46,628 nt of DNA from a virus. Made by a program: the position numbers and the translations under genes. The notes under the pieces are model-generated. The model was not told the DNA's origin. It saw only the letters and a program-made list of their open reading frames with translations, and made no database searches. Shown piece by piece: positions 1-46,628 of the stretch. How positions within the stretch are numbered: the first letter of the stretch is position 1; every line of letters starts with the position of its first letter. The stretch is taken from IMG/VR virus record IMGVR_UViG_3300012922_000002; one strand, given 5' to 3'.

Positions 1-123
1 GATCCCTGCTCCGGTTCAGGCTCGTCAGGTCACGGAGAAGACCATCACCCGCGATCGCCCGCTTGGTCCGGGTTACTTCCAGTTCGGCGAGACTGTGGCC
101 AAGGTCCAGATCTCCAAGTCATC
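1..123. repeat. Terminal direct repeat, copy 1 (identical to 46506..46628)
   Basis: Compared base by base: the first 123 nt equal the last 123 nt. This implies a circularly closed or terminally redundant genome with a unit length of 46505 bp. Confidence 0.95.
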
Positions 124-340
124 GGGTCGTCCATACGCGAAGGTTCTGGATCTGGTCAGTGGCTCGTTCGAGTACGCTCCGGGTGTTATGACCAGGCTAT
201 TCGAGTCCGACCGGCTCACGATCGAGGTAGCGGCCAAGATGGGGCGTCAGACCGGGCGGTGCATGATCTGCGCACGTGAGCTGACTAACACAGACTCAAT
301 CGAGCGTGGTATCGGTCCGATCTGCGCTGGCAAGCTTTAG
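2..340 (+). CDS. 3' part of DUF6011-like Cys-motif protein (full gene is 46348..46628 joined to 124..340, about 165 aa)
   Basis: The reading frame runs unbroken from ATG 46348 across the repeat. The C-terminal GRCMICARELTNTDSIERGIGPICAGK motif is typical of this actinophage family. Confidence 0.7.
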   Translation: MPAPVQARQVTEKTITRDRPLGPGYFQFGETVAKVQISKSSGRPYAKVLDLVSGSFEYAPGVMTRLFESDRLTIEVAAKMGRQTGRCMICARELTNTDSIERGIGPICAGKL

Positions 341-385
341 ACCGACCGTAAGGTCGGGCGTCTGTCAGCTTTGCTGACAGCCTAG
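338..385 (+). repeat. 48-nt twin-hairpin element, copy A
   Basis: TAGACCGACCGTAAGGTCGGGCGTCTGTCAGCTTTGCTGACAGCCTAG. Hairpins are CCGACC-GTAA-GGTCGG and TGTCAGC-TTT-GCTGACA. Near-identical copy at 17877..17923. Starts on the TAG stop of the upstream gene. Confidence 0.85.
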
Positions 386-440
386 TCCGTTCGGGTGACC
401 TGGGATTGACTGCCCCCGCCCCGGATGCTAAGCTTCTCGT

Positions 441-605
441 ATGAACGAGACCTTCACCGCCCGCTTGACCAGCCGAGACAACAACCACGAACAGACGTGG
501 ACCGGGCTGTCCACTGAGCTCCGAGACTTTCTCGCTGGGCAGCACCATGACCGTACCGCTTCCGGTACCACAGACACCACCCTGACTTTCGAACTGGAGA
601 ACTGA
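441..605 (+). CDS. hypothetical small protein (54 aa)
   Basis: ATG ORF below the track threshold. Its TGA overlaps the ATG of the next gene (TGATG). Weak RBS. Confidence 0.4.
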   Translation: MNETFTARLTSRDNNHEQTWTGLSTELRDFLAGQHHDRTASGTTDTTLTFELEN

Positions 606-1012
606 TGTTCCAGAACAACGATGTCGTCAAGTTCAAAACTGGCAAGGTGCTCTACGAAGTCAACCACCTCGGTGGTGAGCTTGTCCTGACCTCGCTCGAA
701 ACGAACAAAAACCGGTACAACGTAGACGAAACGAAGCTTGTCTTGGTGCGATCGGCTGAGGCTGACAACCACGTGACTGGGAACTTCGGTCCGGTTCCGG
801 AGCCTCTCACGCTTGAGGAGATGGCTGCCCAGACTGAGGCTGAGGTGTACAAGCGGGATGGCCGTCAGGGCTCGTACGGACGCCGTATCCTGATGGCCCT
901 ACAGACCAAGGCTCACGTGTTTGAGGGGCTTAGGGACGCTGTCAAGCCTCGGCATGCCAAGCGCCGTGCGAAGAGCCGTGTTGCCAAGCAAAGCCGTAAG
1001 GCGAATCGGTGA
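605..1012 (+). CDS. hypothetical protein with Lys/Arg-rich C-terminus (135 aa)
   Basis: ORF track. Coupled to its neighbours by overlapping start/stop codons. Confidence 0.75.
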   Translation: MFQNNDVVKFKTGKVLYEVNHLGGELVLTSLETNKNRYNVDETKLVLVRSAEADNHVTGNFGPVPEPLTLEEMAAQTEAEVYKRDGRQGSYGRRILMALQTKAHVFEGLRDAVKPRHAKRRAKSRVAKQSRKANR

Positions 1013-1188
1013 CTGACCCGTGCCAGTCGGTGCTGTGCTCACGAGTCGATGGCATATGCCGAGGGTCGCACTGCGCTAGGTGTGGCAAGCCTAGTAGTAT
1101 GTACGGGCACTGGACCTCGTGGTGTACCACTACTCACCAGCGGGAGGAACATCACTTCTGTTGCCCGCACGATTGTGATCGCGGATGA
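1009..1188 (+). CDS. Cys/His-rich small protein (59 aa), putative zinc-binding
   Basis: GTG start in a GTGA overlap with the upstream stop. Translated by hand: VTDPCQSVLCSRVDGICRGSHCARCGKPSSMYGHWTSWCTTTHQREEHHFCCPHDCDRG (10 Cys, 7 His). One residue below the ORF-track cutoff. Confidence 0.6.
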   Translation: MTDPCQSVLCSRVDGICRGSHCARCGKPSSMYGHWTSWCTTTHQREEHHFCCPHDCDRG

Positions 1189-1364
1189 GTGATGGTAAGA
1201 TTCCCGCTCAGGAGGTCTGCAAGTGCGGACATTCGTGGAGAGCACATCACAATACCAACGGACAATGTACAGCGGCTAGGTATACTTGTAATTGCCTAGG
1301 GTTCCGTTGGTCTGGAAATAAAACCCTGGATTTCAAAAAGTTCAAGAAAAAGTATAAAAAATGA
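1185..1364 (+). CDS. Cys/His-rich small protein (59 aa) with Lys-rich tail
   Basis: ATGA overlaps at both ends. MSDGKIPAQEVCKCGHSWRAHHNTNGQCTAARYTCNCLGFRWSGNKTLDFKKFKKKYKK. Confidence 0.6.
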   Translation: MSDGKIPAQEVCKCGHSWRAHHNTNGQCTAARYTCNCLGFRWSGNKTLDFKKFKKKYKK

Positions 1365-1642
1365 CCGAGAGCGGAGCGAGTGGACAAATGACCCGGTATG
1401 TAGCGATTAGTACGCCATGGGACGTGAGCGATCTACCGTTCGCTGACTCGCAAGTTTATCGTGAGCACGAAACCGACGTGGTTCAGACGCTGACCGAGGC
1501 TGGTAAGTGGACTCCAGCTATTCGTGCCGAGAACGAACACAACCTTCAGGACTTGATCGACTTTTATGTTGATCCCACCGAGGACCACCCTTGGAAGGTG
1601 CGAGATCTCGTCTCGGAAGAGATTGCAGGGCTGCCGGAATGA
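1361..1642 (+). CDS. hypothetical acidic protein (93 aa)
   Basis: ORF track. ATGA overlap with the upstream gene. Confidence 0.75.
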   Translation: MTESGASGQMTRYVAISTPWDVSDLPFADSQVYREHETDVVQTLTEAGKWTPAIRAENEHNLQDLIDFYVDPTEDHPWKVRDLVSEEIAGLPE

Positions 1643-1667
1643 CGACCGGGAACGGAGTGAGTAGGCG

Positions 1668-1850
1668 ATGAATTACTACCAGTACGCTCAGTCTATGCAC
1701 TTTCCGCAGATGTTCTTCCGATTCACAGACACTACAGTCGAGTCGTACGCGACTGATGATGATGCGGGTTGGATGAAATCAGAAATGTCGATTGGCAATC
1801 AATTCCTGGACTGGATCGATAAGTCCAAGCTCCCTAAGGATGCGAAATGA
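1668..1850 (+). CDS. hypothetical protein (60 aa)
   Basis: ORF track. GGAG-type RBS upstream. Confidence 0.65.
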   Translation: MNYYQYAQSMHFPQMFFRFTDTTVESYATDDDAGWMKSEMSIGNQFLDWIDKSKLPKDAK

Positions 1851-1939
1851 CCAGCGGCGACATCGTGACCACGATTTGTGTCCTGGGGTTCTTAGCTTTT
1901 ATTTGTGTTATCGTATGGGTCGAGAAAGATAACCGATGA
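1847..1939 (+). CDS. 30-aa single-pass membrane mini-protein
   Basis: ATGA overlap. MTSGDIVTTICVLGFLAFICVIVWVEKDNR (hydrophobic core, charged tail). Confidence 0.5.
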   Translation: MTSGDIVTTICVLGFLAFICVIVWVEKDNR

Positions 1940-2028
1940 ATGGTATCGCTGGCGTTTTGATTGCTCTTATCCCTTGTTTGTCTATAGCCGCTCTGCTCGC
2001 GATTGTTGTTTGGAAGGATAGGAAATAA
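1936..2028 (+). CDS. 30-aa single-pass membrane mini-protein
   Basis: ATGA overlap upstream and TAATG overlap downstream. MNGIAGVLIALIPCLSIAALLAIVVWKDRK. Confidence 0.5.
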   Translation: MNGIAGVLIALIPCLSIAALLAIVVWKDRK

Positions 2029-2474
2029 TGGGTATTATTGTTAATTCGGAGCTTCGAGGGGCTGCACTAGCCCAGGCTACGGCAGAATACATCACCGCCC
2101 ACCCCGAAGAGTGGGATCAGGGCACCTGGGGCAACAAAGACCCTGAGTGTGGCACCATCGCTTGCTTCGGGGGTACCGCCTGTTTCATCGCAGGCGAGGC
2201 CGAGTGGTATGAGGACTCGGATGGTTCGGGGTACGGCCACCTCAACTCTGCCAACGGGCGAACTGACATGGACTTCACCAGGGTTGCTCAGACCCTTCTG
2301 GGTCTGGGTGACCACGTTAGCAACGGTTTGTTCTTTGGTAACTGGGAATTCAACCGGACTAAAACCGGAAATATCGACAACACTCCAATTCGGGATAAGG
2401 TCCGGAACATGTGGGCTAAGATGGTTGAATTGTACGGTGACAAGATCACAGTTCCTGAGGAGTATCAGCGGTGA
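2028..2474 (+). CDS. hypothetical protein (148 aa)
   Basis: ORF track. The CGTIACFGGTACFIAG motif loosely resembles CCLGVAGDLLVKAG in 15703..16077 (possible distant paralogue). Confidence 0.8.
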   Translation: MGIIVNSELRGAALAQATAEYITAHPEEWDQGTWGNKDPECGTIACFGGTACFIAGEAEWYEDSDGSGYGHLNSANGRTDMDFTRVAQTLLGLGDHVSNGLFFGNWEFNRTKTGNIDNTPIRDKVRNMWAKMVELYGDKITVPEEYQR

Positions 2475-3250
2475 CGACAACTCACGTCTTGGTTGGCAGC
2501 AGCGCGGCTAAGTTTCACTTCCCGTCATGGCGTGAGCCAAAGGACAAAGATGTCTTCACCCCGATGACAGACCCGAGGGAAGATGCGTTTTGGCACCCAT
2601 CGCTGGCTCTGTACTGGCCGGAGGGTCGTTGGATCGCTACCCCGGACGAGCTGTACACTATCAAGCTCTCGCACTCGTACTGGGAGCTTGAGAACGGTTC
2701 TTGGCTGAAGCACATCACCGATGCTATGCTGCTGAAGCGTGAGGGTGCTTCGCTGATTCCGAAACTTCACGGATTGCTGTACTTGATCTGGGAAGAGAAG
2801 CACGGAGTCAAGAAAGTCGATTTAGACATGGATAAAGCATCATTCTTCGACGATGCGGTTCCGCGTAAGTATGATCACGACTCGGTGCATTATTCGGTAG
2901 CATACGGCAATGCCCCAATGTACGAAAAGGTTTTGAGGAGCGGTGCTGAGGTTGGCGTCTCTATGGCTAAGATCAAAGCGCTGCCGTTCGAGGATTGTGT
3001 CAAGTTGTTCCGAGAAGAGATTTACGCTACCGCGCTAGAACGTAAGATGATCCCCTCAGACTACCGAGGTAGCCCGGGAGCAGCGTATCAGTGGGCGCTA
3101 AGGCGTACGATCACTAGCCTCACCAAAGGCTGGTCTGCTACGTTTATAGCGGATAACTACGAACTATTCCGCAAGCCTGATATCGATTACGTCCAGCACC
3201 ATCGATCAAAGTCGGATCAGTTGATTCCGTATGAGAGGAAAAACAAATGA
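2471..3250 (+). CDS. hypothetical protein, possible minimal nucleotidyltransferase fold (259 aa)
   Basis: GTGA overlap start. The N-terminal VGSSAAKF...KDKDVF fits the G[SG]-x(10-16)-DxD pattern of NTase-fold enzymes. Inference only. Confidence 0.75.
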   Translation: MTTTHVLVGSSAAKFHFPSWREPKDKDVFTPMTDPREDAFWHPSLALYWPEGRWIATPDELYTIKLSHSYWELENGSWLKHITDAMLLKREGASLIPKLHGLLYLIWEEKHGVKKVDLDMDKASFFDDAVPRKYDHDSVHYSVAYGNAPMYEKVLRSGAEVGVSMAKIKALPFEDCVKLFREEIYATALERKMIPSDYRGSPGAAYQWALRRTITSLTKGWSATFIADNYELFRKPDIDYVQHHRSKSDQLIPYERKNK

Positions 3251-3624
3251 CATACACCGGCGCCCAGATCCAGCAGGCCTTGGAGAACCATACCTGGGAG
3301 TTTGAGACCTGTGCTTATGACTTGAACTATCGCGTGATCCCGGGCAAGACTGAGACACACACTGCTGAGTTCGAGTGGTACGAGGCTGAGGATAGCGTGG
3401 GGACTACGTACAACGTGCTCGGCGGAGTTGAGATTGTCGACTCTGATCCCGGGGGCGAAGGCCACGGCGAGTATATCTACGTCGTTGTTCGGACTGTGGA
3501 TACTAACCAGTACTTCCGTATCGACGGATATTACGCGTCCTACGGGGACGGCTCTCAGTATGATGGGGACATGTACGAGGTTCGTCCGTTTGAGCGGACT
3601 ATCACAGATTGGGCAAAGGTCTGA
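3247..3624 (+). CDS. hypothetical protein (125 aa), paralogue of the next gene
   Basis: ATGA overlap. The C-terminal YFRIDGYYASYGDG..YEVRP aligns with FFKISGVFNSYGDY..VQVEP of 3624..3989. Confidence 0.8.
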   Translation: MTYTGAQIQQALENHTWEFETCAYDLNYRVIPGKTETHTAEFEWYEAEDSVGTTYNVLGGVEIVDSDPGGEGHGEYIYVVVRTVDTNQYFRIDGYYASYGDGSQYDGDMYEVRPFERTITDWAKV

Positions 3625-3989
3625 TGTTTGTTGAACTAGACGCAGCGATTGCGGAGGCGATTCTCCGAAAGATCCGACGTGAGCAGGATGCTTATAACGA
3701 GGATTGGGCTTGGTGGCGGAACGACGCTATTCCCAACTCTGCGTACGAGGTGTCGGCTAAGATCACGGTGTCTGTGATCGATCGGGGCACTAAGTATTCC
3801 GAGAATTCGTATGGAGACCAGGAGCCGGTGAGCACACTTGTGTTCCAGTTCACCGAGACCGGTACACTAGACTCTGTGTTTTTCAAGATCTCGGGTGTTT
3901 TCAATTCGTACGGTGACTACGACTCGTACGGCCAGCTTGTTCAGGTCGAGCCTACTACGCGTACCGTAGTTGTGTACGACTTCATCTAG
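3624..3989 (+). CDS. hypothetical protein (121 aa), paralogue of the previous gene
   Basis: ATG in a TGATG overlap (the ORF track begins at TTG 3609). Confidence 0.75.
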   Translation: MFVELDAAIAEAILRKIRREQDAYNEDWAWWRNDAIPNSAYEVSAKITVSVIDRGTKYSENSYGDQEPVSTLVFQFTETGTLDSVFFKISGVFNSYGDYDSYGQLVQVEPTTRTVVVYDFI

Positions 3990-4004
3990 GTCAGCATCAT
4001 CCGG

Positions 4005-4028
4005 CCCCGGACGTTACGGCGTTCGGGG
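4005..4028 (+). terminator. stem-loop downstream of 3624..3989 (weak terminator or RNA-stability hairpin)
   Basis: CCCCGGACGT-TACG-GCGTTCGGGG gives a 10-bp stem with two G-U pairs. Only a short T-containing tail follows. Confidence 0.35.
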
Positions 4029-4055
4029 TACGGGTCTATTCACAGGAGAAAGATC

Positions 4056-4220
4056 ATGGAAATTCGAGTCTCCCCGGATGGAGATCAGATCGCGTACAAA
4101 TGGCTTACTGCGTGGTGGGCTGTCAAGCCCAAGCGTGTAGCTCCGTTCCGAGTCACCGAAGAACAAATCAAGAATTGGAAGTATGTTATGGTCATCGAGA
4201 ACGACCGGCTGAACCGATGA
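4056..4220 (+). CDS. hypothetical small protein (54 aa)
   Basis: AGGAGA RBS 6 nt upstream of the ATG. ATGA overlap with the MazG-like gene. Confidence 0.6.
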   Translation: MEIRVSPDGDQIAYKWLTAWWAVKPKRVAPFRVTEEQIKNWKYVMVIENDRLNR

Positions 4221-4597
4221 CCGAGTCTGAAGCGACCCGAATGGTAATCGAGTTTCACCGAGTGTTTAATATCGTTATTAATGGAGACGACACGCGAGAA
4301 CTTCGATCTTTGCGCGCGGATCTGGCTTACGAAGAATCTGAAGAAGTCTACGAAGCACTAGTTAACAATTCCCGATTGGAACATGTCGCCAAAGAACTCG
4401 CGGACGTGGTGTACGTCGCATTCGGGGCGGCGGTGTCGCTGGGTATTGACTTGGACGAAGCACTGCGTAGGGTGCACGCTTCGAATATGTCTAAGCGTAA
4501 TCCGGATGGAACCGTGTCATACCGGGAGGATGGAAAAGTGCTCAAACCAGATACGTACCGCGTACCGGATCTTACGGGGGTTGTGTACAGTGATTAA
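4217..4597 (+). CDS. mazG: MazG-like nucleoside triphosphate pyrophosphohydrolase (126 aa)
   Basis: The EFHRVF...EESEEVYEAL...ELADVVYVAFG pattern is typical of the all-alpha MazG family. Start placed at the ATGA overlap, not at the track start 4100. Confidence 0.8.
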   Translation: MTESEATRMVIEFHRVFNIVINGDDTRELRSLRADLAYEESEEVYEALVNNSRLEHVAKELADVVYVAFGAAVSLGIDLDEALRRVHASNMSKRNPDGTVSYREDGKVLKPDTYRVPDLTGVVYSD

Positions 4598-4781
4598 CTG
4601 GGTGTGTAGCGATTATTTCGAACTACTAAACGAGTTTGGGAGTGGGCTAGCAGTAGCTCGGTTGAGTCCCGGGACTGACGACGCGGTTATCTACGTGGGG
4701 GATTCGCAGGTTCGGATTACCACTGAGCACCTTGGACAGTTCGCTGAGGCTTTGACTAAGTTGTACGGGGAGCGGGAGTAA
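4590..4781 (+). CDS. hypothetical protein (63 aa)
   Basis: GTG start overlapping the MazG stop by 8 nt. C-terminal part of track ORF 4383..4781. Confidence 0.55.
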   Translation: MINWVCSDYFELLNEFGSGLAVARLSPGTDDAVIYVGDSQVRITTEHLGQFAEALTKLYGERE

Positions 4782-4966
4782 TGGCGGGACCACAAGGATG
4801 CGAGTCTGTTTCTCGGTGGGATCAATGCGGCGTTATCGAAACTAAAACTTGCGCACGGCCCACCGGTCATCCTGGGGAACATATGTCGAAGCTTGTCAGC
4901 GAGTGGGATACACGTCGTTGGTTCGACGACGAAGCGGCGTACAGTGTCGGGGGTTCTGATGACTAA
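4781..4966 (+). CDS. hypothetical protein (61 aa)
   Basis: TAATG overlap. GGGAG RBS. Confidence 0.6.
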   Translation: MAGPQGCESVSRWDQCGVIETKTCARPTGHPGEHMSKLVSEWDTRRWFDDEAAYSVGGSDD

Positions 4967-5381
4967 GCTACCGCACGGCAGGTTGTGGGAGCTAGAGTGC
5001 GCTAGCAAGGGCCTAGACCCTCTCACAGCAACCGCTGACGATGTTCTGGGTGCTTACACCAGGTTCGCTATGTGGGACGCGAACGGGCGTCTGATCCTCT
5101 CAGCGACCAACCGTGTCGGTGAGGACTCTTGCTGGTCTGCTGACACTGGGCTTACCGGCGAGTACTACAACATCGAAGACTTCATGGACGGAGTCCAGGA
5201 CGTTGCTGGGCTGACTTATGATGAGCGTATGCTGGTAGAGTCGATCGTAGATGGCGGACCCATCCCGGGTACGGGACAGTATACGATCACATACGCTAGG
5301 CGATTCAGGCGATCGCCAACAACGATTAGGAAGATATGGCAGCGTGCCAAGAAAAAGCTTTTGGATAGGTGGGCAGCATGA
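4959..5381 (+). CDS. putative DNA-binding protein with C-terminal sigma-70 region 4/LuxR-like HTH (140 aa)
   Basis: ATG with a GGGGG RBS. The C-terminal RRFRRSPTTIRKIWQRAKKKLLDRW resembles region-4-type HTHs. Confidence 0.65.
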   Translation: MTKLPHGRLWELECASKGLDPLTATADDVLGAYTRFAMWDANGRLILSATNRVGEDSCWSADTGLTGEYYNIEDFMDGVQDVAGLTYDERMLVESIVDGGPIPGTGQYTITYARRFRRSPTTIRKIWQRAKKKLLDRWAA

Positions 5382-5791
5382 CGATCGGAGTGTGCCGGAA
5401 CGGGCACAAGCGAACAGCTAAGAACACTCGTATCTCGGCAGCGGGCGAGGTCAGATGCATTATCTGCCAGACCGCTAACAATCAACGCAGTCGAGCTAAA
5501 AAGTCTGTTCTCAGCAAACAGTACTCAGTTCCAGACGGATGGGAGGACGAGTTTGGACCAGCCCCAGAACGAGCGGGTAACAGCACGTGGTATGATGAAG
5601 TGATTGTTCACCGTGCACTGAACGGATACTCAACCGGCCGAAGGCCGTTTCCGCTAGAAGCTCAAGCTATCCTAGCAGGGATGAACAGCTCTCACGACGG
5701 AGAGTCTGTCAGCGAACTGTGTGGGCTACAACGTACAGCTGTAGCTCGCTGGATTCAGAGATGGGGCAAGCCTAGTGAGCGAGCATCGTAG
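5378..5791 (+). CDS. putative DNA-binding protein: N-terminal Cys/His zinc ribbon plus C-terminal HTH (137 aa)
   Basis: ATGA overlap. CRNGHKRT...RCIICQ at the N-terminus and SELCGLQRTAVARWIQRWG at the C-terminus. Confidence 0.65.
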   Translation: MTIGVCRNGHKRTAKNTRISAAGEVRCIICQTANNQRSRAKKSVLSKQYSVPDGWEDEFGPAPERAGNSTWYDEVIVHRALNGYSTGRRPFPLEAQAILAGMNSSHDGESVSELCGLQRTAVARWIQRWGKPSERAS

Positions 5792-6548
5792 CTTTAGCCA
5801 GCTATCGAGTTACAAATGTCCCTACCGCTACTATTTAGAACGTGTAGAAAAGGTCTGGCAGAAGCCAGCCGCTTGGTTGGGAATGGGAACTGCTGTCCAC
5901 TACGCGTGCGAGCAATGGGAGTTGTCCGAGCGCAAAGCTCCGGATGTTGTTATCAAAGCGTGGTTCCAAGAATCCTACTGGGAAGCTACGAACAAGTACT
6001 TAGAAGAAACACCGAACACAGCGCATTGGGAAGCTAGCGGACCGTACAAAGGTCCGGAGGATATTGCCCGTAGGTTTGAAGTTGGACAAGAACATGTTAT
6101 CCGGTACGCCGAATACTATCGGAAACACCGCACGGAACTTCCTTGGGTCACTCCAGATGGAACGCCTGCTATTGAACTCCCGTTTGACTTTGAGCTTGGT
6201 GGCGTACCTATCAGAGGGTTTATTGACGCTGTTATCAATGTCGACGGGGAACTTATAGTCCGGGATACCAAATCGGGTCGTCAACCCGGCGATGACCAAC
6301 AGCTCAAGATTTACGCCTTGGCTATCGAAGCTATGGGTGGGCCCGAGATCGCTCTCGGCGATTATTTTATGACTCGTACCGGCAAGCCTACGTTCCCGTA
6401 TGATTTACTCCAAGTAACAAAAGAAGAGATGACCAATCGATTTGTTCAACTGGATCTGTCGATCAAAGCGGGAGAATTCCCGCCTAACCCAGGCGATGAA
6501 TGTGCTAGGTGTTCTGTGAAACTATCCTGCGAATATCGAGTGGGGTGA
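5775..6548 (+). CDS. Cas4-family / RecB-like PD-(D/E)XK exonuclease (257 aa)
   Basis: N-terminal Cys (YKCPYRYY), IDAV...VRDTKSG...QQLKIYALA nuclease core, and a C-terminal CARCSVKLSC cluster. This is the four-Cys Cas4 pattern. Confidence 0.85.
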   Translation: MSEHRSFSQLSSYKCPYRYYLERVEKVWQKPAAWLGMGTAVHYACEQWELSERKAPDVVIKAWFQESYWEATNKYLEETPNTAHWEASGPYKGPEDIARRFEVGQEHVIRYAEYYRKHRTELPWVTPDGTPAIELPFDFELGGVPIRGFIDAVINVDGELIVRDTKSGRQPGDDQQLKIYALAIEAMGGPEIALGDYFMTRTGKPTFPYDLLQVTKEEMTNRFVQLDLSIKAGEFPPNPGDECARCSVKLSCEYRVG

Positions 6549-6552
6549 ATAC

Positions 6553-8331
6553 ATGTCTCAAAACACAGCGGGAGCCGCTGCTATTATGGCTGAGCTAGGC
6601 TATTGGGTTTACCCGGTAACCGTCCGACTCGACGAGAAGGGTAAGAAGCGCCCGGAGTTTCCTGGGAGTTGGAAGAATTCTGTATGTTTCCCGATTGACA
6701 GCGACCCGGATGGCCCGGACTTCGACGAGTACGATGGCTTTATCGTAGACTGTGAGATGTCTAAAATCGTAGTCATCGATCTGGATTGGTCTGATTCCAA
6801 GTCTGGTGTAGCGAGTCTTAAAGCAGCAGGCATCGAGCTACCGCACACACCTATGCGGGTACGCACACAGTCAGGTGGTTTTCACGGCTACTACCGCCAG
6901 CCGGAGAAGCCAGTGGGCACGTATCAAGGTGTCCCTGTACAAGGCGTGGACATCCGTGGAGTCGGTGGGTGTGTGTTCGGACCTGAGACCGTGGTTTACA
7001 GCCCCGAGGGCGAACCTGTAGGGTTGTACGTAGCGGTTGAGGATGCGATTCCTGTCTCGGAACTCCCGGTATTGTCAGAAGCGTTTGTAGCGGCTATCGA
7101 CTCGGTGACTGTAGAAGTCGAGCGTGGCCCTTCGACGTTGGTACCGTATGTAGGCACATTGTCCACGTACCAAGACGAACTCTTGACCAAGTGGTACAAC
7201 GAAGATCTAGACGCTATTGTTAACGCGGGTGACGGCGAACGTCACCGGGTGCTTTTGTCCAAGGTCGGGAAGATCTTGGACCGAGGTATGAAGCTGGATA
7301 CTCAAAGCCTAGAAGGGATCATCCACGATATTCAGCAAGCGTATGAGGACTCCGGCGGTGACGAGTGGGAAGACAAGAAGCAGATTGTGGAATGGTCGCT
7401 GCTCAAGGTAGCAGCCGACCCGATGGGCGTCCCGCAAGAGCGTGTGCATGCTTCTGAGCTTGAGCGTGAAGCCAAGATCCGAGAAGAACAGACCAAGATC
7501 GAGATCCGTCGAGAAGCTAAGCGCAGGGCTGATGTAGGCTCCGAGCCGGTTGATACTGGCCGTGTACTGTCTTTCGATGAGCCCGAAGGAAGTCTTTATC
7601 ACCAGTCATGGGTTGAGGGGGTTCTCCCAAAAGGGGAGACGGTTATCCTTTTCGGCCAGAGGTACCACGGTAAGTCTGTATTCGGTCTAGATCTGGGATT
7701 GTCTGTAGCAGGGGGTGTCGATTGGCATGGACGAACAACCGAACAAGGTAACGTACTTTACCTCGCGGGTGAAGGTACCATCGGCCTACCGGCTCGTAGG
7801 CGAGCGTGGGTACAGCATCATGCAACAACCAACCCGGTTCAGCTGCAAATGCGAGATCGTGTTGTTCAACTCGGAAATCCCGGATCGGTAAAAGCGTTCA
7901 AAGAACTTGTGCTAGAGCACGAAATCGATTTGCTGATTATCGACACGCTACGGCGTGCTGCTCGTGGCCTGGATATAGCAGATCCGGGTGTTGCTCAGGA
8001 TATGGTGGAGATCGTTGATGACATCCGACGTACCCGACACGGTTGCACCGCGCTAGTACTCCACCACCCCACGAAGACCAACCCGACAGAGCCTGCTGGT
8101 GGTGGCACGCTTCAGGATGCTGTCTCAGTGATTCATTTCTTGGAAAAGGATGAATACAATGAGATGACTCTTACAACTACCAAAATGAAAGACGGTCCGG
8201 ATGGTGAGGTGGGCAGGTTTTATCTCACCGAGGTAGCAGGGTCTATTGCTTTGACCAAGGAAGCACCCCAGGCTGAATATTCCGGGCCTGAAGGTGACCC
8301 GTTCCAACGACGAAGGCACGAGGACGAATAG
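6553..8331 (+). CDS. bifunctional primase-polymerase (Prim-Pol) fused to RepA/RecA-like ATPase (592 aa)
   Basis: VVIDLDWSD (DxD) and SGGFHGYY Prim-Pol motifs. Walker A is GQRYHGKS and Walker B is LLIIDTL. Confidence 0.85.
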   Translation: MSQNTAGAAAIMAELGYWVYPVTVRLDEKGKKRPEFPGSWKNSVCFPIDSDPDGPDFDEYDGFIVDCEMSKIVVIDLDWSDSKSGVASLKAAGIELPHTPMRVRTQSGGFHGYYRQPEKPVGTYQGVPVQGVDIRGVGGCVFGPETVVYSPEGEPVGLYVAVEDAIPVSELPVLSEAFVAAIDSVTVEVERGPSTLVPYVGTLSTYQDELLTKWYNEDLDAIVNAGDGERHRVLLSKVGKILDRGMKLDTQSLEGIIHDIQQAYEDSGGDEWEDKKQIVEWSLLKVAADPMGVPQERVHASELEREAKIREEQTKIEIRREAKRRADVGSEPVDTGRVLSFDEPEGSLYHQSWVEGVLPKGETVILFGQRYHGKSVFGLDLGLSVAGGVDWHGRTTEQGNVLYLAGEGTIGLPARRRAWVQHHATTNPVQLQMRDRVVQLGNPGSVKAFKELVLEHEIDLLIIDTLRRAARGLDIADPGVAQDMVEIVDDIRRTRHGCTALVLHHPTKTNPTEPAGGGTLQDAVSVIHFLEKDEYNEMTLTTTKMKDGPDGEVGRFYLTEVAGSIALTKEAPQAEYSGPEGDPFQRRRHEDE

Positions 8332-8576
8332 TGGCTAACATCCTGCACACCACGGTTAAACTAGGCGAGAAGAGCTGGCATCATATCGCTAATGTTCTTA
8401 TCGAAGGCGAGTACCTCTCGGTAGAGCACATCGGTAAGAAGAACATCACCGCGCGTGCTTACCGTCGAGCTACCTCGTTTGACGACGGAGCTTATATCCT
8501 GGATCTAGTCGGGCTAGAGCTTCTCGACAAGCATGGCGAGAGGGTGGCTGTTTCTGCCAAGGCGGTAGGGTTCTGA
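8331..8576 (+). CDS. hypothetical protein (81 aa)
   Basis: GTG start overlapping the upstream stop (TAGTG). Confidence 0.7.
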   Translation: MANILHTTVKLGEKSWHHIANVLIEGEYLSVEHIGKKNITARAYRRATSFDDGAYILDLVGLELLDKHGERVAVSAKAVGF

Positions 8577-9004
8577 GCCGCCGTAAGAAGGCTAAGCCGG
8601 TCAAGTCGGTAGGAGGCTGCGTAGACTGCGAGCCCGGGTCTAAGAGGTTGTCCTACCGGCCTGGCCCACGCTGTGCTACACACCACCGCGCTAAGAAGAA
8701 TACTCAACGCACCGCAGCCCACGATACTCACGTGCTCAAGACGTACGGCATCACAGGCGATGAGTACTGGGCGATTTACGAAGCGCAGAACCGGGTGTGC
8801 TATATTTGTCAGAGAGCTACCGGCGCACGTAAGCGGTTGTCTGTAGACCACGATCACGCTACTGGTGAGGTCAGAGGGTTGCTCTGCACCACAGACAATC
8901 GGTATCTAGGTCACATCAGAGACAGCATCGAGACAGCGAAGCGAGTGGAATCGTATCTACGAAATCCCCCTGCTAGACGCATACTAGGAGGTAAAAATGG
9001 CTAG
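8573..9004 (+). CDS. recombination endonuclease VII (start uncertain; proposed CTG 8573)
   Basis: CYICQ...LSVDHDHATGEVRGLLC endo VII core. An N-terminal zinc ribbon (CVDC...RCATHH) is encoded upstream of the first canonical start (TTG 8648). The frame is open from 8483, and CTG (in a CTGA overlap) is the only start-like codon. Confidence 0.7.
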   Translation: MSRRKKAKPVKSVGGCVDCEPGSKRLSYRPGPRCATHHRAKKNTQRTAAHDTHVLKTYGITGDEYWAIYEAQNRVCYICQRATGARKRLSVDHDHATGEVRGLLCTTDNRYLGHIRDSIETAKRVESYLRNPPARRILGGKNG

Positions 9005-9350
9005 CCGTGTCTTGATCACAGGCTCTCGTGAGTGGGTGGACGAAGACAAAATGGTGCGCGCATTATCGCTGCTCCCGGAGCACATAGTGGAACTTGTCCA
9101 TGGGGGAGCACGAGGCGCGGATCTTATGGCGGAAAAACTGTGGACTTCGTGGCGAGGGTACCGGGCGCTACAGATCGTAGCAGAATGGGACACGCTTGGT
9201 AAAGCGGCTGGAGTGATTCGGAATCAGCATATGGTCGATCTCGGGGATTATGCAGTGTGTCTTGCTTTTCCCCTCGGGGAATCTCGTGGTACCCGGGATT
9301 GTATGGCTCGTGCCCGCAAAGCGGGTATTCTAGTTTTAGAGGTTACGTGA
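8997..9350 (+). CDS. SLOG-superfamily / DUF2493-like protein (117 aa)
   Basis: ITGSREW...VHGGARGADL...AGVIRNQHMV motif set. Strong AGGAGG RBS. Confidence 0.8.
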   Translation: MASRVLITGSREWVDEDKMVRALSLLPEHIVELVHGGARGADLMAEKLWTSWRGYRALQIVAEWDTLGKAAGVIRNQHMVDLGDYAVCLAFPLGESRGTRDCMARARKAGILVLEVT

Positions 9351-9375
9351 TTACCCTGGATACGCGGAGGAAGTG

Positions 9376-9573
9376 ATGGCGATCATCATCCCAGTTTGGA
9401 TCAAGTGGGGGAGTAAACAAGGACCACTCCGGTCATTTGGTACATTCACAGTCCCGGATGATTACGAGGGCGATGCCGCTCTAATCTTTGCCCGGCACCT
9501 TCGTAAGTGTGCTGAGCTAATGGAAACCGAAGTAGAAGTCAACTACTTCAAAAAGTCTTTGGAGGGTTTGTGA
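9376..9573 (+). CDS. hypothetical protein (65 aa)
   Basis: ATG with a GGAGGA RBS (track start is GTG 9373). Confidence 0.65.
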   Translation: MAIIIPVWIKWGSKQGPLRSFGTFTVPDDYEGDAALIFARHLRKCAELMETEVEVNYFKKSLEGL

Positions 9574-9746
9574 GCTACGAAATTCGTGAGTGGAGTGAAT
9601 ACGACCGTTCAGGGTTCGAAGTTGTCGACGCTGCCGGAGACCCGGTCATCCTGATCTCGGATGACTTCGAAACCCGTGAAGACGCTGAGTGGTTCCTGGA
9701 GTATCTCTGGCGAACCGGAGTACAGCCGGGAGAAGGCGAACTGTGA
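9570..9746 (+). CDS. hypothetical acidic small protein (58 aa)
   Basis: GTGA overlaps at both ends. VSYEIREWSEYDRSGFEVVDAAGDPVILISDDFETREDAEWFLEYLWRTGVQPGEGEL. Confidence 0.55.
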   Translation: MSYEIREWSEYDRSGFEVVDAAGDPVILISDDFETREDAEWFLEYLWRTGVQPGEGEL

Positions 9747-9922
9747 GCTATCAAGACGATCTTCTCCGAATCGATAAATTGTGCGAGTTTAGTGCGTCCG
9801 GAGACGGAGTCTCCGTAGTTCATGCGTTAATAAACGTGCTCACGGTAGCTTACTCAACCGGCAAAGAAGACATTATCGCAGCCGCGCATCTTGCGTTGTA
9901 TCCTCCTAAGGAGGAATCTTGA
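9743..9922 (+). CDS. hypothetical small protein (59 aa)
   Basis: GTGA overlap start. C-terminal part of track ORF 9689..9922. Confidence 0.55.
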   Translation: MSYQDDLLRIDKLCEFSASGDGVSVVHALINVLTVAYSTGKEDIIAAAHLALYPPKEES

Positions 9923-10662
9923 GGGTTCTTCTAATCGACATCGAGACTAAGCCGAACCTTGGTTATATCTGGTCATTGTGGAATCAGAATGTTAGCTTGA
10001 GCCAGCTAGTCGAAGCCAAGGATACTATCTGCTTCGGGTATGAATGGCTCGAAGGCAACGGCAAAGGATTCCATTCAGTGTGGGGCGAAGATGGTAAGCA
10101 GGGTATGGTTCAAGCTGCCTGGGATCTGCTGAACGAAGCGGACGCTGTTATCCATTACAACGGCTCCAGGTTCGATATGCCCCATCTTAACGCTTTGTTC
10201 TTCGAAGCGAAGATGGGTCCGCCGAGTCCGTATAAGAACATTGATTTGTTGTCTGTGGTTCGTAAGAAGTTTGGTCAGGGTATCCCTAGTAAGAAGCTGG
10301 CCTACGTCACTCAGTGGGCTGGTCTTACGACTAAGACGGATACCGGCGGTTTCGGATTGTGGATCGGGGTGATGAAAGACGATCCTAAAGCTCAGAAGAA
10401 AATGGAGCGGTATTGCCGGAATGATGTTAAGATCATGCGCCCGCTGTACTATCGTCTTCTGCCTTGGATCGACAACCACCCCAACCGGAATCTATACGAT
10501 GTCAAAACCGATGGTTGCCCGAAATGTGAGGGTGGCCCAGAGGACTTGGTAAAAGAAGGGTTCCGATACACTCAGACCGGGGCGTATCAGCAGTATTCTT
10601 GCCGCAGGTGCAAGGGTTGGTGCTCGGGCGGTAAGCGAAGTTACGGGAGCGACGTTCGATGA
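9919..10662 (+). CDS. RNase H-like (DnaQ-type) 3'-5' exonuclease with C-terminal zinc ribbon (247 aa)
   Basis: LIDIET ExoI-type motif. CPKC...CRRC near the C-terminus. TTG start in a TTGA overlap with AAGGAGG 5 nt upstream. Confidence 0.8.
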   Translation: MRVLLIDIETKPNLGYIWSLWNQNVSLSQLVEAKDTICFGYEWLEGNGKGFHSVWGEDGKQGMVQAAWDLLNEADAVIHYNGSRFDMPHLNALFFEAKMGPPSPYKNIDLLSVVRKKFGQGIPSKKLAYVTQWAGLTTKTDTGGFGLWIGVMKDDPKAQKKMERYCRNDVKIMRPLYYRLLPWIDNHPNRNLYDVKTDGCPKCEGGPEDLVKEGFRYTQTGAYQQYSCRRCKGWCSGGKRSYGSDVR

Positions 10663-10844
10663 CGGATGAAGAAATCCGCGATGCTATCCTGGATTATTTC
10701 CGGGTTGTTTTTCTGAACTTTGGAGGGGACTATCTAGACGAAACTCTAGAGGGGACGGAAGACGAAGACGATTACGATCGAGCGTGCGAGCTTATGACAG
10801 GAGCCACCCTGAATATCGAATGGTCAGGAGAAGTCAGTGACTGA
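10659..10844 (+). CDS. hypothetical acidic protein (61 aa)
   Basis: ATGA overlap. ORF track. Confidence 0.65.
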   Translation: MTDEEIRDAILDYFRVVFLNFGGDYLDETLEGTEDEDDYDRACELMTGATLNIEWSGEVSD

Positions 10845-11061
10845 GAAGCGTGTGTATCGTCTAGTGCTAGAGCCGGAAGACATCGATACCCGGATTGAAT
10901 ACGTAATCGAAGATGTAGAAAATGAAGAGGTTATACCCCTGGACGCTGAAGACGCATTCGATTGCGTGCTTAGTAATAACGAAGGCTACTACCTCAAATC
11001 GTTCGAGGTTATTAGCGAGTCGGAGATTCCGAAGAACGCCCGACCTTACGAGGGGGGGTAA
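10837..11061 (+). CDS. hypothetical acidic protein (74 aa)
   Basis: GTG start with an 8-nt overlap. ORF track. Confidence 0.6.
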   Translation: MTEKRVYRLVLEPEDIDTRIEYVIEDVENEEVIPLDAEDAFDCVLSNNEGYYLKSFEVISESEIPKNARPYEGG

Positions 11062-11063
11062 CA

Positions 11064-11663
11064 ATGATTGAGTTCGAAGGTTGGCCCAAGACTCCTCGGT
11101 TGAATAAAACTGTTGTTTATACCGAAAAGCTAGATGGTACGAATGCAGCAGTTGTCATCGAGGAGATCGATGACCCATCTATGTACGAATACGACGATAA
11201 GTACTATGATATCGGTGCTCAGTCCCGCAACCGTCTTATCACTCCGTCTGATGACAACCACGGTTTTGCTCGCTGGGTTTCTTCGAATGCTCAGGGGCTT
11301 ATCGCTACGCTTGGTCCCGGTCGCCACTTCGGTGAATGGTACGGTTCTGGTATTGGTCGTGGCTACGGGCTGACCAAGGGTGACAAGCGGTTCGCTTTGT
11401 TCAACACCGCTCGATGGTGGACTATTGAGAACCTGAACCGGGTTAGCGAGGTCCCCGGGCTAGAGTGCGTCACGGTTCTAGGTATCCAGCCTTTCTCTGT
11501 CGAGACGGCTAAGTTTTATGTCGAGGAACTTCGTCAGTTTGGGTCTGAGCATGTACCCGGCTTTATGCGTCCTGAAGGCGTATGCGTATTCCACACTGCT
11601 AGCCGCCAGGTGTACAAAACGTTCCTAGAGAATGACGAAGTCCCCAAGGGGCGTGACGGATGA
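11064..11663 (+). CDS. RNA ligase (covalent nucleotidyltransferase family, 199 aa)
   Basis: Motif I EKLDGTN, followed by GEWYG and PEGVCVFH. The size matches small stand-alone RNA ligases. Confidence 0.8.
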   Translation: MIEFEGWPKTPRLNKTVVYTEKLDGTNAAVVIEEIDDPSMYEYDDKYYDIGAQSRNRLITPSDDNHGFARWVSSNAQGLIATLGPGRHFGEWYGSGIGRGYGLTKGDKRFALFNTARWWTIENLNRVSEVPGLECVTVLGIQPFSVETAKFYVEELRQFGSEHVPGFMRPEGVCVFHTASRQVYKTFLENDEVPKGRDG

Positions 11664-12232
11664 CTGACTTCATGACTAGGGAGGTGGAACACAAGCCACG
11701 CCCGGGTGGAACCCCCAATGGAACCGTGGCTATTTCAGAATCTGTGATAGGTATCGTGGTAGAATCCCGACTGGGATCGTTTGTTGTCCAAGTAGACAAA
11801 GATGACTATCCCCCGCTGTCACCCTACCGGTGGTACGTTTATCAGAACGGGTATACCGAATACGCGAAGGCGGATTGCGTGGCAGACGGCCACAACAACT
11901 GTCGAGTGTATGCACACCGGTTAATTACCGGGTTTTCTGAAGTGGACCACGAAAACCATGACGGGCTGGATAATCGACGAGACAATCTTCGTCTTGCCAG
12001 CCGTTCGCAAAATATCGTGAACTGTCGTGTGCGCAGCCGCAATACGTCGGGGTATACAGGTGTTAGCTGGGATAAGAGACATAGAAAGTGGGAAGCTTAT
12101 TACAGCTCGAATAACAAAAAAGTGTCGCTAGGGCTGTTTTCAGAGATTCTAGACGCCGCTGAAGCGCGGTTTAAAGCGGTGACGAAAGAGTACGGGGAGT
12201 TTGCCCCTTCGGACGGAGTGCGAGATGACTGA
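11660..12232 (+). CDS. HNH homing endonuclease with AP2 DNA-binding domain (190 aa)
   Basis: DHENHDGLDNRRDNLRLASRSQN (HNH) and YTGVSWDKRHRKWEAYY (AP2). ATGA overlap. Confidence 0.85.
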   Translation: MTDFMTREVEHKPRPGGTPNGTVAISESVIGIVVESRLGSFVVQVDKDDYPPLSPYRWYVYQNGYTEYAKADCVADGHNNCRVYAHRLITGFSEVDHENHDGLDNRRDNLRLASRSQNIVNCRVRSRNTSGYTGVSWDKRHRKWEAYYSSNNKKVSLGLFSEILDAAEARFKAVTKEYGEFAPSDGVRDD

Positions 12233-12749
12233 CATGATGACCGAGGAGGTACGATTCGTGTGGTGGCTAGGTCCTAGTATCCGTTCCGCCGCTGAGGATG
12301 CGGTACTCAACTACCCGGGTGTTACTGACGCTGACACGCTCACAGCAGAGCTAACCCTGAGTATCCTGGACAAGAACCTAGCCGAGGAGATCGAAGCTCT
12401 CCCAGACCATCTCAGGCGCCGTAGGCTGGCTTCTACAGCGAAGAACCTGATCCTCACCGAGATTGCTGACTTCGAATACCGGACCGGGAACGTGATGTAT
12501 TCGGTCAGCCAAGTCAAGTATTTGTTGGAATCGGGGCTGTTGACTGGCGGGCGTACGCGTATCGCTCCCGAGGGTTCAGACCTGGATCTAGGCTGTCAGT
12601 ACCTTCAGCGTGTGCTCCCAGCCTACGCTCGTAGTATTGCTTCTAAATACGTATCCGGGGAGATACCGGGTGACCCCGGACTGTTAGCACGCGCTATCCA
12701 TGCGTTGACTGACTGCGTCAACAATCTCCATAAGAATAAGGTGGCTTAA
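12225..12749 (+). CDS. hypothetical protein (174 aa)
   Basis: ORF track frame. ATG 12225 overlaps the HNH stop by 8 nt (alternative start at 12201). Confidence 0.7.
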   Translation: MTDMMTEEVRFVWWLGPSIRSAAEDAVLNYPGVTDADTLTAELTLSILDKNLAEEIEALPDHLRRRRLASTAKNLILTEIADFEYRTGNVMYSVSQVKYLLESGLLTGGRTRIAPEGSDLDLGCQYLQRVLPAYARSIASKYVSGEIPGDPGLLARAIHALTDCVNNLHKNKVA

Positions 12750-13259
12750 ATGTCTACTGACCCATTTGCCAAGCGTACCCCGAAGAAAGAGGAGCCCGTG
12801 GCAGAAACCCCCGGAGTTACCGTTTCCCCTGTTGGTGAGATCAGCCTGAGTGGTAAGACTGGCCCTGGCTACGAAGCCGGGCTTATCAATCTGAGGGCTC
12901 CGACTGTCCGGGATGCTGCTGAGACTCTGGGTATCGATCCTGAGGGCAAGCTTCCTAACGTCTTGCTGGCAGAAGTTATCGCTAAGTGGAACGAAGTCCA
13001 TGTATTCGCTCAGGATCATTACCGCGAGACCAAGGGCGAGCCTGCTCCGTCTGCTAAGGCTGCTCCCGCTCAGCGTGGTAAGCCTGCCGGAGCTACTCAG
13101 GCTCCGGACTGGATGGGTCTCCCCCCATCGTGTGACCATGGTAAGAAGCGATACGTGACCAAGGTTGGTGCTAAGGGTCAGTGGCATGCTTGGGGATGCC
13201 CTGGTCCGAAGAACGACCAGTGCGAAGATGGTCTCGACTTTCAGAACGAACCGAAGTAG
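12750..13259 (+). CDS. hypothetical protein with C-terminal Cys/His cluster (169 aa)
   Basis: AAGGTGG RBS. C-terminal CDHGKKRY...HAWGCPGPKNDQC. Confidence 0.75.
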   Translation: MSTDPFAKRTPKKEEPVAETPGVTVSPVGEISLSGKTGPGYEAGLINLRAPTVRDAAETLGIDPEGKLPNVLLAEVIAKWNEVHVFAQDHYRETKGEPAPSAKAAPAQRGKPAGATQAPDWMGLPPSCDHGKKRYVTKVGAKGQWHAWGCPGPKNDQCEDGLDFQNEPK

Positions 13260-13265
13260 TCTAGT

Positions 13266-13300
13266 GAGTCGGGGTCCTTCGGGACCCCACTCTATTCGTT
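13266..13300 (+). terminator. intrinsic terminator
   Basis: GAGTCGGGGTCC-TTCG-GGACCCCACTC forms 11 bp with one bulge, followed by TATTCGTTT. Confidence 0.6.
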
Positions 13301-13313
13301 TGAGAGGAAAGTT

Positions 13314-13469
13314 ATGAGCATGACACAGCGCGTAGTCGACGAGTTGCGAGAGCTAGCGGACAAGGTCGGTATCGAAGCAAACCAGGCCACCCGAACAGGA
13401 CAAATGATCCGGCTAGAACGATACGCGAACCGCCTTCATGAACTTGCGGACGAATTGGGGGACGATTAA
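13314..13469 (+). CDS. hypothetical small protein (51 aa)
   Basis: GAGAGGAAA RBS. Helical, charged sequence. Confidence 0.6.
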   Translation: MSMTQRVVDELRELADKVGIEANQATRTGQMIRLERYANRLHELADELGDD

Positions 13470-13621
13470 TGGACCGATACGAAATTAGCTCCGATTACTT
13501 TGGTGGACCCATGGTTTTGGAAGATCGACAAGCTGGATACGAATTGGTGATGATTCTATCGAGCGGTGTCACTGTGGCGGATATTCTCCGGGAGATCGAA
13601 GCTTATGAACAGAGTTGGTGA
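13469..13621 (+). CDS. hypothetical small protein (50 aa)
   Basis: TAATG overlap start. Confidence 0.55.
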   Translation: MDRYEISSDYFGGPMVLEDRQAGYELVMILSSGVTVADILREIEAYEQSW

Positions 13622-13624
13622 ATA

Positions 13625-13801
13625 ATGATTAGTCTTATCGGCGTAGACGATATGGGGTATATCTACGTTGTTATCAACCATGAGCTTTACTTCGTACGGC
13701 CTCACAAAGGAACTCTGTGTAAAACCTCTGATTACGAAACCTGGGACGAAGTGGTAAAGTACGGTAACGGGCGTCTTCTGGAGATTGATACGGACTGGTG
13801 A
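13625..13801 (+). CDS. hypothetical small protein (58 aa)
   Basis: ATG 3 nt after the upstream stop. Ends 3 nt before the DNA polymerase start. Confidence 0.55.
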   Translation: MISLIGVDDMGYIYVVINHELYFVRPHKGTLCKTSDYETWDEVVKYGNGRLLEIDTDW

Positions 13802-13804
13802 GCT

Positions 13805-15706
13805 ATGGCTATTGAGTTCCCTGATTCTACGTTGTTCTTCGACGTGGAAACCCACACAATCGCTGAGCGCTACGCGCTTCCCGCGCGGGAGTACTTCCGT
13901 CTCGGCGGGTACTGTTGGGGTGAGTCTGACGACATTATTCTCACTGATGACTACGACGAGATGCTCCGTGTCATCCGCTCAGCAGATGTAGTCGTTGGAC
14001 ACAACATCCATGGATTCGACTTGTCGGTATTGTTTGGTGTCGAGTCTATCGAGCCGGTGTGGATGGCTCGTGAGGAACGAGTGTTTTGTACCCTGACCCA
14101 CGCTACGCTAGTCAACCCTGCGCCATACAACTACGTGAACCGTGCGGGGCGTACGCTGAAGTCCAACACCCCTGCTACCGCTCGTAAGTGGTTCTCTCTG
14201 GATAACCAAGCGTTTCAGCTTGGCGTCGAGGGCAAGTCTCACAAGTTCTCAGACCTCGCCGATCCGTTCGAATTCGAGTTCGTACCGAACATCTCTAAGA
14301 AGACTGGTAAGGTTCTCAAGACCGGAACCATGCGTAAACGGGAAGGGGTGTGTTGTGGAGCGGGTCATATCCCCCTAGACCACGAAGACTACCGCGAATA
14401 CCTTAAGCAGGATGTCAGGGCAACCCGCCACGTCGCCAGGGAATTACTCAAGCTCGGACCCTTGGACGACTACGCCTGGCGTACTCAGCTTGTGGCAGCC
14501 TGTGATTCTCAGATCTCTCGAAACGGTGTGGTCATCGATCAGGACCTAGTCAACGCCCGTATCGCTGAGCAAGACTACACCACGGCTACTGTGATCAATG
14601 AGCTGCATGACAAATACAACTTCCCTGTGAACGGGAAGAAAGCCATGTCATCGAAGCTTGGTAAAGAAGCTGTGCTCAAAGCCTTCGCTGATCTTGGTGT
14701 GCACACAAACGGGATGGATCGCACCGAGAATGGCGCGTTGTCTTTCTCTGGTGATTCTATCAAGAAAGCATGCGGCTACGTCAGGGGTAACGACGAATGG
14801 GTGCGTCCTGAGAAGGGGAATCAGGCAGCCCTGGACCTCGCTGAGGCCCTGGGTATTCTCGCCGGTACTAGGACACTCCCCCAGCTTACTAAACTATGTA
14901 CACACCCCGATGGCAAAGTACACCCGACGATTATGGCTCTCCAGCGATCCGGACGGAAGTCTACGACCGAGCCTGGCGTAACTATTTTCGATTCCAATCA
15001 CAAAGATTATTTCTTGTCAGATTCCGAACTCGAAGCGTGGATGTGCTACGATTATTCGAACGCGGACTCTCGTGTCGTCGCTGCTTTGTCCGGGGATCGT
15101 GAGTACGCGAAGAGACTGCTTCCGGGTGTGGACGGACACGTGATTTCGGCTATTGCTGCGTACGGCGAAGAAGTGTTCCAAACAGATCCCAAGCGCTACC
15201 GCAAGAACGCTAAGCCCCTGATCCACACTTGGGGCTACGGCGGCGGAGCTCAGACGATGTCTGAGAAGAACGATCTCCCGATGTCGGTGACCAAGAAGTT
15301 CGTGACTAGTTGTAACCGAATGTACCCCCGGGTAGTAGCCTGGCAAAACCGAGTGCGTGAGGAGGCTCGTAAGCTTGGCTACGTCCTCAACCCCTGGGGC
15401 CGTAAGATGCCCACCGAGAAGGGCAGGGAGCACACTCAGGCGCCCGCGTTGCAAGGCCAGGGCGGGACCACAGAGCTTCTCAACGATGCGTTGATCAAGT
15501 TACCAGATCGTAACCTGCGTCAGGTGAAGTTCACTGTGCACGATGAGTTGTGCGCTTCGATCCCGTATGCTACGTTGGAGCAAGACACCAAGATTTTCGT
15601 AGACGCGATGACCGGGGTCATCGATGTTCCTGGTGGACAACGCACTGATTTCCCGGTAGGCTACGGCCAGCCGGGCAGGAACTGGAAAACCGCCGAACAC
15701 TCGTGA
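13805..15706 (+). CDS. family A DNA polymerase with 3'-5' exonuclease domain and no 5'-3' exonuclease domain (633 aa)
   Basis: Exo motif FFDVETH. Motif A YDYSNADSRV, motif B RKNAKPLIHTWGYGGG, motif C TVHDEL. Confidence 0.9.
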   Translation: MAIEFPDSTLFFDVETHTIAERYALPAREYFRLGGYCWGESDDIILTDDYDEMLRVIRSADVVVGHNIHGFDLSVLFGVESIEPVWMAREERVFCTLTHATLVNPAPYNYVNRAGRTLKSNTPATARKWFSLDNQAFQLGVEGKSHKFSDLADPFEFEFVPNISKKTGKVLKTGTMRKREGVCCGAGHIPLDHEDYREYLKQDVRATRHVARELLKLGPLDDYAWRTQLVAACDSQISRNGVVIDQDLVNARIAEQDYTTATVINELHDKYNFPVNGKKAMSSKLGKEAVLKAFADLGVHTNGMDRTENGALSFSGDSIKKACGYVRGNDEWVRPEKGNQAALDLAEALGILAGTRTLPQLTKLCTHPDGKVHPTIMALQRSGRKSTTEPGVTIFDSNHKDYFLSDSELEAWMCYDYSNADSRVVAALSGDREYAKRLLPGVDGHVISAIAAYGEEVFQTDPKRYRKNAKPLIHTWGYGGGAQTMSEKNDLPMSVTKKFVTSCNRMYPRVVAWQNRVREEARKLGYVLNPWGRKMPTEKGREHTQAPALQGQGGTTELLNDALIKLPDRNLRQVKFTVHDELCASIPYATLEQDTKIFVDAMTGVIDVPGGQRTDFPVGYGQPGRNWKTAEHS

Positions 15707-16077
15707 GAGGAACAGAGAGCATGCTTGACGAAACGTTCAAGGCTGAGTGGATCGCTGCGCTTGAGTCGGAAGAGTACACTCAGGGCCACAACAGGTTGTG
15801 GGAGCAGTCTGCTCCTGGCAAGACGATGTGTTGCCTTGGGGTTGCTGGCGATCTTCTGGTGAAGGCTGGGAAGGCTCAGTGGGATGGAGGTACGTTGGTG
15901 GACCCGAACGCATCCCAGGAAGCTGTTGACGAAGGGCACAGTTCGTCTTCCGGGTATCTCCCCCGGAGCCTTTGTACGTTGATTGGGCTTAGCGCGCAAC
16001 ACGGGGACGAGCTCGCACGGACGAACGATCAGTCCGTCTCTTTCGCACCGGTTATCGAGCGGATTTGGGGGCTGTAG
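15703..16077 (+). CDS. hypothetical protein (124 aa)
   Basis: GTGA overlap with the polymerase stop (alternative ATG at 15721). Confidence 0.7.
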   Translation: MRGTESMLDETFKAEWIAALESEEYTQGHNRLWEQSAPGKTMCCLGVAGDLLVKAGKAQWDGGTLVDPNASQEAVDEGHSSSSGYLPRSLCTLIGLSAQHGDELARTNDQSVSFAPVIERIWGL

Positions 16078-16079
16078 TT

Positions 16080-16424
16080 ATGTGGATGTATTTCGAGCCG
16101 GAGAAGCATGGGTTGGTCCACGTCACGGCTGTTGACTGGCTCGCTGGAGAAGGTTGCTACGAGTGGGATGAAACCACGGTTTTGTGGTCGCCTAAGAACA
16201 AGCTCTTCTACTGGGAGAGTGGTTCCGGGTGCTCGTGTAACGGACCTCTCGACGACGTGGACAGCATCGACGAACTGGAAAGCGGTACATTCTGGGATCT
16301 GGTGATTGATCTCCAGGGAGTTCTGACGGAGTATGCGGAATCCAGCCGTAAGGACGCTGTTTCTGCCGAGGTAACAGACAGCATCGGCGTAGCACTCAAG
16401 GTATGGGATAGCCGCAATGACTGA
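16080..16424 (+). CDS. hypothetical protein (114 aa)
   Basis: ATG 3 nt after the upstream stop (track start is GTG 16065). WESGSGCSCNGPLDD motif. Confidence 0.7.
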   Translation: MWMYFEPEKHGLVHVTAVDWLAGEGCYEWDETTVLWSPKNKLFYWESGSGCSCNGPLDDVDSIDELESGTFWDLVIDLQGVLTEYAESSRKDAVSAEVTDSIGVALKVWDSRND

Positions 16425-16938
16425 GTTCAAACCGGGCGATTATGTATCGGGCCCTCATTGGCGTGGTGAAATGGCTTCCGGGTATCTTCTGCCCAAGGGA
16501 CAAATTCATGAGGGTGCGCGCGAACGTTCGATTGCGCCACGGATCGACGGATACGATTTTAGCGGGACGAATAACTGCTCGTTCAACTACATCCATGAAG
16601 AAACTATGCGGCACGCGGATGCCCCGAACACCGCCCCCGTTTCTCTCCCTGGGATTCTTTCTGTCCGAGCGTCTATTCTCCAAGAAGCAGAAACCCTAAT
16701 CACCGGGGATAGGAACAAAACCTACGGTTCTCCTACCGAGAACTTCGCCAACACTGCTGCGTTGTGGAACGTTCAGATCGGGCACAAGCTGAAGGAGCCT
16801 ATCACAGCTACTGAGGTGGCTTTGATGATGGCCCAGCTCAAATTAGCTCGGATGATCGCTCAGCCTAAGCGGGATAACTTTGTAGACGCCGTGGGGTATA
16901 TTGCCTGCGGAGCAGAATGTGAGGACTTTGATGAGTGA
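16417..16938 (+). CDS. conserved phage protein with GDRxxxYG domain (173 aa)
   Basis: ITGDRNKTYGSPTENF...ALMMAQLKLARM resembles a widespread phage domain of unknown function (I believe DUF6378; number from memory). Confidence 0.75.
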   Translation: MTEFKPGDYVSGPHWRGEMASGYLLPKGQIHEGARERSIAPRIDGYDFSGTNNCSFNYIHEETMRHADAPNTAPVSLPGILSVRASILQEAETLITGDRNKTYGSPTENFANTAALWNVQIGHKLKEPITATEVALMMAQLKLARMIAQPKRDNFVDAVGYIACGAECEDFDE

Positions 16939-17101
16939 ATACATCGAATTCGGGTACGCGTCTAGCTCCAATATCACGTTTCGCGGGACTTTAGGCTCGC
17001 GGATCACCCGGGAAGAATGGGACGAGTGGCCGCGTGAGGAGCAGAACGATTACCTCGCCGAGGAGCTTTTCAACTTGGTTGATATTTGGGTGGTGGACTA
17101 A
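16931..17101 (+). CDS. hypothetical small protein (56 aa)
   Basis: ATG with an 8-nt overlap. Part of track ORF 16901..17101. Confidence 0.6.
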   Translation: MSEYIEFGYASSSNITFRGTLGSRITREEWDEWPREEQNDYLAEELFNLVDIWVVD

Positions 17102-17307
17102 TGAGCGCTGAAATCTTCAATCTCGAAGATGGGGATTGGGTTTATGATAAAGGCGGTACTTACTTCGCGTATTGTAGCGATGGCACGTTGTACGTCGAGT
17201 CTCGGTCATCGACTCGGTGTTTGTCGCTGCTAATAGACGAAGTTCGGATTCTCCGGAATCTTCTCGGGAAGGAGATTCCTGATGGAACCCCCGAAACCCA
17301 GGAGTAA
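17101..17307 (+). CDS. hypothetical protein (68 aa)
   Basis: TAATG overlap start. Confidence 0.6.
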   Translation: MSAEIFNLEDGDWVYDKGGTYFAYCSDGTLYVESRSSTRCLSLLIDEVRILRNLLGKEIPDGTPETQE

Positions 17308-17611
17308 CCTGAAGTGGCTTGGTATCGACCTTGACGGTACGATCGCTGAGCCGTTGTGGACTCCTGATAACCCCACCAGCCGTATCGGTGATCCGATCCG
17401 ACGAAACACGTACAAGCTCCACGAAGCTCACGAGGCAGGATTCAAGCCGATTATCCACACAGCTCGACCCTGGACTGATTACGAAGCTATCGAGTTCTGG
17501 TTGAATTTGAACGCTATCCCGTTCAAAGCAATTCAGTGCGGCAAGCCTTTGTATGCTCTCTACGTGGACGATCGGGGCCGACATGAGTCGGCGGAAAGTT
17601 GGATACCGTGA
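17282..17611 (+). CDS. HAD-superfamily phosphatase / nucleotidase-like protein (109 aa)
   Basis: DxDxT motif GIDLDGTI near the N-terminus. YVDDRG near the C-terminus. Confidence 0.75.
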   Translation: MEPPKPRSNLKWLGIDLDGTIAEPLWTPDNPTSRIGDPIRRNTYKLHEAHEAGFKPIIHTARPWTDYEAIEFWLNLNAIPFKAIQCGKPLYALYVDDRGRHESAESWIP

Positions 17612-17703
17612 AGGCTGGTGAAGTTCTAGCTACGCTTTTTATGCTCCTCGGTTTGACCTGTATCCTGGTAGGAGTAATCTACGAATTGGTGGCGAGACTG
17701 TGA
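17608..17703 (+). CDS. 31-aa membrane mini-protein
   Basis: GTGA overlap. VKAGEVLATLFMLLGLTCILVGVIYELVARL. Confidence 0.5.
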   Translation: MKAGEVLATLFMLLGLTCILVGVIYELVARL

Positions 17704-17879
17704 TTAAGTTTCTTGAATACGCTGGTATGGGCTTATGGTTTGGATTCAACTTGTTTCATTTCGGAGGTACTGTGTACCTAGCTGCCAAGACTCGTAAGAG
17801 TTTGTGGACCCTGGTTCAGTTGGCGGTCGTTTCTGTGTCTGTTACGGGGTGGGTTCTGGTAGCTCCGAGCGTCTTCTAG
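17700..17879 (+). CDS. 59-aa two-TM membrane protein
   Basis: GTGA overlap. Two hydrophobic segments. Its TAG stop is the first triplet of twin-hairpin copy B. Confidence 0.55.
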   Translation: MIKFLEYAGMGLWFGFNLFHFGGTVYLAAKTRKSLWTLVQLAVVSVSVTGWVLVAPSVF

Positions 17880-17923
17880 ACCGACCGTAGGTCGGGCGTC
17901 TGTCAGCTTTGCTGACAGCCTAG
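17877..17923 (+). repeat. twin-hairpin element, copy B
   Basis: Identical to 338..385 except for one A missing from loop 1. Confidence 0.85.
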
Positions 17924-17948
17924 ACCATGACTGCTCACCCGTTTGGCG

Positions 17949-17984
17949 GTACCCCCTGGCTTCGGCCAGGGGTACTGTTGTTTT
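17949..17984 (+). terminator. strong intrinsic terminator
   Basis: GTACCCCCTGGC-TTCG-GCCAGGGGTAC forms 11 bp with one bulged C, followed by TGTTGTTTT. Confidence 0.75.
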
Positions 17985-18096
17985 ATGACCGAGACAGAGA
18001 CCTCCGCTTACTGGGCGTGGATCTTCACCAGCCCGGACAAAGAGGTAGTAGCAGAGCCTGTAGAGTCCATCGAAGACGACTGGCACCGATCGGGAG

Positions 18097-18291
18097 ATGA
18101 GTAGAGTGCAGGATCACGAGGCGCGTGAAGCGCTTGGTTTGGTATTACTTAGTCTCGAAAATCTCGTGGAAGCAAACAAGCAACTCCGCAATCGAGTGAA
18201 GAACCTGGAATTGCTTGTAGCAGACCGTGTGATCACCCCAGAAGAGAAGGTTGCTTCTGCCGACCGCTGGCGGAATTCTAGGTCGAAGTAG
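18097..18291 (+). CDS. hypothetical coiled-coil protein (64 aa)
   Basis: ORF track (alternative GTG at 18106 has better RBS spacing). Confidence 0.65.
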   Translation: MSRVQDHEAREALGLVLLSLENLVEANKQLRNRVKNLELLVADRVITPEEKVASADRWRNSRSK

Positions 18292-18462
18292 ATGCCAAAA
18301 AGCAGCGACCCGCAGCGAGCAGGCGGGCGGTACATGGTCCGGTGGATCGACGATAAAGGCAAAACACATTCAGCCGAGCGAGCTACTATAGGACAAGCTC
18401 GGAAGCTGATGCAACACCGCAAGGCTCAAGGCTTCACAGCATGGATGAATCCGATTAAGTGA
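18292..18462 (+). CDS. small basic protein (56 aa), possible AP2/Arm-like DNA-binding fold
   Basis: RYMVRWIDDKGKTHSAERATIGQARKL resembles integrase N-terminal AP2-like domains. Weak inference. Confidence 0.5.
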   Translation: MPKSSDPQRAGGRYMVRWIDDKGKTHSAERATIGQARKLMQHRKAQGFTAWMNPIK

Positions 18463-18740
18463 GAGGGAATGTCGTGGGTCTGAAAGATGTGTTCAAAAGT
18501 GGCGACTGGAAACGCCCTATGGGCAAGTCGTACCACGGTGGCAATGCTTTCGAGGGGCGCGGGTCCAGCCCTGCTGATGCGGCTGCTAAGTCGGAGGCTC
18601 GCAAGCTGAAGCGCGAAGTCAGGGCTGCCGAGGGTCGCATCCGTGGCTGTAAGAAGTGTTCCAAAATCTCCGGTACCTCAGAAGGCGGAGTCTGCCGGAA
18701 GCATATCAAGGACGCGAGCTTCATTGCGAATAACAGCTGA
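18459..18740 (+). CDS. hypothetical basic protein (93 aa)
   Basis: GTGA overlap. ORF track. Confidence 0.65.
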   Translation: MRGNVVGLKDVFKSGDWKRPMGKSYHGGNAFEGRGSSPADAAAKSEARKLKREVRAAEGRIRGCKKCSKISGTSEGGVCRKHIKDASFIANNS

Positions 18741-18892
18741 TGCCTATGAGCCTGAGCGGGTTGAGTATAGAATACTTGTATGATACGCTGAGGACGCTGG
18801 AACAAGCGAACAAGACAAAGCCCCAACGCAAGGTTATGAGGCGTATCGTGGCTATCAAAACAGAACTTCGACGGAGAGGGCGGTTGGTGTAA
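18740..18892 (+). CDS. hypothetical small protein (50 aa)
   Basis: TGATG overlap start and TAATG overlap end. Confidence 0.5.
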   Translation: MPMSLSGLSIEYLYDTLRTLEQANKTKPQRKVMRRIVAIKTELRRRGRLV

Positions 18893-19047
18893 TGGCCCGC
18901 AAGATGCCCTATGGGTTCTATTTCGACCCTAACGGTCGTAAACGTACGTACGGCGGTATGAAGCCAGTCGCTAAACCGGAGCATGTGAAGTCCGAAGCTG
19001 TCCCACCTGTAAATCCTGGGCGCACAGGCACTCGGGGTAAACGATGA
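18892..19047 (+). CDS. hypothetical small basic protein (51 aa)
   Basis: Start and stop are coupled to both neighbouring genes. Confidence 0.5.
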   Translation: MARKMPYGFYFDPNGRKRTYGGMKPVAKPEHVKSEAVPPVNPGRTGTRGKR

Positions 19048-19193
19048 CTCTCAGATTCCGCCTGGTCAAGGACCAGATCTCCCCACCGAAACGGCGTTAT
19101 TATTGTATGCTGGTAGACTCACGAGGTTTGGTTTGCAAAGAGCATTTTGCTACTAGGCTTCTCCGAAAAGCTCACCAAAGGTGGTATCATTAA
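19044..19193 (+). CDS. hypothetical small basic protein (49 aa)
   Basis: ATGA overlap start and TAATG overlap end. Confidence 0.5.
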   Translation: MTLRFRLVKDQISPPKRRYYCMLVDSRGLVCKEHFATRLLRKAHQRWYH

Positions 19194-19381
19194 TGTCTGG
19201 TACCTCAGGCGGCAACTATCGCAAGTGGGCTAAGCATCCTTACTCGGTCAAGTTCCGGTTGAGGAACGGGACCACCACCGAGAAGAAATTCGAGTCCAGA
19301 TCAGACCGCAACCGCGAGGCAGCAGCCTTACGCGATCGGTACGGTGACCAGATCGTATGGCTAAAGATTAAGGACAAGTGA
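19193..19381 (+). CDS. hypothetical protein (62 aa)
   Basis: ATG inside track ORF 19181..19381. Confidence 0.6.
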   Translation: MSGTSGGNYRKWAKHPYSVKFRLRNGTTTEKKFESRSDRNREAAALRDRYGDQIVWLKIKDK

Positions 19382-19539
19382 TGGCTAAGAAGAATCCAGA
19401 CGAGGAAGCAGCCCGGAAACGGGCGAAGGCACTAGCCAAAGCCGAGAAGAAAGAGGATAAGCGGATCAACAGGTTGGCCAAGAAAAACAAGGGCCTATCC
19501 AACGATGAGAAGTTTAAGAAGTGGTTGGACGAAGACTGA
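19381..19539 (+). CDS. hypothetical Lys-rich small protein (52 aa)
   Basis: TGATG overlap. Last gene of the plus-strand arm. Confidence 0.55.
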   Translation: MAKKNPDEEAARKRAKALAKAEKKEDKRINRLAKKNKGLSNDEKFKKWLDED

Positions 19540-19545
19540 AGATAT

Positions 19546-19589
19546 GAAAAAGCCCCCTCTCGCGTGAGCGAGAGGGGGTTCTGTATTTT
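19546..19589. terminator. bidirectional intrinsic terminator between the convergent arms
   Basis: AAAAAG-CCCCCTCTCGC-GTGA-GCGAGAGGGGG-TTCTGTATTTT: an 11-bp GC-rich stem with A/T runs on both sides. Confidence 0.8.
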
Positions 19590-19595
19590 CCGGGA

Positions 19596-19781
19596 TTAAA
19601 CTACAGGCTTGTCCTTGTTCTTCGGGCCGAGGAGCACAGCGAGCAGAGCAACCACTCCGCCGACTCCAGCGGCCACACCAGCCGGGAGATCCGGGAACAG
19701 CGTGTCTACACCACCAGCGGCGACAACAGCACCCACAAGAGCGCTGAGAGCCTTCTTGAACCTAGCGAGATACGACACCAT
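19596..19781 (-). CDS. small membrane protein, holin-like (61 aa)
   Basis: Two Ala/Gly/Val-rich hydrophobic segments and a Lys-rich tail. Directly downstream of the endolysin. Confidence 0.6.
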   Translation of the reverse strand: MVSYLARFKKALSALVGAVVAAGGVDTLFPDLPAGVAAGVGGVVALLAVLLGPKNKDKPVV

Positions 19782-20611
19782 TAGCTAGCCAACCTTCGTT
19801 CGAATTCGTCAGCGACGGCTGCCGCCAGCGTGGGACCGACCAGGGCAGCCACCTTGGCCGCTAGGGCGTCCAGGTCGACTGTAGGCGTGCTCAGAGCGTC
19901 CAGCTTGGCCTTGAGAGCCGCATCGTTGTTCAGCAGCGTGTTGAGCACGTTAGCCGCGTTGATCGAGGTGTTCGGCGCGTGTACTGGATCCAGGGTCAGA
20001 AGAGGGTCTCTCCAGACTTTGTACACATCCTGATCTGTTAGTGCCACGTCATTTCCTTCCTGAGAAATCACAAGGTTTCGGTCGCACAAGATCCCGCCGA
20101 CTGTAACCTGAGTATTATTGTCTTGCCAGTAATTCGCCGCTGGGCTCAGTGCGGATCGGGCTCCCGCTTGCCAAAAAGCAGAAGCGTGTCCTTGAGCAGT
20201 ATCAATAGCGTTGCGGAAACCATATGCACCGACTTGGTCTAAACCGAGTACAGACACAGCTCCATCGAGATAAGCTCGCCAGATTGTCGGATCGGGTACC
20301 GTAGTCCGGTCGTTAGTGAAAAAGATCCTCCCGTGATACCCGAGATAATCAGCACCAGCCTTAGCCCGCTGAGCGTAAGCCACCCCGCGTGCGTAGCCAC
20401 CATCCGCGTCTGTGGTGTTTACTTGCATCACCAAGCGTACGATCAAGCCTTGTGCGATATGGTCTTTGTATTCAGACAAACTAGTATGCTTGGTGCTTAG
20501 ATTAAGAGGGGAGTCGATATACCGAATTACCCCGTTATAGCCGTTTGCCCGGATCGTTGCTCCGGAGATTTTTCCGGCGGAATAGTCGAGGAAGTACATT
20601 CGTCGCTCCAT
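19781..20611 (-). CDS. endolysin, glycoside-hydrolase-like (DUF1906/Rv2525c-type) domain (276 aa)
   Basis: YFLDYSAGK...GVIRYI...IFFTNDR...AYGF pattern. Position next to membrane proteins at the end of the tail module. Confidence 0.7.
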   Translation of the reverse strand: MERRMYFLDYSAGKISGATIRANGYNGVIRYIDSPLNLSTKHTSLSEYKDHIAQGLIVRLVMQVNTTDADGGYARGVAYAQRAKAGADYLGYHGRIFFTNDRTTVPDPTIWRAYLDGAVSVLGLDQVGAYGFRNAIDTAQGHASAFWQAGARSALSPAANYWQDNNTQVTVGGILCDRNLVISQEGNDVALTDQDVYKVWRDPLLTLDPVHAPNTSINAANVLNTLLNNDAALKAKLDALSTPTVDLDALAAKVAALVGPTLAAAVADEFERRLAS

Positions 20612-20751
20612 TCCTCTCTGATTTTGTTAAGCCTGTCTAAAACAGGCTGCGAGATACGTTCTATACGAGTGATCTGTGAGTGAACAGTTTGAGCATCTTT
20701 CAAAGCACTGTTCGCCTCAGTGCATCCGGACTTTCTCTTTCGACCAAACAT
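20527..20751 (-). CDS. hypothetical protein (74 aa), overlaps the endolysin start by 85 nt
   Basis: ORF track only. The unusual overlap lowers confidence. Confidence 0.4.
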   Translation of the reverse strand: MFGRKRKSGCTEANSALKDAQTVHSQITRIERISQPVLDRLNKIREEWSDECTSSTIPPEKSPEQRSGQTAITG

Positions 20752-20752
20752 A

Positions 20753-21016
20753 CTAGTCCTTCCGGATAAACTGAGTGCTGATGCTTTTCATCACTTGTTC
20801 AGTGACCTCGGCGGTGATTTGCTGCCGGATAAGCAGACTGGATTGTGTGTCGAAAGCCTGCTTCATAGTGTCGTGAGCTTTCTTCCACGTATCCGCTTCT
20901 AGCTCCGCTCTGTCAACCCGAGAGGCGGGAACAAGCTTTCCTAGCAGAATCAAGCCCAGTAGACTGACAAATCCTGTCCCGACCACGCCGACAACAGCAG
21001 ACCAGACCCCATCCAT
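20753..21016 (-). CDS. membrane protein with N-terminal TM and coiled coil (87 aa), lysis-associated
   Basis: WSAVVGVVGTGFVSLLGLILLGKL TM segment. Position in the lysis cassette. Confidence 0.6.
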   Translation of the reverse strand: MDGVWSAVVGVVGTGFVSLLGLILLGKLVPASRVDRAELEADTWKKAHDTMKQAFDTQSSLLIRQQITAEVTEQVMKSISTQFIRKD

Positions 21017-21025
21017 ACATGCCTC

Positions 21026-21604
21026 CTAGGTAGACGAAGTCTGATAAATAGCAGAGATGTAAGACCCACCGAACCCAGTCTGGGTGTTTCGTGCGGCACC
21101 CGAAGTCTGGACAGCCACGAGAAACACCGTGGCACCTGCCGCCAGGTTAACCAGACAAGACACGTTTCCTGCCGGACCACAGTTGCTTGTAGACATGTTT
21201 GCTGCGCCCGCAGCAACCGCGTTAGACGCGGGTACAGCTCCGTTCACACAAAGGTAGCAGCCGCCAGTCTGAGCCGTAGTCATACCCGCTACGTTGACAT
21301 AAAATGTCTGACCTTGGAGGAGGTAAATCCCGGCATGCTGGATAGTCAACTGAGTAGGCGCACCAGAAGACCACATAGAGTCCGTGTTTACCACCGCAGT
21401 CTGAAACGTCATTGTAGCGTTGGCGTTATCCGCGATAGATTGGAGCGTAGTCTGACGAATCAACGCACAAGGTTTTTGCGAGTTGAAACTAGCCTGACCG
21501 TATGTATACAAGTTGGTGAGGTTGGATCCCAGCGCGTTCAGATCCGTGGCGTGAACCACGGTACCATCGGTGAAAACTGGGATAGCTGGAGTGGGCACAG
21601 ACAT
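21026..21604 (-). CDS. minor tail / fibre-like protein (192 aa)
   Basis: Position after the large tail protein. N-terminal PVFTDGTVVHATDLNALGSNL is typical of actinophage minor tail proteins. Confidence 0.7.
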   Translation of the reverse strand: MSVPTPAIPVFTDGTVVHATDLNALGSNLTNLYTYGQASFNSQKPCALIRQTTLQSIADNANATMTFQTAVVNTDSMWSSGAPTQLTIQHAGIYLLQGQTFYVNVAGMTTAQTGGCYLCVNGAVPASNAVAAGAANMSTSNCGPAGNVSCLVNLAAGATVFLVAVQTSGAARNTQTGFGGSYISAIYQTSST

Positions 21605-21628
21605 AAGAAGGGGCGCTCCTGTCTTATC

Positions 21629-21925
21629 TTATGGGGCGAGCGTATGCCCAGCTGTGAATGTTGCGTTGTCGATAGGGGTAGAAACTCCGTCAGTTCCGTA
21701 AGAAGGATTGCCGGTAGTAGCAATACCCGAGGGTATCCATCCGTTCAGAGGCACATAAACTCCGTTCGGTCCCGGTCCAGACGCCCCGAATAGAACAAGC
21801 CCCGTTTCCTGGGTACTCGAGAACACAAGCCATCCCACCGGAGACAAAGCCGTTTGGATAGCCGACAGATTAGATCCAGTCCACTGAATAGCCGTGATCT
21901 TACCATTGACTGTAAAGTCAGACAC
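21629..21925 (-). CDS. minor tail protein (98 aa)
   Basis: Position only. ORF track. Confidence 0.6.
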   Translation of the reverse strand: MSDFTVNGKITAIQWTGSNLSAIQTALSPVGWLVFSSTQETGLVLFGASGPGPNGVYVPLNGWIPSGIATTGNPSYGTDGVSTPIDNATFTAGHTLAP

Positions 21926-21938
21926 ATTTATCCTTTGA

Positions 21939-24900
21939 TTAGTAAACTGTCACAGTAGTTGTACCTAGGACACCGTAGGTAGAATCACCGAGGATCCACG
22001 CTACGGGGTTAAATACCGGGGACAATTGGTAACTTACGGTCCATGACGATTCTGAGCCGTCTACCGAATGCGAGACTTGCTCGATGTAATAGTCTCCGGT
22101 AATAATCGTTCCGGGGGCGGTTCTACGGGTTACTGTTATCCGCTCACCGATATCCAGGGACAAAGCAGCCGTCCACAGATTAGGATTAGATCCCGGATTG
22201 ATAGTCAGCCTGTTGATACGCAACGGAGCTGTGGATCCGTTACCGCCCGGAGGCACTGCGTACCTTTTAGTAAAGAAGTTAGCCGCTTGCTGTACATCCC
22301 AATCATTAGCCATAAACATCTGCTGAGACAAAATACGTTGGCCGTAAGCTGTCTGAGACGTAGCATTGACCGAGGTGTAAACAACCCCTGAATCCGCTGT
22401 GAGATCCGCTTCGGAGTAGACATACGTCGGGTCGTAATCGTAGTCGACCTCTTCGTAGGGGAGTTCTCCGCCAGCAGCATTCTCACCGAATACATACTGG
22501 GCTGTCTTAGCGTTCAGATATCTAGTATCCCGGGCATCAAAGTTGATAAACCCACGAGCGTCCACCCACAACAGGCCACCCTCAGTGTTAGCAACCTCTT
22601 GGAGCGCCGAAAGTACTGACATAGGCGAGGACTGTTGCCCGGGAGATACGATCGGGTCGTAGTGGAAGTCTGAGGACATCTGAGTCTCACCGCTGGCAGT
22701 GATGATATTCGGAGACCAGTACTTGTTAAGAATCCTGGCGGCTCGAACCCCAGAGAGTTCTCCAAAATATCCGATACCACGTTGGTAGTGGTTATTAATT
22801 TGAGTTTGGGACAGTTGGATGCCGTTGTAAAACCCTGCGTTGGCCATAGAGAAGTTGGATGCGATATCGCCGAAATACGTGGAAGCGCTCACGAAGAAGG
22901 CGTTTAGGATTTGTCCCGGAGGATTACCCGCTCCGAATAGAGCGCCCCAAGAAGAAAGAGTGCTCCCATCGATAGACCATCTGCGGGAATAAACACTAGC
23001 TGGGAATCCCAACTGGAGTACTGCGTAATGCCACAGACCATCCGGTCGAATAACGTTGCCGTTTGCATCTAGAGGCGTGTTGTTAATACGAATAGTCGCG
23101 GTATCGTCCGTCCAGATCCAAGCCATTCTGGTGTCAGGGGAGTACTCGTACATACCAAAAGCACGTTGGGGAGTTTGGGACGTTGCCCCGAGCACCTCAC
23201 CAGGTTGCATTACTGCTGCTCCACCAGCACCCGCTGACCCGATCATCTTGAACCAAAACTCCATAGTGAAAGCGGCGGGGTTCAGGTACGTACTATACCC
23301 GTAGGTACTCAGCCAAGTGACCTGGTTTCCATTCCCAGAAGTGGGGGGGTTTACGTTGGTTTGAGCGAGCTGAACGGCATTAGACCCATCGAGGAAGCTA
23401 TCTCCCCCAAAAGTAACCGCCCCCGAGTTAGTTCCTAAAAGCTGGGTACCGGTTCCCGGAGAACCGCCCAAAGGAAGTTGCACCTTCTGAGGAAGCGCCG
23501 CGTCATTGTACGGTATAAACACATTCGGAGAATCCGCCAGGACAGTCTGCTGATAAGACTGATTGATAACCGCTCGTGAGAGCGGAGACAGCGCGTCGAC
23601 ACATTCCAGAGGTTTGATACCCCGGAACCCAGCAGAGTCCCACGTCTGGGGATAGCGTTCAATATACCCAGTATAAACTGGGTAGTACGTAGGTCCGGAA
23701 GTAGTAAACGCAGAAGCTGAGCTGCCTACTTCGAGCTGCATCGCGTCAAAAAACACAGTAGACGCGAACGTGCCCGAAGCCAGAGTCAGGATAATAGCCG
23801 TGATCGGAGTATTCGGAGTAGCAGTCATAGTCAACCGTTGCCACGCGCCAGTAGTCGATGACGTAGCTGTAGCTAGTGTTGTACCGATGCCGCCCGGGTT
23901 GTTATGCCACCGAACTTGTACAGTGTGGCTAGCCGCCACAAACACATAAATCGAAAGTGTGTATTGGATATTCGGTGAGGAGTAGATTGGGACTACTGCT
24001 AGGTCACCAGCGGTATTAAACACCACTGACATTGATTTAGCGCCGTCGAAATGTTGGGTTGCAGAAGTGGTGATTGTGGGCGCCCCTTGGAGCCCGAAGA
24101 ATCCGGACACCGTGGTTTCAAACGATGGGTCGTACGTCAGCGTGAGAGAACTTGGTACATAGTTAGTCGAATTAAGTAGATTACCAGCGATGTTTTTGGT
24201 CGCTGGGTTCCACCATGCGCCGTACTGTACACAACGATATGGGAGGAGTGAGTTTGGCCCTGTGTTCCAGGGAGAAGCTGTAGACGTGACATTAATCAGG
24301 GATACGTCATCCAAATACCAAATCTGACTAGCAGCCGGAGTACCAGACAACACAGGAACCACGGCCATAGTATTAGCCGCAGCAGGGGCTGTAAGCGTAT
24401 TCGTAAACTGAGTCCACGTAGCAGCAGCCACAGACACTGCGGCACCCAGCGTTGTGATATACGCTCCGGTGACATCAAAAAAGTTCACTGACAACGAGAA
24501 GTTGTTAGTAACCGCGTTGGTAAAATATACCCACGCGGATACAGTGACTTGGTTGCTACCGACAACTGGAAGAGTTTCCGAGTTAAAGTTGTCTTGAGAA
24601 GATGATCCGTTAGGAATCATCTTCCCGGAGAATGTGCCCGAGTGTTTCTGCGTAGATGATTGGCTTACCGTACCGCCAGCACCAGTCCAGGGGGAAATAC
24701 CCGATTCGAACGTGGAGTTAGAAAGCAGATTGGTAAACGTGCCCTTGTTCGTAGGGTTCAGATACTCTAATTGATCCGTGAGATTCGCCGAGAGACTGCC
24801 AGTCTGAACTTGATCCAATTCATACTGGCGCCCTCGCGTCGTCGAAATGCTACGGTTCGCAGTCTGGCCAGCTAGCAAGCTTACTGCGTTACCCCCCGGG

Positions 24901-24962
24901 AAACCCGGGGGACCTTGGGTGAAGTCAGCGATAAGACTCGTTAGCGGCCAGTTGCGAGACAT
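21939..24962 (-). CDS. large minor tail protein with carbohydrate-binding-like domains (1007 aa)
   Basis: Immediately downstream of the tape measure gene. NLLSNSTFESGISPWTGAGG...HSGTFSGKM resembles a CBM4/9-type module. Confidence 0.8.
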   Translation of the reverse strand: MSRNWPLTSLIADFTQGPPGFPGGNAVSLLAGQTANRSISTTRGRQYELDQVQTGSLSANLTDQLEYLNPTNKGTFTNLLSNSTFESGISPWTGAGGTVSQSSTQKHSGTFSGKMIPNGSSSQDNFNSETLPVVGSNQVTVSAWVYFTNAVTNNFSLSVNFFDVTGAYITTLGAAVSVAAATWTQFTNTLTAPAAANTMAVVPVLSGTPAASQIWYLDDVSLINVTSTASPWNTGPNSLLPYRCVQYGAWWNPATKNIAGNLLNSTNYVPSSLTLTYDPSFETTVSGFFGLQGAPTITTSATQHFDGAKSMSVVFNTAGDLAVVPIYSSPNIQYTLSIYVFVAASHTVQVRWHNNPGGIGTTLATATSSTTGAWQRLTMTATPNTPITAIILTLASGTFASTVFFDAMQLEVGSSASAFTTSGPTYYPVYTGYIERYPQTWDSAGFRGIKPLECVDALSPLSRAVINQSYQQTVLADSPNVFIPYNDAALPQKVQLPLGGSPGTGTQLLGTNSGAVTFGGDSFLDGSNAVQLAQTNVNPPTSGNGNQVTWLSTYGYSTYLNPAAFTMEFWFKMIGSAGAGGAAVMQPGEVLGATSQTPQRAFGMYEYSPDTRMAWIWTDDTATIRINNTPLDANGNVIRPDGLWHYAVLQLGFPASVYSRRWSIDGSTLSSWGALFGAGNPPGQILNAFFVSASTYFGDIASNFSMANAGFYNGIQLSQTQINNHYQRGIGYFGELSGVRAARILNKYWSPNIITASGETQMSSDFHYDPIVSPGQQSSPMSVLSALQEVANTEGGLLWVDARGFINFDARDTRYLNAKTAQYVFGENAAGGELPYEEVDYDYDPTYVYSEADLTADSGVVYTSVNATSQTAYGQRILSQQMFMANDWDVQQAANFFTKRYAVPPGGNGSTAPLRINRLTINPGSNPNLWTAALSLDIGERITVTRRTAPGTIITGDYYIEQVSHSVDGSESSWTVSYQLSPVFNPVAWILGDSTYGVLGTTTVTVY

Positions 24963-27925
24963 TATGCACCCTTCACCGATAGTCCGTTCGAGGAATTACG
25001 TAGGTTATATCGGAGAGTTCCGGTTTGCAGCCATTGAGCTACATCTCGGGGGTTCATCTGAATAGTAACGTTGGCACCTGTATTAGCCGTGGTACGACCA
25101 GCAGCAGACAATAACGCCCCACCGGACAATGATCCATTAATAGTCAGCGGCTTACGCGAAGCTTGACCGGCAGCACCGAGCACCGAATCCACCATGTTCT
25201 GAGCGGCTTTAGCAGCGTGGTGTGCATCCGAATCTAAGCCGTTGACAAGACCCTCAACAAGACCCTGTCCCATTGCGTGCGTATGGCGAGAGGGTGAGTT
25301 GATACCAAGAGCGGACATGATTCCGTCCAGCAGCCCCTTGGCCATGTCCCGTGCTTTCTGACCGAGCCACCCGACCATAGAGCTAATACCATTCCACAAG
25401 CCTCGCAGCAAATCAGCGCCAGCATTATACAACCAATTACCAGACCCGTTAAAGAACCCGGTAACAGACTTCCAGACACCCTTGAACCAGTCCCACACAG
25501 CTTTCGCAGCGTTGACGATACCGTCTTTCAGACCGTTGATAATCGACTTACCATGTTCGAGGAGCCAGTTACCGGCTGAGTTAAAGAATGCTTTGATACG
25601 CCCGGGCAGCGCGTTCAGCCAAGCCCAGACATCTTTAGCCATCGAAACGATACCGTTTTTAAACCCGGTGATAAGAGAGCTACCTTCAGAATTGAGCCAG
25701 TTTCCTGCCGAGGTGAAAAAGCTAGCCAGGTTCCCGGGCAAATCATGGAACCAGCGCGTTACATTATTCCACAGACTCTTGATACCATTCCAAAGTCCTG
25801 TAATAATGTCCTTGCCTTTTTGGAGAAGCCATGTACCAGCGTTGCCGAGAGCAGTGGCAATCTTAGCAGGCAGCCCGATAAACCACTGGATCACGTTGTG
25901 AACACCGTTACCGATAGCCCCGCCGAACTGGATAGCCCACTTGATCGCAGTGCCCAGGGCGAAGCCCAGGGAATACCCGATCATATACGGGAGATCCTTG
26001 AAGAACTTCAGAACATTGTCCCAGAGCTTTTTGAAGAATCCAGGGATGCTATTCCACGTAGAGATAATCCAGTTGATAATGCCGCTGAATGTGGACGTGA
26101 TAAAATTGACAATATCCGAGATACGATCAGAAGTCCACTTCCAAACCGTGTTCCACAGATCCGCGAAAAAGTTAGAAACGTCAGTCCACCGATTTACGAT
26201 CCAATCGATAACCGTAGTGAACACAGACACTAGGAAATTGACGATGTCAGTGACTCGGTCCGAGGTCCATTTCCAGACTGTGTTCCAAAGCCAAGCGAAG
26301 AAATCGCCTACTTCTTTCAGGTGGGTAATAAGCTCATAGAGCCCAAACACCAGCGCTGCAATAACCACGATAATCGCCGCCACGATCCAAACAACTGGGT
26401 TAGCAGCGAGTCCCCACAAAGCCACACCTACCGCTGCGATAGCGACGATAAGACCGGCTGTGAGTACGATAATCAAAGCAATCATCGCTGCTTTGTGGTC
26501 GCTGATCCAGGTGATAGACTCTATAAACCATCCGGCGAGTTTGGTAAGAACCGGTAGAACAATCACACCGATCTTGATACCAAGGTTCTCAAGGCTGGCC
26601 ACGAGATCGTGCATCTTGAAAGCGAAGGTGCTCGATGCGTCTTTCCAGTTCTGCTCGAACTTGGTAATAGACGAATCGTTACCAATAGCGTCGTACTTCT
26701 CTTTAAGTCCGTCTAGGTTCTGCATAAGCGACATGATCGCTTTATCAGACCTACCGCCACCAAAGATCTTGGACAGGGTAGAGTCCGCCTCAGTGCCCGA
26801 GACGCCCGCTGCTTCCAGCGCGGTCTTTAGGTGATTCAGCGCAACATACAAACCATCAGGCTGCTTAAGGTCTGCTGCTAGTTGGTTGTTGGTTACGCCT
26901 GCCTTTTTCAGTGCAGCTTCCATCAGCGCACTAGAAGCGGTGACATCGCCAGAAGCTACGCCTAGGCCCTTAAGCAGACCAGCGGCTTGCTTAGAGGGGG
27001 TGGACATCATCACAAGACCCATGGTCATACGCGTAGCGGCTACCTCGGCAGAGTTACCACGGTCGGTGAGATAGGCGAGTCCAGCACCCATAGACTGGAT
27101 CGAGATGCCCATCTGCGCAGCAGTAGGAGTCCAGTTCTTGATAGATGCGTTGAAGTCCTGGAACCGCATATCGCCTTCACCAACGATAGCGTTAAGAAGA
27201 GCCATCGTAGGCTGAGCATCAGCTGCATTCTGGTTAAAAGCTTTCATCACCGATGACAAAGCGTACGTAGTGTCGTCGAGATTAGCCCCGGAGATAGCTG
27301 CCTCTTCGGCAGAATATCGAACCACGTTCAAAGCAGTGGCCATATCCAGGCCAGCAGAAATAGGATGGTACAAAGCCTCAGCCATCTTAGTGCCAGACTG
27401 GCCGACATCATCCGCGATCTTGAGTACAACGTCGTAGCTATCGAGCACAGCTTGTTTAGGAGCACCAGCGGCTGTGTACAGCCGAGTCATCTGCTTCTCA
27501 AACTCAGAAGCTAGATGGACAGACTCGCCGATAAGCAACCCGGAAACTACGCCGACACCTATCAGCCCTCTGCCGATAGCAGCAGCGGATACACCAGAAG
27601 TAGCAGCAGTGCCAGCCATAGCCACACCAACACGCTCAACAGAAGCCGCTGCTTTAGCGGACGCCGCTTCCATCTTAACAGCCATAGCAGCAGCATCAGC
27701 TGACATCTTGTCCATAGCCAACGCAGTGTCAATAGCCGCTGTATCAGCAGCGGAAGCTACCTTGGCCATAGACAATGCAGCGGCATCGTTCTGAACAATA
27801 AGCGCTTCGAACGCTACACCAATCTGCGCCATTTCCAGCTTGGCGGTAGTCATACCCGCTGCAAACTCGGTGGTGTTCGCGGTTAGTACAGCAACAACCG
27901 GGGGTAGAAATCCTCCATCGGACAT
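24962..27925 (-). CDS. tape measure protein (987 aa)
   Basis: Longest ORF in the tail module. Central TM segments and internal repeats (WNTVWKWTSDR..DIVNF twice; GNWL..G..II.GL repeats). Confidence 0.9.
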   Translation of the reverse strand: MSDGGFLPPVVAVLTANTTEFAAGMTTAKLEMAQIGVAFEALIVQNDAAALSMAKVASAADTAAIDTALAMDKMSADAAAMAVKMEAASAKAAASVERVGVAMAGTAATSGVSAAAIGRGLIGVGVVSGLLIGESVHLASEFEKQMTRLYTAAGAPKQAVLDSYDVVLKIADDVGQSGTKMAEALYHPISAGLDMATALNVVRYSAEEAAISGANLDDTTYALSSVMKAFNQNAADAQPTMALLNAIVGEGDMRFQDFNASIKNWTPTAAQMGISIQSMGAGLAYLTDRGNSAEVAATRMTMGLVMMSTPSKQAAGLLKGLGVASGDVTASSALMEAALKKAGVTNNQLAADLKQPDGLYVALNHLKTALEAAGVSGTEADSTLSKIFGGGRSDKAIMSLMQNLDGLKEKYDAIGNDSSITKFEQNWKDASSTFAFKMHDLVASLENLGIKIGVIVLPVLTKLAGWFIESITWISDHKAAMIALIIVLTAGLIVAIAAVGVALWGLAANPVVWIVAAIIVVIAALVFGLYELITHLKEVGDFFAWLWNTVWKWTSDRVTDIVNFLVSVFTTVIDWIVNRWTDVSNFFADLWNTVWKWTSDRISDIVNFITSTFSGIINWIISTWNSIPGFFKKLWDNVLKFFKDLPYMIGYSLGFALGTAIKWAIQFGGAIGNGVHNVIQWFIGLPAKIATALGNAGTWLLQKGKDIITGLWNGIKSLWNNVTRWFHDLPGNLASFFTSAGNWLNSEGSSLITGFKNGIVSMAKDVWAWLNALPGRIKAFFNSAGNWLLEHGKSIINGLKDGIVNAAKAVWDWFKGVWKSVTGFFNGSGNWLYNAGADLLRGLWNGISSMVGWLGQKARDMAKGLLDGIMSALGINSPSRHTHAMGQGLVEGLVNGLDSDAHHAAKAAQNMVDSVLGAAGQASRKPLTINGSLSGGALLSAAGRTTANTGANVTIQMNPRDVAQWLQTGTLRYNLRNSSNGLSVKGA

Positions 27926-27934
27926 AGCCGCCCC

Positions 27935-28354
27935 CTAGTCTTGCCATGCAGTGTAAAATATCAGAGCCATGTCATCTTTTGTATTGTCTAGCGCGGGTGA
28001 GAGATAAGGCCTCGCAGGGAGCCTTGCTCCGTTGCCTGCTGTGCCGCCTAGCTCCTGAATACGCGCGTAGGGGGTAGTACCGCCTACTCGTGCTTCGAAC
28101 CCGTCAGGGATCGGATGAGGCCCTTGAATCGACACTGATTCGCTGAGATCCCCTGAGATCTTCGCAGGGGGTTGCCCGGGAGCGGATGGAGTCGGCGTAC
28201 CCTTAGCGTGAGACTGATACGTCAACAGCCGCCGGGTCTCTTCCTGGAGCTTTTCCGCGCTGAGTTCTACTCCGATACGAGATCCAATAAGTTTCTTGGC
28301 AATCCAATCGGTTAAAGCAGACTCGAACTCGGACAACCCGACTAGCTCACTCAC
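27935..28354 (-). CDS. HK97 gp10-like tail/neck component (139 aa)
   Basis: PYARIQELGG...LPARPYLSPAL motif typical of the HK97 gp10 family. GTGA overlap with the upstream ORF. Confidence 0.7.
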   Translation of the reverse strand: MSELVGLSEFESALTDWIAKKLIGSRIGVELSAEKLQEETRRLLTYQSHAKGTPTPSAPGQPPAKISGDLSESVSIQGPHPIPDGFEARVGGTTPYARIQELGGTAGNGARLPARPYLSPALDNTKDDMALIFYTAWQD

Positions 28355-28566
28355 CGAGACCCCCTGTTAGCTCGTTCCTGGGCTTCGTTACGAACGCGGA
28401 CAGCCTCATTGTCAATCAATGGAATCCGGTTAAAAGATTCTAGTGGGATCTCGTCGACAACCTGGGGTGGCAAGTTGAACTTATCCAGCCACCACCAGTC
28501 GTCGAGTGCTTTATCCCACTTCTTTTGCTCTGCTGATTTAGCAGATCCTACATCGTTCCCTTCCAA
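28351..28566 (-). CDS. ORF in the -1 frame relative to the tail assembly chaperone (71 aa from TTG); possible frameshift extension
   Basis: TTG start without an RBS, 8 nt after the chaperone stop. The frame is open for only 8 codons upstream. Confidence 0.5.
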   Translation of the reverse strand: MEGNDVGSAKSAEQKKWDKALDDWWWLDKFNLPPQVVDEIPLESFNRIPLIDNEAVRVRNEAQERANRGSR

Positions 28567-28574
28567 CGCTACTT

Positions 28575-28961
28575 TTATGCGGTGGAGGGCACGGTAGGGG
28601 ATTCAAGATTCGGAGTCCCGTCTGAGTTCTCAGTGTCATCCGGGCTAGGAGCCTGCGGGCTGAACAGCTTAACCAAAGGCTCGATAGCTGCCTGAACCGC
28701 ATTCTCATCCAGAATTTCTAGCTCGTCGAGATTGTCGAGTTTGATCTGGGGGATATCAGCGCCCGGAAGATACGGAAGCTCCCAAGCGATGATAACCGTA
28801 GCCGCGATCAAGTCGGTCATACTGACCACGGTAGCCATACGGTGACCCTCTTCGGGGTCAGCAATCTGACGAAGAACCGCTTTACGATCCTTAGCACGAA
28901 GCTCAGAAGCTTCTTTAACCTCAACCCAACCGCCCGAAGGCAGCTCGTGACGAATAGACAT
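28575..28961 (-). CDS. tail assembly chaperone (128 aa)
   Basis: ELPSGGWVEVKEASELRAKDRKAV N-terminus typical of actinophage chaperones. Position between the major tail and tape measure genes. Confidence 0.7.
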   Translation of the reverse strand: MSIRHELPSGGWVEVKEASELRAKDRKAVLRQIADPEEGHRMATVVSMTDLIAATVIIAWELPYLPGADIPQIKLDNLDELEILDENAVQAAIEPLVKLFSPQAPSPDDTENSDGTPNLESPTVPSTA

Positions 28962-28981
28962 ATTAGCGCTCCTAGCTTAAC

Positions 28982-30214
28982 TTACAGGTACGTGTACGGA
29001 GGAACAGCGTTGGCAAGAGTCACCTTGATAGGCGAGTATCCACCAGACACGCCCGCGTCGGTAGTATTGGCAACCGCGTAGAACGTGGTGTCATACGCAA
29101 TCGCAGCCTTACCAAAGTTAGGCTTAGAAGTCTCATACGCAGCGTTCTGACAGTTGACCGTGATACTCGCCAGAGAAGTACCCGCGAGGGCGTTAGACAG
29201 CACTAGCTGGAGCTGAGGCTGAGTATTGCTAATCATCGTGGTAAACGGGGTCTCATCGATAGCGACAAACGACAGCTTGCCAGAAGCAGAGACTGCGCCA
29301 CGCTGGATAATATACGGACTCTGAGAGTTCTGAGTGGTGAAGATAGGCTCAAGCGCTCGCTTGATCATGAACTCCCCATCCATCACAGTCTTCACCTGCG
29401 TACCGCCGGAAGCAGGGCCAGCGATACCCAAGACACCACGCCAGGAGGCGACAGGAGTAACAGCAGACGGAGCGGAGACAGGAGTAACACCAGAGATAGC
29501 CGTAGGGTACGCGGAGCCTTTAGCGTCATAAGTCAGAAGCTGAGTCTCAGCGTTCCACTTCAATGTAACCTCGGAGAGACAGGCGCCCGCGAGAACACGG
29601 GTTCCGGTGCTAGCCGGGGGACCAAAGTTGTGAACAAGCGTGTGAGAGCCCGGCTGGCCATTGCCAGAGTTGAGCGTAGACATCACCGTGTTGAACGGAG
29701 CTACGACAACCTGAACAGATGCACCCGAAGAGTGCGACTTGGCAACCGGAGCGGTGAGGGTGACGTTCAAAGCAGCAATCGAAAGAACAGTCACATTCTC
29801 CAAAAGACCCGCAGTATCAAGCTGAAGAATCACGCCTGCCGAGATGCCCGTAGCCGAGGTGACCGGGACCACAGTAGAAACACCAGCGGTCAAAGCGCCC
29901 GTGGTCGTAGTCGGCGATCCAGACGGGGTACCGCCTGAATAAGCCACGTCGCCGAGGGTGTTAGCCAGAAGGAATCCGAGAGTATCCAGGAAAACCGGGC
30001 CAGACATCGAAAAGTCAGTCTTGATAACACCAGTCTGGCGGGCGTACGATTCGACCATGCTACCACGCATTGCCTTGTCATCGAGCCAGACAGGCTTATC
30101 CTCCCATTCGAACTTCTCGACAGGAATAGTCGAAGTGCCAGCGACAGCAGTACCCTGAGTAACTTCTTTACCGATCAGGATAAATTGCTTCGCGGACGCG
30201 AAAGTTGCTACCAT
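28982..30214 (-). CDS. major tail protein (410 aa)
   Basis: Position upstream of the chaperone. Thr/Ser/Gly/Val-rich beta-type composition. Confidence 0.7.
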   Translation of the reverse strand: MVATFASAKQFILIGKEVTQGTAVAGTSTIPVEKFEWEDKPVWLDDKAMRGSMVESYARQTGVIKTDFSMSGPVFLDTLGFLLANTLGDVAYSGGTPSGSPTTTTGALTAGVSTVVPVTSATGISAGVILQLDTAGLLENVTVLSIAALNVTLTAPVAKSHSSGASVQVVVAPFNTVMSTLNSGNGQPGSHTLVHNFGPPASTGTRVLAGACLSEVTLKWNAETQLLTYDAKGSAYPTAISGVTPVSAPSAVTPVASWRGVLGIAGPASGGTQVKTVMDGEFMIKRALEPIFTTQNSQSPYIIQRGAVSASGKLSFVAIDETPFTTMISNTQPQLQLVLSNALAGTSLASITVNCQNAAYETSKPNFGKAAIAYDTTFYAVANTTDAGVSGGYSPIKVTLANAVPPYTYL

Positions 30215-30217
30215 AGT

Positions 30218-30415
30218 TTACGCCCCCTTAGGGCTAGGGGCGCCTTTGCCGGACGCCTTGTCATTGAGCTTCAGTTCAAGCTGAGGTTTGTCTTCGACAA
30301 GTTCAAAATTCTGATCGAGTGGCGCTGGGAGTTCGTAAGTCTCACCAGGTTCAGCGAGTAAGCCGATCGTGGTATACACAATCCGCTGACTAGACGTGTA
30401 GCGGTACTTAGGCAT
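30218..30415 (-). CDS. hypothetical structural-module protein (65 aa)
   Basis: ORF track. Confidence 0.6.
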   Translation of the reverse strand: MPKYRYTSSQRIVYTTIGLLAEPGETYELPAPLDQNFELVEDKPQLELKLNDKASGKGAPSPKGA

Positions 30416-30725
30416 TCGGTTCTCCGAATCGGTTTATGAGCGCTCGGCGAGTAGCAAGTTCTACTTCATCCGGGCTCATGCCCCGGAACAAAGCGTAAGC
30501 TTTCCAGTCAGCAGCAGAAGCAGCGGTGTTAGGCTTTTTAACGTATCCAATGTGAGTGGTGTTCGGTGTTTCGTCTTGAACGAACACCTCTGGGATCGTG
30601 TGTACGTATTCGATCCACCCAGGTTCGTAAGGCTTGTTCACCCAATAAACAATATCCCCTTTGCGTACCGAATAACCGGTATATTCTATCGGGTTGTCTC
30701 CGGTGTATTGATAAGCCGTAGCCAC
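30408..30725 (-). CDS. head-tail joining module protein (105 aa)
   Basis: GTG 30725 with AGGAG 5 nt upstream (track start 30785 would overlap the upstream gene by 52 nt). Confidence 0.65.
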   Translation of the reverse strand: MATAYQYTGDNPIEYTGYSVRKGDIVYWVNKPYEPGWIEYVHTIPEVFVQDETPNTTHIGYVKKPNTAASAADWKAYALFRGMSPDEVELATRRALINRFGEPNA

Positions 30726-30733
30726 ATGCGCTC

Positions 30734-31261
30734 CTATGTGCTGTATTCGTATGATTCTAGTGCGAAATGGACTGCTGCCCAGCAAACCCAGGTGTTACCG
30801 TTGCCAGGGCGCACCGGGCGGCCCCGCTCGACATAAAGCTTGGATACAGCAGCCTGAATAATATCAAACTGAGGGAGTTGGGGTGGGTTCGGAGGAAGGG
30901 TCCCTAGCCGGGGATCTTCTCGTAGCCGGTACTTAACCGCGTCGATGATGTTGTCCATTAGCTGAGTAGCTCCAGTCACTTCTCCGGAAACATCCCAGCC
31001 CATAAGTTCTAGCGAGATTTGATACTTTACGATACGTTCCCCACCCGCGCCATCCATAGCTACGAACCGATCATCATCGGAATCAATATAAACGATCCCG
31101 ATACACGCCATCGTAGAGCCTGGAGCGAGTAAAGAATCATACGGAATGTCCGAAGTATCAAACGGAGGATCAGCGTATATCTTCACTAGGTTAGCAATAG
31201 CCGCTGCGTTTACGTAGCTGGATACCGCCGCACGAATAATCGTACTCGGAGTAGTGGCCAT
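30734..31261 (-). CDS. head-tail joining module protein (175 aa)
   Basis: ORF track. Position only. Confidence 0.7.
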   Translation of the reverse strand: MATTPSTIIRAAVSSYVNAAAIANLVKIYADPPFDTSDIPYDSLLAPGSTMACIGIVYIDSDDDRFVAMDGAGGERIVKYQISLELMGWDVSGEVTGATQLMDNIIDAVKYRLREDPRLGTLPPNPPQLPQFDIIQAAVSKLYVERGRPVRPGNGNTWVCWAAVHFALESYEYST

Positions 31262-32112
31262 TACGTAGCCAACCGCTCATATCGCTTCGCGAGGAGCAGT
31301 GCCTGATCCAGTTCTCGGCCGATTTCTTTCTTAGTAGGCTTATTCTCGGTGGGAACCTTGGCCATGACAAGGCCGGAGCCTTTGTGCTCTTTAATGTAGT
31401 GCGTGGTAGCGAGAATACACGCTTCTTTGATATCGTCGGGTACTTCGGAGACTCCCGCCTGAGCGGGCCAGCCTTCGATCAGGGCAGAAGTCAGCGTCAC
31501 CGAGCTGCCTGCTACCGACAAAGCGATATACGTATTCTGAACCGCGCCCGCTGAGAATCGGAGCTGAGTGCCGGGGACAATCCCTGTAGGGTTGTCCACT
31601 ACTACTACAGATTGCCCGATAGTTTGAGCACCGGTCAATCGAGTCGTAGCCCAACCCGCAGTAAACGTCCACTGGACGAACACAGATCCGGATGTAGGCT
31701 GGAACATCGCGGACAACCCACCACGCCATGCAACTCCGGTATTACTCAGCGCCACCCGGATTCGACTCTCTTCGAGAAACATCGAGAACGGAGCGGCCAT
31801 AATATTCAACGAACTCCACGTGTGTCCCCACGAGAAAGCGTCTAGAGACTTCACACGGTCTTGCTTAGCGTGGAGAAGCACATCAGGCCCGTTAACACGG
31901 GCGGTCTCGTTCTGGGATCCCTGGGTAGCATACAGCGGCTGACGAGCAACGCTGTCGATCCACCTAGAAGCACGAGCGATAAGTCCCGCTAGCTCCGCAT
32001 CCTGCGTAGCCTGATTACCCCCAGGAACCAGGTTATTAGTCTGGAGAGCGGTAGGGGCTGCCCGAAATTCTTCGACTGTGATATAAGATCCCGTCAAAAA
32101 GGGTGTGCTCAC
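31261..32112 (-). CDS. head-tail connector/adaptor candidate (283 aa)
   Basis: ORF track. Position only. Confidence 0.7.
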   Translation of the reverse strand: MSTPFLTGSYITVEEFRAAPTALQTNNLVPGGNQATQDAELAGLIARASRWIDSVARQPLYATQGSQNETARVNGPDVLLHAKQDRVKSLDAFSWGHTWSSLNIMAAPFSMFLEESRIRVALSNTGVAWRGGLSAMFQPTSGSVFVQWTFTAGWATTRLTGAQTIGQSVVVVDNPTGIVPGTQLRFSAGAVQNTYIALSVAGSSVTLTSALIEGWPAQAGVSEVPDDIKEACILATTHYIKEHKGSGLVMAKVPTENKPTKKEIGRELDQALLLAKRYERLAT

Positions 32113-32126
32113 AGCCCCTCCTTAAG

Positions 32127-32387
32127 TTAGAAAACGCCGACAACAGCGGTAGTACCGGCGCCGGTGGAGATAGCATACAAGCTCCCGGACAATCCAGTAA
32201 GTGGAAGGTTGGTGCCTGCTTTGACAATCACCCCGGTAGTCGTAGTGACATTGAGCGCACCGATAAACATATCCGTAGCGCCCGTATTAGAAACCACGAT
32301 GCCACGGCTATCGACAACCCCATAAGACAATCCGGGAGAGATCTGAACCGTTGTGGTACTCACAGTAGTAGCCTGGGTAGAAGCCAT
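32127..32387 (-). CDS. Thr/Gly/Val-rich structural protein (86 aa)
   Basis: ORF track. Confidence 0.65.
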   Translation of the reverse strand: MASTQATTVSTTTVQISPGLSYGVVDSRGIVVSNTGATDMFIGALNVTTTTGVIVKAGTNLPLTGLSGSLYAISTGAGTTAVVGVF

Positions 32388-32389
32388 TG

Positions 32390-32692
32390 TTAGCCCCTCG
32401 TGGTGTTAGTGCCAACCGCCGTGACTAGCAGAGCAGCAAGCGCAGGTTCAGTACCCGGGGCGACAGCCGCGATAACAGATCCAGCGGTAGCAGACAGCAA
32501 GAAATCCGGGAGAGCCGCCTTCTGAGCAGCAGACAAAGTAGAGTTGTAATAAGTGTCAAGAACAGCGAGAACGGCAAGCTGACCAGCGGGGGTGAGCTTC
32601 TGCCCACCACGAGCCTGGATAGTAAGCTGTTTCAAGTTGTCGTTGTATTCAAGCTGAAGGCCAAGAACCTGACCCTGAAGTTTCACAGGCAT
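32390..32692 (-). CDS. hypothetical structural-module protein (100 aa)
   Basis: ATG 32692 with a GGAGGA RBS and a TAATG overlap (the track start 32743 is upstream). Confidence 0.7.
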   Translation of the reverse strand: MPVKLQGQVLGLQLEYNDNLKQLTIQARGGQKLTPAGQLAVLAVLDTYYNSTLSAAQKAALPDFLLSATAGSVIAAVAPGTEPALAALLVTAVGTNTTRG

Positions 32693-32955
32693 TATTCCTC
32701 CGATTTGCACATGCCGCCACAACGGCCGCATGTAGTGAACCACCCCAAGAATCCGCAGTCTTCACACCGGCGGCCTGAACCTCCACCACCAGTGCCTAGC
32801 CCGGCGGGAGTGGCGCCGAACTCTCGGAGTGCTTTCTCGTCATGCGAGTCAGCGGGGGAAACAATCGTACCTTTATATCGCCGAGTAAAACCACCGGGAC
32901 GCTTAACGTCCGCTTCGATAACCTGATCACTCGGCATAAGAAGTCTATTGGTCAT
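32692..32955 (-). CDS. small protein with Gly-rich linker and C-terminal Cys cluster (87 aa)
   Basis: GLGTGGGGSGRRCEDCGFLGWFTTCGRCGGMC. AGGAG RBS upstream. Confidence 0.6.
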   Translation of the reverse strand: MTNRLLMPSDQVIEADVKRPGGFTRRYKGTIVSPADSHDEKALREFGATPAGLGTGGGGSGRRCEDCGFLGWFTTCGRCGGMCKSEE

Positions 32956-32973
32956 TGCGCGCTCCTAGTGTGT

Positions 32974-33016
32974 GACCTCAGGGGACCCGAGCGGAGCGCC
33001 CGGACCCGAGTCCCCT
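32974..33016 (-). terminator. long GC-rich stem-loop just downstream of the capsid gene (attenuator or stabiliser; no U tract)
   Basis: CTCAGGGGAC...GTCCCCTGAG 10-bp outer stem plus an inner helix. Confidence 0.45.
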
Positions 33017-33041
33017 GAGATACTGTTGACTAGCCTAAAGA

Positions 33042-34790
33042 CTAGCCAGCCTGGATACCGGTAATAGCACCCTGCCATGCCGGAGCGTGGCAGAAGAACG
33101 TGCCGAACCAGTACGTAGAGAAGTCGTAACTGAGCTGATTTACAGGCCAGCTGATACCCATGTAATCCTGAACGTTGCGGTATTCCCAGCAAGAGGGGAC
33201 CTCAGAGTTCGGGAACGGGAGGGTATGAGTCAGAATCGACGCAGTGCCCTGGGGCCAGTACGGGTGGACTTCAAGGTCAACAACCTTGCCAGTCGCTTCG
33301 TTCTGGATAGCAGTGACAATCTGGCCGATCTGGTGGCCACCGGCGCCGTCCGCATCGATCGTGACACGGAAGCCGGTAGACGTCGAGCCCTTGAGCAGAT
33401 CCGAGAGCTGGATACGGTCGTTAGCGTTAGTCAGAATCGCATCCGGGTTAGCCAGATTCTTAGCGTACATCGTCGCAAAAGCCTTCTGGAATTCGGTACC
33501 AGGGTTAGTGGTAGAGAACTTACCAGCGATGTTCGTAGTGTAACCTGAGTTAGCGCCGAGCGTGACCGGGAGAATACCGTCGTAACCAATCGACTGAGCA
33601 GAAGTGTCAGCGGTCGGGGCGGTAGCACCAGACGACGGAATCGGACCAAGCACAGTGTAAGCAGGGGCGGTAACCGTGGTCGAGTTAGTGAAAGCACCCG
33701 CGTACGCGCCCGTAGCCGCCACAAAGAACGAGGTAGCGTTAGTAGCAGCGGTAGCGGAAACGTACACCTGGTAGCCTACAGCGCCCGGGACAGCAGTCCA
33801 CGCGACGTTGATAACACCGCCAGACGTGGTCGTCACAGCAGACGAGAACGTCGAAGCAGAGGTACCAAATCCGGAGACAGTGGCAACCGAAACGAACGTA
33901 GTCGTCGAGACACCCAGAGAGCCGCCACCAGCCGCCGGAGTAACAGCGACCGTAGCCGGAGCCGCAAGGACGCCCGAGTAGCCGTTACCAGCAGTACCGC
34001 GACCATAAACAGTCATACGCTCTTCCGCGAGGAACGAAGCGTACATCGTGCTAGTCTGAGAAAGCTGGCGAGCGTCCTGGAAACCCTGTCCAGCAAAGAA
34101 CGCCGACCAAGTAACCTCGTCCGACAGACCAAACTGGAAGTACTTAGCCAGCTGATCCTGACCGGTGTAGCTGATCTTCGGGGGGCGGTTGTAGTACAGC
34201 GCGTTAGCAGAGCCAGAAACATCAAAACGGTTCTGCGTGGTGTCCGCAACACCCGGGTGAATCAGCGGAAGACCGGTACCCGTCTGAGCGTTGGTAAATC
34301 CAGTGATCTGCTTATACTGGAACGAGGTGCCGACACCCTGAGTACGCGGGAAACGATTGCGAAGCGGGGTATCAATCGGCACCAACTCTTCAGCAGGCGC
34401 CTTAAGGTCGGTCAGAACCAGGCCAGTGTTAACCGGCGAGGTGAGAGAGATATCCTTCTGGATATCCATAGTGCCCAGCGAGTTCTGAATAGAAGCCAGC
34501 TGATCAGCACCGAGTGCTTTGTTAATCGTGTCGTTTGCCAGAAGCGAACGAAGCTGAGCAGCGTGATCCTCGGTCTTCTCGACCTGGATCAGAGTCTGAC
34601 CACTATCAGCCTTGGTCTGATTCGAGATTCGGAGATTACCCCGAACAGTCTGACCCGAGGAGTTAAATTCGCCCCACGGGGCGTCGGTCAGAGCCTGCTT
34701 ATAGCGATCAAACCTCTGGGACTTCTCGATAGGCGTTTCATCCGCCCCACCGAACAACGCGGTAGTCGCGTCGGCTTTCTTGCGAGCCAT
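33042..34790 (-). CDS. major capsid protein (582 aa)
   Basis: Follows the protease/scaffold gene. A stable hairpin lies after its stop. Position-based call. Confidence 0.8.
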   Translation of the reverse strand: MARKKADATTALFGGADETPIEKSQRFDRYKQALTDAPWGEFNSSGQTVRGNLRISNQTKADSGQTLIQVEKTEDHAAQLRSLLANDTINKALGADQLASIQNSLGTMDIQKDISLTSPVNTGLVLTDLKAPAEELVPIDTPLRNRFPRTQGVGTSFQYKQITGFTNAQTGTGLPLIHPGVADTTQNRFDVSGSANALYYNRPPKISYTGQDQLAKYFQFGLSDEVTWSAFFAGQGFQDARQLSQTSTMYASFLAEERMTVYGRGTAGNGYSGVLAAPATVAVTPAAGGGSLGVSTTTFVSVATVSGFGTSASTFSSAVTTTSGGVINVAWTAVPGAVGYQVYVSATAATNATSFFVAATGAYAGAFTNSTTVTAPAYTVLGPIPSSGATAPTADTSAQSIGYDGILPVTLGANSGYTTNIAGKFSTTNPGTEFQKAFATMYAKNLANPDAILTNANDRIQLSDLLKGSTSTGFRVTIDADGAGGHQIGQIVTAIQNEATGKVVDLEVHPYWPQGTASILTHTLPFPNSEVPSCWEYRNVQDYMGISWPVNQLSYDFSTYWFGTFFCHAPAWQGAITGIQAG

Positions 34791-34807
34791 GGTATTAGAG
34801 CCCTTTC

Positions 34808-36109
34808 TTAGGCATTGCCGTCGAGCTTCAAGAGCTCAGCTTCAGCGACAACAAGGCGTTCGCGATAGCCTTTTTGCATATCTCCGCCGGTTACGGCGAT
34901 AGAACGCTGACAAAGGTCGATCTCACGGTGCAAGCTGTCTGCTTTAGCAGAGACGGCGGTTTGATTGGTAGTGCGGGTACGAGCCGGACCACCGGGCCTA
35001 GGGGTTTCCAACACCTTCGTCATCTCAGCCTTGACGATTTCGAGTTCGTCCTGATAAGGCTTAACGGCCTTTGTGATGGCATCCTCAAGTAGCGCGGTAA
35101 TGTCGCTCTTGGTCAACGTCTCTTCCGAGTCGTCTCCCTTGTTCAGAGGCTCAACAGCAACCTCTGGAGTTTCGGGAATAGGCTCCGCAACAACAGGAGC
35201 TTCATCGGTTTTAGTGACAGCGTCGGGAACAACGTCATCAGTCTTGGTTTCGTCCGCCATAGCAATCTCTTTCTGTTCGTAGCATACGAACCACTGGAGA
35301 GCGCATGCGGCATCAGTCAGGGTTCGAATATCGTAGATCTCATTAAGGTTGCCCTGAGCAAGGCTCTCAGCCTCACTGATGATGAGTCGGGCGATACACG
35401 AAATAGCTTCCTGAGCGTTATTGATATCAGCAGATTCATCTGCTTTAGCAACAATGATCAACGGAGTAAGCTGTTCGATGAGCTTCTCAGCGTCAGATTT
35501 CTCCGCCGGGATTTCATCGACAACGGGGACAGGAACCTTACCCAGCGACTTTAAGAGTTCAGCGAACTGAGAGGGCGTGAAGCTAGGCTCATCAGCTTTC
35601 GTTGTCTCTTCCAACGCGGGTACGTCCACCACCTGAAGATCTCCGTTAGAGTCCGCTTTCGCGATAGTAAAAACGGTTCCAGGGTTGCTGGGTCGGTCCA
35701 CCACGGAGACTTCGAAGATCTTTCCCCCGACGATTCGTCCACCAGCAGCCGCCTTGTCGATAGTCACTCGGCCGTTTTTAGCACCGAACGAATACCCACG
35801 AAGAACACCAGCCTCGATTTTCTTAACCGTGACAGGATCGACGATATGCGATCGGAGCCAGTGCTTACCGCCGTCAAGCTTCTGATAAGTCAAAGCAACA
35901 CCAGCCGCTCGCTTACCGTCATGCTGTTCGCGGATATTCCCGCCTTCGCGGAACCATTCGGGCATTGCGGTATCCAACCATGCAGGATCCGCAATCTGGT
36001 AGTCCCTGTCAATCGAAGAATCAGTGGCGACTCCTTCGATAATCAGCGAACCATCTTCCTGCTTTTCCTGCTTCGAGATTGGCACGTAGCCATAAACAGG
36101 TTCAGTCAT
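34808..36109 (-). CDS. prohead protease fused to acidic scaffold-like C-terminal half (433 aa)
   Basis: N-terminal 180 aa resemble HK97-family prohead proteases. The C-terminal half is acidic and coiled-coil. Position between the MuF-like and capsid genes. Confidence 0.7.
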   Translation of the reverse strand: MTEPVYGYVPISKQEKQEDGSLIIEGVATDSSIDRDYQIADPAWLDTAMPEWFREGGNIREQHDGKRAAGVALTYQKLDGGKHWLRSHIVDPVTVKKIEAGVLRGYSFGAKNGRVTIDKAAAGGRIVGGKIFEVSVVDRPSNPGTVFTIAKADSNGDLQVVDVPALEETTKADEPSFTPSQFAELLKSLGKVPVPVVDEIPAEKSDAEKLIEQLTPLIIVAKADESADINNAQEAISCIARLIISEAESLAQGNLNEIYDIRTLTDAACALQWFVCYEQKEIAMADETKTDDVVPDAVTKTDEAPVVAEPIPETPEVAVEPLNKGDDSEETLTKSDITALLEDAITKAVKPYQDELEIVKAEMTKVLETPRPGGPARTRTTNQTAVSAKADSLHREIDLCQRSIAVTGGDMQKGYRERLVVAEAELLKLDGNA

Positions 36110-36858
36110 TATGACCCCGTGTCTTCTTCATCGATTGGTGTTTCATCAGAATACGTAGTAGCCGAATCCAAAGAACCCGGGATATAATCCGGTACGATAT
36201 GGCATCGACATGCCGGATGGCATGGCGGAGGTCCGTTAGGGAAGGATTCGGTGATTAGAATAGATCCGGTATTCTCGTTCTCGTCGCATACTGGGCAAAC
36301 CCGAGAGTCTGCCACAGTGATAAACGAGACGGTAGCTACGCTAGCCCGTTGGTATACCGAGTACGCAGCAGCAGTAAACGATCGAGTGACCTCGGTCTGA
36401 GTGATAGCATAAGCCTTCTCAGCAGAAGAATCCCGGACGATCTGAACTAGCTCCGTGGCCGTGGCAGGCAGCGCCTGAGCTAAGAGTTTAGCGGTGCGTT
36501 TCGCTATAGACTGGGTGATTCCTCGCCACACCGTCTTAGCTTTGGCTTTTAGTCCGGTGAGCGCTGAGTCAGTTTTAGAGATGTTGGATACTAGCTCCTG
36601 GGCTATCTCAGTGCCGAACGCGTAAGCGTCTGTGTAGAGTTGCTCTAGAGGCCCGGAATCCAGGTTCATAGACTGGGCTATGAGCCCGTGAATCTCTTCA
36701 GGAGTAGTTAGACCCCGGGAGAGAATCTCGTCAGCTAGTTCTGCTGGATTGTTAATCAACCCAGTCAAAGCCGTGCTGATACCCGGTAGAAATTGCTGAG
36801 TCAGCTGTTCGTGGCTTAGGAGGCGTCGAGCCTCCCACGTCTCGTGTGTTGGCATCAC
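36109..36858 (-). CDS. MuF-like / SPP1 gp7-family head morphogenesis protein (249 aa)
   Basis: VCPVCDENENTG...PPCHPACRCHIVP C-terminal motif. The annotated start overlaps the portal gene by 107 nt. Confidence 0.8.
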   Translation of the reverse strand: MMPTHETWEARRLLSHEQLTQQFLPGISTALTGLINNPAELADEILSRGLTTPEEIHGLIAQSMNLDSGPLEQLYTDAYAFGTEIAQELVSNISKTDSALTGLKAKAKTVWRGITQSIAKRTAKLLAQALPATATELVQIVRDSSAEKAYAITQTEVTRSFTAAAYSVYQRASVATVSFITVADSRVCPVCDENENTGSILITESFPNGPPPCHPACRCHIVPDYIPGSLDSATTYSDETPIDEEDTGS

Positions 36859-38635
36859 CTTTGAGGATCTCCGCCGATTCGGCGGGAGTGTGGTGGTGCC
36901 AGATAAACGGACGAGCGTTGCCTTTACGAATATAGTTACGATAAGCAGTTAGCTCCGACTTCTTAACATCGGCAGTAGGCTTATCACTTGTTTTCTCGTT
37001 AGGTTTAGGTTCATCGGTGGTAGTCGGGGCGCTGGGCGGACCGACCTGAACACCGGGTGTAGCAGCAGCGGCAGAAGCCGCATTCTCGATAAACACCACG
37101 CCACCACGAGTAACAACCATAGGCATATCAGCCTCGGGGAACGTGAACCGGGGAAGACCGATACGATCCCGATCCTCGTTTAGAGTCATACGTCCACCAC
37201 TCACACGCGCAGCGGCTACTAGATCCGCTTCGTGCTCATCCTCGGATTCCATACCAAGGAACTGGAGCGTAAGCTCCGCAGGCATACCAAGGTACTCACG
37301 AGAAATAGAATTGACCAGGTCGACTAGCCACGCAAGCGTAGGACGAAGAGATTTACGATACGTAACATCTTCTTCGCCTTGCGAGAATCCCGCCCCACCG
37401 AGTCCTTTAGATGGGGTGAAACCAATCTCAGAGGGCTGAGTAGCCATGTGCGCACACAACAGTTTGACAAGGAATTCGTCGTAGTCGGGCTTGTACCGCT
37501 CAGAAGCATCCGAAGTAACAACCGGATCCATACCGCCTGGGAGAAGCTTGTAACGGTGGCGGTTAGAAGTATCGCCAGCCATATAATCGTTGAGTACTAC
37601 TTCCCACGCACGAGTCTGCTCCGGGGTCATAGCCCCCATAGCAGTATCCATTTTGAGGAACGTGGTAGGCAACGTACCCGAAGTGTATTCTTGCCTCATC
37701 CAATCCTGGCGACGAAGATAAACATCGGCCGAGACCAGCGCTTGTTCGACTTCTGGGAATCCAAACGGAGATTGAGTGCGTCGAGTGTACGGCTTGTAAA
37801 TAAGGCTTCCGGCTCCGCCTTCCCAGTTATCAGAGGCGCCATTATCAGTGTATTCACCACGAGGAAAACCATACAGCCACTGCTGATAAGCGGGGGCGGG
37901 GGGAGCAGGACGATTGCCGTATTCGTCGATAAGCGGTTTGATAGTAGAGCCATCGACAATCTCTAAGCTAGCGAGCTGCCCGCCATACGTCATACGCGGG
38001 TAAATACTCAGTGCGTCGAGTACAAATCGCTCTTCGAGCAACATACCCAACCACTCAGACCATGACAGGTCGTTAGTAGTGTCCGGGTTAGACCAGAAGT
38101 TTTTGAGCGCAGCGAACTGGTCCGAATACTTATCCCGCATCTCTTTCTTAGACGTGGGGGAAGTAATCCCTAGTTGCTGCTCAGCGTCGGCAGTGAAGCC
38201 GAAACCCCACTCAAGTTGGCATAGTTCGTCTTTACGCGTGCGCAGGCACAAGCGGATAATATCGACTTTATCCGCTGCTTCTCGTAGCGTAGTCCATGGG
38301 ACAGGGCGATCGTTAGCCAACAGGTTATATGAAACAGGATACTCGTACTGGCGGGGGTCAGCTTGATTGGTAACCGGGTTAGGAGTGTTCAGCGGAGCAG
38401 GGTACAGCGGGGCACCAGGCCCAAACAACGACCAGAAGCCTTGAGAGCGGTCGAGAGGGACAGCCCCTGATACAGCACCCTGGGTACGACCCTGAATCAT
38501 CCCTAGCATGCTCGTAGCGTCTGTAACCGTACTCCCTGCCGGGAGAGCCAAACCACCAGGCATAGAAGTAGGGCCACGATAGGCTTTGGATACAGGAGAG
38601 CCTGCTACACGAGGGCGACGAATACCACGAGACAT
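36752..38635 (-). CDS. portal protein (627 aa)
   Basis: Directly downstream of TerL (1-nt gap). Size and position. Confidence 0.88.
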   Translation of the reverse strand: MSRGIRRPRVAGSPVSKAYRGPTSMPGGLALPAGSTVTDATSMLGMIQGRTQGAVSGAVPLDRSQGFWSLFGPGAPLYPAPLNTPNPVTNQADPRQYEYPVSYNLLANDRPVPWTTLREAADKVDIIRLCLRTRKDELCQLEWGFGFTADAEQQLGITSPTSKKEMRDKYSDQFAALKNFWSNPDTTNDLSWSEWLGMLLEERFVLDALSIYPRMTYGGQLASLEIVDGSTIKPLIDEYGNRPAPPAPAYQQWLYGFPRGEYTDNGASDNWEGGAGSLIYKPYTRRTQSPFGFPEVEQALVSADVYLRRQDWMRQEYTSGTLPTTFLKMDTAMGAMTPEQTRAWEVVLNDYMAGDTSNRHRYKLLPGGMDPVVTSDASERYKPDYDEFLVKLLCAHMATQPSEIGFTPSKGLGGAGFSQGEEDVTYRKSLRPTLAWLVDLVNSISREYLGMPAELTLQFLGMESEDEHEADLVAAARVSGGRMTLNEDRDRIGLPRFTFPEADMPMVVTRGGVVFIENAASAAAATPGVQVGPPSAPTTTDEPKPNEKTSDKPTADVKKSELTAYRNYIRKGNARPFIWHHHTPAESAEILKGDANTRDVGGSTPPKPRTADSAISTGYQHGFDWVD

Positions 38636-38636
38636 T

Positions 38637-39944
38637 CTAACCCCCTGTCTTAGTAGACATCAGTGAATCCAAGAATCCAGCAGCAAACGAAGGCTGAGCA
38701 AGATGAAGCAACGCGTACACCAAAGCATCCATACGGTCTGGCGATTCGACTTCTTCAGGAGTCCACATACACAACTGATCCTCCAAGTTGTCGAATGAAC
38801 CTACATGGTGTACTTTGTGCTGTTCGTACAATGCTGATACTGGCTCAGCACGAACCCGCTTGCCTTTTTTAGCGTGGATCATTTTAATAGGCAGGTTAGG
38901 AGCGAGTTGACGGAGCAAAGCGGTAAGAGCTTCTCCACCTTGGTTGGTCTCAATAACTACTTCGTTAGCGCTGAAGTCGTCAAATGCGCCCACGGTACGA
39001 GCAGCCCAGTCAAGAGGCGTAGTTCTGACAGATCGATCTGATAAGACATAGTATTGCCCGTCAATTCCCTGACCAGCCACGATGATACCGGTTTCATCTG
39101 CATCTTCACCAGAAGTGACAGCAGGATCAACCGCAACAACAATTCGTTGCATTTCAGGAGCACGCTGAACGCGATCTGAATCAAGCCATTCACGCTGCCA
39201 GAGTGCGCCGGGGATATCGTCGAGTATCTCGGCGAATAGTTCTTGACGACCAAGCCTGGTGCCTTCATACCTCTCCTTCAGCGAAGCAAGCGTAGAAGCA
39301 GCGAGGTTGGCAGCGTTGTCGTATGTGCTACCCCGAGTAACATGCACATCTTCTCGCTTGAGAAGCTCCCGGACAATTTTCACAGGAAGCGGAGTAGTCG
39401 TGGCGATAACCTTTGGCTGAACACCGAGGCGGAGACCAAACATCAACTGATCCCACGCGTCTGGTGCGTTTTTCACTACCTGGGCTAGTTCGTCTACCCA
39501 CGCTCGGTGATGCTGAGGACCACGGAGACGTGCGGGTGATTCAGCAGAGAACAGCTTGACCTGGGCTTTGTTAGGGAGGGTAATCTGACCAAGAGTCTTA
39601 TTCCACTTGAGTCCGGTTTCCTCGGTGAGCCCGTACCGCTCTAGTACAGCGAGCAGCCCTGATTCACCTTCTACGCAGGTGTCACGAGCGTCAGCGAAGG
39701 TAGGCGCCAGGATCGCGCAGCGGTGGCCTGGGTTGGATACGAGGTAGTCAGCGAGGTCCTCAGCCCCGGTGCGTGTCTTGCCAAACCCTCGACCAGCGAG
39801 GATGAGCCATACGTTCCAGTCGCCTTCGGGGGTGTGTTGCTCGGTACGGCCTTGCTCACGCCAGAACTTCTGGCCGTTGGCTACCGGGTCACCGTGCGTG
39901 ACCTGGTGTTCTAGGAGTTCGGTGAAGATCGACAAAGCATCCAT
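38637..39944 (-). CDS. terL: terminase large subunit (435 aa)
   Basis: Walker A-like GRGFGKT, Walker B WVDELAQ, and a C-terminal RNase H-like nuclease region (VAVDPA...). Confidence 0.92.
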   Translation of the reverse strand: MDALSIFTELLEHQVTHGDPVANGQKFWREQGRTEQHTPEGDWNVWLILAGRGFGKTRTGAEDLADYLVSNPGHRCAILAPTFADARDTCVEGESGLLAVLERYGLTEETGLKWNKTLGQITLPNKAQVKLFSAESPARLRGPQHHRAWVDELAQVVKNAPDAWDQLMFGLRLGVQPKVIATTTPLPVKIVRELLKREDVHVTRGSTYDNAANLAASTLASLKERYEGTRLGRQELFAEILDDIPGALWQREWLDSDRVQRAPEMQRIVVAVDPAVTSGEDADETGIIVAGQGIDGQYYVLSDRSVRTTPLDWAARTVGAFDDFSANEVVIETNQGGEALTALLRQLAPNLPIKMIHAKKGKRVRAEPVSALYEQHKVHHVGSFDNLEDQLCMWTPEEVESPDRMDALVYALLHLAQPSFAAGFLDSLMSTKTGG

Positions 39945-39945
39945 G

Positions 39946-39973
39946 TTGACACCTGCCGATCGTGTGCTATGCT
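39946..39973 (+). promoter_or_regulatory. sigma-70-like promoter for the counter-oriented island (probably leaderless mRNA)
   Basis: TTGACA (39946..39951), a 16-nt spacer, then TATGCT (39968..39973). The ATG at 39980 is 6 nt after the -10 and has no RBS. Confidence 0.55.
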
Positions 39974-39979
39974 AGGTCC

Positions 39980-40171
39980 ATGACAGCAGCCGAGTTCAAA
40001 GACATCCTGGCTCTCCGCGATGAGTACCGCCAGGTATCCGAAGAGTGGCGCTTCCTTCGGGAGCGTTCCGGGTTGAATAACCCGGTAGTAGAAGCCAAAC
40101 TTGGCTTGCTCCGGATGATCGCTCTGGATCTTCGTGAAGACCACGGCATCGACATCGACGACATTCTCTGA
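39980..40171 (+). CDS. hypothetical protein (63 aa), island gene 1
   Basis: First ATG of track ORF 39962..40171. Confidence 0.6.
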   Translation: MTAAEFKDILALRDEYRQVSEEWRFLRERSGLNNPVVEAKLGLLRMIALDLREDHGIDIDDIL

Positions 40172-40347
40172 TGGTCTACCAATTCGACGTAGGGGTAACT
40201 ACTCACGATCTCCTGAGTAAAGGTATTTTAGTAGACCACTACGTTCGAGTCGAGCTAGAAGCCCCAAGCTACCACGATGCTTCGCTACTAGCGATCCAGA
40301 TGGGGTTTGTGGTAGGCTACGCAACCGAACTACTAGACGTGGAGTGA
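40171..40347 (+). CDS. hypothetical small protein (58 aa), island gene 2
   Basis: TGATG overlap start. The stop overlaps the next start. Confidence 0.5.
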   Translation: MVYQFDVGVTTHDLLSKGILVDHYVRVELEAPSYHDASLLAIQMGFVVGYATELLDVE

Positions 40348-40685
40348 CAATGACTTGGTTTGAGTATAGCCAGAACAACTCTGGTGGATCGTTTGACCAT
40401 GACCCTAAGCGCGGTATTGGCTACTACGTGTGGGTCGAAGCAGTAGACGCTGAGGAATCTGACTACAAAGCTCAGCGTATCGGTTTGTATTTCGATGGCG
40501 TCGACAACAACCAAGATTGTTCTTGTTGCGGTGATCGCTGGTCGTCTAAGTCGAAATACGAGTGGAATAACAAGGGCCAGGAAAACCCACCCACGATCGA
40601 GGACCTCTCGGGTGGTTGGCATATCGGTTCGTACGCTCACCATGCAGACGGACAGATCACGACTGTGGTAGTAGTGAACAAGTAA
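40344..40685 (+). CDS. conserved phage protein with NNSGGSF and DCSCCGDRW motifs (113 aa), island gene 3
   Basis: GTGA overlap (alternative ATG at 40350). The motif pair is recognisable from other phage genomes. Function unknown. Confidence 0.7.
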   Translation: MTMTWFEYSQNNSGGSFDHDPKRGIGYYVWVEAVDAEESDYKAQRIGLYFDGVDNNQDCSCCGDRWSSKSKYEWNNKGQENPPTIEDLSGGWHIGSYAHHADGQITTVVVVNK

Positions 40686-40695
40686 ATAGATCTTG

Positions 40696-40734
40696 GCACC
40701 CCCAGCTGGCTAACCGCCCTGGGGGTGTCTTGGT
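40696..40734. terminator. terminator hairpin between the island and the TerS-like gene
   Basis: CACCCCCAG...CTGGGGGTG 9-bp stem followed by TCTTGGTTT. The sequence on the opposite strand is less T-rich. Confidence 0.6.
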
Positions 40735-41325
40735 TTATGAAGCGATAGCAGGCAAGAGCTTCAGGTGGTTGACAGCAGCAAGCTTAGCTACCTGTTGCAT
40801 TTCGATGCTCATACCTACAGCCCTGAGAGCAGCGTCTAGCGCTGCCATCATCATACGAGCATGAGCTTCTGCAATCTCGACCTGGCGCTTAGCAAGACCA
40901 GCAGCAACAGCCTTGACAGCGAGGTCCCCACAGAACTTCCGCTCGGTCATCTCAAGCGCTACGAGACCCTTGACGTACTCGCCTTGCACGCCAAACTCTC
41001 CCCACACTTTGCCAATAACAGCTTCTCGTAAAGTATCGGATTTGCTAACAAGCTGTTCAAGCTCTAGCGCATACATCTCAGCACGGCTAGCAGACTGTGA
41101 GAGCAATCGTAGCAGCATCTCACCCGGGTCTACGGTAGAGTCACCCAAGCCCCATTTAGCAATCTCAGCGCGCACAGCAGCAGTAGCGCGGACCTGTGGG
41201 GCTCCGCCCCCGTGCTTACGGCAGACGGTAGCGCCGTTGATAGGCCAGTTACCACACCGTTCCCCCGCACGATCACCGAGTCGGGTGATGCCGATACACT
41301 TTTCTTTGGGAGTAGGCGACTTCAT
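40735..41325 (-). CDS. putative terminase small subunit / DNA-binding protein (196 aa)
   Basis: N-terminal C...CGNWP...CRKHGGGAPQ motif, seen in some actinophage small terminases. Position upstream of TerL. Confidence 0.5.
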   Translation of the reverse strand: MKSPTPKEKCIGITRLGDRAGERCGNWPINGATVCRKHGGGAPQVRATAAVRAEIAKWGLGDSTVDPGEMLLRLLSQSASRAEMYALELEQLVSKSDTLREAVIGKVWGEFGVQGEYVKGLVALEMTERKFCGDLAVKAVAAGLAKRQVEIAEAHARMMMAALDAALRAVGMSIEMQQVAKLAAVNHLKLLPAIAS

Positions 41326-41334
41326 TACGCCCCT

Positions 41335-41841
41335 TTACAACTCGCTAAGACCAAACGAACGGATGATTTCTGGGTTGGTAACTAGCGAAACAGTAACCAA
41401 CTGATAATCCTCGGTGGATTCGGGGTGGTCCGTATCGCGATACGGGTAAGCGACCTTGGTAATCTGATACAGTTTGTTATCGATCAGAACTTCGCTTAGA
41501 TCTTTCAATGGTGCATCCAAGAACACTGTTACCAAATGCGTATTATTCTCGTTATACAACCGAGCTTGTGCTCGGGGTGTGGTAGGGATAACACTCAACG
41601 ACGGAGTGAGATTAGTACGCTGACCCTGGTCTTCGGGGTATGTGTTGATCGTGAGAACAGCCTGCGATGAATCCGGAACCTGAACCTGCCGAAGGACATG
41701 CCGGTACCCAGAGTCCAGCCCTGTGATTTGTACCTCATGGCCCACCCATTCTGAGAACGTCGTTGGCTTGAAGCCGTTGGTATCCGAGAATAGCTTTACG
41801 GTGTATTCAATCATCGTTTTCCTCTCAGAGATACGGATCAC
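41335..41841 (-). CDS. hypothetical protein (168 aa)
   Basis: ORF track. GAGAGGAAAA RBS. Confidence 0.75.
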   Translation of the reverse strand: MIRISERKTMIEYTVKLFSDTNGFKPTTFSEWVGHEVQITGLDSGYRHVLRQVQVPDSSQAVLTINTYPEDQGQRTNLTPSLSVIPTTPRAQARLYNENNTHLVTVFLDAPLKDLSEVLIDNKLYQITKVAYPYRDTDHPESTEDYQLVTVSLVTNPEIIRSFGLSEL

Positions 41842-41872
41842 CCCCTAGTTTGCTTCCCTCAGCAAGGGTGGA

Positions 41873-41944
41873 GGGATTTGAACCCCCGACATCTGGTTTT
41901 GGAGACCAGCGTTCTTCCGCTGAACTACACCCTAATACGTGGCT
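41873..41944 (-). tRNA. trnW: tRNA-Trp (anticodon CCA)
   Basis: Folded by hand: D arm GTTC/GAAC; anticodon arm CTGGT-CTCCAAA-ACCAG; T arm GGGGG-TTCAAAT-CCCTC; acceptor TAGGGTG/CACCCTT with a U-U at 1:72. Close to E. coli tRNA-Trp. No encoded CCA. Confidence 0.8.
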
Positions 41945-42069
41945 AGGAGCACACCCCCGACTTAGCCGCTCAGTACTTAGAGCGGTACCACACGGCGTGT
42001 AACCGGGAAAGATAGCTACACACCTTTTGGAGCTAGCCTGCAATTAGATTCAGATTTACGGTCTGAACC

Positions 42070-42204
42070 CTACGGTGTCTTTCCACTGCCGGGGCAACGT
42101 TCTTTAACTCGCTTAAACGATTTTGTCCGGAGCTTGATTTTATGGTCTACAAACCGACCATCCGCCGTCAACCGCTCAGTCTTACCACAAATACGACAGC
42201 GCAT
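42070..42204 (-). CDS. 44-aa zinc-ribbon protein
   Basis: MRCRICGKTERLTADGRFVDHKIKLRTKSFKRVKERCPGSGKTP: a CxxC pair plus CPGSG. Confidence 0.5.
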   Translation of the reverse strand: MRCRICGKTERLTADGRFVDHKIKLRTKSFKRVKERCPGSGKTP

Positions 42205-42218
42205 ATTAACCGCCAAAG

Positions 42219-42512
42219 CTAGTCATCCTCTCCGGATGCTTCGTTGTAGGCTGCTTCGTTCTTAGCGATCCGCTCCATAGCCTCTTCATACGCCACCATA
42301 CCTCGGCTATACGCCATCATAATAGCAGCGACAGGATCAGCAGCAGAGGCTTTGCACAGCTCAGCAGGGGGATCCTGAGACACAAGCGTAGCAGTATACC
42401 CGAGCTTGTCACCAACAGGAGTGATGACAAGAGCGAATAGTTCACCGGTCTTCTCGTTAAAGTCTTCCATCACGACTTTGAATTCAGAATCGCTCAGAGA
42501 GAAGTCGTCCAT
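42219..42512 (-). CDS. hypothetical acidic protein (97 aa)
   Basis: AAGGAGG RBS. ORF track. Confidence 0.75.
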   Translation of the reverse strand: MDDFSLSDSEFKVVMEDFNEKTGELFALVITPVGDKLGYTATLVSQDPPAELCKASAADPVAAIMMAYSRGMVAYEEAMERIAKNEAAYNEASGEDD

Positions 42513-42663
42513 CAGACCTCCTTACCGGGTATGTGTGGTGGTCCCACAATACAGCGACGTATCGGATGACTCCGTCAACCAAGGGCTCTACTGAGACCTT
42601 GTCATCTTCGTGGATTACTACTCCACAACAGGCGCAAGAACCCTGTCTGTGAGCGGCTGACAT
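42484..42663 (-). CDS. possible 59-aa Cys-containing protein
   Basis: ATG ORF MSAAHRQGSCACCGVVIHEDD... It overlaps both neighbouring ORFs. Confidence 0.35.
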   Translation of the reverse strand: MSAAHRQGSCACCGVVIHEDDKVSVEPLVDGVIRYVAVLWDHHTYPVRRSDGRLLSERF

Positions 42664-42755
42664 AGCATATTCGCCTCTTCTCGCTCTCGTGCGATCTCAG
42701 CAGTGATATCAGCCCAGGTGATTCCTCGGCCCATCCGGGGCAGGTTCTCAGTCAT
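42621..42755 (-). CDS. possible 44-aa protein
   Basis: ATG 8 nt after the upstream stop. Overlaps 42484..42663 by 43 nt. Confidence 0.35.
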
Positions 42756-42763
42756 GGTGTCGC

Positions 42764-43027
42764 CTAGCCTCTCTTCGAGCCCTGCGCTTGTTCCGGGCTA
42801 TCACGTAGATCCCGTGTACTAAGAAGTACAGGTACGGAAGTCTCAGCATGTGTCTCCCTAGTCAGCCACATAGCCATGAACCCGAGCCAGAGGAGCAGGC
42901 TCAACACACCCCAGATAGCTAGAGCAACCACGAGGTAAGCATGGCTGGCTTCGCCTACGAACACCAAAACCAACATCGAGAACGTTAGTGAGGCAGTGAA
43001 GAACACTCTCGCGAGTAAGTAAGTCAC
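42764..43027 (-). CDS. membrane protein (87 aa, 2-3 TM)
   Basis: GTGA overlap start (track start is 43057). Hydrophobic segments throughout. Confidence 0.65.
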   Translation of the reverse strand: MTYLLARVFFTASLTFSMLVLVFVGEASHAYLVVALAIWGVLSLLLWLGFMAMWLTRETHAETSVPVLLSTRDLRDSPEQAQGSKRG

Positions 43028-43263
43028 CTGGTCACTCTCCAGCCCCGGCCGATCCACTCCAGGTTGAAACGCTTGCCTTCGAAGTACTCAAGCGCCATGT
43101 CTTCAGCGGCCTGAACCAGGTTCAACGTCTGAAACCACTGGCCATCCACCGACTGCCAAGCTTCAGCGGAAGGCATCGAGTCGGTAGCCAGCGTCTGGCC
43201 CTGATCGTGAAACCACAGGTGAGTGGTGTCTCCGTGCTCCCGGACTGAAATCATCTTGGTCAT
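43024..43263 (-). CDS. hypothetical protein (79 aa)
   Basis: ORF track. Confidence 0.7.
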   Translation of the reverse strand: MTKMISVREHGDTTHLWFHDQGQTLATDSMPSAEAWQSVDGQWFQTLNLVQAAEDMALEYFEGKRFNLEWIGRGWRVTR

Positions 43264-43317
43264 ACCTGAACCATACGCTTTGGTGCTTCAACGAAGCAAG
43301 CCTACGTTATCATGTTG

Positions 43318-43479
43318 TTACTGTAGTCCTGAGTTCTTGCACCTAGGACACATACCAGTCTGGTGACAGTTTTGGCAAGTGCTTTGGCGAGGGAACTTAC
43401 CCATGCAGGCTGAGCATCGTTTCTTACCGTTACACGACGGACAAATCTTTACATGACCGTTACCAGGATATTTTGACAT
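43318..43479 (-). CDS. 53-aa DnaJ-type zinc-finger-like protein
   Basis: MSKYPGNGHVKICPSCNGKKRCSACMGKFPRQSTCQNCHQTGMCPRCKNSGLQ contains four CxxC units. AGGA RBS. Confidence 0.6.
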   Translation of the reverse strand: MSKYPGNGHVKICPSCNGKKRCSACMGKFPRQSTCQNCHQTGMCPRCKNSGLQ

Positions 43480-43526
43480 AAGGTCCTATGTTGTAAAGGT
43501 TCATTAGTGGACTAACTAAGCCTACC

Positions 43527-43712
43527 CTAATAAGTCCAGGTCTGAGGGTTGCAATCACAATCATCAGGACCTGCACAACCTGCGTTATGCACCTTGATCG
43601 TATCGCCCTCTTCAAGTTCATCTAGTGCAGCTCGGGTAGCTTCATCACGAGTCTCGTACTCACCAGAAGTCCACCAGCCATTGCTCCCGCGTACGTAAAC
43701 CGGAGTGTCCAT
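43527..43712 (-). CDS. hypothetical acidic protein (61 aa)
   Basis: ORF track. Confidence 0.65.
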   Translation of the reverse strand: MDTPVYVRGSNGWWTSGEYETRDEATRAALDELEEGDTIKVHNAGCAGPDDCDCNPQTWTY

Positions 43713-43765
43713 CCCTCATTGCCTCTCTAAGCCTCTAAACATCCCAGTTGGCACTCTGAGTCGAA

Positions 43766-44011
43766 CTAGGCGCCCACGTAAGCCTCAGCACAATCCGCAT
43801 ACCCAGCAATCGGCCCATCATGACCAGGCTGATGAGCGATACCACGCGAGTTGAGAACCAACCCGGATTCTTCGACAGTCAAGCACCGGAACGAGCGTCG
43901 GTGATGGTCGAAGTTGTTCACAGTCGAGAACGTGACATGACACGCCGAACAATGAGCATTTTTGAGCGCTCGTGCGCTCCAGGTGTTGGAGCACCCTCCA
44001 CAAGTAAGCAT
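43766..44011 (-). CDS. FDXHR-family putative zinc-binding protein (81 aa)
   Basis: CGGC...CSACHVTFSTVNNFDHHR motif. Confidence 0.75.
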   Translation of the reverse strand: MLTCGGCSNTWSARALKNAHCSACHVTFSTVNNFDHHRRSFRCLTVEESGLVLNSRGIAHQPGHDGPIAGYADCAEAYVGA

Positions 44012-44098
44012 AGCCTAACCTCTCCTAGGGGTTCTGGTCGGTCCACGGTCTTGCGATACCCAGCTCACCGTGATTGCCCACTCTCCCGACCAGAAGAC

Positions 44099-44641
44099 TT
44101 ACTGCTGAGCAGTCACCTGCAAAGCGATAGTCCCCACACTAACAGCCAAGGTTGCTTTGACTTCGATGTCCAGCCCAGTAGCTGTCTGAGTGCCCGAGAC
44201 CACAGACCAGGTTACTGCGCCTACGATCGTGGTAGAGCCTTGCGGGACCATAGCCACCGAGTACACAGCCGAGGGCATCGCAGTGTCCCAGGTGACTGTC
44301 AGGGTCTTCTTCTCGAACAACCCGAGAGCAGGGACCATCACAGTCTTGACCTGACGAGCTGGAATATACAAATCAGCTACGTTAGATGCCAAAGCGTAAA
44401 AGTCTCCGCTGGCGTTGATCGGCTGGTAAGTCGCTGCGAAAGCACTAGGCGAGATCACCTGCCCGGTGTGAGTCACCCAGTCCCCTTGGTTGATCACTAC
44501 GAAGTTATACAAGCTCAGGGTGGTGTCGCCGTTGTCGGTGAGGCCGTTCCCGATATTCAGAAAGTTGTAGATCTCGGTGAAGTTGGATCCTGTCCACTGA
44601 CGCAAGTCGATTGCGACTGGCCGGTTGATATACAATCCCAC
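44099..44641 (-). CDS. hypothetical protein, beta-rich C-terminal half (180 aa)
   Basis: GTG start. ORF track. Confidence 0.75.
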   Translation of the reverse strand: MGLYINRPVAIDLRQWTGSNFTEIYNFLNIGNGLTDNGDTTLSLYNFVVINQGDWVTHTGQVISPSAFAATYQPINASGDFYALASNVADLYIPARQVKTVMVPALGLFEKKTLTVTWDTAMPSAVYSVAMVPQGSTTIVGAVTWSVVSGTQTATGLDIEVKATLAVSVGTIALQVTAQQ

Positions 44642-44701
44642 TTAACTACTCCCCAGTAGTTTACTGTTCAGTTGTGCCCGGCTGATGCCGGTTCTAGGAG
44701 C

Positions 44702-44821
44702 GGTACCAGGGGAGCCGAACGTCACGACCGCCGCAAGGCGGGGTGCGCGAGCAAGCGGAAGCTTGCTCCGATCCCTCGGTGGAGAGGATCACCGATTCGT
44801 ATCCAGCTCTACCCTGGTACC
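44702..44821. ncRNA. closed multi-helix structured element (candidate ncRNA or cis-regulatory RNA; strand unresolved)
   Basis: A 14-bp closing helix (GGTACCAGGGGAGC / GCTC-TA-CCCTGGTACC) encloses three hairpins at 44728..44741, 44749..44768 and 44770..44790. Confidence 0.4.
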
Positions 44822-44908
44822 GGCTGAGTGGGTAGCCTGGCTACGCCAAACCGCGCTAGCCACGAAAACTACCCCCTACTCTAGTAGGGTGATCGTGACA
44901 AAAACACT

Positions 44909-44947
44909 GTGACCAGCAATGATTACTCTCGGGTGATGCTTGGTCAC
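44909..44947 (-). terminator. terminator-like helix with U5 tract downstream of the HTH gene
   Basis: GTGACCAGCA / TGCT(T)GGTCAC 10-bp helix. On the minus strand it is followed by AGUGUUUUU. An alternative helix at 44928..44952 competes with it. Confidence 0.45.
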
Positions 44948-45009
44948 CCGGGGCGGAATGTTCTTCTCACCGTACCTCAACTGATCCTTGCACCGATCCC
45001 CACCTGGTG

Positions 45010-45312
45010 TTATAACTTATAGTTGAACTTCAGTAACAGATCTAGTAGAAGAGCTTCGATCCTCTCAAGCCTGTCTTCTACAGACTCCGAGACGGAGTCT
45101 CGATACTGGAGATCGGATGGTTTGACCTGCAAATATGCACACAATCGATCTAACGTAGCACCGAGAAACGGTGCGCAGTGTCCTGCCTCCATAGCTTGCA
45201 ACGAATCAATCTTGATCTTAGTCTTTGCAGACAACTGAGCAAAGCTCAAGCTCAGATTCTCCCTAGCGACTTTCAGTCGCTCTCCATCAAAATTCTCCAA
45301 CGTTTGACTCAT
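45010..45312 (-). CDS. XRE-family helix-turn-helix transcriptional regulator (100 aa)
   Basis: LKVARENLSLSFAQLSAKTKIKIDSLQAMEAG is a classic XRE HTH. It is divergent from the early plus-strand genes. Confidence 0.8.
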   Translation of the reverse strand: MSQTLENFDGERLKVARENLSLSFAQLSAKTKIKIDSLQAMEAGHCAPFLGATLDRLCAYLQVKPSDLQYRDSVSESVEDRLERIEALLLDLLLKFNYKL

Positions 45313-45400
45313 GATTATTAATCTTCTCTCTTAAGCTGTCTTTTGGATACTTCGTATCCTTCTGAGATGAGTAAGAGTTGTAGTTGTTTTATTATTAATA

Positions 45401-45429
45401 ACACGCGTACGCGTGTACGTGTGCGCACG
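45401..45429. promoter_or_regulatory. palindromic alternating purine/pyrimidine tract (candidate operator)
   Basis: ACACGCGTACGCGTGT is a perfect 16-bp palindrome (45401..45416) and GTGCGCAC an 8-bp palindrome (45421..45428). All 29 nt alternate R/Y. Confidence 0.45.
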
Positions 45430-45502
45430 ACCCCTTGTCAGTAGACTATCAGAACCTGTTGTATGCTTCTGAACAAGCTTCTGAGCTGGCACTTCGTGCC
45501 TC

Positions 45503-45511
45503 TGATAGAAT
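45503..45511 (+). promoter_or_regulatory. extended -10 promoter element for the early plus-strand arm
   Basis: TGATAGAAT (TGn + TAGAAT). No good -35. Confidence 0.35.
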
Positions 45512-45620
45512 CTGGTATGTAGTGAAACGCTAGCTACTCGGTGAGAAATTCCCAGGCGGAGGAAACATCACCCGTTTGGGGGATACGAAGCGAGCTTCTC
45601 GACGTGGTAGAGTGCTCGGC

Positions 45621-45839
45621 ATGGACACCAACTGGATCGAGATCACGACCAATAAGTGTTGTGTGTGTAGCAACGCGACTACGCTCCGAGTTGAGCTGGA
45701 TAGCTACCGATCGTGGCTGATCGATGGCGAAATGGTGCAGGATGCCTTCCCTGCGATGTCCGCAGAGGAGCGAGAGTTGCTGATCACTGGCACGCACCCC
45801 GAGTGCTGGGATTCGATGTTCGGAGACGATGATGAGTAA
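45621..45839 (+). CDS. small Cys-motif protein (72 aa; alternative TTG start at 45576)
   Basis: NKCCVCSN...ELLITGTHPECWDSMF is a motif pair common in actinophage early proteins. Confidence 0.7.
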   Translation: MDTNWIEITTNKCCVCSNATTLRVELDSYRSWLIDGEMVQDAFPAMSAEERELLITGTHPECWDSMFGDDDE

Positions 45840-45985
45840 GCTTTCAGAGGCCCGGGATGCCTACGAAGCAGAGGTAGAATCCCACGAAGAAACTCTACGA
45901 GATCTCGTGCCATAGTGACTCTCTGCTGTTTTGTTTACACCCTGTGTGCGAGACCCTGCGGAATCTAGAAGGGACGTATTAGGTT

Positions 45986-46168
45986 ATGGACACGAATTTG
46001 TACCAGATTACGTACCAGGTCCCGGGGCAGGCTGAGCTACACGACTGGGAGACCAGGGCCGAGTCTGCTCGGGACGCTGTACACGATCTCAGGGCATATC
46101 ATGAGACCTACGCTGACGTGATCGTGGTGTATCGGAAGATCAACATAGACCGAGAGTTTTGGGGTTGA
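45986..46168 (+). CDS. hypothetical protein (60 aa)
   Basis: ORF track. Confidence 0.65.
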   Translation: MDTNLYQITYQVPGQAELHDWETRAESARDAVHDLRAYHETYADVIVVYRKINIDREFWG

Positions 46169-46176
46169 TAATACTC

Positions 46177-46338
46177 ATGGGTAAGTTCAGCAGGGAGTAT
46201 CCTGATCACTGGGAGCTACGGAAAGTACAGGACTTCGTAGCCGACTGTAAGCGTGAAGGCAGGATTCCGAGCTACGCAGTGATCAAGTCCAAGCGAATCT
46301 ATCGCAAAAAGGTTGTGCGGTTGACCTGGCGGTGGTAG
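46177..46338 (+). CDS. hypothetical basic small protein (53 aa)
   Basis: ATG ORF MGKFSREYPDHWELRKVQDFVADCKREGRIPSY..., below the track cutoff. Confidence 0.55.
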   Translation: MGKFSREYPDHWELRKVQDFVADCKREGRIPSYAVIKSKRIYRKKVVRLTWRW

Positions 46339-46347
46339 CGTTGTCGT

Positions 46348-46628
46348 ATGACAACAACCGAGCAGTACACCGGCTGGCTCTCTAGCGCAGGCATCATCCG
46401 CAACGGTGGCCTCAAAGCCCCTGGTCAGGAGCACCTTGCGGCTGTCACCGGGACTCACAAAGCCAAGCTTGGTCAGGTCAAGAAAGACACCTCGTTCACC
46501 TCGGCGATCCCTGCTCCGGTTCAGGCTCGTCAGGTCACGGAGAAGACCATCACCCGCGATCGCCCGCTTGGTCCGGGTTACTTCCAGTTCGGCGAGACTG
46601 TGGCCAAGGTCCAGATCTCCAAGTCATC
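46348..46628 (+). CDS. 5' part of DUF6011-like gene (continues at 124 after the repeat)
   Basis: ATG 46348. The frame stays open to the window end and matches frame 2 at the window start. Confidence 0.7.
   Translation, partial: MTTTEQYTGWLSSAGIIRNGGLKAPGQEHLAAVTGTHKAKLGQVKKDTSFTSAIPAPVQARQVTEKTITRDRPLGPGYFQFGETVAKVQISKS
46506..46628. repeat. Terminal direct repeat, copy 2
   Basis: Identical to 1..123. Confidence 0.95.

Follow-up and report, generated by a model that had tools for sequence, protein, structure and literature searches.

The window, a 46,628-nt stretch of viral DNA, carries the same twin-hairpin sequence at both ends of its replication module. The position of the two copies raises the question of whether the sequence is a conserved signal of that module or an element that has been inserted next to it.

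Twin-hairpin repeat flanking the replication module

The two copies, E1a and E1b (Table 1), are identical at 47 of 48 positions, the sole difference being one A in loop 1, and their flanks have no mutual similarity. Both the sequence and BLAST bear out the preliminary description in these respects (repeat, one-A difference and unrelated flanks). The 34-nt core common to the copies has two matches in the window and none in 100 dinucleotide-preserving shuffles. E1 (96% over 51 nt, E 1e-15) is the sole intragenomic BLAST repeat besides the 123-nt overlap of the window ends (1-123 = 46506-46628), which marks the circular junction. The repeat had been called the only long non-coding one; this holds for BLAST, but a structural homologue that is undetectable as a sequence repeat lies at 44724-44770.

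Table 1 Cassettes, genes and signals of the window discussed in the text
Feature	Position	Strand	Description
Cassette E1a (copy 1)	338..385	+	48 nt, TAGACCGACCGT(A)AGGTCGGGCGTCTGTCAGCTTTGCTGACAGCCTAG
E1a layout			TAGA; hairpin 1 CCGACC-GTAA-GGTCGG; spacer GCGT; hairpin 2 CTGTCAGC-TTT-GCTGACAG; tail CCTAG
Cassette E1b (copy 2)	17877..17923	+	47 nt, as E1a except loop 1 GTA
Cassette E4 (third subfamily)	44724..44770	+	ACGA CCGCC-GCAA-GGCGG GGTGCGC GAGCAAGC-GGAA-GCTTGCTC CG
DUF6011 gene (PF19474), 165 aa	46348 across circular junction to 340	+	Translation over the junction; gene table of L004; identical protein P0029
59-aa hydrophobic ORF	17700..17879	+	Stop is TAG 17877-17879, the start of E1b
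Sigma-70-like promoter (consensus match only)	406..434	+	TTGACT-17 nt-TAAGCT; starts 21 nt past copy 1
Canonical intrinsic terminator	17949..17984	+	GGTACCCCCTGGC-TTCG-GCCAGGGGTACT then GTTGTTTTA; terminator scan; fold z -4.0; begins 26 nt past E1b

Each copy is composed of a 6-bp hairpin followed by an 8-bp hairpin, and the two are perfect DNA palindromes (6-4-6 and 8-3-8, with a GTA loop 1 in E1b). RNA and DNA folding agree with the two adjacent hairpins described earlier. The RNA fold energies of the copies are -23.8 and -21.7 kcal/mol (z -4.3 and -3.7), and the DNA fold energy is -15.7 kcal/mol (z -5.7). The GNRA tetraloop assigned to hairpin 1 is present in copy 1 (GTAA) but not in copy 2 (GTA). 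The sequence 3' of hairpin 2 (CCTAGTCCG or CCTAGACCA) lacks the adjoining U-tract of an intrinsic terminator, and a terminator scan lists the hairpin at 17953-17972 but not hairpin 2. No U tract abuts either hairpin, as had been observed, but a canonical terminator lies shortly beyond copy 2. Twin hairpins with perfect pairing number nine in 152 kb of this phage group, compared with about one in shuffles.

The first bases of E1a (TAG, 338-340) are the stop codon of the DUF6011 gene, and E1b supplies the stop codon of a 59-aa hydrophobic ORF in the same way; the claim that each copy opens on a TAG stop codon is correct at both upstream ORFs. The homologue of the 59-aa ORF in the relative L007 has 60 aa and ends in APSVFT, as compared with APSVF in the window. 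Both copies are in sense orientation, and each directly follows a stop codon where a block of co-directional genes ends. The promoter predicted past copy 1 ends 6 nt ahead of the start codon (ATG 441) of a 54-aa gene, and therefore this gene is probably leaderless. E1a and E1b flank a promoter-to-terminator unit of about 17.5 kb that contains the replication genes, and geometrically they bracket the replication module as proposed.

Empty sites in relatives

In alignments, no relative that covers either site has the cassette there: site 1 is empty in L006, L007/L008 and L022, and site 2 in L007, L021 and L020. About 42-45 nt are inserted at E1a when the window is compared with L006, L007 and L022. 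The site 1 sequence is stop-GT-TAGTCTG... in both L006 and L007, and CTT-TAG-GCCGACC-GGGTGACC in L022. At site 2, the gene ends ...GTGTTCACCTGA in L007 and L021, which read ...TTCACCTGA-TCGGCGG, and L020, which has the same gene allele as the window, reads ...GTCTTC TAGACC GCTCACC. The empty site of L022 (TAG-GCCGACCG) matches the cassette 5' end at 10 of 11 bases, and on this similarity the cassette could have been lost instead of gained, or its hairpin could be of local origin. We also considered the 5' arm of hairpin 1 as derived from the target (CCAG in L007) and rejected this after alignment of the -35 boxes.

The signals next to the two sites are retained. Promoter counterparts are found at site 1 in relatives without the cassette (TTGACT-18-TACGCT in L006; TGGACA-17-TAGACT in L007), and the terminator after site 2 is kept in L007, L020 and L021, none of which has the cassette. 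E1 is thus no conserved signal of the replication module. The preliminary description had called the element conserved and had named lack of conservation in relatives as the outcome that would tell against it; the orthologous positions are empty in every relative covering them, and that claim fails. Of the roles it had proposed, a nut/put-like signal, a specific RNA processing site and an operator are argued against by the empty sites, with promoter and terminator retained, as well as by the GTA loop in copy 2, the inverted copy in L006 and the unrelated sites of the family (see below). Lambdoid nut and HK022 put antitermination sites keep their position in the early transcripts of related phages and have boxA/boxB or two large put stem-loops. 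E1 is missing from the orthologous transcripts of all relatives and has no Rfam match even at E up to 10, boxA and boxB having been judged by eye only. The evidence speaks neither for nor against a role of the copies as a recombination substrate.

Diverged members and covariation of the stems

A covariance model (R1) built solely from E1a and E1b matches positions 3673-3719 of L006 on the minus strand (27.4 bits, E 3.6e-7); about 830 kb of unselected phage DNA gives no score above 15 bits. Compared with L007, the L006 copy is 45 nt of inserted sequence at a third site, within the loop of a 10-bp GC hairpin and in the opposite orientation to E1. It is antisense to every neighbouring gene and opens with GTAG right before its 8-bp hairpin.

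A third subfamily is represented by E4 in the window, which we aligned to the family by hand. E4 is a clean 47-nt insertion missing from L006 and L007, in a conserved non-coding block between convergent genes. Its hairpin A is hairpin 1 of E1 less the central A:T pair, with the loop GTAA changed to GCAA. Its hairpin B retains the loop-closing triplet AGC..GCT and has four compensatory pair changes. The stems are 6 and 8 bp in E1 and the L006 copy and 5 and 8 bp in E4, and the loops are 3-4 nt.

Between E1 and the L006 copy, which was detected by a structure-aware model that favours paired candidates, 6 of 14 pairs are altered on both sides and 100% of cells are paired. This covariation is matched by 2 of 500 shuffles, and the signal collapses when the partners are slid. 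When the three variants (E1, L006 and E4) are compared, changes affect 7 of the 14 stem pairs, one pair being deleted whole, and all 55 cells are Watson-Crick with no G-U; the family and its covariation rest on a very small sample, four known copies in two genomes. The loops and the loop-closing pairs are conserved across the three variants. Compensatory substitutions in both stems, the check suggested in the preliminary description, are thus found after the diverged members have been added.

Other candidates were rejected. A weak model match in L007 (18742-18796, 15 bits) has mismatched pairs and lies within a gene, and the matches in L013 were rejected as well. A 15-nt identity (CGTAAGGTCGGGCGT, minus strand, 11036-11050) is attributed to chance; it has no extension and lies inside conserved coding sequence.

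Searches beyond the group returned chance matches at most. Megablast of INPHARED phages with 8 kb of the window matched nothing, and in blastn searches of phages and plasmids (PLSDB) neither E1, the L006 copy nor E4 rises above chance level (E at least 0.3). Exact and degenerate element patterns give zero matches in IMG/VR, or one chance match inside coding sequence, and exact-stem patterns give one in JGI metagenomes, also inside coding sequence. A primase search of IMG/VR with a single protein found no close relatives; with an alignment it found one group relative and 79 distant loci, and a covariance model run over those loci (770 kb) has no match there. In Rfam 15, tRNA is the only gathering-threshold match in the window, and no credible overlap with E1a or E1b appears in E-value mode (E up to 10). 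In GTDB, two exact-stem patterns give 0 and then 3 matches, the latter being chance matches in high-GC coding sequences. A host REP family is unsupported, because these two patterns find no copy in the 185,579 representative bacterial genomes, among which the host is perhaps unsampled. Transposase and integrase families, including Y1/HUH, TnpA, TnpB and RAYT, are absent from the window proteins scanned and from precomputed Pfam tables.

Nature and origin of the cassettes

Since E1a, E1b, the L006 copy and E4 are each absent from close relatives, and since the stems co-vary while the loops and the loop-closing pairs stay conserved, we read the cassettes as insertion elements. With moderate confidence, we regard E1 as a subfamily of 45-48-nt twin-hairpin, REP-like miniature palindromic insertion elements of one group of uncultured actinobacterial siphophages. 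The cassettes would have been gained at non-coding spots and possibly also lost. Against this reading, the insertions have neither a consistent target-site duplication nor terminal inverted repeats: E1a has TAG on both sides and E1b has TAGACC on both sides plus six extra nucleotides (ATGACT), and nothing comparable is seen at the L006 copy or E4. Also against it, E1a, E1b and E4 are all sense-oriented, which is compatible with an RNA-level function too.

REPs (GTAG/CGTC-tagged repetitive extragenic palindromes) and their HH heterodimers presumably owe their mobility to RAYT (TnpA-REP) tyrosine transposases. The cassettes resemble REPs in several respects. REPs have stems of 6-9 bp, occur as closely spaced heterodimers downstream of ORFs, and often provide TAG stops through their GTAG termini (PMC3733652). 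Likewise, the cassette palindromes are small (stems of 5-8 bp, loops of 3-4 nt, all Watson-Crick), two unlike hairpins lie 3-7 nt apart, the cassettes follow ORFs or separate convergent genes, and the TAG of E1 is the stop of the flanking ORF, as in GTAG REPs (PMC3733652). REP subfamilies differ through complementary stem changes (PMC3733652), as the cassette subfamilies do. The GTAG/CGTC tag of REPs is unpaired, terminal and conserved in >90% of members of most families. In the cassettes, GTAG is present in the L006 copy; E1 of the window has CGTC before hairpin 2 (CTAG on the other strand) and TTAG/CTAG at the other end; E4 has none. The REP survey (PMC3733652) mentions neither Actinobacteria nor phages. 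The cassettes differ from REPs in being carried by a phage instead of a bacterial chromosome, in number (three in one 46.5-kb genome versus tens to hundreds), in that no RAYT gene is found in the phage (proteins scanned and Pfam tables), and in that exact-stem scans of representative bacterial genomes return no cassette.

The ends of IS200/IS605 elements and of their transposase-less derivatives (PATEs) are defined by hairpins, not by inverted repeats. By analogy, if the mechanism involved single strands, this would account for selection of intrastrand pairing, for stems that are Watson-Crick and strand-symmetric, and for the position of the L006 copy inside a hairpin loop. IS200/IS605-derived elements insert 3' of a fixed tetra- or pentanucleotide. 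However, the four insertions share no tetra- or pentanucleotide target (left flanks ...AAGCTT, ...GTCTTC, ...AGTCAA and ...AACGTC), there is no TnpA/TnpB gene, and the cassette is far smaller.

By definition, MITEs have terminal inverted repeats of at least 10-15 bp, produce target-site duplications of 2-10 bp and measure 50-800 bp (PMC11602168). The cassettes are similar to MITEs, including those in viral genomes, in that they are short, non-coding, non-autonomous, mostly intergenic and present or absent between close relatives, with a possible short direct repeat (TAG or TAGACC) around E1. They differ in size (45-48 nt) and in that a consistent duplication is not seen, and the E1 end CTAGACCGACCG agrees with CTAGGCTGTCAG, its 3' end in reverse complement, at 8 of 12 positions at best; the self-complementary CTAG makes up 4 of these 8, and the ends fall short of an inverted repeat. 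MPMEs, the 'ultra-small' mobile elements of mycobacteriophages, have defined inverted repeats and an ORF. MPME1 and MPME2 are 439-440 bp long, and one junction of their insertions has 6 additional bp of unknown origin (PMC3029335). The cassettes, like MPMEs, would be small mobile insertions whose presence varies among nearly identical actinophages, and the ATGACT at site 2 is comparable to the 6 extra bp; unlike MPMEs, they have neither inverted repeats nor an ORF and are about one-tenth of the size.

If the cassettes are REP-like insertion elements, the selected feature would be the formation of intrastrand hairpins. The most likely context would be folded single-stranded DNA recognised or copied by a trans-acting enzyme, as for REP/RAYT or IS200/IS605 ends; short-homology template switching in phage replication would be an alternative route. 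The near-identity of E1a and E1b suggests recent copying within this genome. Effects on expression would be by-products, with TAG serving as a stop codon and two stable RNA hairpins placed just 3' of an ORF, where they may slow 3'-5' decay or damp read-through, and the replication module would not require the cassette as a signal.

A bolder version, which we put forward only tentatively, is that the cassettes form a previously unrecognised class of ultra-small mobile elements (45-48 nt), defined by their hairpins, which spread inside phage genomes and from one to another and are copied as folded single-stranded DNA. Copying would be performed by a phage enzyme (Prim-Pol/helicase, PD-(D/E)XK nuclease or HNH endonucleases) or by a host HUH enzyme, and insertion would favour hairpin-rich intergenic DNA, the cassette supplying its own stop codon. 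If true, such elements would be about ten times smaller than MPMEs and under the usual size range of MITEs.

We consider it unlikely that the cassette is instead an RNA element at the 3' ends of transcription units, repeatedly recruited because it is useful for exonuclease protection or as a weak U-less terminator or insulator. Its covariation fits RNA pairing equally well, as RNA it folds stably (-22 to -24 kcal/mol, z -3.7 to -4.3), E1a and E1b end co-directional gene blocks in sense orientation straight after the stops, E4 lies between convergent genes, and the REP survey credits REPs with such roles (PMC3733652). However, the L006 copy is antisense to all its neighbours, copy 2 has no GNRA loop, and none of the 55 pair cells is G-U. 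The E1 hairpins resemble intrinsic terminators in being GC-rich and following stop codons but lack the U-tract that mycobacterial RNA polymerase requires for intrinsic termination (PMC3993855). Moreover, a conserved canonical terminator is already present 3' of site 2, also in relatives without the cassette, and relatives that share the promoter and terminator layout lack the cassette.

Less probable still is an origin as neutral scars, left by template switching or illegitimate recombination at mosaic junctions with no dedicated mobility. Short identities are indeed present at the junctions: site 1 has TAG at both ends where outgroups have stop-GT-TAG, and the empty site of L020 has 7 nt (TAGACCG) in common with the cassette start. 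Site 2, with its six surplus bases ATGACT, is a mosaic boundary (relative to L021, about 69% identity in the upstream gene and about 82% downstream), and no transposase was found among the window proteins scanned. But chance scars would not retain both hairpins through seven compensated changes in three subfamilies with loops and spacing conserved, and four independent insertions with one architecture and a length of 45-48 nt point to a defined unit.

It is very unlikely that the cassette serves as a duplex DNA operator bound by a dimeric phage regulator, e.g., the Cro/CI-type HTH protein encoded at 45010-45312. The genome does encode this HTH protein, both hairpins are perfect DNA palindromes, and homologous promoters lie immediately downstream of E1a and of the L006 copy, but E1b and E4 are not promoter-adjacent, and relatives with the same HTH protein and promoters lack the sites. 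In addition, the palindrome centres are conserved and the half-sites change in mirror fashion, the opposite of what a dimer reading half-sites would give.

A false repeat created by misassembly or a chimera has a negligible probability: the window, a contig from a metagenome, has ends that overlap by 123 nt, but the ENA assembly (k=141) contains both E1 copies and reads through them with distinct flanks, and Logan assemblies of two other runs (SRR6266850 and SRR6267142) reproduce both junctions, their contigs being broken within the repeat. One Logan contig of 17,563 bp matches window positions 356..17918 exactly. The repeat is therefore found in two independent assemblies.

If the insertion-element reading is true, phage genomes carry and spread REP-like hairpin cassettes below the sizes sought by current MITE and IS finders, and such cassettes would escape annotation. 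They would be a source of presence/absence polymorphism and of assembly breaks, as where the Logan contigs end exactly at the repeat, and would act as portable stop codons and 3' hairpins able to reshape gene ends and transcript stability. The case also advises checking relatives before intragenomic repeats are called regulatory. Finally, direct repeats of this kind could favour the deletion or exchange of large modules; in this phage, which encodes a PD-(D/E)XK nuclease, the 17.5-kb replication module lies between repeats of 47 bp.

The repeated cassette and its genome

The cassette occurs twice in the early arm, as E1a at site 1 and E1b at site 2. The two copies, of 48 and 47 nt, lie exactly where the preliminary description placed them and differ by one A in loop 1. 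Each opens with a TAG that ends the upstream ORF, as had also been noted there. The cassette is the sole internal sequence repeat of the genome and is never reproduced in shuffles. The proposed twin-hairpin fold holds, with 6-bp and 8-bp hairpins on either strand and fold energies of -22 to -24 kcal/mol as RNA (z about -4) and about -15.5 kcal/mol as DNA (z -5 to -6).

The repeat is not an assembly artefact, because both copies are present in the k=141 ENA assembly and Logan (k=31) contigs of two other runs end within it. One Logan contig (SRR6266850_1300181; handles L003/L019) matches window 356-17918 exactly over its 17,563 bp and carries the repeat at both ends. A k=31 graph break would give such ends, and an excised or deleted 17.5-kb form arising by direct-repeat recombination would look the same. 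A 15-nt exact match to the cassette middle (CGTAAGGTCGGGCGT) at window 11036-11050 (minus strand) is probably due to chance (about 0.004-0.01 expected), since the similarity is not extended; it lies within conserved coding sequence, and 14 nt are kept in the relatives L006-L009.

The window represents a complete genome that assembled as a circle (1-123 identical to 46506-46628; unit 46,505 bp; 53% G+C) and has the layout of an actinobacterial siphovirus. The early arm encodes a PD-(D/E)XK nuclease, a Prim-Pol/helicase, an RNase H-like protein, an RNA ligase, an HNH-AP2 endonuclease, and a family A DNA polymerase; the genome has a single tRNA-Trp. Among the nearest isolated phages, PolA identity is only 44% (amino acids), to Mycobacterium abscessus prophages, and megablast against 50,697 phage records gave no match. 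L006 and L007 have no HNH-AP2 ORF between the RNA ligase gene and the gp53-like gene; that of the window looks like a free-standing homing endonuclease insertion.

Cassettes and other features of the window
Feature	Position	Strand	Basis or remark
E1a (cassette copy 1)	338-385	+	site 1
E1b (cassette copy 2)	17877-17923	+	site 2
E4 (third cassette variant)	44724-44770		clean 47-nt insertion
Sigma-70-like promoter, TTGACT-17-TAAGCT	406-434	+	consensus match
Strong canonical terminator	17949-17984	+	26 nt past copy 2
Conserved 39-aa ORF	17985-18104		uncalled by gene callers
Early/replication arm	~43820 across junction to ~19540	+	replication genes
Structural/lysis arm		-	TerL, MuF-like protein, tape-measure protein, Rv2525c-like lysin
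HNH-AP2 endonuclease ORF	11660-12232		190 aa
GC hairpin, 11-13 bp	19551-19580		T-runs on both strands; between converging arms
279-aa ORF	43820-44659	+
Non-coding block, ~310 nt	44700-45010		between 279-aa ORF and HTH gene
HTH gene	45010-45312	-

Empty sites in relatives and further family members

Relatives were found through primase/helicase homologues (L006, 90% primase identity; L007, L008, and L009, 86%; further off, L010, L011, and L013) or through homologues of the two ORFs abutting the cassettes (L020, L021, and L022), and were compared as partial genomes. Every lineage ends the DUF6011 gene of site 1 with ...GKL/GRL-stop and conserves ...CGGGTGACC...TTGAC(T/C) downstream of it. The relatives have very little sequence between the two (stop-GT-TAGTCTG... 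in L006 and L007; CTT-TAG-GCCGACC-GGGTGACC in L022), whereas the window reads TAG-(ACCGACC...CAGCC)-TAG-TCCGTTC (alignments A1 and A4). At site 2 (A2, A3), the 60-aa gene of L007 and L021 ends ...GTGTTCACCTGA with the terminator directly next. L020, whose allele of this gene is that of the window (95% amino-acid identity), reads ...GTCTTC-TAGACC-GCTCACCCGTTTGGCGG, and the window reads ...GTCTTC-TAGACC-(GACCGTAGG...CAGCC-TAGACC-ATGACT)-GCTCACCC... Since both sites are empty in the relatives, E1a and E1b are, by alignment, insertions of about 45-50 nt with respect to every available relative. Their junctions differ: TAG flanks E1a on both sides, and TAGACC flanks E1b on both sides, with six extra bases that are unexplained.

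Two empty sites, both in the SRR26786819 phage, resemble the cassette start. At site 1 (L022 1399-1420), TAG-GCCGACCG is identical at 10/11 positions to the cassette 5' end, TAG-ACCGACCG, and may be a deletion footprint. At site 2 (L020 917-935), TAGACCG matches at 7/7 and may reflect target similarity or microhomology. Such resemblances could be a footprint of loss, target preference, or microhomology, and would fit either gain or loss of the cassette.

A covariance model (R1) built from the two window copies alone matches L006 at 3673-3719 (minus strand; 27.4 bits, E 3.6e-7); over about 830 kb of unselected phage DNA the model scores at most 15 bits. In its own orientation, the L006 copy reads AATA-CCAGTC-GTAA-GACTGG-GCA-CCGGTAGC-TTTT-GCTACCGG-CTAC, keeping loop 1 (GTAA), the GGGC spacer start, and the hairpin 2 apex (AGC-TTT(T)-GCT). 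Three pairs per stem are altered on both sides relative to E1, with 14/14 pairs still formed; this level of covariation is reached in only 2 of 500 shuffles, and the signal collapses on sliding the partners. Relative to L007, the copy is a 45-nt insertion, placed within the loop of a GC hairpin of 10 bp. It runs antisense to every gene around it and directly adjoins the -35 box of a promoter homologous to that at window 406-434.

E4 was exposed by whole-arm alignment of the window with L007 and then by a three-way alignment (A9), as an insertion in a non-coding block that is otherwise conserved at roughly 90% and separates convergent genes. In its sequence, ACGA-CCGCC-GCAA-GGCGG-GGTGCGC-GAGCAAGC-GGAA-GCTTGCTC-CG, hairpin A is E1 hairpin 1 less the central A:T pair, with loop GCAA; four compensated pairs distinguish hairpin B from E1, and its AGC..GCT closing triplet is kept. 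In the structural alignment of the four cassettes (the L006 member found with the structure-aware model, E4 aligned by hand), 7 of 14 pair positions vary and 55/55 pair cells are Watson-Crick.

In 152 kb of this phage group, perfect twin hairpins exceed their number in shuffled sequence about nine-fold (9 versus about 1). Others found by structural scan (window 21199-21231 and 40068-40107; L010 7171-7212 and 9600-9644; L013 2056-2098) are without the conserved loops of the cassette family. The block around E4 is more conserved in L006 and L007 (about 90%) than its neighbouring genes, is strongly structured (z -2.8), has no match in Rfam, and contains two more small window insertions (about 44816-44830 and 44841-44861). 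This stretch may encode an ncRNA or serve as an origin or a regulatory block.

Nature of the cassette

The four insertions share one architecture of 45-48 nt, occupy four unrelated non-coding sites in both orientations, and are each lacking in close relatives; one genome has two near-identical copies. Such a pattern is the apparent signature of a duplicative or mobile element (n=4) rather than of a conserved cis-regulatory signal. The compensated stem changes with conserved loops would mean that the maintained property is intrastrand pairing (n=4). Strictly Watson-Crick stems, one copy inverted to transcription, and one insertion in a hairpin loop would speak for a single-stranded DNA fold, formed while the cassette is copied or inserted, rather than for a sequence-specific RNA function (n=4). 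Candidate agents of movement are a host enzyme, a phage replication/recombination protein, or simply template switching. The window proteins scanned and the precomputed Pfam tables yielded no transposase, integrase, or HUH protein.

Effects on expression are plausible as secondary ones. Both ORFs upstream of E1a and E1b use the first TAG of the cassette as their stop codon; a ribosome there would open hairpin 1, which starts 2 nt past the stop, and hairpin 2 would persist as a structure on the 3' side. The cassette makes an unconvincing terminator, since it has no U-tract, which mycobacterial RNA polymerase requires (PMC3993855), and a real terminator already lies 3' of copy 2. It is equally unconvincing as a duplex operator, since the palindrome centres are conserved and the half-sites drift in mirrored fashion.

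REP elements are the closest analogue. As described in one REP survey (PMC3733652), they have 6-9 bp stems and short loops, form subfamilies with complementary stem changes and closely spaced heterodimers, sit downstream of ORFs and between convergent genes, and often supply a flanking ORF with its TAG stop codon through their GTAG termini. The cassette shares stem size, short loops, compensated subfamilies, heterodimer spacing, location, and the TAG stop; in addition, the L006 copy opens with GTAG right before its 8-bp hairpin, and in the window copy CGTC directly precedes hairpin 2. However, the tag is inconsistent, the copy number is tiny, no RAYT gene was detected among the window proteins scanned, and a bacterial family was not found in the collections searched. 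The MITE definition asks for terminal inverted repeats of 10-15 bp or more, a consistent target duplication, and a length of 50-800 bp (PMC11602168), a set of features that the cassette does not show. MPMEs are 439 bp (PMC3029335); the cassette falls outside that definition, but resembles them in the six unexplained bases at a junction. We therefore class it provisionally with miniature palindromic/REP-like insertion elements, here in a phage, REP membership being not established.

Element patterns, exact or degenerate, found no homologue in IMG/VR, and neither did BLAST against INPHARED phages and PLSDB plasmids; Rfam gave no match. Pattern matches in GTDB representative genomes (three) and JGI metagenomes (one) were all chance ones inside coding sequences.

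Neighbours of the two sites

The promoter and terminator beside sites 1 and 2, both overlooked in the preliminary description, are by comparison with relatives older conserved features that would work without the cassette. The promoter ends 6 nt 5' of ATG 441, so the 54-aa gene starting there is probably leaderless. The T-tract of the terminator overlaps the ATG (17985) of the 39-aa ORF, for which no product of exact sequence is on record. The GC hairpin between the converging arms is likely a bidirectional terminator.

L006 and L007 have a 66/67-aa gene after the DUF6011 gene, which the window is without (385-441, compared with L006 3360-3780 and L007 2950-3330). Window 385-441 resembles two promoters fused at their TTGACT -35 boxes: promoter 1 would have given its upstream part and promoter 2 its spacer and -10 box, with the promoter ahead of ATG 441 as the product. 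L007 has the second promoter's -35 box (TGGACA) inside the loop of a GC hairpin of 10 bp that immediately follows the upstream gene (3252-3300), which could be a combined terminator/promoter arrangement. In L006 (3655-3745), the cassette and the -35 box occupy one and the same hairpin loop.

Follow-up and report, generated by a model that had tools for sequence, protein, structure and literature searches.

A conserved minus-strand hairpin heads the virion operon in a small clade of uncultured, probably actinobacterial phages and carries a recent insertion in one lineage

Comparing the leader of the virion operon among closely related phage contigs, we found that a 120-nt element of the window (the whole stretch of 46,628 nucleotides analysed here) is an irregular hairpin conserved on the minus strand, which in the window's own lineage carries an extra 47 nt. 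The whole element, conserved hairpin plus lineage-specific insertion, occupies positions 44702..44821 (minus strand) as delimited by its folds and by a covariance-model match. Its conserved part keeps its base pairs by compensatory change and holds a fixed place before the first cistron of a leftward operon, and comparison of the variants indicates that the hairpin structure is real and under selection. We infer that the hairpin is transcribed and acts in cis, through an RNase III-type or stabiliser mechanism. Our preferred explanation is a cis-acting leader-RNA site of post-transcriptional processing or stability, of the RNase III type, which we propose tentatively and rate at somewhat less than an even chance. 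An earlier note on this DNA had offered an antisense noncoding RNA, a cis-acting leader and a DNA-level structure side by side, and among these the cis-acting leader fits best.

The window is a complete phage genome. The 123 nt at its start are identical to the 123 nt at its end, and two contigs from other samples, L084 and L086, are continuous across the end-to-start junction; because they read across it, the 123-nt terminal repeat is due to overlap in the assembly of a genome whose map is circular or permuted. The plus strand carries the replication genes, which begin at about 45.6 kb, cross the junction and extend to about 17 kb; among them are genes for an exonuclease, a primase-helicase and DNA polymerase I. 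On the minus strand, a virion operon of about 27 kb runs leftward from 44641 and comprises small genes, a tRNA-Trp (41862-41934, called by ARAGORN and by Rfam tRNA), the large terminase (38637-39944, minus strand), the portal (36752-38635, minus strand) and more virion genes. The DNA polymerase is 44% identical to Mycobacterium abscessus prophage polymerases, its remaining matches are mostly to actinobacteriophages, and genes near the leader match mycobacteriophage Pfam families, so the host is probably an actinobacterium. Between the stop codon of a gene for a 100-aa helix-turn-helix (HTH) protein (45010-45312, minus strand) and the GTG start at 44641 of a 180-aa gene, the first on the minus strand after the leader, lies the whole noncoding leader of 368 bp (44642..45009, minus strand), as delimited by alignment with relatives; homology among the variants starts exactly at the HTH stop codon. 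This gap had been described as lacking a credible ORF, and the relatives agree, since its inner ORFs lose their frame through single-base indels; a plus-strand ORF of 75 aa, for example, shifts frame in L087. We therefore reject a protein-coding gene or leader peptide in the gap.

Every part from which a cloverleaf-like domain had been drawn is present in the window. The closing helix of 14 bp, with its 2-nt bulge, pairs GGTACCAGGGGAGC (44702-44715) with GCTC-TA-CCCTGGTACC (44806-21), and it encloses three hairpins: CCGCC-GCAA-GGCGG within 44728-43 and GAGCAAGC-GGAA-GCTTGCTC at 44749-68, each with one copy in the genome, and GATCCCTC-GGTG-GAGAGGATC at about 44770-90. An inverted-repeat search returned arms of 14 nt at 44701-14 and 44809-22 that are 93% complementary, and the G+C content of the element is 65% versus 53% for the genome. 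Judged against 200 dinucleotide shuffles per strand, the plus-strand RNA folds at -65.4 kcal/mol (shuffles -43.6 ± 4.0; z -5.4) and the minus-strand RNA at -68.8 kcal/mol (z -6.2), with none of the 200 shuffles as good in either case.

Logan and ENA assemblies, looked up by protein, were the only source of relatives. L001 was recovered through the neighbouring 180-aa gene (94% identical), L087 through the HTH protein (89% identical), L088/L089 through a zinc-binding gene and L093 through a cluster member of the zinc-binding protein, while L084 and L086 do not differ from the window anywhere in the gap. The comparison thus covers five variants (the window, L001, L087, L088/L089 and L093), all closely related; the HTH genes of the window and L087 agree at 72% of third codon positions. 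A covariance model built from L001, L087 and L088 only (R1), with the window sequence left out, found the element as its sole match in a scan of the 46.6-kb window, on the minus strand, at 55.8 bits and an E value of 3e-10. Beyond these contigs, no relatives were detected among INPHARED phages (blastn and tblastn), in IMG/VR (protein and four DNA patterns), in JGI metagenome contigs (protein scan) or in GTDB genomes, collections from which the window's own contig is itself absent; the only DNA-pattern match, L083 from the JGI metagenome contigs, is an unrelated chance match. In a more distant set of 80 loci, from phages with terminases 43-59% identical, nhmmer and blastn gave no leader homologue, and a covariance-model search of these loci and of L002 gave none either, with a top score of 14.2 bits and an E value of 9.9. 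As far as these searches reach, the hairpin is known from one small clade of uncultured, probably actinobacterial, phages.

The core common to all five variants is an unbranched irregular hairpin of 72-74 nt. Read on the minus strand, it begins with the 5' strand of P1 (10 bp; 44812..44821), in which GGUACCAGGG is paired with CCCUGGUACC at 44702-44711, and a 2-nt UA bulge (44810-44811, minus strand) lies between P1 and P2. The 5' strand of P2 (6+2 bp; 44801..44809, minus strand) consists of GAGCUG followed by G, A and U; GAGCUG pairs with CGGCUC (44712-44717), and the partners of the A and U are U and G at 44718-44719. An asymmetric internal loop, with 5-6 nt on its 5' side and 8 nt on its 3' side, separates P2 from P3 in all variants, and the apical hairpin P3 (6 bp; 44776..44795, minus strand) is formed by UCGGUG, the loop AUCCUCUC (44782-44789) and CACCGA. 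The loop AUCCUCUC is identical in five of five variants, an invariance that is not statistically meaningful here, as unpaired and paired columns alike are about 15% different between the window and L087.

Covariation, which the earlier note had suggested seeking in related phages, is found as compensatory changes at three pairs of this core hairpin. Two variants have G-C at pair 2, in P1, where the others have C-G; pair 17-60 is a U·G wobble in three variants (the window, L001 and L093), C-G in L087 and U-A in L088; and pair 32, in P3, is U-A except in L087, where it is C-G. Pairs 3 and 4 of P1 change to wobble only (U·G, G·U), one G-C pair of P1 is deleted on both strands in L087, and the sole broken cell in the hand alignment is an A·C in L001. 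These per-pair statements rest on the hand alignment; MAFFT put the insertion in the wrong place, and the covariance model misaligned the 3' strand of P3 in the window. In the covariance-model alignment of the five variants, standard pairs make up 98.3% of pair cells, a level reached by none of 500 column shuffles, and controls with the partner strand slid by 1-3 columns were 30-48% paired. Because the variants are few and close, the compensatory events are few. One of them bears on the apical part, where an alternative third hairpin, GAUCCUC/GAGGGAUC, overlaps P3: the U-A to C-G change in L087 favours the UCGGUG/CACCGA register, which replaces the third hairpin as it had been drawn, and the GAUCCUC/GAGGGAUC pairing is a possible alternative to P3.

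The same pairing statistics bear on whether the hairpin has any function of its own. That it is a selfish or accidental palindromic insertion, kept only because it is young, would suit its narrow distribution (no homologue in 81 related-terminase phage loci) and a leader that evolves through whole-hairpin indels, but we consider this very unlikely, since 98% of cells were kept paired across the five variants while nearby third codon positions diverged by 28%, and since the hairpin is single-copy in the genome and absent from the collections scanned (IMG/VR, JGI contigs and GTDB). Like MITE, REP and Correia-type elements, the window element has 14-bp terminal inverted repeats, is rich in hairpins and varies by whole GC-rich hairpins; unlike them, it is single-copy, and its terminal repeats are the P1 helix, which is present in the variants without the insertion. 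A MITE or repetitive palindromic element was accordingly rejected, with one copy in the window and none in those three collections.

The 47-nt insertion (44724..44770, minus strand) lies on the 3' side of the internal loop and carries two extra hairpins, which on the minus strand read GAGCAAGC-UUCC-GCUUGCUC and CCGCC-UUGC-GGCGG, their plus-strand loops being GGAA and GCAA. It is found in the window, L084 and L086 and missing from L001, L087, L088/L089 and L093. Since it is seen in three independent samples the insertion is genuine, and by this distribution it is recent and specific to the window's own lineage. The insertion of two GC-rich hairpins into the internal loop would have turned a plain hairpin into a four-way, cloverleaf-like domain. 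The 120-nt domain of the earlier note thus exists in the window but is not the conserved unit, two of its hairpins lying within the lineage-specific insertion. The lesson is that the features which catch the eye in a single sequence, the four-way junction and the GNRA loops, belong to a recent insertion, and that the functional signal would be the plain surrounding helix on the opposite strand.

That the earlier note did not recognise the element as any known riboswitch, tRNA, tmRNA or ribozyme class is borne out, as the Rfam scan and ARAGORN were both empty at the element. With Rfam 15 at gathering thresholds, the only match in the window is the tRNA, placed by that model at 41863-41934; at E<=10, the interval 44550-45100 gave only a chance CRISPR-DR64 match (17 bits versus 40), and at E<=1 nothing was found in L087 or L001. 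ARAGORN found only the tRNA-Trp in the window, with no tRNA or tmRNA at the element, and nothing in L001. The four-way junction in the window, the 72-nt core and the position of L002, where a distant homologue of the downstream gene lies within a tRNA cluster, all resemble a tRNA setting, and the tRNAs near L002 gave rise to the idea of a degenerate tRNA. This was rejected because ARAGORN and Rfam are empty and because the hairpin of the relatives, the ancestral form, is unbranched, with no cloverleaf. The structure is therefore new in having no Rfam family, but it is a fairly ordinary leader hairpin and not a conserved multi-helix noncoding RNA.

The two loops are GNRA tetraloops only in a plus-strand RNA, and here the evidence points the other way. 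On the minus strand their sequences are UUGC and UUCC. Thirteen cells, at four pairs of the hairpin, are G·U and would become A·C mismatches if the plus strand were the RNA, and the reverse case occurs in one cell only. The consensus fold is -36.9 kcal/mol in the minus sense versus -26.9 in the plus sense, and the minus strand is more stable by 2-6 kcal/mol in each of the four variants folded both ways (L093 left out). Taken together, the G·U asymmetry and the energies indicate that the RNA, if any, has the same sense as the flanking genes. Hairpins of single-stranded DNA also tolerate G·T pairs, and a minus-strand DNA hairpin is thus compatible with the asymmetry.

A further rival is a free-standing, trans-acting small RNA from either strand, of which a plus-strand multi-helix RNA with GNRA tetraloops is one version. 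The very stable fold would suit such an RNA, as would the recurrence of 44788-44808 (21 nt), at 20 of 21 positions and in the sense orientation, in an early ORF at 13531-13551, which could mark a shared partner; that ORF has no divergent cluster members. However, in every variant tested the plus strand gives the poorer fold, and the GNRA hairpins are confined to the window lineage and missing in four of the five variants, so that the plus-strand version was rejected. Moreover, no promoter-like site leads into the element on the plus strand, neither side has a U-tail, and the hairpin abuts the ribosome-binding site of the next gene in L087 and L093. We regard a trans-acting small RNA as exceedingly unlikely.

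The gap had been placed at the head of the late arm, and the hairpin indeed directly precedes the first gene of the virion operon. The distance from the end of the hairpin to the first start codon is 60 nt in the window and L001, 35 nt in L088, 33 nt in L087 and 25 nt in L093, and this spacing of 25-60 nt holds whichever gene is first, with or without the HTH gene upstream. In L001, the HTH gene and promoter region are replaced by 227 nt of unrelated AT-rich DNA and the leader is kept; L087 and L093 lack the 180-aa gene, so that the leader is followed by the zinc-binding gene and the hairpin precedes the ATG of that gene. This constant place across gene changes indicates that the hairpin belongs to the start of the leftward operon. 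As there is no promoter room after it, an upstream promoter of the operon would necessarily transcribe the hairpin too.

The same arrangement makes a role in ending upstream transcription hard to sustain. An intrinsic (L-shaped) terminator was rejected because no variant has a U-run after P1, the sequence there being GCUCCUAG, UCUAGCAG, UCCCACAA or UCUCAAGC, and a terminator scan flags only a palindrome further upstream, at 44874-44889. An I-shaped actinobacterial terminator or insulator, which dispenses with the U-tract and would keep transcription of the HTH gene out of the virion operon, draws on the long GC-rich hairpin downstream of that gene, on the probably actinobacterial host and on the gain and loss of whole hairpins, as might befall redundant insulators. 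Yet the hairpin is retained in L001, which has no HTH gene to insulate; the lack of a U-run tells against this form too; a terminator-like hairpin, complete with U-run, is already present upstream; and the 25 nt to the ATG in L093 leave no place for a promoter to follow. Such an insulator is, in our judgement, highly improbable.

In the preferred reading, the minus-strand hairpin would form within a 5' UTR or intercistronic RNA that serves as the leader of the leftward operon, and it would work in cis on the mRNA of that operon, which opens with small genes and the tRNA and continues into the terminase, the portal and other virion genes. RNase III cleavage, or the stable stem-loop alone, would define a stable 5' end 25-60 nt before the first cistron, and cuts of the RNase III type may leave stabilising hairpins or free the ribosome-binding site. 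The RNase III hairpins of T7 early mRNA (R0.3, R1.1) and of the lambda N leader are likewise long and irregular, of about two helical turns with a bulge or internal loop, lie in the sense-strand leader just before the first cistron, and keep their helix by compensatory change. They differ from the present case in that there is no sequence relationship, there is a single site here, and the host is probably actinobacterial rather than enterobacterial. Stem-loops that act as 5'-terminal stabilisers are also known from bacterial and phage mRNAs, for example in the ompA 5' UTR, and the hairpin resembles them as a stable stem-loop near a putative mRNA 5' end, upstream of the ribosome-binding site. 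Such a stabiliser role would be equally compatible with the data if the invariant TAGTTT (44865-44870) were a -10 element, in which case transcription would start 0-45 nt before P1; this promoter assignment is a guess.

RNase III substrates are helices of roughly 20-22 bp (PMC3867540). P1 and P2 together provide 18 bp with a 2-nt bulge and a 1x1 mismatch, which is near the lower bound given there, and P3 adds 6 bp. Internal loops in RNase III substrates lead to single-strand cuts that leave stabilising hairpins (PMC3867540), and the internal loop here resembles that of an RNase III target site; since no positive sequence signature defines these sites, it is a likeness in shape only. A counterpoint comes from site number: T7 early mRNA has five RNase III signals (PMC3867540), whereas this genome has one site where T7-type phages have several, and a search for other long irregular hairpins in the genome, as a T7-like multi-site regime would predict, returned none that are comparable.

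Another rival is translational control of the first cistron, either through pairing of the loop AUCCUCUC with the ribosome-binding site or through a coupled upstream ORF. Each of the five variants has a loop complementary to the Shine-Dalgarno sequence of its first gene (-8.3 to -9.9 kcal/mol), weak support given that any CU-rich loop would complement any Shine-Dalgarno sequence. The ribosome-binding site of the 180-aa gene lies itself within a local hairpin, AACUACU-GGGG-AGUAGUU (44644..44661, minus strand), directly before the GTG at 44641. The upstream ORF would start in the 3' side of the internal loop, from an AUG (GUG in the window) whose position is shared, and would be read through the 3' strands of P2 and P1. 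Its frame stays open to or past the first gene's start codon in five of five variants despite frame changes, and its UAA adjoins the GTG start in the window and L001. However, its Shine-Dalgarno-like GAGG(G) stands about 0 nt from the AUG and in the window is separated from it by the insertion, the encoded peptide diverges after about 7 residues (beyond the part encoded by the stem), and finding 16-27 codons open by chance in GC-rich sequence is only mildly improbable (p about 0.02-0.05, by a rough estimate). We thus consider translational control unlikely.

A site that acts at the DNA level, such as genome ends or a terminase site (cos, pac), a replication or priming signal, or a protein-binding inverted repeat, deserves mention on account of location. 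Actinophage genome ends usually lie just upstream of the arm with the small genes, tRNAs and terminase, which is the place the gap occupies. The 5' part of the leader contains the ends of two independent contigs, 11 nt apart, at window positions 44992 and 44980, and invariant blocks occur in the leader. Late transcription runs through cos (PMC9262239). Against such a site, the contig ends lie about 160 nt from the element, in a stretch that also varies between strains, and variation of this kind breaks assemblies on its own; the G·U asymmetry and the wobble changes are more in keeping with RNA than with duplex DNA; maintaining 24 base pairs would be unnecessary for a protein site; and the hairpin keeps its place beside the ribosome-binding site. 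On balance a DNA-level site seems quite unlikely.

Around the hairpin, the leader changes in a modular way. Its length is 368 nt in the window, 292 in L087, 263 in L088 and 248 in L093, and these changes are whole hairpins gained or lost. An optional module, GUGGCUAGCGC...GCGUAGCC...GCUACCCAC (44828..44863, minus strand, from the leader alignments), is present in the window, L001 and L087 with varying loops and not in L088/L089 or L093. An optional hairpin between the element and the ribosome-binding site, CCGGC-AUCA-GCCGG (44678..44691, minus strand), is found in the window and L001 and not in L087, L088 or L093. The palindrome picked up by the terminator scan, CCCUAC-UAGA-GUAGGG followed by GGUAGUUUUC (44864..44889, minus strand), has one copy in the genome; its stems and tail are invariant and its centre differs (UAGA versus UUGU). 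It is either a terminator-like hairpin of the HTH gene or an operator together with the -10-like TAGTTT. CCCTAC-N4-GTAGGG as a repeated operator was rejected, as the genome has no second copy.

With its several conserved stem-loops and this terminator-like hairpin with a U-run, the leader invites comparison with antitermination systems. RNA antiterminators are cis-acting stem-loops with a reach of up to about 30 kb, and canT operates with an insulating terminator after circularisation (PMC11658703). An antitermination or attenuation RNA, formed by the hairpin or by the whole leader of 250-370 nt, would promote read-through along the operon of about 27 kb, and a single-copy, orientation-specific structure with compensatory changes at the head of so long an operon is in keeping with that role. 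HK022 put, Bacillus EAR, Tn916 canT and pLS20 conAn2 are likewise orientation-specific leader RNAs heading very long operons, and they share with the present case a terminator-like insulator nearby and an operon of a mobile element (PMC11658703). The element here differs from these: Rfam detected no similarity, and it lies after, not before, the only terminator-like hairpin; its conserved unit is one hairpin, compared with two stem-loops in put and a fold of about 450 nt in canT. That the terminator-like hairpin is upstream of the element and not downstream counts against antitermination, as do the terminator-like sites of the operon, whose number does not clearly exceed that in shuffles (22 versus 14.4 ± 3.7, both strands, mostly weak), the lack of an Rfam match at E<=10 and the toleration of a 47-nt insertion by the hairpin. 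We judge antitermination or attenuation unlikely, to about the same degree as translational control. The more specific proposal that the 250-370 nt leader is a protein-independent switch of the put/EAR/canT kind, acting on late transcription after circularisation and accreting hairpin modules, is distinctly improbable; were the leader an antitermination switch, the copy at 13531-13551 would point to another site for its partner.

How actinobacteriophages control their late genes is poorly understood, and this gap is the region concerned in an uncultured lineage. As a predicted cis-element, the hairpin is concrete and can be mutated, with a predicted strand and compensatory pairs that can be tested. 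Given its narrow distribution and the familiar kind of element it represents, its wider impact is modest unless an antitermination role is shown.

Two further features of the leader stand apart from the hairpin. A 30-nt block, GAGGTACGGTGAGAAGAACATTCCGCCCCG (44949..44978, minus strand), is near-invariant across the five variants. On the plus strand, a promoter-like GTGACA-N17-AATGAT (44895..44923) faces away from the element, antisense into the HTH gene; its hexamers are conserved (GTGACC in L001), and its 17-nt spacer varies.

The leader, the 368-nt non-coding gap at 44642-45009 (minus strand) between the stop of the HTH gene and the GTG start (44641) of a gene for a 180-aa protein, is a module of its own that moves together with the start of the operon. 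Mosaic breakpoints flank it on both sides, lying at 215-441 in the leader variant L001, which has no HTH gene, and downstream of the leader in the variants L087 and L093, where no 180-aa gene separates the leader from the zinc-binding gene. The 180-aa protein has only one distant homologue, 40% identical, which is encoded on another contig (L002, region 1-1330) within a tRNA gene cluster of seven or more members; about 50 nt upstream of the homologue's gene is the end of a tRNA, in the position that the predicted leader hairpin (44702-44821, minus strand) occupies in the window phage. The first genes past the leader (43318-44011, minus strand) encode small cysteine-rich proteins, including an 81-aa protein with a phage FDXHR zinc-binding domain (PF24071) and one of 53 aa carrying four CxxC motifs, and either of these two could be a nucleic-acid-binding regulator.

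The leader also holds a 27-codon upstream ORF on the minus strand, which starts with GTG at 44725 within the 3' internal loop of the hairpin and ends with a TAA at 44642 that directly abuts the GTG at which the 180-aa gene begins. All four other leader variants have an equivalent frame, which begins with AUG and stays open up to the start of the first gene. The encoded peptide shows no conservation among the variants, and the Shine-Dalgarno spacing of the ORF is poor.

Upstream of the hairpin, a palindrome, CCCTAC-N4-GTAGGG followed by GGTAGTTTTC (44864-44889, minus strand), occurs once in the genome and has invariant stems and tail and a variable 4-nt center; it is either the terminator of the HTH gene or an operator with which a -10-like TAGTTT overlaps. 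The promoter-like GTGACA-N17-AATGAT (44895-44923, plus strand) keeps both hexamers among the variants, with L001 reading GTGACC, while about half of the positions in its N17 spacer differ. This site is directed away from the hairpin and reads into the HTH gene in the antisense direction, so that an antisense RNA may be transcribed from it.

In the 5' part of the leader, two contig ends fall close together: the ENA contig of the window genome itself (L085) starts at window position 44992, and, for the L088 lineage, an independent Logan contig (L089) begins at window position 44980, leaving the two ends separated by 11 nt (GCAAGGATCAG). Both lie directly upstream of a near-invariant block of 30 nt (44949-44978). 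These ends could mark cohesive ends, and they could also reflect an assembly break in a strain-variable stretch.

Part of the hairpin itself is repeated elsewhere in the genome. The segment at 44788-44808 (minus strand), which runs from the end of the P2 5' strand through the internal loop into the P3 5' strand, matches 13531-13551 (plus strand) at 20 of 21 nt, and the second copy lies within a 50-aa early ORF (13469-13621), so that each copy is in the sense orientation relative to its own local genes. No genome shuffle contained a second match to the 21-mer at three or fewer mismatches, and by our own estimate about 0.03 such 21-nt pairs of any kind are expected by chance genome-wide.

Another repeat, of 38 nt, is present in two copies that are 97% identical (351-388 and 17889-17926) and contains the hairpin CTGTCAGC-TTT-GCTGACAG. 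The relative L088 carries a copy at another location (4636-4681), and the assemblies of two Logan contigs from other samples (L084 and L086) break at this repeat, a possible terminator or small mobile hairpin. Finally, identical 123-nt copies form the two window ends (1-123 and 46506-46628). Contigs from other samples span the window-end junction and contain only one copy, which shows the window to be a circular or permuted assembly and the 123-nt repeat an overlap artifact or a collapsed terminal redundancy.
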